In this document: positions 1 to 32,000 of the stretch, piece by piece
Position numbering within the stretch: position 1 is the first letter of the stretch
How the letters are laid out: every line of letters starts with the position of its first letter
Origin: Methanobacterium sp. UBA294
GTDB lineage: Archaea > Methanobacteriota > Methanobacteria > Methanobacteriales > Methanobacteriaceae
Reading direction: 5' to 3'
Assembly (NCBI GenBank): GCA_002494495.1
Contig: DACB01000006.1
Span: 56,951-88,950, forward strand
Length of the DNA: 32,000 bases
Translations under genes and position numbers: made by a program
Notes under the pieces: generated by a model
Databases searched by the model: none
The model's input: only the letters and a program-made list of their open reading frames with translations
Told to the model about the DNA's origin: nothing

Positions 1-9
1 TTGGTATTC

Positions 10-615
10 TTAATTTTCCTTAATTTTAATGGAATTTAAAACCACATCCAGGGCTGGTTCAATTTGGGAATAGAAGGTGTGTTCCGTTGTTTCGCTGGTA
101 CTAATTGTAATGCTCTGGTTAGTTGTCTCAAATATCACCACTGCGAAGTAGTGATCAGGGCCGATAAAGAGGATATCATCATGGGCAGTGCTTATATATA
201 CCAGTTTCTCTCCTTTACCACCGTTAACATCCACAGTTTCGCGGGTAACAACCTCAAATCTGGGTTCTTCTATTGGATACATCTTGATGATATGGTCGAT
301 GTAATCTGAGGGTGTTTCCATATTTCTGTCATAGCCTGTAACAATGATGTATGGATAACGGGCATTTAACGGCCTTAAAATGGCGAGATTATATTCACTG
401 TCATTTTCTTCGTCTACTGACCAGTTAGCAGGTACCTTGAGACTTAAATGTTCATTTTCATAATCCCTTTCAGGTGCATTATCAAGTAGAGTCAAACAGG
501 AGACTACTACTATTGATAGAATAACAACTAGTATTAATATTAGTTTCCGTGTTGAACTGGTCATCATTACACTATTATGGTATTGAATGTTTATACTATT
601 TATTTTGTCATACAT
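10..615 (-). CDS. hypothetical membrane-anchored/exported protein
   Basis: 201-aa ORF with an ATG start. A basic stretch is followed by one hydrophobic helix (RKLILILVVILSIVVVSCLTLL) and a ~150-aa soluble domain. No motif I can name. An alternative start exists at the MM pair (codons 17/18). Confidence 0.5.
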   Translation of the reverse strand: MYDKINSINIQYHNSVMMTSSTRKLILILVVILSIVVVSCLTLLDNAPERDYENEHLSLKVPANWSVDEENDSEYNLAILRPLNARYPYIIVTGYDRNMETPSDYIDHIIKMYPIEEPRFEVVTRETVDVNGGKGEKLVYISTAHDDILFIGPDHYFAVVIFETTNQSITISTSETTEHTFYSQIEPALDVVLNSIKIKEN

Positions 616-690
616 TACAATAATTAATGCATTAATTTTTCTGTATATAATACAAATTGATTATTAACAATGTAATTTGTTTAATAGGGA

Positions 691-1230
691 ATGAGTTATA
701 TGGAAGGAATTTACTGCCCCCACTGTGGACTTCGAACACCTCGTTTCAATTTTTGTGCCAACTGTGGAAAACCACTACATCAATGTAATGAGTCTGCCGA
801 TAATTCTTTCGATTCTCCAGAATTTGTAATCGCTGCAATCAAGACATCAGATTCATCAATGAAGAAGGATGGTGAACCTAAAAACGTCCTTTTCACCACT
901 AACTACTTGATAGAGATTGAAGGATCAAAAGATGAATTTGTTCATAATATAATGAACATGTCATCTGGAGGGCAAATAATTGAAGACATAAATAAAAAAA
1001 TAGATTTGAGCACTGATCTTAAGGCATTGCCTAATCCAAGGGTTATTGCCTACTATGAGATTGAAAAAGCTGAACTTTATAGTAATTTTTTGATTACATA
1101 TCTGGAAATAACTTCAACTTCATTTACACCAAGATACAATCTTGGAGCTAAAAAATACAGAAAACAGTTCGAAGATAAATTACGAAATCTTCTAGAACCA
1201 AAAATTGGGTACAAATTCATTATGAAATAG
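691..1230 (+). CDS. zinc-ribbon domain protein, function unknown
   Basis: 179-aa ORF. The N-terminus has CPHCG-x10-CANCG, a classic C4 zinc ribbon. The C-terminal ~120 aa has no recognisable catalytic motif. A purine-rich TAGGGA sits just upstream of the ATG. Confidence 0.6.
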   Translation: MSYMEGIYCPHCGLRTPRFNFCANCGKPLHQCNESADNSFDSPEFVIAAIKTSDSSMKKDGEPKNVLFTTNYLIEIEGSKDEFVHNIMNMSSGGQIIEDINKKIDLSTDLKALPNPRVIAYYEIEKAELYSNFLITYLEITSTSFTPRYNLGAKKYRKQFEDKLRNLLEPKIGYKFIMK

Positions 1231-1265
1231 TATGATAATTTTTTTAAAAAAATAAAAAAAAAATG

Positions 1266-1625
1266 TTAACCAGTTAAATAAACGCTCAATATTGCATCGT
1301 CTAATTCGCCACCACCACTAACCGAGGAATTTGCAGAGTTTATTGTTTCATCTCCTCTCATCAACTGTATGGATAGTGTCTCATTGGAGTCTTTATCCTT
1401 CTTTTCAACATCAACTTTCAAACTACCAACATACATGCCTAGATCAATTGTTTGTTCACCGGTGCCTTCTATTGTTCGTGTTTCATCTTCTGTGGTTATG
1501 GTACCATTCCAGCTACCAGGATAATTTACCACTACTTTAATGGGTGATGTTACACATCCTGATACAGCAACTACCACTAAAAATATGGCAATTATTAACA
1601 AACCAGCTTCTATTTTTTTTGCCAT
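1266..1625 (-). CDS. small lipoprotein-like exported protein
   Basis: 119-aa ORF. It has a signal-like helix ending in a lipobox-like VSGC. SD-like GGGAGGT lies 7-8 nt upstream of the ATG. It sits 58 nt downstream of the DUF2207 gene on the same strand. Confidence 0.6.
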   Translation of the reverse strand: MAKKIEAGLLIIAIFLVVVAVSGCVTSPIKVVVNYPGSWNGTITTEDETRTIEGTGEQTIDLGMYVGSLKVDVEKKDKDSNETLSIQLMRGDETINSANSSVSGGGELDDAILSVYLTG

Positions 1626-1683
1626 TTACCTACCTCCCTGTTTAAAATCTGCTAACATTTTAAAAAAATTAATTCAGGGGGTT

Positions 1684-3492
1684 TTAGAATGCTCCTCCGC
1701 CCCCTCCGCCGGATCCTCCACCGACTCCTCCGACTCCGCCGGATCCTCCGAAACCATCATTACCTTCACCCTCGGTAGCAGTGCTCATACCTGTATTTAG
1801 GCTGGATAATAGGATGGCGCTGCCTCCATAGTAGTGGAAGTTGTACAGGTTATTCTGGTCAAGATCTTCCTTTGGTAGTGACATCTTCATTGATTTTTCA
1901 ACTTTATCTGCCACACCAAGAGCTGTTGCGTAAACTAAAAACTGGTTCCAGACAATAACTGATTCTGGAGGATATTCTTTGATTAAAGAGAAGTCCTGAA
2001 TATATTTTTTAAATGCCTGCCATTTAGCATCGTAATCTACACCTTCCTGTGTCCAGCGACCACCAACCTTCTGGGGTAATATAATTGAAATTATTCCTGC
2101 AATCCCCATGATTATGGAAGCTATAAAGGCATAGGTAGCTGCGGGTAAAGGATCTAATATTGTGAAGTAACCCACTACCCCAGCGACTATAATGGCCAAT
2201 ATTCCATAGTATTTAATATATGTAGCTCCGGTTTTAATGAATAATTGGTCGGTTTTTTCTTCTAAGTAATCTATTTCCAAATCAGATGCCCATGAATCAT
2301 AAGAACTCTTAAATGACTTTGCTGTACTTTTATTTTTCAGTCTTTTTTGCATCTTTTTTAAATTTACCACATCATTAGATGACATTCTTCTAAAAAAGTA
2401 TATGATGTGTTTTTCGAATTGATCAAGATCTTCTAAATCTCCTGTTTTTAGTTCCAGGTTTATGGATTTTTTCTTTCCTTCCCCTTCAGTGGAAACACCA
2501 AGATATCCCCGGTTGATGAGGTCCATGATTGTGGCCTGGAATCCTTCCATGGTTGGTGTTCCAACTTGCTTGCCCTTTCCTTTCCCAGAAATGGCGTTGA
2601 CCACCGCAGGTGGATCATTGGTGGGTAGTTCACGTTCGTAAGTTCCATGGTAGGTGCTTTCAGGTTCCCTTCCATATTTTAGATATGAAAAGATGGGTAT
2701 ACCTACGCTTAACACCATTAAAACTGCCAGTAAAGAGTATAATATGGTGTAGAAGTTCAACTGGTTTTGATAGTCCTGTTGAATTTTTTCCATTATGGGT
2801 AATCCATCGTTGTTAATTATTTGAGCATAGGGAGTGTTTGTAGCGAACTGATCCTTTGGAATGGCCAGTCGTACTTCGAAGAAGTTTCCAGGAGAAATGG
2901 AATTGGTATTGATGTTTAAAACAGAACCATCCCATGTATCACTAGAAACATAGTAGGGTGGATTCAACCAGTACTTAACTCCTTCCTGGGACTTCAGGTG
3001 CACGTTGGTGGTTATTCCTCCCACATCCACATCCCAATATTCACCCCAGACCTTGAATTGTAGACCGGCAACATCGTTGTAGATCTTTACCACGTTAATG
3101 AAATTATATTCAATAGTTACCACTACATCTTTATTGGATATGGGGAAAGTTTTAGCAGAATCAGAGTAAAGATATATCTTTAACGATGTCATGTCACTAT
3201 TATTAGTGACTACATATGTTGAGTAAGCCCCCTCGGTTGATACGTTTATATTCTCTATCCTTTCTCCAGTTTGTATCGGTATATCTCTGTAAACACCGTT
3301 GAAAGTTCCATCAAAAGAGTAGTGCAGAGTTTCTTTAACCCTTAAATTTCCATCTTCCTGGACATAGAGATCGAATGTTGCATGGGGAATAGTGTAACTC
3401 CCCTCGGCAGCAGCAATTAAACCCATAACTGGGAGTAAGGATAATGCAAGGATTAAAATAAGAAAAATGGAGGAAATTTTAATTCTATTCAT
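1684..3492 (-). CDS. DUF2207-type multi-pass membrane protein with Gly-rich C-terminal tail
   Basis: 602 aa. Layout: N-terminal signal, ~210-aa extracytoplasmic domain, TM helix, ~160-aa loop, further TM helices, and a C-terminal tail GGSGGVGGVGGGSGGGGGGAF. This architecture and the adjacency to LemA are typical of DUF2207. SD GAGGGAT lies 5 nt upstream of the ATG. Confidence 0.75.
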   Translation of the reverse strand: MNRIKISSIFLILILALSLLPVMGLIAAAEGSYTIPHATFDLYVQEDGNLRVKETLHYSFDGTFNGVYRDIPIQTGERIENINVSTEGAYSTYVVTNNSDMTSLKIYLYSDSAKTFPISNKDVVVTIEYNFINVVKIYNDVAGLQFKVWGEYWDVDVGGITTNVHLKSQEGVKYWLNPPYYVSSDTWDGSVLNINTNSISPGNFFEVRLAIPKDQFATNTPYAQIINNDGLPIMEKIQQDYQNQLNFYTILYSLLAVLMVLSVGIPIFSYLKYGREPESTYHGTYERELPTNDPPAVVNAISGKGKGKQVGTPTMEGFQATIMDLINRGYLGVSTEGEGKKKSINLELKTGDLEDLDQFEKHIIYFFRRMSSNDVVNLKKMQKRLKNKSTAKSFKSSYDSWASDLEIDYLEEKTDQLFIKTGATYIKYYGILAIIVAGVVGYFTILDPLPAATYAFIASIIMGIAGIISIILPQKVGGRWTQEGVDYDAKWQAFKKYIQDFSLIKEYPPESVIVWNQFLVYATALGVADKVEKSMKMSLPKEDLDQNNLYNFHYYGGSAILLSSLNTGMSTATEGEGNDGFGGSGGVGGVGGGSGGGGGGAF

Positions 3493-3540
3493 TTTTATCC
3501 CTCTAAAATTTTTATTTATTTTTAATATATTTTTTCAAAC

Positions 3541-4101
3541 CTAAAATTCTACTTCTGGCACTGTCCTGGTTGCTTCTTCAGTTTCAAAGAACTCAGCTAT
3601 CTCAAAGTTAAATGTGTTGGCTATGATATTGCTGGGAAACATCTGGCATTTGTTGTTGAACATGAGAACTGTGTCGTTGTAGAACTGGCGTGAATAGGCG
3701 ATTTTATCTTCAGTTTCTGAAAGCTGTCTTTGCAGGTCCAGGAAATTCTGGTTGGCTTTAAGATCAGGATAATTTTCAGCAACAGCGAAAAGGGATTTTA
3801 ATGCACCAGTTAGCATGTCATTTGCTTCCTGACTTTGTTTAACAGTATCGGCAGTCATAATTGCTGATCTTGCTTCGGTGACTCTTTCAAATACGCCTTT
3901 CTCGTGTTTTGCATAGCCTTTGACTGTTTCCACCAAGTTGGGAATTAGATCGGCCCTTCTTTTAAGCTGAACATCAATTTGGGACCATGCATTTTGCACC
4001 TTATTCCTGGCACCTATTAAGCCATTGTAAAGTGCGACTATGATTCCTACAATTAGCAGTACTATTATTCCAATTATGATATATATCCACATTATATTCA
4101 T
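3541..4101 (-). CDS. lemA: LemA family protein
   Basis: 186 aa. One N-terminal TM helix is followed by the LemA signature region ([44 protein letters not shown]). The true start may be the second ATG (codon 4), which is better spaced from GGAG. Confidence 0.9.
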
Positions 4102-4221
4102 CTCCTATTAGCTAGTTGATATGGGCTATGTATATAGATTCCCATTTTAAAAAAGAAAAAAAAGTCCAAATTTTATAAAAAAAATTTTATAAAAATTAAA
4201 TTTATTGAACCAATTTAATGA

Positions 4222-4268
4222 ATGAATTAATTAAAAAAAATAAGAAATAAGTTCCATAATTGGAACTT
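4222..4268 (-). terminator. hairpin plus oligo-T terminator after pan
   Basis: An 8-bp stem AAGTTCCA / TGGAACTT (4249-4256 / 4261-4268) with loop TAAT overlaps the pan stop codon. On the minus strand it is followed by TTATTTCTTATTTTTTTT. Confidence 0.4.
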
Positions 4269-5496
4269 AACCGTACATTACCCCTGCTTCCTTCCTCATC
4301 TCTTCTTCTCTTTCCATTCCGATTATTTTATCTACAGCATCCATGAAATCGTTCATGGTTACTACAGTTCGCTCTTCTCGAATGGCAAACATTCCTGCTT
4401 CGGTACAGATTGCTTTCAGGTCTGCTCCGGAAGCTCCTTCTGTGAGATTTGCGATGGTTTGGAGGTCAACTTCCTCTAGGGACATGTTTGTGGAGTGGAT
4501 TTTGAGTATTTCCATACGGCCAACTTCGTTGGGTATGGGTACTTCGATGAATCGGTCGAATCTACCTGGACGTAAGAGTGCTGGATCCAGGATATCTGGT
4601 CTGTTGGTGGCTGCGACGATTCCCACATCACCTCGCCCCTCGAATCCGTCCATCTCCGCGAGAAGCTGCATTAATGTACGTTGTACTTCGCGGTCTCCGC
4701 TGGTTGAGCTTTTAAGTCTTTTGGCGGCTATGGCATCGATTTCGTCTATGAAGATTATGCTGGGTGCTTTTTCCTTGGCGAGTTCAAACACGCCACGCAC
4801 CAATCGTGCTCCTTCCCCTATGTATTTTTTAACGAATTCTGAGGCAACTATTTTGATGAAAGTGGCATGGGTTTCCTCGGCCACTGCCTTGGCCAGAAGG
4901 GTTTTACCAGTACCTGGAGGACCGTATAATAGAACTCCTTTTGGTGGTTCTATTCCTATTTTAGTGAATAGTTCAGGCTTCTTAAGTGGTAGTTCTACAG
5001 TTTCTTTAATTTCAACTACCTGTTCTTCTAATCCACCTATCTGTTCATAATTTACACCTGGTTTATCTTCAACTTCCATACCTGTAACAAGGGGGTCTTT
5101 TTCAGAAGGAAGTACGTTGACTATGCTGAAGGTCTGCTGGTTTAAGGCCACTCTAGCTCCGGGCTCTAAAGATTTTTCATCTAAGAAACGTGAATATCCA
5201 ATAACAAAGTGCGGTCCGGTACTGCTTTTAACAACTACTTTACCATCGTCCAGTAATTCGGTTACGGTTGCTATTACCAGTGGTGGAGATCTGAATCTTT
5301 CTATTTCTCCTCTGAGAGATTTTACCTCTCTTTCAATCCGCATTTTTTCATTTTCAAGTAATACTTTATCCTTTTCGAGCTTCCTTACCTTCCACATTAA
5401 ATTACGTTTGGTTTTTGTATTTTCCTCCTTAAGGATTTTAATCTCTTTTTTTAAGTCTTCGATTTTTTTTAAAACGCTGGGAGACATGTTTTCCAT
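4267..5496 (-). CDS. pan: proteasome-activating nucleotidase (AAA+ ATPase, Rpt-like)
   Basis: 409 aa. It has an N-terminal coiled coil, Walker [16 protein letters not shown], Walker [10 protein letters not shown], and a C-terminal M-Y-G that fits the HbYX proteasome-docking motif. SD GGAGTGA lies upstream of the ATG. Confidence 0.95.
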
Positions 5497-5628
5497 GATC
5501 CTGGTTCACTCCTAATCTTTTTTCATTATTAAAAAAATTAATTATTTTAATGTGTTATATAGTCAACTATTATCCCTAATAATATTTAAATATTGAGGTG
5601 TAAAATTATACATATACAATTTAAAGGG

Positions 5629-6093
5629 ATGCCCATGAGATGCGAGATTTGTGGAAAAAAGTTACCTGGTAGGCCAGTTCGTGTTAAAATCGATGGTTCA
5701 ATAATGCAAACATGTAATGAGTGTTCAAAATTTGGTAAAGTACAAAAGGAACCACCAAGGCCAGTAAAACCAAGAACACCCCCTAGCCGTCTTAGATCAA
5801 GAGAACCATCATATGAAGTCTCTGAAGACTATAATACACTGATTAGAACAGCAAGGGAAAGAAATAATTGGTCAAGAGAGGAATTAGCGCAAAAACTCAA
5901 TGAAAAAACATCAGTAATTAATAGGATAGAATCTTCAAAGATGATTCCAGATATTAAGCTCGCTAGGAAGATAGAAAGACTTCTTAAAATTCAAATATTG
6001 GAAAAAATAGATGATGAACATCAAGAAGATAGCGTTTCATCAACCAAGGGCGGTACTACCATTGGTGATATAGCCATGATAAAAAAGAGGTAA
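5629..6093 (+). CDS. mbf1: archaeal multiprotein-bridging factor 1 (zinc ribbon + Cro/C1-type HTH)
   Basis: N-terminal CEICG-x19-CNEC zinc ribbon and a C-terminal HTH region (NWSREELAQKLNEKTSVINRIESSK). The ORF track starts at a TTG (5593). I prefer the ATG at 5629 (or 5635) immediately before the zinc ribbon. Confidence 0.8.
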   Translation: MPMRCEICGKKLPGRPVRVKIDGSIMQTCNECSKFGKVQKEPPRPVKPRTPPSRLRSREPSYEVSEDYNTLIRTARERNNWSREELAQKLNEKTSVINRIESSKMIPDIKLARKIERLLKIQILEKIDDEHQEDSVSSTKGGTTIGDIAMIKKR

Positions 6094-6103
6094 AAAGTTT
6101 TAT

Positions 6104-6454
6104 TTATTTTTTCAGGGAATAATAACCTTTAAGGGGGGTGAGTTTTCCATAAATATCCTTTAAATTAGAGTAATCTTTGTATTCGTCACTTATAACAACC
6201 AGATGTGCTGGAGGATGTATTTTCCTCACCTGTATTATACTTTTGGTGGTATCCTCCTCCACTAGCACCATCACTGCCTGTTTAGATTTCCTTTTAATTT
6301 TTTGTTTCAAAATACGGCCAATAACTTCATCTGCTAGTTCTGGAGGTACTATTTTAGGTTTGCCATTGATTTTAAGCTGGGCATGCCTTTCTATATCTGC
6401 CAGGGCATTCAGAATCTTTTTTTTATCATCTGCCCTGATTAAAATAATTGCCAT
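6104..6454 (-). CDS. hypothetical cytoplasmic protein (basic, 116 aa)
   Basis: ATG start with SD GGTGAT 7 nt upstream. That SD overlaps the stop codon of the upstream 424-aa gene, which ends 10 nt away. No TM helix and no motif recognised. Confidence 0.55.
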   Translation of the reverse strand: MAIILIRADDKKKILNALADIERHAQLKINGKPKIVPPELADEVIGRILKQKIKRKSKQAVMVLVEEDTTKSIIQVRKIHPPAHLVVISDEYKDYSNLKDIYGKLTPLKGYYSLKK

Positions 6455-6464
6455 GGTCTATAAA

Positions 6465-7739
6465 TCACCGTTTTTTCATAAATGAAGTGATCAATGTGCT
6501 TCTAAATAGTACTAAAACTACTAAAATTAACCCTATTGCAGTCTGTAGATTTCCCACAATATCCAGCAATGTGGAGCTGATGGGCAGATTCCATGGTGGT
6601 GATGTTCTACCGCCGCCTAGTGGTGTGAAATAAACTCCTACCTGTTTGGAATTTTCCCTGATATTGATATCCTTGGGTTCCACATGGTTTACACCAATTA
6701 AAAGTCCACGGTCAATGGCAGAGTTAATTGATTGTGCAATTGCGTTAGCGTTGAATCCATTTTTGTTAACCGAATATTTAACAACTTCTGATGTGGTGGT
6801 AGCGATACCGGGCTGGTCTGTTCCATAGGTATTAACCGTTGCATTAGTCGGCGAAATAGTAATTGCGGTTTTAAGAACATCATAGGCATGAGCTGTCTTC
6901 AATGGATTACCATCCAGTGGACATGAGCTGTAACTTTCAGCTGCTGGATATGCCACACCCCATCCACATTCAGGGTCGTATTTACTATATGGCTCATTCA
7001 TGGGGAAACCAGGCTGGTTTACTTCAGTTGGTGTGAATGTATCTCCAGTGGTAATGGAAGATACCAGGTTAATTGCTCCTCCACCGTGGTTTTCATTGGC
7101 CTCCACCGATACCTTTTTAAAGACATCTCCCATTATTTCTGTGGCGGAGTAACCATCCCTAATCTTTTCACCGATCATCACTGCCGTTTCTCTTCTTATT
7201 ACTTCGGCGTCTCCACCACTAGGATTGCTTGACGTGTGTCTTAAGTGGATTATCGCGCCTTTGGTACCTGCTGGCAGGACAGCAAGCCCGTTTCTGTGAG
7301 GAGATACCATGATGGTTCCATCATCAGCTACAGTTACCACGTATACAGAGAAATCCCCGCCTACAGCAGCCCCTATGGTTGGACCACCAGCCATAATTCT
7401 TATTCCTTTATAATTTGAAGCTGCAGTTACAGCACTCGATGGTGTTTCATTATTTTTAAACCTTTTGATAGTATCCACAATAGCCCCTAACCTATTGGTT
7501 TCGTTCATTTCTGCACCACCAGATAGAACTGCAAATTTATCTTCCGGAGAGAATATGAAGGTGGATTGAAACATATTGTTGGCGTAGGACATACTACCTG
7601 CAGCTGCACCGTTAGGATCCTGACCTGTGGGGTCAGATATGATGATAACGTTTAAAGTGGCAGCTGCGGTGTTCATGGCCAGTGAGACTGTCACCAGTAA
7701 GACCATGATTTTTAAGATTTTTATCCGGTTGATGTTCAC
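6465..7739 (-). CDS. uncharacterised extracytoplasmic protein with N-terminal signal/anchor and C-terminal TM anchor
   Basis: 424 aa. The N-terminus is MNINRIK plus a hydrophobic helix. The C-terminus is AIGLILVVLVLF...FMKKR, so positive-inside topology places the ~370-aa G/A/T/S-rich domain outside. It has only two Cys, 18 residues apart (CGWGVAYPAAESYSSC), and three N-x-S/T sequons (NET, NET, NAT). The GTG start overlaps the TGA stop of the upstream gene (GTGA). Confidence 0.7.
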   Translation of the reverse strand: MNINRIKILKIMVLLVTVSLAMNTAAATLNVIIISDPTGQDPNGAAAGSMSYANNMFQSTFIFSPEDKFAVLSGGAEMNETNRLGAIVDTIKRFKNNETPSSAVTAASNYKGIRIMAGGPTIGAAVGGDFSVYVVTVADDGTIMVSPHRNGLAVLPAGTKGAIIHLRHTSSNPSGGDAEVIRRETAVMIGEKIRDGYSATEIMGDVFKKVSVEANENHGGGAINLVSSITTGDTFTPTEVNQPGFPMNEPYSKYDPECGWGVAYPAAESYSSCPLDGNPLKTAHAYDVLKTAITISPTNATVNTYGTDQPGIATTTSEVVKYSVNKNGFNANAIAQSINSAIDRGLLIGVNHVEPKDINIRENSKQVGVYFTPLGGGRTSPPWNLPISSTLLDIVGNLQTAIGLILVVLVLFRSTLITSFMKKR

Positions 7740-8158
7740 TTCACCACCACTGTTGAGAAATCTTCGATAACATTGATGGTTACTATGCCTGTTACTTTAT
7801 CCACCTTAACATCCACGGCTGTTATAGGATATATTTGGGTACCTGGAATTGAAGAGTAGGATACCGCGGTTTCCGCATTTTTTATTGCACCCTCAAGGGG
7901 TACCTTTCGCTTGGTGGTAACCAGTGTATCTCCCTGAATATAACTTCCAGATCTGAATCCTACATCTGCTGCCATAGTTTTAATTGTAGTTGTAGGTACG
8001 ATGTCATTTCCTTTAACAATCACTCCTGCAATGGGAACACCTTGTGTTGTGTCATCAGAGGAGGCGTAAGACACATAGATCATAAGCCGGCCTGAAACAA
8101 TCAACATGAAGGCCAACATTAGGATGATTAATGTATCTCTTCTTATTTTTATAAACAT
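7736..8158 (-). CDS. bitopic membrane protein with a POTRA-like extracytoplasmic domain (tentative)
   Basis: 140 aa. MFIKIRRD is followed by one TM helix and then ~100 aa with the pattern I-x-G-V-I-V-K-G-N-D-I-V...V-T-I-N-V-I-E. This resembles FtsQ/DivIB/BamA POTRA repeats at pattern level only. SD GGTGA lies 8 nt upstream of the ATG. Confidence 0.6.
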   Translation of the reverse strand: MFIKIRRDTLIILMLAFMLIVSGRLMIYVSYASSDDTTQGVPIAGVIVKGNDIVPTTTIKTMAADVGFRSGSYIQGDTLVTTKRKVPLEGAIKNAETAVSYSSIPGTQIYPITAVDVKVDKVTGIVTINVIEDFSTVVVK

Positions 8159-8221
8159 CCTGTTTTCACCATTAATACTCTAATATGTGTTAATATTAAA
8201 TTGTATTTGATATTTAAGTTT

Positions 8222-8248
8222 AAAAAAATTTTTGTAGTTTTTAACTAC
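8222..8248 (-). terminator. hairpin plus T7 between the Mur ligase and the downstream trio
   Basis: Stem GTAGTT / AACTAC (8234-8239 / 8243-8248) with a 3-nt loop. On the minus strand it is followed by AAAAATTTTTTT. Confidence 0.3.
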
Positions 8249-8417
8249 GAATAATATGGATATATCCTTTTTTTGAGGATTTATTGTATCTTCACTATTA
8301 ATGTTTTTTCTTATAAATAAATTTTCTATACAATATGGAATGGTATCTTTATATATTAACTTTGACCTTGCTTAAATAAGTTAATTTTTTACAGGCTTTG
8401 TTTAGAATTAATTGATC

Positions 8418-10010
8418 CTATGGTGATGCTACAATTTTCCGGATTTCTTCCCGGAATTTTAATGCCGCTTCTCCAATACAAACCACAGCCTGAACATCAT
8501 ATTTCAAGGCTGTTTCAAGCCCCTGGTTGATCTGTTCTAAATTAGCTCCTAGGGTTCCCTTTTTAAATTTCTTAGGATAGGTGGTTGTTAAAATTATTTT
8601 ATCAGATACTGATTTTCCTTTCTTTATCAAGTTGTCTGCTACTTTCCTTGAATAGTATGAGGCTGGGATCACATAGTCAGCATTATCAAGGCTTTTGTTT
8701 AAAATGGCAATGTTTCCTCTTTCTCCTGACTCTGAAGATACAGTGATGACCACGGCTATGGTGTTATAGATTTTCTTTAATTCCTGGAGCACGGTTCCCA
8801 CACCATCGGGGTTATGGGCATAATCAACTATGATAGTTTTACCCTGATATTCTCCTATGTAGTCCAATCTACCTGGAACTCCATTAAAAGATTCAATATT
8901 ACTGATAATTTTTTCAAGGGGTATTTTGAAGAATTCAAATGCCGCAGCTATTGCCCCTAATATGTTGTAGATGTTATGGAGACCGATAAGGGGATTTATC
9001 ACCTCCACTACCTTTTTTTTAGCATGTAAGGTGAAACTGTTTTCCTTTATATCAGTGGCCAGATAATGAATTGCCGGTTTTTCAAGACCACATATGCATT
9101 TGTAATCTCCCATTCCGGAAATAGATTCCATTACTGGTATTTCTCTACCGCACCAGCATAGTTTATTATTAACAACACCTTTTTTAAGACTTAATTCTTC
9201 ACTTGATTTCACTCCAAAGGTGATAATATCTTTATCCTTATAATCTGGAATCTTTGATTCAATTAACCCCCACAGTGTTGGATCGTCACCATTAACTATT
9301 AATTTTTTATCCTTAAGATAGTCTACAAATTCTCCTTTTATTCTGGCATATTTCAGGAAATCATGATCATCATGCATGTGGTCTGGGGTGATGTTGGTGA
9401 TTATTCCACAGTCTGGTTGGGAGCGTTCAATTACAAAACCCAAATCCCCTGGATTTCCAAATGTCCCTGTTTCCAGAACAGCCACATCTCCATTTAAACG
9501 GCACTGAAGTGGTGGAATGTATTCAATATTTCCCTGCAGATCTTTAAATCCGTGCTCTGCTGGTTTTAAACCGGAATATCTACAGATATGCTTTAAGATA
9601 GATACTGTGGTGGTTTTACCATTTGTCCCGGTGACACAGAGCACTGGCTTTCCAGGTTTGATGAATCTAAGAATATCTTCCACTTCAATAAGTTGAAATT
9701 CGTCTTTAAATGTTCGATCCTTTAATTCTTTATGGAGAATAGATTCCACAGGTAAACTGGGAGGGGTTATGATGTAATCTGAAGTGTTATAAAATGTTTC
9801 TGGATGGCCGCCAAGATAGAGTGGAATACTGTAATCATCTAAGGTATATTTAAAATTACATTCTCTTTCTGCCTTTGAATCAGTACCTGCAACTTTAAAC
9901 CCATTATCGGAGAGTACCCGGATTACCAAATTGCCCACCACTCCGCAAACACCGATGACTCCAAATACGTCGCTACTTGAGTAGTTTCTGTTGTTTGATT
10001 CTTTATCCAT
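8418..10010 (-). CDS. Mur ligase family protein (pseudomurein peptide ligase paralog) with Cys4 zinc-ribbon insertion
   Basis: 530 aa. It has a MurD-like Rossmann N-terminus (VIGVCGVVGNLVIRVLSDNGFKVAGTD), P-loop VTGTNGKTTT, a DHMH/ITNITPDH central-domain motif, and a C-terminal-domain DYAHNPDG. The insertion reads CWCG-x17-CICG. SD GAGGAAAT lies upstream of the ATG. Confidence 0.85.
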   Translation of the reverse strand: MDKESNNRNYSSSDVFGVIGVCGVVGNLVIRVLSDNGFKVAGTDSKAERECNFKYTLDDYSIPLYLGGHPETFYNTSDYIITPPSLPVESILHKELKDRTFKDEFQLIEVEDILRFIKPGKPVLCVTGTNGKTTTVSILKHICRYSGLKPAEHGFKDLQGNIEYIPPLQCRLNGDVAVLETGTFGNPGDLGFVIERSQPDCGIITNITPDHMHDDHDFLKYARIKGEFVDYLKDKKLIVNGDDPTLWGLIESKIPDYKDKDIITFGVKSSEELSLKKGVVNNKLCWCGREIPVMESISGMGDYKCICGLEKPAIHYLATDIKENSFTLHAKKKVVEVINPLIGLHNIYNILGAIAAAFEFFKIPLEKIISNIESFNGVPGRLDYIGEYQGKTIIVDYAHNPDGVGTVLQELKKIYNTIAVVITVSSESGERGNIAILNKSLDNADYVIPASYYSRKVADNLIKKGKSVSDKIILTTTYPKKFKKGTLGANLEQINQGLETALKYDVQAVVCIGEAALKFREEIRKIVASP

Positions 10011-10422
10011 TGGATTTCCTCAGTTCTAAGTATGTTGATTAATTTATAATGAGTGTTTTTTAAATATTTTATCTCTTTAGATTTTTTGAATTGATTTTTT
10101 GTTTTATAGGAATAATGTAATTTTGTTATTAAAATACATAATGATTTTCGTTTTATAATAGTCTGTTGTGGTTTTGAACTGTTAAATTAAGTATAAAGGT
10201 TTAAATATGCTATTTTAATGATATAAATGGAGTAACATTTAAATTGCAGTAAAGGGACTCAAATAATATCTTGCTGGAGAAAATATTTATAACGATCGGT
10301 TCTAGAAAATAGGGAACATTACTAAGATACAATGTATAAAAAAATAAACTGGATGAATATGCAATTATAAATACATGGATTCAGATAGATTTGGAAAAGC
10401 TTCGTTTTAATCTATAATATAC

Positions 10423-12240
10423 CTATTCTATAACTTCCAAAGTATCAGTTTTTATTTTAAGGTCCTCTAACTGATTTTCAGCAGATGATTCAGTGGAATA
10501 TGGTAATATTTGCCCTTTTATAAATGGTTTTAAACTGTTTAATGATTTTATATTTTCCAGTGCTGTTTTCTGCCATATTTCAAGCCAACCATGGGATGGT
10601 TTTTGGATCTGGGATATATTGCTGCCAAGATGTTCCTGCCACAAGGAATTTCGAATTTTTTCTACTTCTGAATTTGGATACTTACCCAGTTCTGGTAGAA
10701 GAATGTTGAACTCCATATTTCTATGGAATTTTCTATTGAAAAAGCCGGGAAGTTCGTTCACATGGGTGAGTGATGAACCATCAAGATTAGCAGTCCCCAC
10801 AGTAGCCCATAGATCGTCGACAACAGCGAGCTTGGTGTGCACATATATTCTCTGTATTTTAAACTGTTTATTTTCCCAGCCTGTAGACCATAAAGTGAAA
10901 AATCCAATTTGGGGATGGTTTAAATTATCTTCATATGATCGAATCCCTAATTTTTTCATGCACTCCTCCTGGCGATTTTTATAGATGGGAATATCTGGAT
11001 TCTGATTCAATACCACTATTATCTGCAGTTCATTATTTTCTTTCAAGGCGTTTTTCAGTGCCATTATTATGTTGCTGTTGGTGAAGAACTGGTTTTCAAT
11101 ATATATGAATTCCTCTGCTTTGGCAATGGCTTTTCTGTAGGCCTCAAATATGCCCAGTTCCCCTTTTTTATTAAATGTGCCTGGTGTAATTGATCTGGCA
11201 ATCTGAACAGGATAGTTCCCGTTAACTGTTGATGATGGCCGAAGTTTTAGCATGCTTTTTCCCTGATACCCTTCTTTTGCAATGTAATTCCACATTTGGA
11301 TAAAGAATTCTTCAGTGTATTCAACTGATCTTCCTTTTATTTTAATGGATACATCATGTGCTGGCCTGCCTTCACGCCGGGAGTCGTTAATTAAATGTTT
11401 AGATGTGTCCCAGTACTCCTGTTTAAAGGGAGATCCAATTACATATGCTTCTTCACCGTCCCGAATCATTACCTTGGAATGCATCACGAATATTTTATGG
11501 GCCTTGAATTCACGTACTTCCACTCCACTTCCTTGGAAAAATTCAAGGATTTCCTGGTAGCTGTCCGGGATGATCAGGTTTTCGTTAAGAATTATCTTTA
11601 CATCCACACCCCTATTACCCGCATTTTTAAGGGCATCGGCCATGTACTCCTTGGGTTCACTGTTTGAGTTAAATGTTGCCAAGAAGTCTTTATTGAATTC
11701 AAATTGAGTGAGGTACAAGTAGGATTCTGCTTTATTAATTGATTGCACTAAACTTTCCAGTTCTACCTGGTTATCAATCAATACCTCCAACTGATTGTCT
11801 AATGTGAATCTACTTTTATCCGAGCCCCCTAATGTAACATACCATCCTTCTGCCCAGTTTCGTGGGATGATGATGTCTCCAACCTTTTTTACAACTTCAT
11901 CCACAGCTTTTATGGTATCTGTCTTGTAAAGTTCTGATGAATTCAGGGTATCCTTAACAACCACCCAGATATCTGGTTTATCGTCGAAAATATTTTTATA
12001 TTTACTGGGGGAATATTTTATATTGTAGTATCCTTTTTTATCTGTTTTTGATTTACCTAGCTCATAGTCCTTTTTTATAGGGATAGGTGAATATTTTTCA
12101 GTAAATTTAACTATGGGGTTTTCCTGTATTTCTCTTTCTACACTTCCAGCGCCTTCTGCTATTACAATCAACCCTCCGAGGGGATTTCCTTCTTCATCCA
12201 GTATTCTACCCTTAATCCCCCTGTTTAAAGAATTTTTCAT
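10423..12240 (-). CDS. phospholipase D superfamily protein, two HKD motifs, N-terminal beta-sandwich (carboxypeptidase-regulatory/transthyretin-like) domain
   Basis: The two HKD motifs are HSKVMIRDGEEAYVIGSP and HTKLAVVDDLWATVGTANLD. The N-terminus reads GRILDEEGNPLGGLIVIA...KTDKKGYYNIKY. No signal peptide or TM helix. I place the start at ATG 12240 (SD AGGTGA 5-6 nt upstream). The GTG at 12249 used by the ORF track lies inside that SD. Confidence 0.85.
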   Translation of the reverse strand: MKNSLNRGIKGRILDEEGNPLGGLIVIAEGAGSVEREIQENPIVKFTEKYSPIPIKKDYELGKSKTDKKGYYNIKYSPSKYKNIFDDKPDIWVVVKDTLNSSELYKTDTIKAVDEVVKKVGDIIIPRNWAEGWYVTLGGSDKSRFTLDNQLEVLIDNQVELESLVQSINKAESYLYLTQFEFNKDFLATFNSNSEPKEYMADALKNAGNRGVDVKIILNENLIIPDSYQEILEFFQGSGVEVREFKAHKIFVMHSKVMIRDGEEAYVIGSPFKQEYWDTSKHLINDSRREGRPAHDVSIKIKGRSVEYTEEFFIQMWNYIAKEGYQGKSMLKLRPSSTVNGNYPVQIARSITPGTFNKKGELGIFEAYRKAIAKAEEFIYIENQFFTNSNIIMALKNALKENNELQIIVVLNQNPDIPIYKNRQEECMKKLGIRSYEDNLNHPQIGFFTLWSTGWENKQFKIQRIYVHTKLAVVDDLWATVGTANLDGSSLTHVNELPGFFNRKFHRNMEFNILLPELGKYPNSEVEKIRNSLWQEHLGSNISQIQKPSHGWLEIWQKTALENIKSLNSLKPFIKGQILPYSTESSAENQLEDLKIKTDTLEVIE

Positions 12241-12359
12241 TTTTTTCACCTTTTAGTCCATGGGCATTAAAAAAAAGAACTTACATATTATTGAGCAATT
12301 AATTAGATTATGGTTGGGAAGTATGAGAAGATTATTGATTGTTCCTAATTAAAATCCTT

Positions 12360-12548
12360 TTAAGTGGCTTTTTCTATCTCTTCTAGATAAATAGTTTCTA
12401 TTAACTCTGCTCCTCCATTTTTAAGAACTTTTTTAAGTGATTCAGAAGTAAAAAATTCTTTTGCTTTCTGCATATTTTCCCAATCGAAAATGAGCACAAA
12501 TTCATTGGCATTTTCTGAGTTACGATAGAGGATTATTGGTATGTTTTT
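12360..12548 (-). pseudogene. start-less remnant resembling the C-terminal half of an ABM/ferredoxin-like (antibiotic biosynthesis monooxygenase-type) domain
   Basis: My own translation of the minus strand gives KNIPIILYRNSENANEFVLIFDWENMQKAKEFFTSESLKKVLKNGGAELIETIYLEEIEKAT*. This open frame is bounded upstream by TAA and has no start codon before the internal Met. The NEFVLIxxWEN pattern is typical of ABM-domain proteins. Confidence 0.35.
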
Positions 12549-12765
12549 TTAAATATTTACAATTTTCCAATGTTAAAAATTATTAATAGATTATTCAAAA
12601 GTGGACAAATAAGATATATTTATGAAAATATGCGCAAAAAATGTTATAAAAACGGTTCCTTGTAATCTCTCTACATAAATAACTGGTTCCAATCCATAGA
12701 ATGTACAAGATTAAAAATTAAAAATAAAGAATTTTAAGCACTATTATATTACTTTAATGATTCAA

Positions 12766-12780
12766 AGCCAAAAAAACGCT
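12766..12780 (-). terminator. oligo-T tract downstream of the 475-aa Mur ligase
   Basis: The minus strand reads CAGCGTTTTTTTGGC, about 50 nt after the stop at 12827. Archaeal terminators are oligo-T tracts. Confidence 0.35.
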
Positions 12781-12826
12781 GAGATGTATTCCGATCATCA
12801 ATAAAAATAATATTATATAGTCTATT

Positions 12827-14254
12827 TTAATTAACTTTTTTTTTACAGCCTTCTTCCAGTCCCTGTATCATCTTAGCTTTAAGATCATCATAATTGGTTA
12901 TGGCCCCTGGCCCTACGTGTATAATGGTGTCTCCTGGGTTTGAAACTTTTATGGCCATTTCTCCGGCAATTACCATGTTTTGGACTGCTATCTTTTGACA
13001 TTCTTGATTTTTAACACCATCCAACACTTCCTGGGCAGCATCCATATTCACTCCTCCCAGTGTTTCGTTAAAGCCACTGGAGATTATTGTATCAGCATAT
13101 TGGCCTATTACTTCTCCCACTTTAAATTTATCACGTAAAGTGGTGGTGTCCGGATTATCCACCAGAACAATTAATTTTTCATCTTTAAATTGTTCCAATG
13201 TTGAAATCAAGCCTTCGGGTACGAAAGCTGCATCAAAATGAACTTCTCTACTGCAGTATTTTCCCAGATATTCCAGATGTCCGGAGATACCCGGAAATTT
13301 ACTTAAACCGTCCATTATATCTTTTTCATCAAGGCCATAGGATAGGGCAGCAGCAGCTCCAGCCAGGCTGTTTTCAAAGTAGTATCCATTCAATTTAAAC
13401 CTGGTTTTAAATTGGCCAGTGTAGGTATTCAGGTTTAAAATGTTCTTATATTGGTTTAAATCATAAGTTACAGTTATATGACTGTTATCCAGCTTGCCTG
13501 CGATTTTACACTCTTTTTGGGGGCAGTAGTAGATCACATCATCTCGCAATGGTTCCAGATATTCATGGCAGCTGGGAGTGGAAATTAATATTTCACTGGA
13601 TTTTGCAATGAAAAGCTTTCTCTGGGCATATTTTTCCAGTGAGTCCTCAAATTCATCAAGGTGTTCAGGAAAGATATTGGTGAGCACACCTATCTTCAGT
13701 TTAACATGGGACATTAGCCGGGATGTTCCATGGGGTAGTTCAAAAACAGCTACATCATTTTCATGGTGGTAATTCTGGATTATTCCGTCAATAATTACTT
13801 CGCTCAGTAGATTTCCATGGCGGGATGAACATTTCCATACCTTGTATCCGGCTGTGTCCAATATACTGGCTATAATATGGGTGGTGCTGGTTTTGCCCAG
13901 TGTTCCAGTGACGCCGATTATGTCAATATCTATTAAATCATCAATTATATGGGATATTTCTTGGTGTTCAATTACTTTTATATCGCTCTGGGTGATTAAA
14001 TCCCTTACTAGGGAATTCTGGGGGATGTTAGGTGATAGATATACTGAATCTAAAGTTTCCACATCATCGGGAGAATCTCGACCCAGACTCAAAGATACGC
14101 CTTCTTTTTCCATTTGAAGGAGAATCTTCTGGTATTTCGGTGCAAATTCGTTTAATGTCTTTTGATCGGTAATTTGCACTTGATGCCCTATGTAATTTAA
14201 AATCCTGGCCACAGGACGGCCTGCATTTCCTGCTCCAATTACTGTCAATTTCAA
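12827..14254 (-). CDS. Mur ligase family protein (MurD-like N-terminus; pseudomurein peptide ligase paralog)
   Basis: 475 aa. It has a Rossmann N-terminus MKLTVIGAGNAGRPVARILNYIGHQVQITD, P-loop VTGTLGKTSTT, and central motif LTNIFPEHLD. The TTG start has SD GGTGA 7 nt upstream. Confidence 0.85.
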   Translation of the reverse strand: MKLTVIGAGNAGRPVARILNYIGHQVQITDQKTLNEFAPKYQKILLQMEKEGVSLSLGRDSPDDVETLDSVYLSPNIPQNSLVRDLITQSDIKVIEHQEISHIIDDLIDIDIIGVTGTLGKTSTTHIIASILDTAGYKVWKCSSRHGNLLSEVIIDGIIQNYHHENDVAVFELPHGTSRLMSHVKLKIGVLTNIFPEHLDEFEDSLEKYAQRKLFIAKSSEILISTPSCHEYLEPLRDDVIYYCPQKECKIAGKLDNSHITVTYDLNQYKNILNLNTYTGQFKTRFKLNGYYFENSLAGAAAALSYGLDEKDIMDGLSKFPGISGHLEYLGKYCSREVHFDAAFVPEGLISTLEQFKDEKLIVLVDNPDTTTLRDKFKVGEVIGQYADTIISSGFNETLGGVNMDAAQEVLDGVKNQECQKIAVQNMVIAGEMAIKVSNPGDTIIHVGPGAITNYDDLKAKMIQGLEEGCKKKVN

Positions 14255-14399
14255 TTAGATTTCACCTATTATTAATAATCATTTCTTAAAGAATCCTATT
14301 AAAAAGCCTATATTTTATTAATTCTTAATTATTAAGGATTTTTTATAGTATAAATAGATTGATAACATTTATTCATATTATTAAAAAAAACATTAATTT

Positions 14400-15833
14400 T
14401 CAATCCATTTCCTTTAAGATTCTGCTGGCAGGGTCCATTCCCTGAGCTCCAATTAATAAAATAGTATCTGATTTCTGGGATGATTTTAATGCATAATTAA
14501 GGGCATCTACCAGTTTATCAAAGAACTTATAATTCATATGATGGTCATTCATTATACTGGTGAAGACCTGTTTTTCAGAGGTTTTAACCTGATTTGCAGC
14601 GTTAACCACTTCCGAACTGCTGGTGATGATCAACTGGTGATGAACATCCTTGAGGCCCTCGGCAATTGCTTCTGCATTCACCCTGTTAATTACTTCCCCT
14701 CGTGAACCACGGATGGCAACGACTAAATGAATTTTACCTAGGGAAAGCTGAGCACAACTTTTAATGGTGGCTTTTATACTATCTGGGTTGTGGGCAAAGT
14801 CATCTATTATTATGGGACTTTCTGAGAGCACGGTAAACCTCCTGTCCAGAGGTTTATAGGATGAAATCCCGGTGACAATAATTTCAATGGGGATATTTAG
14901 TTTTAAAGCTGCTTGAACTGCTGCCAGAGTGTTCTGGATGAAATGGGGGCTTTTAAACGGTAGTTTATCTTCCCTGATGATTAAATGGCCAAAATTAAAT
15001 ATCCCACTTTGGGGTTCTATTGCCTCGTCTGTACGGTATTCCAGAGAGGAACCATCCCCATAATGGGAAATATCAATAGATGAGGGTAATGATTCTCCCA
15101 TCTTTTTAATCAGGGGGTCTTCATTATTTAAGATAACATATTTTCCCTGAAAATTCCTGATAGATCCTGAAACTTCCTGGTAAACATCTTCAATGGAGTT
15201 CACCAGGCCAATGTGATCCAATGATACGTTGGTCAGTACCACCATCTCCGGGTTTATGGTGGAGGTCATTAGATGTGCATGATCTTTCATAATACGATCC
15301 ATCCATCCCTGGACCTCAGAAACCTCAATTACCATGGCATCCATCTTATCTGGGAATTCTGCTATCTGCTTAGCAACCATGGGATCGATGAGAGTGTTGA
15401 ATTCTGATAATGAGTCGGTGTTGGTGTAGGTAGTATAGCCAGCTTCTTGGAGTATGGTGTATATCATATGGGTTGTGGTGGATTTTCCATTGGTACCAGT
15501 GACCACTATGCGCAGGGTGTCCCTGGCATATTTATCTATAGCCCATTTGAGGGCAAAAGCGTTGGCTTTTTCAATTTTATCAGTGATAATTAGGGGTAAT
15601 TTTAATTTTTTAGCTTGTTTAATTGCTTCTTTGGATATGTCCTGGGTGATGATGCAGGATACGCCCTTTTGATGTGCGATCTCAACACCTTTTTCATCTA
15701 TTCGATGCCTTATTACTGCATCACCTTTATTTGAATCCTTTAAAATATTGAATATGCCCTTGATGGGGACATCTTCACCAATAAACTCACCGTCAATTGC
15801 ATCGGTTATATTGGATGTTATTAAGTCATTCAT
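14400..15833 (-). CDS. Mur ligase family protein (MurE/MurF-like; pseudomurein peptide ligase paralog)
   Basis: 477 aa. It has a MurE/F-style N-terminal domain, P-loop VTGTNGKSTTT, central motif LTNVSLDHIG, and C-terminal DDFAHNPDS. Confidence 0.85.
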   Translation of the reverse strand: MNDLITSNITDAIDGEFIGEDVPIKGIFNILKDSNKGDAVIRHRIDEKGVEIAHQKGVSCIITQDISKEAIKQAKKLKLPLIITDKIEKANAFALKWAIDKYARDTLRIVVTGTNGKSTTTHMIYTILQEAGYTTYTNTDSLSEFNTLIDPMVAKQIAEFPDKMDAMVIEVSEVQGWMDRIMKDHAHLMTSTINPEMVVLTNVSLDHIGLVNSIEDVYQEVSGSIRNFQGKYVILNNEDPLIKKMGESLPSSIDISHYGDGSSLEYRTDEAIEPQSGIFNFGHLIIREDKLPFKSPHFIQNTLAAVQAALKLNIPIEIIVTGISSYKPLDRRFTVLSESPIIIDDFAHNPDSIKATIKSCAQLSLGKIHLVVAIRGSRGEVINRVNAEAIAEGLKDVHHQLIITSSSEVVNAANQVKTSEKQVFTSIMNDHHMNYKFFDKLVDALNYALKSSQKSDTILLIGAQGMDPASRILKEMD

Positions 15834-15881
15834 TTTTTAAGAATCCTACATTTTATTGTGACTTTGTTAATTTATTTGATA

Positions 15882-16958
15882 TTAAAAGAGTTTATAAAAA
15901 TATAAAGCGATTATACAAATTACTAAGGTTGTAACCCAGTATAGGGCTACAATTTTGCCTTCAGAAAGTCCTTTATAGTTTAATGTATGGTGCAAAGGTT
16001 CAACCGGTAATTTAATTACATGTGAACGGTGCAGGAGACTGATTACAACTGAAATTATGGGCACGGCTATGACTATCACTGCAAAGACTATCAAATCACC
16101 CAATATCGATGCGGATGCATAGAACCCTCCCAGTGCAAATGCGCCAGTATCTCCCATGAATATGGATGCGGGCATTCTATTATAAACTAAAAATCCAAAA
16201 CAAACACCAGCAAGAGCCATGAAAGCGATTGCTATATCAAATCGGCTGGTTAATAAGGAGAATATGGCACAAAACAATGAAGCGATTCCCATCACACCGG
16301 AGGCTAATCCATCCATCCCATCGATTAAGTTAACTGCGTTAATTGCACCTACAACACCGATGATGGCTATGGGAATAGATAGTAAGCCCATGTTGAAGTC
16401 GCTCAATACGAAAGGCACAGCGCCTGATACAACCAGGAATAGGGATACAAATATTTGAGAGAGAATCTTTTCCCTTTCACTTATCTCACTTTTAATGGGA
16501 AGTTCCCGGATAATTTCTATCTTTTCCTGTTTTATCAGTTTATCAACATCTTCTTTTGCTTTAGGAGTGGCAACTCTTGCTTCTTCACCAGGTTGAAGCT
16601 TCAATCGCCCTAATTCCACGACCTGTGATGTTACGTTTTTGGCCACCTTTTGAATTTCCTTGGTCTTGAGTCCAAGGAGGTCATCGAAGAGGCCTATGAT
16701 GGCAGCAGCTATCATAACCCCTGTGGTTATTAATAAAATTTGATTCTGAGAATAGATACATGCTATTAAGACAAGCCCCAGTATGATAGCCAATCCACCC
16801 ATTGTGGGTGTGCCCTGTTTGTGGCTGTGCTCTGATACTATGGGATTATCTGTGATGTTTGCACTTATGAGTGTTTTCCGGACAAATGGCGTGAAAAAAA
16901 CCACGGCTACGAATGCTATTATTAAAGGAATGAATATATAAGGATTTAAAAAATTCAA
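15882..16958 (-). CDS. MraY-like polyprenyl-phosphate phospho-sugar(-peptide) transferase (glycosyltransferase family 4)
   Basis: 358-aa multi-pass membrane protein. Motifs: TPTMGGL, the DD pair (LFDDLLGLK), and NAVNLIDGMDGLASG. TTG start. It lies 24 nt downstream of the ATP-grasp gene. Confidence 0.9.
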   Translation of the reverse strand: MNFLNPYIFIPLIIAFVAVVFFTPFVRKTLISANITDNPIVSEHSHKQGTPTMGGLAIILGLVLIACIYSQNQILLITTGVMIAAAIIGLFDDLLGLKTKEIQKVAKNVTSQVVELGRLKLQPGEEARVATPKAKEDVDKLIKQEKIEIIRELPIKSEISEREKILSQIFVSLFLVVSGAVPFVLSDFNMGLLSIPIAIIGVVGAINAVNLIDGMDGLASGVMGIASLFCAIFSLLTSRFDIAIAFMALAGVCFGFLVYNRMPASIFMGDTGAFALGGFYASASILGDLIVFAVIVIAVPIISVVISLLHRSHVIKLPVEPLHHTLNYKGLSEGKIVALYWVTTLVICIIALYFYKLF

Positions 16959-16982
16959 GTAATCACTACTCCGTTTCCAAGA

Positions 16983-18125
16983 TCACTTATCAATTACTTT
17001 AAGATTTTTAATGATTTTCAGGGATTCGTTCATATCCTGGGATCTTATGGTTATTCTACTGGCTTTTTCTGGGCCGTGTATGATATATGGTTTTTCTAGT
17101 GTTAAAATTTGTTTCTTCTGATTTTCATCATTTCTAAATTGTGGGTTCCTACTGAGACTTTCTGGTGGTAAGGGCATCTCCAACGCACAGTAATCCCTAA
17201 TTTCCCTTTCAATTTTTTGGGGATTCCATTCTCCAGTGGCCATATTTACCAGCTGATGCAGGGGGTTGATATTTGAAGCGCAGAAGGTTAAAAATCTAGT
17301 TCCACTAGGCCGTGTGTTTATCTCCAAGGTGTTTAATTCTCTTTTTTCAGGGTCATATATGAACTCCACTTCTGCTGTACCATTGGTGTCGAGTCTGTCT
17401 ATTATCTTCTTAGCATACATCCTGAGATCCTGGTTGTCCAGATATTCTATGTTCACAGGTGCACACCTGGTTTTTTCCAAGGGATGAGTCCCGATAAGAG
17501 TGGTTTCTCCTTTATACACACTCACTAAAGGTACCGATTTGTTATTCCATCTTAAAACTTCAACTGATATCTCCGCACCATTTACATATTCTTCCATCAT
17601 GGCTTGGGGGTACAGTTCCAAGTATTCTGTTAAATCATCTGGTGAAAGTGCAATTTTTACTCCAACTCCGCCCTGGCCTTCTTGTTGTTTTAAAACAACT
17701 GGATAATCTAGTTTCTCAGATCCTTTATTATATTGGTCTTTAGTTATTTCAGCATACACAGGGGTTTTTATTTTATTCTCTGCCAGGAATTTCTTGGTTT
17801 GGTACTTATCTGTTGAAATTTCTGTGGCCCTGTTTCCCGAGGCAACAACTGGTAGGTCATGATTCTTTTCCAATTCTTCCTTCATAACCGCCACCTCCGG
17901 GAGTGGTTTATCTATCCCTATTAGGGGGATTACAGCGTCCACATCATTTGAAAGTGCTATTTCTTTGGGTTTTTCCATTCCCCTAGGGACGATATGATAT
18001 TCATCTGCTAAATCTAGATTAGGTGAATAAGGATTGGATTCTGTTAAAATTGTTTCGATCCCCTTTGATTTAACAAAATTTGCAACTTCATTAAAGAGTC
18101 TTGCTCCGATAAATAAGATCTTCAT
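16983..18125 (-). CDS. ATP-grasp ligase (CarB/Ddl-like), first gene of the wall cluster
   Basis: 380 aa. Motifs: PVVLKQQEGQGGVGVKIA, MMEEYVNGAEISVEVL, and LEINTRPSGT. This is the ATP-grasp motif set. Confidence 0.8.
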   Translation of the reverse strand: MKILFIGARLFNEVANFVKSKGIETILTESNPYSPNLDLADEYHIVPRGMEKPKEIALSNDVDAVIPLIGIDKPLPEVAVMKEELEKNHDLPVVASGNRATEISTDKYQTKKFLAENKIKTPVYAEITKDQYNKGSEKLDYPVVLKQQEGQGGVGVKIALSPDDLTEYLELYPQAMMEEYVNGAEISVEVLRWNNKSVPLVSVYKGETTLIGTHPLEKTRCAPVNIEYLDNQDLRMYAKKIIDRLDTNGTAEVEFIYDPEKRELNTLEINTRPSGTRFLTFCASNINPLHQLVNMATGEWNPQKIEREIRDYCALEMPLPPESLSRNPQFRNDENQKKQILTLEKPYIIHGPEKASRITIRSQDMNESLKIIKNLKVIDK

Positions 18126-18198
18126 GATATCATTGTGTTTGATTTCGGTATTTATTACATAATTTCTTTTTATATGAAACTTATAATAATAATGGAAA

Positions 18199-18235
18199 TA
18201 TGTCCAATAAAAAGGGATATTATGTCCAATAAAAA
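18199..18235. repeat. exact 15-bp direct repeat TATGTCCAATAAAAA x2, 22-bp offset
   Basis: Copies lie at 18199-18213 and 18221-18235, in the divergent promoter region between the ATP-grasp operon and the 236-aa gene. Confidence 0.9.
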
Positions 18236-18448
18236 AAGTTGATAAAAGGTTTAGACCTATTCATTGATACAGATGATTATTGTTAAATGGTTAAATTAAT
18301 AACTTATCATCTAAACATGGGTAAAGTATAATAGTACGTTGTATAAATTATATTCTTTATTGTTAATTACTTTTTGCTAAAACAATCATAAAGATACAAG
18401 TAAATAATCTCTCACAATTATAAATCCCATTAATAGCGAGTGCTAATT

Positions 18449-19150
18449 ATGAATTGGAAAGTTATATTTATTCTGCTAGTCTTACTAGTGGCGGTTTTTT
18501 CTTATGTTAGTAGTTTAAGTGGACCATACGCTCCCATGGGTAGGTTATCTTTTGTTAAAATCTTAAATCCGGATATGTCTCCAGGAAATCCTCATTCTAC
18601 ATTGGTTGCGGATTATGCTAAGGATAGGGGTTCTAACACAGTTCTTGTTGTGCATCTGGCAGGTCACAAGACTGGATATCCCAACTATTGGGAAGGGGAT
18701 GTGTATATTATGGAATTAGGATTCATTGATAAACACAGGGGTTATAGCACCAATGTTGACTGGTTTGATGTAATTCAGGCATTCTTATTTGGTGTTGATG
18801 ATGATCGTTATGAATATGTTTCAGATGGAATAGTATTCGATAATTTAGATGATGCCCTAGCCTACCTGGATAAAAAAGCTGCACAAAATGGTCAACAAGG
18901 ACCTAGATTGATGTTTTGGCATGGAACAGTTAGATCTGATAATTCCATAATTAATCAGGGATGCGGAGTACCACTGTACTATCAGATATGTGAACATTAC
19001 TATGGGCGGATTGGAGCATACTATTACATAATCACCGGTATAATATTCCCATACCTTAATAGTCCGTATCGAAACTTTGAACTAATGAATTCAGCCCAGT
19101 TGCAACAAAACTACAATACAGGAAAACTTGGAAAGTTGGCTGTTGGATAA
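18449..19150 (+). CDS. hypothetical exported/anchored protein, aromatic-rich
   Basis: N-terminal helix MNWKVIFILLVLLVAVFSYVSS followed by a ~210-aa Tyr/Trp/Gly-rich domain. No motif recognised. I prefer the ATG at 18449 over the GTG at 18440. Confidence 0.6.
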   Translation: MNWKVIFILLVLLVAVFSYVSSLSGPYAPMGRLSFVKILNPDMSPGNPHSTLVADYAKDRGSNTVLVVHLAGHKTGYPNYWEGDVYIMELGFIDKHRGYSTNVDWFDVIQAFLFGVDDDRYEYVSDGIVFDNLDDALAYLDKKAAQNGQQGPRLMFWHGTVRSDNSIINQGCGVPLYYQICEHYYGRIGAYYYIITGIIFPYLNSPYRNFELMNSAQLQQNYNTGKLGKLAVG

Positions 19151-19190
19151 AAAAAATTAATTTTTTTTTAAATTTGCATTGATAATGCAC
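19149..19190. terminator. bidirectional terminator region between convergent genes
   Basis: A8-TTAA-T9 palindrome (19149-19169) gives an oligo-T tract on both strands. A TGCAT-TGATA-ATGCA hairpin follows at 19175-19189. Confidence 0.45.
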
Positions 19191-19200
19191 CATTCAAGAA

Positions 19201-19713
19201 TTAAATTATCCTTTTAAGCACATCCACCAGTAATGTAACACTAGCATCTACTTCTTGAGAAACTGTATCTATCAGTTTCATTTCCTTGGGTTGAATTCCT
19301 ATAAGAATTGTATCAACTTCAATGGAATGTTCTAGGTATTTTATTAAAAATGAAAGTGGCATGGCATGGGTTGAAATATTATACTGGGATATTTTATCCT
19401 TTTCTATTATCTTAATATAACCTGGTGGCTTTCCCATATCTGCCGCATCAATCAGGATGATATGACTGGGGTCCTCCCTTTTTATCATTCCTGTGAAATT
19501 TTCTGGGACTATACCACCATCAAAAACAGTTACATAATTCTTTTTCAGCTCTTGACCGAGTTTCCTGGCTACGAGAGATCCTGCAAAGTCATCTCCCCTC
19601 AACTGGTTGCCAATTCCTAGAATAACTACGTTTTTCTTCTTTTTTAGAAATTCCTTTAATTCATCGAAATTTTTGTATTCATTAAATTCCTTAGATTCTT
19701 TTTTAAATTCCAT
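19201..19713 (-). CDS. [NiFe]-hydrogenase maturation endopeptidase (HycI/FrhD/HybD family)
   Basis: 170 aa. Signature ILGIGNQLRGDDFAG, plus the downstream LIDAAD and STHAMP, which correspond to the Asp/His metal ligands of this family. The start overlaps the upstream gene by 11 nt. Confidence 0.85.
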   Translation of the reverse strand: MEFKKESKEFNEYKNFDELKEFLKKKKNVVILGIGNQLRGDDFAGSLVARKLGQELKKNYVTVFDGGIVPENFTGMIKREDPSHIILIDAADMGKPPGYIKIIEKDKISQYNISTHAMPLSFLIKYLEHSIEVDTILIGIQPKEMKLIDTVSQEVDASVTLLVDVLKRII

Positions 19714-20467
19714 GGACTCTGGTTTTAATGGTATTTAATCCACCACCCATCTGGTAGCTTAGATCTACTCCTATTGTATCTCCTTTTTTAACCTTTAATC
19801 TTTCTGTAGGAATAATTAATGGAGAATTCATCATGGGTGTAGGTCCGCAAAGAATATCCGGTGTGATCAAGGTAAAACTGGTAATTCTAATACCAGTAAA
19901 CCACCCTTCTTTATTGATGTTCAGTTTGAATTTAAAATTAGCATGGGGATCTATATATTTTCCAAACTGGTATCTGCTATATGCTTCATATGGTCCTAAC
20001 GTTTGGTGTTGGGGGTTTTCATTTTCATCGTAACAGATATGTTCTGATCTTGTAAACACTGGTTCTACACAATTTATTAACCCATGGGGTATTACTTTAC
20101 CATCATCTTTAAGATACTTTAAAAGGCCATTGAGCACCGGGACCTGTTCTTCATCTATAAGTGCGGTGTCCAGCATTTCACATAGAATATAATCAGCTTT
20201 TACAGGGAAATCAATTTCAAGAGCGTTCCTTTCTATAAATGAAACGTTGTGATATTTTTTTAGAAAAAGTACTGTTTTACTGGCTATCCGGGGATCTTTT
20301 TCTACTGAGTAAATAAAATCAGCATAAGGGGCTGCACAAGAAGTTAATATCCCAGAACCAGCTCCTATGTCAAAAACGATTCCCTTGATATTTTTGATGG
20401 CCTCATGAAAACCAGCAAGTCTTTCCTGATCTAACAAGAGGTTTTGGTGATAGGACATATAAAACAC
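19703..20467 (-). CDS. class I SAM-dependent methyltransferase, PRMT-like
   Basis: Motif I is VFDIGAGSGILT. It is preceded by LLLDQERLAGFHEAI (compare PRMT MLxDxxRxxxYxxAI). A CEMLD acidic loop and a C-terminal beta-rich domain follow. The start is GTG 20467 or ATG 20458. Confidence 0.75.
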   Translation of the reverse strand: MFYMSYHQNLLLDQERLAGFHEAIKNIKGIVFDIGAGSGILTSCAAPYADFIYSVEKDPRIASKTVLFLKKYHNVSFIERNALEIDFPVKADYILCEMLDTALIDEEQVPVLNGLLKYLKDDGKVIPHGLINCVEPVFTRSEHICYDENENPQHQTLGPYEAYSRYQFGKYIDPHANFKFKLNINKEGWFTGIRITSFTLITPDILCGPTPMMNSPLIIPTERLKVKKGDTIGVDLSYQMGGGLNTIKTRVHGI

Positions 20468-20557
20468 ATTTATTTATTGAATGTTAACTGTCCTATCATT
20501 TTTCTAATCAAAAAGCTAATTTAGTTAAAAAGGTTAAAATAAAGAAATTTTCTATTT

Positions 20558-20971
20558 TCATTCCATTTTTTCACCGCTGTCTGTACTGGTGAGTTTAACG
20601 TGTTCTACACCTTTAAGCCTCATTATTTTCTCGGTGAGTTTGCGGATGTAAGAAACATCTCCCTTTACCACTATTACTTCCAGACAGTATTTCTCAGTCA
20701 TATGGACGTGCATCACTGCACTGATGTATTCCCGGAAGTCGTGCTGAATATCGGTGAGGTCTTCCATGACACCAGTATAATGGTGATCATATATCACAGC
20801 AAGGATTCCTATACGTTCGCCTTCCATTTCATTCATCCACTGATAACGTACGATGTAATCTTTTAACGCGTCTCTGATCCCCTTTGATCGTGATTGGTAT
20901 CCCCTGTCTTTTAGTACTTCGTCGAATTCGCTTAGAAGTTTCTTAGGGAGTGACATACTAATTCTCATCAT
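20558..20971 (-). CDS. nikR: nickel-responsive transcriptional regulator NikR
   Basis: Ribbon-helix-helix N-terminus (RISMSLPKKLLSEFDEVL). The C-terminal metal-binding domain has H-x-H-x5-C (HVHMTEKYC), matching the NikR high-affinity Ni site spacing. SD GGAGGAG lies 7 nt upstream. Confidence 0.9.
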   Translation of the reverse strand: MMRISMSLPKKLLSEFDEVLKDRGYQSRSKGIRDALKDYIVRYQWMNEMEGERIGILAVIYDHHYTGVMEDLTDIQHDFREYISAVMHVHMTEKYCLEVIVVKGDVSYIRKLTEKIMRLKGVEHVKLTSTDSGEKME

Positions 20972-21019
20972 ATTATTACTCCTCCATTTTTTTTGTATCG
21001 CATCTTTTTATGTTAAATT

Positions 21020-21043
21020 ATTATGGTAATTGATATTATGGTA
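21020..21043. promoter_or_regulatory. direct repeat ATTATGGTA-N6-ATTATGGTA upstream of nikR (candidate operator)
   Basis: Exact 9-mers at 21020-21028 and 21035-21043, 49-72 bp upstream of the nikR ATG. The region also contains GTAAT-N12-ATTAC dyad symmetry. Confidence 0.25.
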
Positions 21044-21328
21044 TTACGAATTTTCTTTTTGTTGAGTTTGTTTCACTATTTATATTTTATTGTTGCATCA
21101 AAAATTTGTGATATATAACACAATAATATTAGGTCATGGTTATTTAATACCTTTATGGGTATTTTATATTAATAATTACCGTAACTTTTTACTAACATTG
21201 GAAATTTATGTGAATTTACCAAAATGGAATAATATAATTTCATAATAATTACAAAATAAGAAAATCCAATCTTAAATAAAAAAATATATATCTAGGCGAA
21301 ATAATTAGATAATAATAGGAGTGATAGG

Positions 21329-21733
21329 ATGAGAATTAAGGAAGCAATGAATAAAGGTGTTATAACTGTTGGTTTAAACACTACACCTATAGAAGCCTTT
21401 GAAAAGATGTACAAAGAGGGAATACGAAGGTTGTTTGTTATGGATGAGGCAGGCAGTCCCAAGGGAGTGGTGTCCTACTTCGATGTAATTGGAATACTGG
21501 GTAGTCTCAAACCAAGCAGCGAGAATAAATCTTCCTTAAAAATTGAGGATATCATGTCCACCAACATCATGACAATATCTACTGAAGATAATATAGAAGA
21601 TGCTGCAAATTTAATGGTCAGGGCAGATGTTTCTGGTCTCCTTGTTTTAGAAGATGGAAAACCTGCAGGAGTGATAACTAAGACAGATGTTTGTAGGCTC
21701 GTAGCAGCAGAGATCCTAGTTCCATTAAATTAG
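21329..21733 (+). CDS. CBS domain pair protein
   Basis: 134 aa with two CBS-like repeats (GIRRLFVMDEAGSPKGVVSYFDV and VSGLLVLEDGKPAGVITKTDV). Strong SD AGGAGTGATAGG lies before the ATG. Confidence 0.9.
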   Translation: MRIKEAMNKGVITVGLNTTPIEAFEKMYKEGIRRLFVMDEAGSPKGVVSYFDVIGILGSLKPSSENKSSLKIEDIMSTNIMTISTEDNIEDAANLMVRADVSGLLVLEDGKPAGVITKTDVCRLVAAEILVPLN

Positions 21734-21858
21734 TGCAGGTATATTTGGTGGTCTTATTTTTGGAATCATTATAATCTTACTTTGGAATCATGATAAAGTA
21801 ATTTCTAATAAACGTTCAATCTTCAAATTATAAATAAATTAAACTTAGATTTACAATT

Positions 21859-21883
21859 AAAAAAAAGAGGATATTTAAAAAGA
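21859..21883 (-). terminator. oligo-T terminator after the tRNA pair
   Basis: The minus strand immediately 3' of the tRNA reads TCTTTTTAAATATCCTCTTTTTTTT (T5 then T8). Confidence 0.5.
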
Positions 21884-21957
<74 letters not shown>

Positions 21958-21958
21958 G

Positions 21959-22033
<75 letters not shown>

Positions 22034-22075
22034 ATGCAGTAATATTAACCGCATAACAAGATTATTAGGTTTTCT

Positions 22076-22083
22076 TATATAAA
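22076..22083 (-). promoter_or_regulatory. candidate TATA box for the tRNA-Gly pair
   Basis: The minus strand reads TTTATATA, 43-50 nt upstream of the mature 5' end at 22033. This implies a short leader if the TSS lies ~25 nt downstream. Confidence 0.3.
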
Positions 22084-22162
22084 TTTTTAGGTAAATCACC
22101 AGACAATTTTGTTTTAAAAACATTTATAAATGATAAAATGAAGATTTCTTTGGTTGAATATT

Positions 22163-23158
22163 ATGTTATGGATCCTCACTCTCATAGTAATTCTCATTAT
22201 TTCTCTTATAATAGTTATTAAATCCGCAGATATTTTTGTTGACAGAATTGTTGAAGTTGGTGGGGCATTGGGAATATCCGAGATTATTCTAGGGGTTACT
22301 GCTTCGGCCATTGGTACATCTCTCCCGGAATTTGGCTCAGCCATGATGGCTGCCATATTCAATAGTCCTGATCTGGGTGTGGGGGTTGTAATTGGATCGA
22401 ACATCTGGAACATCGCTGGTATCTTAGGTATATCTGCTGTATTTGCTGGTACCATCCGATCAAGTTTAAAAGGACTTACCAGAGATGGAACTTTCACACT
22501 TTTAACTGCTCTTATTCTTATGGGATTCATGTATTTCACAGGCGGAGTGAATGCATGGTCATCACTGGTTTTTATTGTTATGTACGGTATATATCTATGG
22601 ATTTTGATTAGAGATCAGAAAAAAGAAGCCAATGATAAAAAAACAGATGAAACACCATCAAGGGGTACAACGGAAATTTCCTATCGTCCAAAGGAAAAGA
22701 AGAAAATTACTCCGAGTATAGTAGCATGGTGTCTTGTGGGCCTTGCAGGTTTAATTATTGGCTGCCGTTTACTGATTTACAGTGGAGAGGAGCTGGCAAC
22801 CATAGCAGGCATCCCTCTTATGATAATGGGACTTTTTACACTGGCTATTGGGACCAGTATACCTGAATTGGTGGTTACCTTTAACTCGGCACGGAAAGGA
22901 TTGCACGACCTGTCCATCGGTACAGTTTTAGGGAGTAACACATTTAATATAATGATTGGATTGGGTATTCCAGCCCTTATTATGGAAATACCAACAGAAC
23001 AAATCTCATTAATATTCGATGCCCCTGTGATGATATTTGTAATCATCCTGTTGTTGCTGCTAATAAAAAGGGGTATGAAACTTACCAGAATAGATGGACT
23101 AATATTATTAATAACATATATTACATATTCTGTGATAAGAATAGCTATATTAGGATAA
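22163..23158 (+). CDS. Ca2+/Na+ antiporter (CaCA family, NCX_Mj/YrbG-like)
   Basis: Alpha-1 repeat GVTASAIGTSLPEFGSA and alpha-2 repeat LAIGTSIPELVVT. About 10 TM helices with a central charged loop. I prefer the ATG at 22163 over the TTG at 22154. Confidence 0.85.
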   Translation: MLWILTLIVILIISLIIVIKSADIFVDRIVEVGGALGISEIILGVTASAIGTSLPEFGSAMMAAIFNSPDLGVGVVIGSNIWNIAGILGISAVFAGTIRSSLKGLTRDGTFTLLTALILMGFMYFTGGVNAWSSLVFIVMYGIYLWILIRDQKKEANDKKTDETPSRGTTEISYRPKEKKKITPSIVAWCLVGLAGLIIGCRLLIYSGEELATIAGIPLMIMGLFTLAIGTSIPELVVTFNSARKGLHDLSIGTVLGSNTFNIMIGLGIPALIMEIPTEQISLIFDAPVMIFVIILLLLLIKRGMKLTRIDGLILLITYITYSVIRIAILG

Positions 23159-23282
23159 TTAATATTGTACGAAGATAACAAATATATTCCGTGATATAAT
23201 ACCTGTATTAGTATAATTTTGATTATTAGAAATATATTATAATGTATAGAAGTGATAATATAGTGTATTAAAAAGTGATATT

Positions 23283-23714
23283 ATGGTGTATAAGAAGATA
23301 TTAGTCACTAGCATGGGCGAATTTTTGGATCAAATCACAGATGAAACTATGGAGCTTATAGCTGACTGGGAAACAGATGTACTGGGTGTATATGTTGTTG
23401 AAACATCCACTCCTTTTCTGACTCCTAAGAAAGTAGAAGAAATGATGATAACTGAGCTTACATCCAGAGGAAAACAGGTTCTAGATGAAATGGAAAAAAA
23501 ATTCCAGGCTCCAAACATCCACTTTACCAAAATCCTAAAGGAAGGGGATCCTGCAGATGAAATAGTTAATATAGCAGAAGAAGAGGGAGTAGATCTTCTG
23601 GTGATGGGAACCGGGAAAAGTATAGTGGATAAACATCTCCTGGGAAGTGTTTCAGAGAAAGTTGTGCATTCTTCACCATGTACCATCCTACTTATCAGAA
23701 CGGTAAAAGAATAA
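23283..23714 (+). CDS. universal stress protein (UspA family)
   Basis: 143 aa. C-terminal USP signature [37 protein letters not shown]. Confidence 0.85.
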
Positions 23715-23842
23715 TATCGATGGTTACAATTTTTGTAAATCATTTTTATTACTGAGAATCTGTATTATATGAGAATAGTAATTATGATAAATTCAAGTTG
23801 TATTTCATAATATTCCATAATATTAATTAAAAAGGAGCTCCA

Positions 23843-25222
23843 ATGCACATTAACTTACAGAAATCAGGCATCCCCCTAGCTATAATTGCATTCATAATAG
23901 TCATGCTGATACCTACCCCAGGATTAGACCTTGCTGGCCATGCAGCTATTGCACTCTTGGTATTTGCAGTTATAATGTGGGCTACAGAAGCTTTACACTT
24001 AGCAGTAACTTCATTAATTATTCTTTTTATACAACCCATAATTCAAGTAGCTAGTTTTGCTGATGCGGTTATTGGATTTGCCAATCCAATTATCTTCCTT
24101 ATGATTGGTGGTTTCATAATTGCAGAGGCCATTAGAAAAAGCGGCCTTGCCCAGCGTTTTACTTATGTTATGCTTAACAAGTTTGGTACCACTCCCAATA
24201 GAAGCCTTTTTGTAACAGTATTCTCCACAGGACTTCTCTCTGCTTTCATTGAAAACGTGGTTGCATTTGCCATGCTACTCCCCATCATCAAACAGATCAT
24301 ACCCATGATGGGAGTAAACAATCCTGAAAATGGAAAGAGTAACTTTGCAAAAGCAATGGTTTTAGGTGCGTCTTACGGTTCTTTGGCAGGTGGATTTGGA
24401 ACAGAAATAGGTACAGCCCCCAACCTCATGGCTGCAGCGTACACCCACATTCCATTCGTCGATTGGATGCTATTTGGTATACCATTGGCCTTTATCATGA
24501 TGTTGGTTATCTGGAAGGGTATTGGACGAATATTCCCTCCGGAGGTTAAGGGAATTGTTGGTGGGGAAGGCATCATAACAGCTAAAATCGAAGAATTAGG
24601 AGTTATGGCTAGAAAAGAAAAAATCGCCCTGTCTATCCTTATTATCACCATAGGTTTATGGATAACCACCGGTTTAACAGGCCTGGACAGCTACTCCATA
24701 GCACTTATAGGTGCGGTGTTGATGCTTGCATTTAAAATCATAGACTGGAAAGATGCCCAAAGTAACGTTGATTGGGGTCTTATAGTATTCTTTGGAGGTG
24801 CATTATCATTAGGAGCCGCGCTTCTAAACACTGGTGCGGCAGAATGGCTGATAAAAGATATCATAAGTATTTTCGGAAGCGAGCCATCCACCTTGCTTAT
24901 CATGGTGGTGTTGATGATTATTGCAGTTATAATAACCCAGGTAATGTCAAATATTGCTTTATCAGCTATACTTGTACCATTATCAGTAACCCTGGCAATA
25001 GCCCAGGGTCAACCCATTGGAATATATGCTGTGCCGATAGCAATTGCCTGTTCATTATCGTTCATGTTCCCAATGGCAGATCCTACTGTTGCCATGGCTT
25101 ATGGAACAAAATATATCAACATTAAAGAGATAATGAAAGCAGGAATACCCATGGTTATTATAGGTATTATAGCTACATTATTTGTAATACTGACCATTGC
25201 AATTCCATTCGTTCTTACATGA
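23843..25222 (+). CDS. DASS/SLC13-like anion permease (ArsB/NhaD permease superfamily)
   Basis: 459-aa polytopic protein. N-terminal motif [17 protein letters not shown] is typical of DASS transporters. It has two hairpin-like segments (GTEIGTAPN and [11 protein letters not shown]). SD AGGAG lies 6 nt upstream. Confidence 0.75.
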
Positions 25223-25267
25223 TAAAATTATATTATACAAACTGGAATTAACCAAGGAGGATTATTA

Positions 25268-25714
25268 ATGGTTAAAAGAATACTACTTCCAACAGACGGT
25301 TCTGATGTGGCTGAAAGAGCTGGAGAAGATGCGATATCAATGGCAGATGTTAATGGTCATGATATAATAGTTTTATATGTAATTGATACATCCTACTTAA
25401 ATTCCCTACCCCAGAAGGATCTCAGGGATCATCTAAAGGAAGAACTTAGAAAGGAAGGGAATGATGCTGTTGAAAAGTTTAAAATTAAACTGGAAGAAAG
25501 CCAATGTCAGGGGTACTGTAAGAATATTAACCTTATAACACTGATAAAAGAAGGTAAACCCGCAGATGTTATTCTTAAAACAGCTGATGAAGAAGATGTG
25601 GATTTAATTATCATGGGGAAATCAGGAAAGAATGGATTAGAAAAATTAATACTGGGAAATACCACAGAACGAGTGGTAAGGGGCGCTAAAGTACCGGTTC
25701 ATGTGGTGGCCTAA
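25268..25714 (+). CDS. universal stress protein (UspA family)
   Basis: 148 aa. N-terminus is KRILLPTDGSDVAERA. C-terminus is VDLIIMGKSGKNGLEKLILGNTTERVVRGAKVPVHVV. SD AGGAGGA lies 8 nt upstream. Confidence 0.9.
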   Translation: MVKRILLPTDGSDVAERAGEDAISMADVNGHDIIVLYVIDTSYLNSLPQKDLRDHLKEELRKEGNDAVEKFKIKLEESQCQGYCKNINLITLIKEGKPADVILKTADEEDVDLIIMGKSGKNGLEKLILGNTTERVVRGAKVPVHVVA

Positions 25715-25798
25715 ATTTCATATTATTTTTTTTAAATCTATTAATTTAGTCGAAAGACTTATGTACCCTTATACTCAATTTTATAAAAGAAAAATTTC

Positions 25799-25903
25799 AC
25801 TGAAGTTAAGTTACTGAAGTTAAGTTAAATTCTTTAAAATAGACGATATTCTTAAAGAGAAATGGTTCTATAAGAGAAATAGATGATTTTATAAGATAAA
25901 TGG
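25799..25903. repeat. repeat cluster in the trkA leader/promoter
   Basis: Exact tandem ACTGAAGTTAAGTT x2 at 25799-25812 and 25813-25826. Three related 11-mers follow: AAGAGAAATGG (25855-25865), AAGAGAAATAG (25872-25882), and AAGATAAATGG (25893-25903). Confidence 0.85.
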
Positions 25904-25921
25904 AATGTTAGGTGTCTTTCT

Positions 25922-26575
25922 ATGTACATTGTAATAATGGGTGGGGGAAGAGTCGGTCTAAATTTATCGAACTTCCTAATTTCTGATGGGCATGATGTTA
26001 CACTGATTGAAAGTGACAATGAGCTATGCAACAATGCGGCTGCTGAATTGGATGCCCTTGTAATTTGTGGTAACGGTACCGACACAAAAATACTTGAAGA
26101 AGCAAATATTAATGATGCAGATGTTTTTGTAGCGGCCACTGGTCATGATGAAACCAATCTACTTGCATGCGTATTGGTAAGGGATTATAACATCGATAAA
26201 ATTATATCCCGGGTAAGTGACCCCAGTCATTCCCACGCATTTAAAAAAATCGGTGTAGAGCACGTTATAAGTCCGGAACTTACCGCTGCCAGTTACCTGG
26301 AAAAACTTATTATAAGGCCAAAAATTGCTGATTTAGTTATTTTAGGTAGGGGAGATGCAGAATTACTGGACATGACACTGGAAAATAAGGAAGTTATAGG
26401 TAAAAGGGTGGGGGATATAAGTCCTACTGAAAACTTCATAATTGTGGCTATATACGAAAATGGTAAGATTACTATTCCCAGTACTGATTTAATTCTTAAA
26501 CAGGGGATGAAGGTTTCTGTCCTGGTTAAATCCAAATATGCCCGGACTCTTTTGAAACGATTCACCAAGAGTTGA
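25922..26575 (+). CDS. trkA: TrkA/RCK-type regulatory protein (TrkA-N NAD-binding + TrkA-C)
   Basis: Rossmann N-terminus [32 protein letters not shown]. The C-terminal RCK_C-like half reads GKRVGDI...[20 protein letters not shown] lies upstream. Confidence 0.9.
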
Positions 26576-26693
26576 TTTTGTTCATTTAAATCTTTTGTTC
26601 ATTAAATTCCTAAAAGAATTATTTTACAGTAATTTAAATATTATATTCAACTAGAATGATTTCCAGAATAATTAATTCAGATGGTTAAAAAGT

Positions 26694-26727
26694 AACTATT
26701 TTTCTATTAAAACTATTTTTCTATTAA
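26694..26727. repeat. exact 17-bp tandem duplication AACTATTTTTCTATTAA x2 spanning the cobQ stop codon
   Basis: Copies at 26694-26710 and 26711-26727. On the minus strand the unit encodes ...LIEK-stop, so the gene's last codons plus stop are duplicated just downstream. Confidence 0.85.
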
Positions 26728-28245
26728 ATCTTCAATAAAACTCATTTTAACGTTTTCTTCAAATATATCTGCCAATCGATTGATGGAGAACTTTTTTATA
26801 TCTTCAAAGTCGTCATTAGAGTATCCCAGTTCATCAAGGCCCTTCTCCTTCCTGAGATAGTCGGTGAAAAATCTCCTGAAATCGAAGTTATGGAAAACAC
26901 CATGGAAGTAGGTGCCTGCAACCTGGCCATCTATTGCACCGTCATATCCTGAACCTGGATAATTGCCACAGCCTTTTATAATTTTAAACAGAGGTTTAAC
27001 ATCATTTAAGATGGTGGTACCTTCATGCAATTCGTAGCCATCCACCAGGTTTCCTTTTAAATTTTTGAACATTCCATAACCCAGCAGTTGGCCCTGACTA
27101 TTTGTTATTATTTTATCTATTTTACCAAAGCTAGTTTTCATATCCAGAAGTCCAATCCCGTCTACGGAGCCATATTTGGATTCTTTGAGGGATTCATCTG
27201 AAATTTTAGTTCCCATCATCTGGTAACCGCCGCAAAGACCAAAGACAGGAATCTCCTTTGAGATATTACGGATATCATCCATGAAACCAGCTTCCTTCAT
27301 GGCTACCATGTCGCTGATGGTATTTCTGGTTCCGGGGAGTATAATGGCATCAACCTTCCCTATATCATTCCCCAGTTCAATGAGTTCAATCCCAATATCA
27401 GGTTCATATTCCAACGGATCTATATCGGTGAAGTTTGCTATACGTGGGAAGCGCATTAACCCCACTTTGATCTTCTCATTCTTGTTAAATTTATGCTCTG
27501 ATAGAGAGGCAGAGTCTTCCTCTGGGAGTTTAAGACTTTCATCATAGGGAATTACACCAAGAACAGGTACTCCAACAATCTCTTCAATCTGCTCTATACC
27601 CGGCATCAGTATGTTCAGGTTACCACGGAATTTATTTATTATTATTCCTTTTATCCTTTTTCGGTCTTCTTCCGGTAGCAGAGCGAAAGTACCGGCGATT
27701 GAGGCGAAGACACCGCCCCGATCAATATCTGCAACTAATAACACATTCGCATCCGCCATCTGCGCTATCTTCATGTTGGCCATATCCACATCCAGCATAT
27801 TAATCTCAGCCGGAGAACCCGCCCCTTCAATTATAATTACTTCATATTTATCCTTCAGATAATCAAGGGAAGATTGAATGGCCTTAAGGGCTTCATTGCG
27901 GAAATTGTTCTGGTAGTGATAAAAATTCATATCCCCAGCGGGTTTACCATGAACTATTACCTGGGAGATGAAATCTTCCTTGGGTTTTAGAAGAATGGGG
28001 TTCATATGATAAGATGGTTCCAGACCGGCTGCTTCAGCCTGAAGAACCTGAGCAATGGATATTTCTCTATTTTCATAGGTTATGAATGAGTTGAGGGACA
28101 TGTTCTGTGATTTAAAAGGAACAACCTGATAGCCTTTCTTAGAAAATATCCTGCATAATGCAGCTACAACTACGCTCTTTCCTGCGTTTGATGAGGTTCC
28201 CTGAACCATGATACATTTTTTTTTATTAGACGGCAAACAGTCCAC
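26713..28245 (-). CDS. cobQ: cobyric acid synthase (CobQ/CbiP)
   Basis: The N-terminal dethiobiotin-synthetase-like P-loop is MVQGTSSNAGKSVV. The C-terminal type-1 glutamine amidotransferase domain has GLCGGYQMMG (nucleophile Cys) and YFHGVF. 28245 is a GTG start. The ATG at 28209 (MVQGT...) is an equally plausible start. Confidence 0.9.
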   Translation of the reverse strand: MDCLPSNKKKCIMVQGTSSNAGKSVVVAALCRIFSKKGYQVVPFKSQNMSLNSFITYENREISIAQVLQAEAAGLEPSYHMNPILLKPKEDFISQVIVHGKPAGDMNFYHYQNNFRNEALKAIQSSLDYLKDKYEVIIIEGAGSPAEINMLDVDMANMKIAQMADANVLLVADIDRGGVFASIAGTFALLPEEDRKRIKGIIINKFRGNLNILMPGIEQIEEIVGVPVLGVIPYDESLKLPEEDSASLSEHKFNKNEKIKVGLMRFPRIANFTDIDPLEYEPDIGIELIELGNDIGKVDAIILPGTRNTISDMVAMKEAGFMDDIRNISKEIPVFGLCGGYQMMGTKISDESLKESKYGSVDGIGLLDMKTSFGKIDKIITNSQGQLLGYGMFKNLKGNLVDGYELHEGTTILNDVKPLFKIIKGCGNYPGSGYDGAIDGQVAGTYFHGVFHNFDFRRFFTDYLRKEKGLDELGYSNDDFEDIKKFSINRLADIFEENVKMSFIEDLIEK

Positions 28246-28404
28246 TCCAATTGTTCTAAAATAATTTTTATAGAAGAGATATTGATCTTTTACACTTTTA
28301 ATATTAACTCAGTTTTTAGAAAAAATTTTTTTTCATAATAATAATATATACTAAGAAGGAGAATATAATTTAATTAAATAATAATATATAAATAAAGGAT
28401 GTTG

Positions 28405-28545
28405 CTTTAATAAAAATTTACTAAAAGAAGATATTTATAATAACCCATCTTAATATTACAAAAACTTACTAAAAGAAAACATTATATATAGCAATTCCCT
28501 ATCTTAATATTACAAAAATTAACTAAAATCAAATATTCATATATT
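28405..28545. repeat. three reiterations of a ~30-bp A/T-rich module (48- and 54-bp spacing) upstream of lon
   Basis: Modules: AAAAATTTACTAAAAGAAGATATTTATAA (28412-28440), AAAAACTTACTAAAAGAAAACATTATATA (from 28460), and AAAAATTAACTAAAATCAAATATTCATATA (from 28514). The last two copies are each preceded by the exact 18-mer ATCTTAATATTACAAAAA (28447-28464 and 28501-28518). Confidence 0.85.
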
Positions 28546-28627
28546 GATATCACTAATAAATAGTTTAAATAAATTAACACATTGATTTTTTATTTTTGGT
28601 GTAAAATAAAGGAGGTTGTCATAGTAA

Positions 28628-30535
28628 ATGGCAAATTTAAATTCAAATTCAACTAAATCATTAAAAGAAACTTTTAATGCACGATCTTATAAAGATTCAG
28701 GGGAAATCGATGTCCCAGATAAAATAATAGATCAGATCATTGGTCAGGAAGAAGCTGTAGAAACCATTAAGAAAGCAGCTAAGCAGAGAAGAAACGTTCT
28801 TTTGATTGGTGAACCTGGAATAGGTAAGTCAATGTTAGCTAAGGGGATGGCAGAACTTTTACCCCCTGAAGAGCTTCAGGATATTCTGGTTTATCCCAAT
28901 ATTGAAGATAATCACAATCCTTTAATAGGAGCCATGCCTGCTGGTGAAGCTAAAAAAGTAGTAACCAACTATAAGGTTAAAGCCAAAGCATCAGAAGAAA
29001 GAAAAAATATGATGATGATGGTCATCATCGCACTTATCTTAATTGTAGGATTCTATCTGAAACAATATTTAGCAGCAATAATCGCCGCAGGAATTGTCTT
29101 ATTAGTTATAATGCAGATGAAACCAAAATCCGCGGTTATGGTGCCCAAGTTATTAATTAACAATGACAATCACAAAACAGCACCATTTATAGATGCCACC
29201 GGTGCACATGCCGGTGCCCTCTTGGGCGATGTAAGGCACGACCCCTATCAGTCCGGAGGACTGGGAACACCTGCCCATGAAAGAGTGGAATCTGGTATGA
29301 TACACAAAGCCAATAAAGGAGTGCTTTATATAGATGAAATAGGTACCTTGAAGATGAAATCCCAGCAGGAACTTTTAACTGCTATGCAGGAGAAAAAATA
29401 TTCTATCACCGGTCAAAGTGAGACCAGCAGTGGAGCTATGGTAAGAACCCAGGAAGTACCATGTGATTTTGTACTGGTAGCTTCTGGAAACATGCAGGTC
29501 CTGGAAGGAATGCACATAGCACTGCGATCCAGGATAAGAGGTTACGGTTATGAAGTATTTATGAAAGATACCATGCCTGACACACCTGAAAACAGGGATA
29601 AGCTGGTACAATTCGTAGCTCAAGAAGTTAAAATGGATGGAAGGATCCCTCACTTCAACCGAGAAGCTATTTCAGAGATTATCAGGGAAGCCCAGAGGAG
29701 AGCTGGTAAAAAGGATTCATTAACACTACGATTAAGGGACCTGGGCGGTCTAGTAAGAGCTGCTGGGGATATAGCCAAGGGTGAAAAGGCAGAAGTAGTA
29801 ACATTAGAACATGTTATAAGTGCCAAAAAGCTCGCCAGGACACTGGAACAACAGATAGCAGACCGATACATTGTTCAACGTAAGAAATACCGTGTATTTA
29901 AATCTGAAGGTACCGAGGTTGGCCGTGTGAATGGTCTGGCTATAGTCGGTGACCGTAGTGGAATAATCTTACCCATAGCTGCCGAAGCAGCCCCTGCTCA
30001 GAGTAGCATGGAAGGTAAAATCATAGCCACAGGTAAACTAGGTGATATAGCCAAGGAGGCAGTGACTAACGTCAGTGCTCTTATTAAGAAAAACACCGGT
30101 ACCAACATATCAAACCACGACATACACATTCAGTTCCTGCAAGCCTACGAAGGAGTGGAAGGTGATAGTGCCAGTGTCTCAGTTGCAACTGCGGTAGTAT
30201 CTGCCCTGGAAAACATCCCTGTAGATCAGTCAGTCGCTCTAACTGGTTCTCTAAGTGTAAGGGGAGATGTTCTCCCAGTAGGGGGAGTTACTGGTAAAAT
30301 TGAAGCAGCTGCAGAATCGGGTATCACCAAGGTACTGATTCCAAGATCCAACCTAGAAGACGTTTTCATAGAGGACAGATACCGTAAGAAAATAGAGATC
30401 ATACCCGTGGATAATCTAAGCGATGTGCTGGAACATGCACTGATAGGTAAAGGTAAAAAAGGCCTGCTCCAGAAGATGCGTAAAATCACGGATATTGTAC
30501 CCACAGGTATACTACAGAACCCAACCACAAATTAA
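28628..30535 (+). CDS. lon: archaeal membrane-bound Lon protease (LonB)
   Basis: 635 aa. It has Walker [11 protein letters not shown], two TM helices inserted after it ([16 protein letters not shown]...[14 protein letters not shown]), Walker B VLYIDEIG, and a protease domain with catalytic Ser in EGDSASV and Lys in VTGKIEAA. Confidence 0.95.
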
Positions 30536-30557
30536 GGAGAAACTTATTTATTTCTCC
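30536..30557 (+). terminator. hairpin directly after the lon stop codon
   Basis: GGAGAAA (30536-30542) / TTTCTCC (30551-30557) with an 8-nt loop, followed by a T-rich stretch ATTAAAATTTTTA. Confidence 0.4.
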
Positions 30558-30618
30558 ATTAAAATTTTTATAAAAACTAATTTTGAACTATTTATTTTAG
30601 TTAAAGGAAGAAAATAAC

Positions 30619-32000
30619 ATGGAAAAACTAAATTTTAAGGATATAATATCTAAGCCAATGGTGAAGGCTGTATTAGATATGGGTTTTGAAGAAGCAACAC
30701 CCATTCAATCCCTGGCAATACCGTACATCATGGAAGGCAGAGATGTGATAGGCCAGGCACAGACTGGAACAGGTAAAACAGCAGCATTTGGAATTCCTAT
30801 ATTGGAGAAGATCGATCCCAAGTTTAAGGAACTACAAGCTATAATACTATGCCCTACCAGGGAATTAGCCATTCAGGTGGCAGAGGAACTGAAAAAACTC
30901 TCTAAATACCTGAAAAACATACGTGTATTACCAATATACGGTGGCCAGCCTATAGAAAGACAGATTAAAGCACTGGATAAAGGCGTGCAGATAGTGATAG
31001 GCACACCTGGCCGGGTTATGGATCATATGGGTAGAGGTACCCTGGATATGAGCACTGTCAGAATTATTGTACTGGATGAAGCCGATGAAATGTTAGACAT
31101 GGGTTTTAGAGATGATATTGAATTCGTTTTAAGAGATATGCCTGATGAAAGGCAGATGTTACTATTTTCAGCTACAATGTCCAGAGAAATACTTAGATTA
31201 ACAAAGAAATACCAGGTGAATCCTGAATTTTTAAAGATTGTTCCAAAGGAACTCACAGTTCCCGAAACCCAGCAGATATACTTCGAAGTTACGGAGAAGA
31301 TGAAACTGGAATTACTATCTCGGTTACTGGACATACATAACCCAAACTTATCCCTGGTGTTCTGTAACACCAAAAGACGAGTCGATCGTTTGGTAAGCCA
31401 CTTGCAGGTAAGGGGATATTTGGCCGATGGTCTGCATGGTGACCTGACCCAGAAACAGAGGGACCGGGTGATGAACAAGTTCCGTAAGGGAACAATCGAT
31501 GTGCTGGTTGCTACAGATGTTGCTGCCAGGGGAATCGATGTTGATGATATAGAAATAGTCTTTAACTACGATGTACCAAACGATGATGAATACTATGTTC
31601 ATCGTATCGGCCGGACGGGTAGGGCTGGTAAAAATGGTAAAGCATTTACATTCGTATCTGGTAAGGAAATCTACAGGCTGAGGGATATACAAAGGTATAC
31701 AAAAACCAGTATAGAACAGCAGGAGATACCCACGTTACACCACGTCCAGGAGATGAAGACCGATCAATTCATCAAGAAGCTTAAAAATGTCATAAACACC
31801 GAGGATTTGGAAAAACAGATACTCATAGTTGAACGGTTGATACAGGAAGATTACACTTCCTTGGAAACAGCTGCGGCCCTCATGAAGATGGCCATGACTG
31901 AGGAAAATACAGATGATGAATCTGATAACGGATTTGGGAATACTGGTGCTAGTCCGGGTATGGTCCGCTTCTTCCTGAATATTGGACGCAAGGACCGAAT
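30619..32000 (+). CDS. DEAD-box ATP-dependent RNA helicase (DeaD/CshA-like), 3'-truncated by the window edge
   Basis: This gene is not in the ORF track because there is no stop inside the window; I translated it myself. Motifs: Q motif (FEEATPIQ), motif I AQTGTGKT, PTRELA, DEAD (VLDEADEM), SAT, and HRIGRTGRAG. The end, VRFFLNIGRKD, looks like the start of a DbpA-type RNA-binding domain. Confidence 0.9.
   Translation, partial: MEKLNFKDIISKPMVKAVLDMGFEEATPIQSLAIPYIMEGRDVIGQAQTGTGKTAAFGIPILEKIDPKFKELQAIILCPTRELAIQVAEELKKLSKYLKNIRVLPIYGGQPIERQIKALDKGVQIVIGTPGRVMDHMGRGTLDMSTVRIIVLDEADEMLDMGFRDDIEFVLRDMPDERQMLLFSATMSREILRLTKKYQVNPEFLKIVPKELTVPETQQIYFEVTEKMKLELLSRLLDIHNPNLSLVFCNTKRRVDRLVSHLQVRGYLADGLHGDLTQKQRDRVMNKFRKGTIDVLVATDVAARGIDVDDIEIVFNYDVPNDDEYYVHRIGRTGRAGKNGKAFTFVSGKEIYRLRDIQRYTKTSIEQQEIPTLHHVQEMKTDQFIKKLKNVINTEDLEKQILIVERLIQEDYTSLETAAALMKMAMTEENTDDESDNGFGNTGASPGMVRFFLNIGRKDR

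Follow-up and report, generated by a model that had tools for sequence, protein, structure and literature searches.

The 424-residue protein Mfer764, encoded at the end of a pseudomurein gene cluster in Methanobacterium sp. UBA294, is predicted to have an Ntn-hydrolase fold, and this is the chief new point of the analysis. Tethered to the membrane, it may work on the pseudomurein peptide as a Thr-Ntn amidase or transpeptidase. The preceding gene encodes Mfer763, a 140-residue protein with a predicted POTRA-like fold. In the preferred reading, given a probability of roughly 0.45, the two proteins end the precursor cluster and would act together outside the membrane, as a Thr-Ntn enzyme on the stem peptide and its POTRA partner. 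This makes Mfer764 a candidate for the missing outside-the-cell steps of pseudomurein wall assembly. Both families, which have NCBIfam models, were earlier described as pseudomurein-specific with their function unexplained, as part of gene cluster 2 (Subedi 2021, PMC10117817) and of cluster A (Lupo 2025, PMC11915815); the module was therefore not undescribed, as the first-pass annotation had supposed. A literature search found no fold assignment for Mfer763 or Mfer764, and the POTRA reading, the Ntn reading and the threonine exposed by signal peptidase are new here.

The window, meaning the whole stretch of 32,000 nucleotides that was analysed, contains the complete published "pseudomurein gene cluster 2" on its minus strand (6465..18125). 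ATP-grasp/Ddl-like, MraY and pMurE genes are followed downstream on the same strand by Mfer763 and Mfer764; between pMurE and the pair lie pMurD1, a PLD-like insert and pMurC. The full order is ATP-grasp, MraY, pMurE, pMurD1, (PLD insert), pMurC and then three tightly packed genes, the last of which encodes a DUF356 protein:

12827..18125, minus strand: rest of pseudomurein gene cluster 2, the next four genes (NCBIfam matches, all exceeding cut-offs)
16983..18125, minus strand: ATP-grasp 'Ddl_archaea' (NCBIfam NF053643)
15882..16958, minus strand: MraY_archaea (NCBIfam NF053644)
14400..15833, minus strand: pMurE (NCBIfam NF053648)
12827..14254, minus strand: pMurD1 (NCBIfam NF053646)
8418..10010, minus strand: pMurC, pseudomurein peptide ligase with a Cys4 insert (NCBIfam NF053645, 698 bits; Pfam Mur_ligase_M/C)
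7736..8158, minus strand: 140-aa gene, Mfer763 (ATG start; ORF list)
7736..7739, minus strand: GTGA overlap of the Mfer763 stop and the Mfer764 GTG start (translational coupling)
6465..7739, minus strand: 424-aa gene, Mfer764 (GTG start; ORF list)
6104..6454, minus strand: 116-aa gene, DUF356 (ATG start; ORF list)

pMurC is the immediate upstream neighbour of the pair, from which it is separated by a 259-nt AT-rich spacer. The ORF list and the sequence bear out the three minus-strand reading frames and both junctions given by the first-pass annotation. At the first junction the sequence runs ...GTG AAG TGA and the next start is GTGAAC, so that the Mfer763 TGA and the Mfer764 GTG have 4 nt in common (7736..7739). 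The second junction reads AAA CGG TGA TTTATAGACC ATG, with the DUF356 ATG 10 nt beyond the Mfer764 stop and GGTGA(T) straddling that stop.

This arrangement extends well beyond the window. Mfer763, Mfer764 and DUF356 follow one another in identical order on a single strand in all 76 related loci having sufficient flanking DNA, and the arrangement is thus not a product of chance. Between Mfer763 and Mfer764 the median gap is 16 nt, and the two genes overlap (a negative approximate gap) in 23 of the 76 loci, including those of the closest relatives (L001, L002 and L010). Synteny with Mur ligases is likewise kept in related loci, even in a Methanopyrus-like contig where the pair lies directly after pMurE. 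Mfer763 has 553 homologues, and all source names given are Methanobacterium, Methanobacteriaceae or Euryarchaeota MAG; Mfer764 has 652 homologues, with 231 genome relatives. Of these, 80 loci were kept, and their record titles are of Methanobacteriales type, with a single exception, a MAG labelled Methanomicrobiales. Only 62 matches were found among 1.84 billion (1.84e9) representatives, all of them full-length members or fragments of one family; no other family was matched in that set. Mfer763 and Mfer764 are restricted to pseudomurein methanogens. The pseudomurein-only distribution envisaged for all three genes holds for these two but not for DUF356, which also occurs in Methanocaldococcus.

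The 424-residue protein belongs to NCBIfam Mfer764_fam (NF053642), scoring 615.8 bits against a cut-off of 560 with residues 27-420 on profile positions 1-393, and corresponds to OG0001472 of Lupo 2025 (PMC11915815). Five features were placed on its gene:

7659..7739, minus strand: predicted signal peptide, aa 1-27, ending ...NTAAA (hydropathy and conserved cleavage motif)
7656..7658, minus strand: Thr28 codon, proposed N-terminal nucleophile (Thr conservation at +1)
7065..7658, minus strand: predicted Ntn-hydrolase-like alpha-beta-beta-alpha domain, aa 28 to about 225 (model and Foldseek)
6615..7064, minus strand: C-terminal extracytoplasmic region, aa 226-375, with a decaying CxxC...CxxC knuckle (model and Cys counts)
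6489..6572, minus strand: C-terminal transmembrane anchor, aa 390-417, then a KKR tail (hydropathy 390-422; model helix 389-422)

Hydropathy locates hydrophobic segments at residues 3-34 and 390-422, in agreement with the N- and C-terminal anchors proposed at first pass. The three N-x-S/T sequons (at 79, 97 and 299) and the Cys pair (258 and 273) are also present as claimed, but the pair is not conserved: the 226-375 stretch holds from 0 to 4 Cys across 122 homologues, and the full set of four is found in Methanobrevibacter-like and Methanopyrus-like members. No fold had been proposed for this protein in the first-pass annotation. Its C-terminal anchor is unusually conserved, with G396, Q399, T400, A401, G403, L406, L409, V410, F412, R413 and S414 invariant. 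A reading of the C-terminus as a sortase substrate (LPXTG) was rejected. An invariant L385-P386 is followed by the transmembrane helix and KKR while the rest of the motif varies; positions 4-5 differ among members (ISS, INP, VGS, VGA, INA), and there is consequently no conserved Thr-Gly cleavage site.

The N-terminal segment ends in the conserved motif [S/A/V]-x-A|T, where Ala at -1 and Thr at +1 are each found in 120/120 homologues and S/A/V at -3 in 119/120. The Methanopyrus-like homologue reads ...LVSGASA|TFN, and Thr28 is also invariant in a 43-sequence alignment that includes Methanopyrus-like, Methanothermobacter and Methanobrevibacter members. Since the homologues carry this motif, cutting by signal peptidase would bare an invariant Thr where strand 1 begins. 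No propeptide is foreseen in the model, the proposed signal-peptide cleavage site lying immediately before Thr28. SignalP in the Lupo data recognises a signal peptide for only two of four Mfer764 orthologues (PMC11915815); some of these gene models, like P0352, may lack part of their N-terminus.

The AlphaFold2 model of Mfer764 has a pLDDT mostly of 80-95 over aa 28 to about 225, with strand 1 beginning at residue 29; it was built from a shallow alignment of 34 sequences with 58-81% identity to the window protein, and its mean pLDDT is 76.7. Foldseek returned eight significant matches in the PDB, all of them circularly permuted Taspase1 (E=2e-5 to 2e-4, prob 1.0). These are engineered permutants with the nucleophile Thr234 as first residue, and the nucleophile-first chain order proposed for Mfer764 fits its significant matches in that Thr234 opens those chains. 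Among the weaker PDB matches are proteasome subunits, HslV, GlmS glutaminase, DUF1028 and isoaspartyl aminopeptidase, and the named, weak matches in BFVD take in one Gn_AT_II protein as well as proteasome-beta/Anbu proteins of phages. The structural matches are moderate, with TM-scores of 0.29-0.42 and rmsd of 6-8 Å; over the PDB and viral matches together, TM-scores span 0.29-0.53. The elements of the model run S1-S4, H1-H2, S5-S8, H3-H4, S9-S10, which we take to be the order of proteasome beta and HslV (Lowe 1995). At the sequence level, Mfer764 had no tie to any Ntn family: Pfam gave no match, the Proteasome family included, a profile search against PDB sequences gave none, and hhalign against the verified T. 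acidophilum proteasome beta reached a probability of only 0.15. With respect to the Thr1/Asp17/Lys33 set, there is no invariant Lys in the first 225 residues and thus no counterpart of proteasome Lys33. Conservation in the 43-sequence alignment is like that of an enzyme: 64 positions are invariant, and many are polar (T28, N30, D36, N43, S49, S51, N55, R83, R114, H165, N172, R182, R194, D195, T200, E216, N224 and K253), along with the glycine motifs G74-G75 and G219-G221.

These observations suggest the following course of events. Mfer764 would be exported through its Sec signal peptide and cut by signal peptidase at [S/A/V]-x-A|T, so that the mature chain would start with Thr28, at the beginning of the first strand of a predicted alpha-beta-beta-alpha sandwich of proteasome/HslV/Taspase type. 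The conserved C-terminal helix would keep the enzyme at the membrane. Thr28 could then attack an amide bond to form an acyl-enzyme, as in other Ntn enzymes, most likely in the stem peptide of pseudomurein. Transfer of the acyl group to water would lead to trimming or remodelling, and transfer to an amino group of an adjacent stem to cross-linking.

Alternatively, Mfer764 might be an Ntn-like but non-catalytic scaffold or wall-membrane tether that, with the POTRA protein, organises the synthesis or division machinery like FtsQ. This is rather unlikely, though it survives best among the alternatives. The strongly conserved transmembrane helix and juxtamembrane segment would suit it, as would a partner bearing POTRA, a protein-protein interaction domain, and so would the lack of both a Lys33 equivalent and a sequence match to catalytic Ntn families; inactive proteasome alpha subunits are also among the weaker Foldseek matches. 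However, the invariance of Thr28 (120/120), together with N30, the polar residues and the glycine motifs, forms a pattern like that of an active site and unlike that of a scaffold. Nor do signal-peptidase sites normally conserve the residue at +1.

Mfer763 belongs to NCBIfam Mfer763_fam (NF053641), with 215.2 bits against a cut-off of 170 and residues 1-137 on profile positions 1-137, and is OG0001162 of Lupo 2025 (PMC11915815). Two features were recognised on its gene:

8090..8140, minus strand: N-terminal hydrophobic helix, aa 7-23 (model helix 7-21, KD hydropathy, conservation)
7757..8038, minus strand: predicted POTRA-like domain, aa 41-134 (AlphaFold2 model, Foldseek, profile match)

Hydropathy detects one N-terminal hydrophobic segment, at about residues 2-32. 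Arg6 and Arg7 are invariant ahead of the helix, and the h-region is almost invariant (R6, R7, D8, T9, L10, I11, I12, L13, L15, A16, F17, L19, S22, G23). The 'bitopic' topology first given to this protein is uncertain, given that SignalP in the Lupo supplement assigns this N-terminus to a cleavable Sec signal for four species and to a Tat signal for Methanopyrus (PMC11915815). The helix could anchor the protein in the membrane or serve as a Sec/Tat signal peptide.

The Mfer763 model (pLDDT 86-93 over the POTRA-like part) comprises b1 (45-49), a1 (56-65), a hairpin insert (73-87), a2 (88-100), b2 (112-119) and b3 (125-132). This is the b1-a1-a2-b2-b3 fold of POTRA domains, of about 75-100 residues, with a beta-hairpin inserted between a1 and a2. 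The best Foldseek match in the PDB is FtsQ (8hhf_Q, E=0.011, prob 1.0), and the rest of the top 40 consists mostly of POTRA domains from BamA, Omp85, TamA, Toc75 and CdiB, at weak E-values from 0.011 to about 2. The family profile had a single match among PDB sequences, BamA POTRA1-4 (6j09_A, E=4.6e-4, query 43-75), in the region of POTRA2. Pfam POTRA (PF07244) matched 2 of 35 members, at best with E=0.13 and below the gathering score. The POTRA guess made at first pass thus holds at the level of the fold, and the FtsQ/DivIB resemblance drawn with it stands for the POTRA part but not for the FtsQ beta-domain, which is missing. Mfer763 would be a small exported or membrane-anchored single-POTRA protein working with Mfer764 on the outer face of the membrane, possibly as the partner that provides docking or a scaffold, which is what POTRA domains do in FtsQ/DivIB and Omp85 proteins.

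Both fold assignments could instead be artefacts of moderate-confidence models from shallow alignments, with neither fold having an informative known relative. The alignments behind the models of both proteins span 58-89% identity, pLDDT was as low as 36 and 56 in two of the ten models, and the Ntn assignment combines low TM-scores with no backing at the sequence level. Such an outcome is unlikely, as one fold dominates each match list (POTRA in most of the top 40; Ntn in all eight significant matches and many weaker ones) and the profile match of Mfer763 to BamA POTRA2 is independent of the models. In addition, core regions reach pLDDT 86-95, and the predicted strand 1 starts right after the invariant Thr of the cleavage site.

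A bolder version of the preferred reading, which is doubtful, would make Mfer764 the pseudomurein cross-linker: a membrane-tethered Thr Ntn transpeptidase, its nucleophile unmasked by signal peptidase, that takes the terminal residue off a donor stem peptide and passes the acyl group to the next stem. Mfer763 would then be a reduced FtsQ, left over from a segment of a bacterial dcw cluster that came in along with the Mur ligases, and would couple the building of the wall to division. No orthologue of a murein-type transpeptidase or transglycosylase has been found in pseudomurein archaea, and the cross-linking enzyme is not known (Subedi 2021, PMC10117817); transglutaminases are preferred for this step in the literature.

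It is quite improbable that the pair works on the glycan or lipid carrier instead of the peptide, for instance as a PP2C-like phosphatase whose substrate is the polyprenyl-diphosphate carrier, or by assisting the glycan to be polymerised or exported. PP2C-type phosphatases, also alpha-beta-beta-alpha proteins, do appear further down the Foldseek list (6ae9_A, 4da1, Bodo saltans virus PP2C), Mfer764 would be tethered near the membrane where lipid-linked intermediates reside, and the pseudomurein glycan polymerases likewise have no assignment. Yet these matches have a probability of 0.2-0.25 against 1.0 for Ntn, the invariant acidic residues (D36, D195 and E216 only) are too few for a binuclear metal site of PP2C type, and the invariant N-terminal Thr is left with no role.

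The 116-residue protein is a member of Pfam DUF356 (PF04009; 133.2 bits against a gathering threshold of 29.9, residues 3-105 on profile positions 1-103 of 106). It is basic (24 K+R against 14 D+E), and hydropathy detects no hydrophobic segment (maximum KD19 0.62). A homologue with 50% identity in Methanocaldococcus indicus adjoins PIN_5 and IleRS, an unrelated gene context. Because it has no hydrophobic segment and is present in Methanocaldococcus, which is without pseudomurein, the DUF356 protein is not an envelope protein; of the 'trio' of envelope proteins first proposed, Mfer763 and Mfer764 remain as exported or membrane-anchored. DUF356 is a cytoplasmic, conserved neighbour in Methanobacteriaceae that is not pseudomurein-specific and lies outside the Mfer763/Mfer764 module, although its gene is co-oriented and possibly co-transcribed with the pair. 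That all three genes form one pseudomurein-specific envelope module is accordingly very unlikely, despite the constant downstream position (76/76 loci), the 10-nt junction with its overlapping GGTGA and gaps of 0-20 nt in 27 loci (median 57 nt), for the gap widens to 300-2300 nt in seven loci and the Methanopyrus-like contig has a polytopic membrane gene after Mfer764 instead.

The closest known system is the published Mfer763/Mfer764 pair itself, with the same families, the same place ending the ATP-grasp/MraY/pMurE cluster and the same pseudomurein restriction. In published cluster 2 the pair comes right after pMurE, whereas in the window it comes after pMurC, with pMurD1 and the PLD-like insert farther upstream.

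FtsQ/DivIB belongs to the bacterial divisome and is encoded after murC-ddl in the dcw cluster. Its layout, in which a short basic N-terminus and a single hydrophobic helix precede an external POTRA-type domain, resembles that predicted for Mfer763, and both genes lie directly behind Mur-ligase genes (pMurC or pMurE for Mfer763). The C-terminal beta-domain of FtsQ (FtsQ_DivIB_C), which binds FtsB/FtsL, is absent from Mfer763, as the 140-residue chain ends 8 residues past the last POTRA strand; neither Pfam POTRA_1 nor FtsQ_DivIB_C matched it. Mfer763 also differs in its extra beta-hairpin between the two helices, in an N-terminus that may be a cleaved signal peptide, and in being followed by Mfer764 rather than ftsA/ftsZ, neither of which is nearby. 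The POTRA repeats of Omp85, BamA, TamA and TpsB have the b-a-a-b-b core in common with it, and its motif I-x-x-V-x-(I/V)-K-G-N-x-I-(I/V)-P-T...G-F is the part that aligns with BamA POTRA2. In contrast to these proteins, Mfer763 has just one such domain and lacks a beta-barrel, and its archaeal host has no outer membrane.

Proteasome beta/HslV and Taspase1/type-2 asparaginase share with Mfer764, as predicted, a four-layer alpha-beta-beta-alpha sandwich and a Thr nucleophile (proposed for Mfer764) at the mature N-terminus, where strand 1 starts. Mfer764 has neither detectable sequence similarity to these enzymes nor an equivalent of Lys33, and it is extracytoplasmic, with a C-terminal transmembrane anchor and an extra ~150 residues after the sandwich. 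Its activation would depend on signal peptidase, as opposed to autoproteolysis in the proteasome- and Taspase-type enzymes. A parallel is offered by the periplasmic penicillin V/AHL acylases of choloylglycine-hydrolase type in Gram-negative bacteria, Ntn hydrolases whose N-terminal nucleophile is freed by removal of the signal peptide and not by autoprocessing. These are soluble bacterial enzymes with a Cys in place of Thr and are unrelated to Mfer764 in sequence and substrate. PBPs, L,D-transpeptidases and the proposed pseudomurein transglutaminases differ wholly from Mfer764 in fold and nucleophile (Ser or Cys), but the role proposed for it would be alike: formation of an acyl-enzyme on stem peptides outside the membrane.

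NCBIfam scans located the whole of the published "pseudomurein gene cluster 2" on the window's minus strand, where a trio of genes follows pMurC and is itself followed by two neighbours conserved across Methanobacteriaceae:

16983..18125, minus: ATP-grasp gene 'Ddl_archaea' (NCBIfam scans)
15882..16958, minus: MraY_archaea (NCBIfam scans)
14400..15833, minus: pMurE (NCBIfam scans)
12827..14254, minus: pMurD1 (NCBIfam scans)
10423..12249, minus: PLD-like gene, 608 aa, two PLD-type domains (Pfam PLDc_2/PLDc), between pMurD1 and pMurC
8418..10010, minus: pMurC (NCBIfam scans)
6104..8158, minus: the trio (ORFs with NCBIfam/Pfam)
5593..6093, plus: MBF1-type zinc-ribbon/HTH gene, conserved neighbour of the trio
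4267..5496, minus: PAN (proteasome-activating nucleotidase), conserved neighbour of the trio

The trio comprises minus-strand ORFs of 140 aa (7736..8158), 424 aa (6465..7739, GTG start) and 116 aa (6104..6454). The tetranucleotide GTGA (7736..7739) is common to the stop of the first and the start of the second, and the ATG of the third lies 10 nt past the stop of the second, which is spanned by GGTGA. ORF and junction sequences thus bear out the gene layout described in the first-pass annotation, and the three sequons and two cysteines that it had listed for the 424-aa protein are present. By Kyte-Doolittle hydropathy, the 140-aa protein has one hydrophobic segment, at its N-terminus, the 424-aa protein has an N-terminal and a C-terminal (390-422) segment, and the basic 116-aa protein has none.

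Scores above the curated cut-offs make the 140-aa and the 424-aa protein full-length members of the NCBIfam families Mfer763_fam and Mfer764_fam, names that originate in Subedi et al. 2021 (PMC10117817). The same two families emerged separately in the analysis of Lupo et al. 2025 (PMC11915815), which named them OG0001162 and OG0001472 and described them as "devoid of known domains"; its supplement lists M. fervidus accession numbers that run consecutively and map the former to Mfer763 and the latter to Mfer764. The first-pass claim of an undescribed module therefore fails, since both families and their link to the wall cluster are already in print (Subedi 2021; Lupo 2025). In the literature searched, neither protein is linked to POTRA or Ntn folds, and 'pseudomurein' and 'Ntn' co-occur only where Ntn is a viral gene label. 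What is new here relative to that literature is the fold-level reading of both proteins, together with a threonine exposed by signal peptidase.

A genome scan recovered 231 relatives of Mfer764, and the 80 loci kept carry the titles Methanobacterium, Methanobrevibacter, Methanothermobacter and related names, save one MAG labelled Methanomicrobiales. This MAG (L011, JBNGDB010000017.1, 'Methanomicrobiales archaeon') has the complete pMurC, Mfer763, Mfer764, DUF356, MBF1, PAN arrangement at 63% identity, and its label or binning is probably wrong. Exhaustive HMMER searching of 1.84 billion cluster representatives gave only 62 matches, essentially two full-length clusters plus fragments and all of them family members, and no remote homologue outside pseudomurein methanogens. 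A Methanopyrus-like contig of 59% GC (L082) holds one full-length match, in the order ATP-grasp, MraY, pMurE, Mfer763, Mfer764, polytopic membrane gene. Among the loci with enough flank, all 76 run Mfer763, Mfer764, DUF356 on the same strand, and a convergent MBF1-type HTH gene and PAN usually come next. The first gap has a median of 16 nt (overlap in 23 of the 76 loci) and the second a median of 57 nt (above 300 nt in seven). The pair is present at about one copy per genome (Lupo 2025 table, PMC11915815).

Two features of the window lie outside this conserved order. The PLD-like protein has weak NCBIfam matches to cardiolipin-synthase and DISARM DrmC, and its gene stretch (10423..12249) is slightly lower in G+C (0.35). 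It looks like an insertion specific to the UBA294 genome, because tblastn found it in none of the 80 related loci and just a few hundred nt separate pMurD1 and pMurC in the closest relatives. Between pMurC and Mfer763 lies an AT-rich spacer of 259 nt (8159..8417) with several TATA-like stretches on the minus strand, such as TTAATATATAAAG and AAATTTATTTATAAG; the corresponding spacer measures 30-90 nt in other species, and in the Methanopyrus-like contig Mfer763 begins 2 nt after pMurE. In this lineage the two genes may have acquired a promoter of their own.

Mfer764 was modelled from 34 homologues (mean pLDDT 76.7, mostly 80-95 over residues 31-220). The model opens with strands 29-34, 45-50, 61-64 and 69-75 and helices 80-95 and 100-109, and continues with strands 113-119, 123-137, 143-155 and 160-166, helices 178-194 and 199-214, and further strands. 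Some 150 residues of a second region come next, and the chain ends, past a disordered linker, in a C-terminal helix (389-422). The order S1-S4, H1-H2, S5-S8, H3-H4, S9-S10 corresponds to that of proteasome beta and HslV. Foldseek against the PDB returned eight matches at E<=2e-4 and probability 1.0, every one a circularly permuted human Taspase1. These constructs were engineered so that a single chain starts with the nucleophile Thr234 (bioRxiv 10.1101/2020.11.26.400622); since the permuted rather than the native enzyme matches best, the Mfer764 chain appears to run nucleophile first. Weaker matches include further Ntn-hydrolase folds (proteasome subunits, HslV, the GlmS glutaminase domain, DUF1028, the isoaspartyl aminopeptidase beta chain), and the same range also holds unrelated cupin and GH31 structures and PP2C phosphatases. 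In a viral structure library, the named matches include a Gn_AT_II protein and phage proteasome-beta/Anbu proteins, all weak. On this modelled structure, the probability that Mfer764 has an Ntn-hydrolase fold is roughly 0.75.

The strongest argument for a catalytic threonine comes from the N-terminus. Thr28, which directly precedes strand 1, is itself preceded by a classical signal peptide with a basic n-region, an h-region of 12-15 residues and A-A-A. The +1 residue of a signal-peptidase site normally varies freely. Among the 120 homologues listed, -1 is Ala and +1 is Thr in all, and -3 is S, A or V in 119; +1 Thr is thus invariant exactly where an Ntn fold requires its nucleophile. The annotated start of the Methanopyrus-like gene is an internal Met, and in-frame reading upstream gives ...LALVSGASA|TFNMIVITDP. 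Signal peptidase would therefore create the N-terminal nucleophile of Mfer764, as far as sequence and model allow this to be inferred. Many database gene models of Mfer764 homologues are similarly truncated, starting from an internal Met within or past the signal peptide (L082 4396..5655; the database proteins P0352 and P0024; other entries of 402-407 aa). This probably accounts for the SignalP result in the Lupo 2025 supplement (PMC11915815), where a signal peptide was found in two of four orthologues.

A family-wide alignment of 43 sequences has 64 invariant positions, including A27, T28, N30, many polar residues and the glycine motifs G74-G75 and G219-G221. Likenesses to the proteasome noted by eye were discarded for want of statistical support, among them that of 'GEKYGGGAVNLVS' to 'RDAYSGGAVNLYHV' of b5 and the placement of G74/G75 at mature positions 47/48, like the oxyanion-hole Gly47. 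The two cysteines (6920..6990, minus; aa 250-275), read as a pair in the first-pass annotation, are the remnant of a zinc-ribbon-like CxxC...CxxC knuckle, and all four are present in Methanobrevibacter-like and Methanopyrus-like homologues. Across 122 homologues, the number of cysteines is 0 (22), 1 (10), 2 (64), 3 (24) or 4 (2), a distribution that points to a decaying motif and not to an essential disulfide. A sortase signal at the C-terminus was rejected because the motif varies. Two database proteins, P0397 (125 aa) and P0400 (244 aa), carry a near-identical C-terminal anchor, LP[IV]D.NIL.ILGSIQTAVGIILILLV.FRSRLLKSF, on unrelated N-termini. They are probably chimeric metagenome assemblies, and less likely the sign of a shared anchoring module, since no other ORF of the window or of 83 loci bears this anchor.

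The AlphaFold2 model of Mfer763 (35 homologues; mean pLDDT 80, 86-93 across residues 41-130) begins with an N-terminal helix (7-21), which a linker of low confidence joins to a compact domain with the order b1 45-49, a1 56-65, small beta-hairpin 73-87, a2 88-100, b2 112-119, b3 125-132, which is the topology of a POTRA domain with an inserted hairpin. Its top PDB match by Foldseek is FtsQ of the FtsBLQ complex (8hhf_Q, E=0.011, probability 1.0), and the next 40 entries are mostly POTRA domains of BamA, Omp85, TamA, Toc75 and CdiB; the E-values are weak, and one fold dominates the list. The family HMM, run against all PDB sequences, had a single match, H. influenzae BamA POTRA1-4 (E=4.6e-4), in which ISGVIVKGNDIVPTDSIKTNIANVGFRSGSYIQ pairs with BamA ISDVKIKGNSIIPTEALKQNLDANGFKVGDVLI at the start of POTRA2. 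Pfam POTRA is also the commonest weak match among members, far under threshold (2 of 35, E=0.13). The earlier POTRA suggestion for this protein thus holds, and a POTRA-like fold is probable from the model. The N-terminal helix may be either a membrane anchor or a signal that is cleaved off; it is near-invariant, which is unusual for a signal peptide. Arg6-Arg7 (8138..8143, minus) form an invariant twin arginine ahead of it, read as SRRNLAI in the Methanopyrus-like homologue. SignalP predicted Sec/SPI for orthologues of four species and Tat/SPI for that of Methanopyrus (Lupo 2025 supplement, PMC11915815); together with the twin arginine, the Tat call hints at export in the folded state in at least some lineages.

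A mechanism can be proposed in which Mfer764 would be exported and cut to expose Thr28, while its conserved C-terminal helix would keep it at the surface of the membrane. As in other Ntn enzymes, the free amino group of Thr28 would activate its hydroxyl for attack on an amide bond, which would give an acyl-enzyme. The most likely substrate would be the stem peptide, because the pair is exclusive to pseudomurein methanogens, occurs about once per genome and is tied to genes that build the stem peptide and link it to lipid. If the acyl group passed to water, the wall would be trimmed or remodelled; if it passed to the amine of an adjacent stem, a cross-link would form. As its POTRA partner, Mfer763 would dock Mfer764 to other machinery, possibly by pairing of the two conserved TM helices. 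A catalytic role on pseudomurein peptide is a tentative proposal, with the odds somewhat against it, and transpeptidation specifically is unlikely. Orthologues of murein-type transpeptidases and transglycosylases were not found in these archaea, and transglutaminases are merely postulated for the cross-link (Subedi 2021, PMC10117817; Lupo 2025, PMC11915815).

Mfer764 could instead be a non-catalytic scaffold; the 43-sequence alignment contains no equivalent of proteasome Lys33, and its invariant threonine at the cleavage site favours an enzyme. A function that concerns the glycan or the lipid carrier would accord with the PP2C-type alpha-beta-beta-alpha phosphatases among the Foldseek matches, which are of low probability. 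The fold assignments might also be model artefacts. No sequence link from Mfer764 to any Ntn family emerged from Pfam (no match for the window protein or 34 members), from profile search of PDB sequences (only GH95, E=1.3) or from hhalign with T. acidophilum proteasome beta (probability 0.15; sequence 203/203 identical to 3c91_H). On the other side stand the BamA match of the Mfer763 HMM and the invariant +1 threonine, both read from sequence.

A module of three envelope proteins, as first proposed, fails on its third member: the 116-aa protein is Pfam DUF356 (133 bits), soluble, basic, and has a homologue of 50% identity in the pseudomurein-free methanogen Methanocaldococcus indicus. In that genome the gene is flanked by a PIN_5 gene and an unknown gene, with isoleucyl-tRNA synthetase next in line. 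The suggested restriction to pseudomurein methanogens accordingly stands for Mfer763 and Mfer764 and falls for DUF356. Sequence and profile searches found no solved relative of DUF356, and it has no NCBIfam match. Its family invariants are an H80-P81-P82-x-H84 motif, R7, K13, N16, D20, R23-H24 and Y112, and it is a small basic cytoplasmic protein that possibly binds metal or nucleic acid. DUF356 is a conserved neighbour of the pair within Methanobacteriaceae and may be co-transcribed with it; it bears no mark of an envelope or pseudomurein protein. DUF356 does not follow the pair in the Methanopyrus-like contig. Its slot is taken in such contigs (L082 5657..5848; L083 1354..1899) by a polytopic membrane protein that begins 1 nt past the Mfer764 stop, is probably OG0000796 of Lupo et al., and is a better candidate for a third member. 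PAN is encoded two genes away from Mfer764, whose predicted fold is proteasome-like, and this proximity looks coincidental, because Mfer764 is extracytoplasmic and this membrane gene, not DUF356, directly follows it in L082, a contig that ends too early to reveal whether PAN lies downstream. The original observation is therefore confirmed and its interpretation partly supported.

The steps of pseudomurein assembly outside the cell (polymerisation, cross-linking, remodelling) are without assigned enzymes, and the pair, being cluster-encoded, lineage-specific and exported, provides obvious candidates. Reading it as a POTRA protein and a Thr-Ntn enzyme supplies a concrete chemical hypothesis where fold and mechanism were lacking, and turns an open question into specific experiments. 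If true, it would offer a specific target for inhibition of rumen and gut methanogens, and a third, independent route to wall cross-linking beside PBPs and L,D-transpeptidases. Both folds are of known kinds in an unexpected setting, and an archaeal POTRA protein beside Mur ligases bears on the question of whether part of the bacterial dcw cluster moved as a block. FtsQ is the best structural match to Mfer763, yet Mfer763 ends directly after its POTRA domain and lacks the FtsQ beta-domain, for which reason membership in the FtsQ family was rejected.
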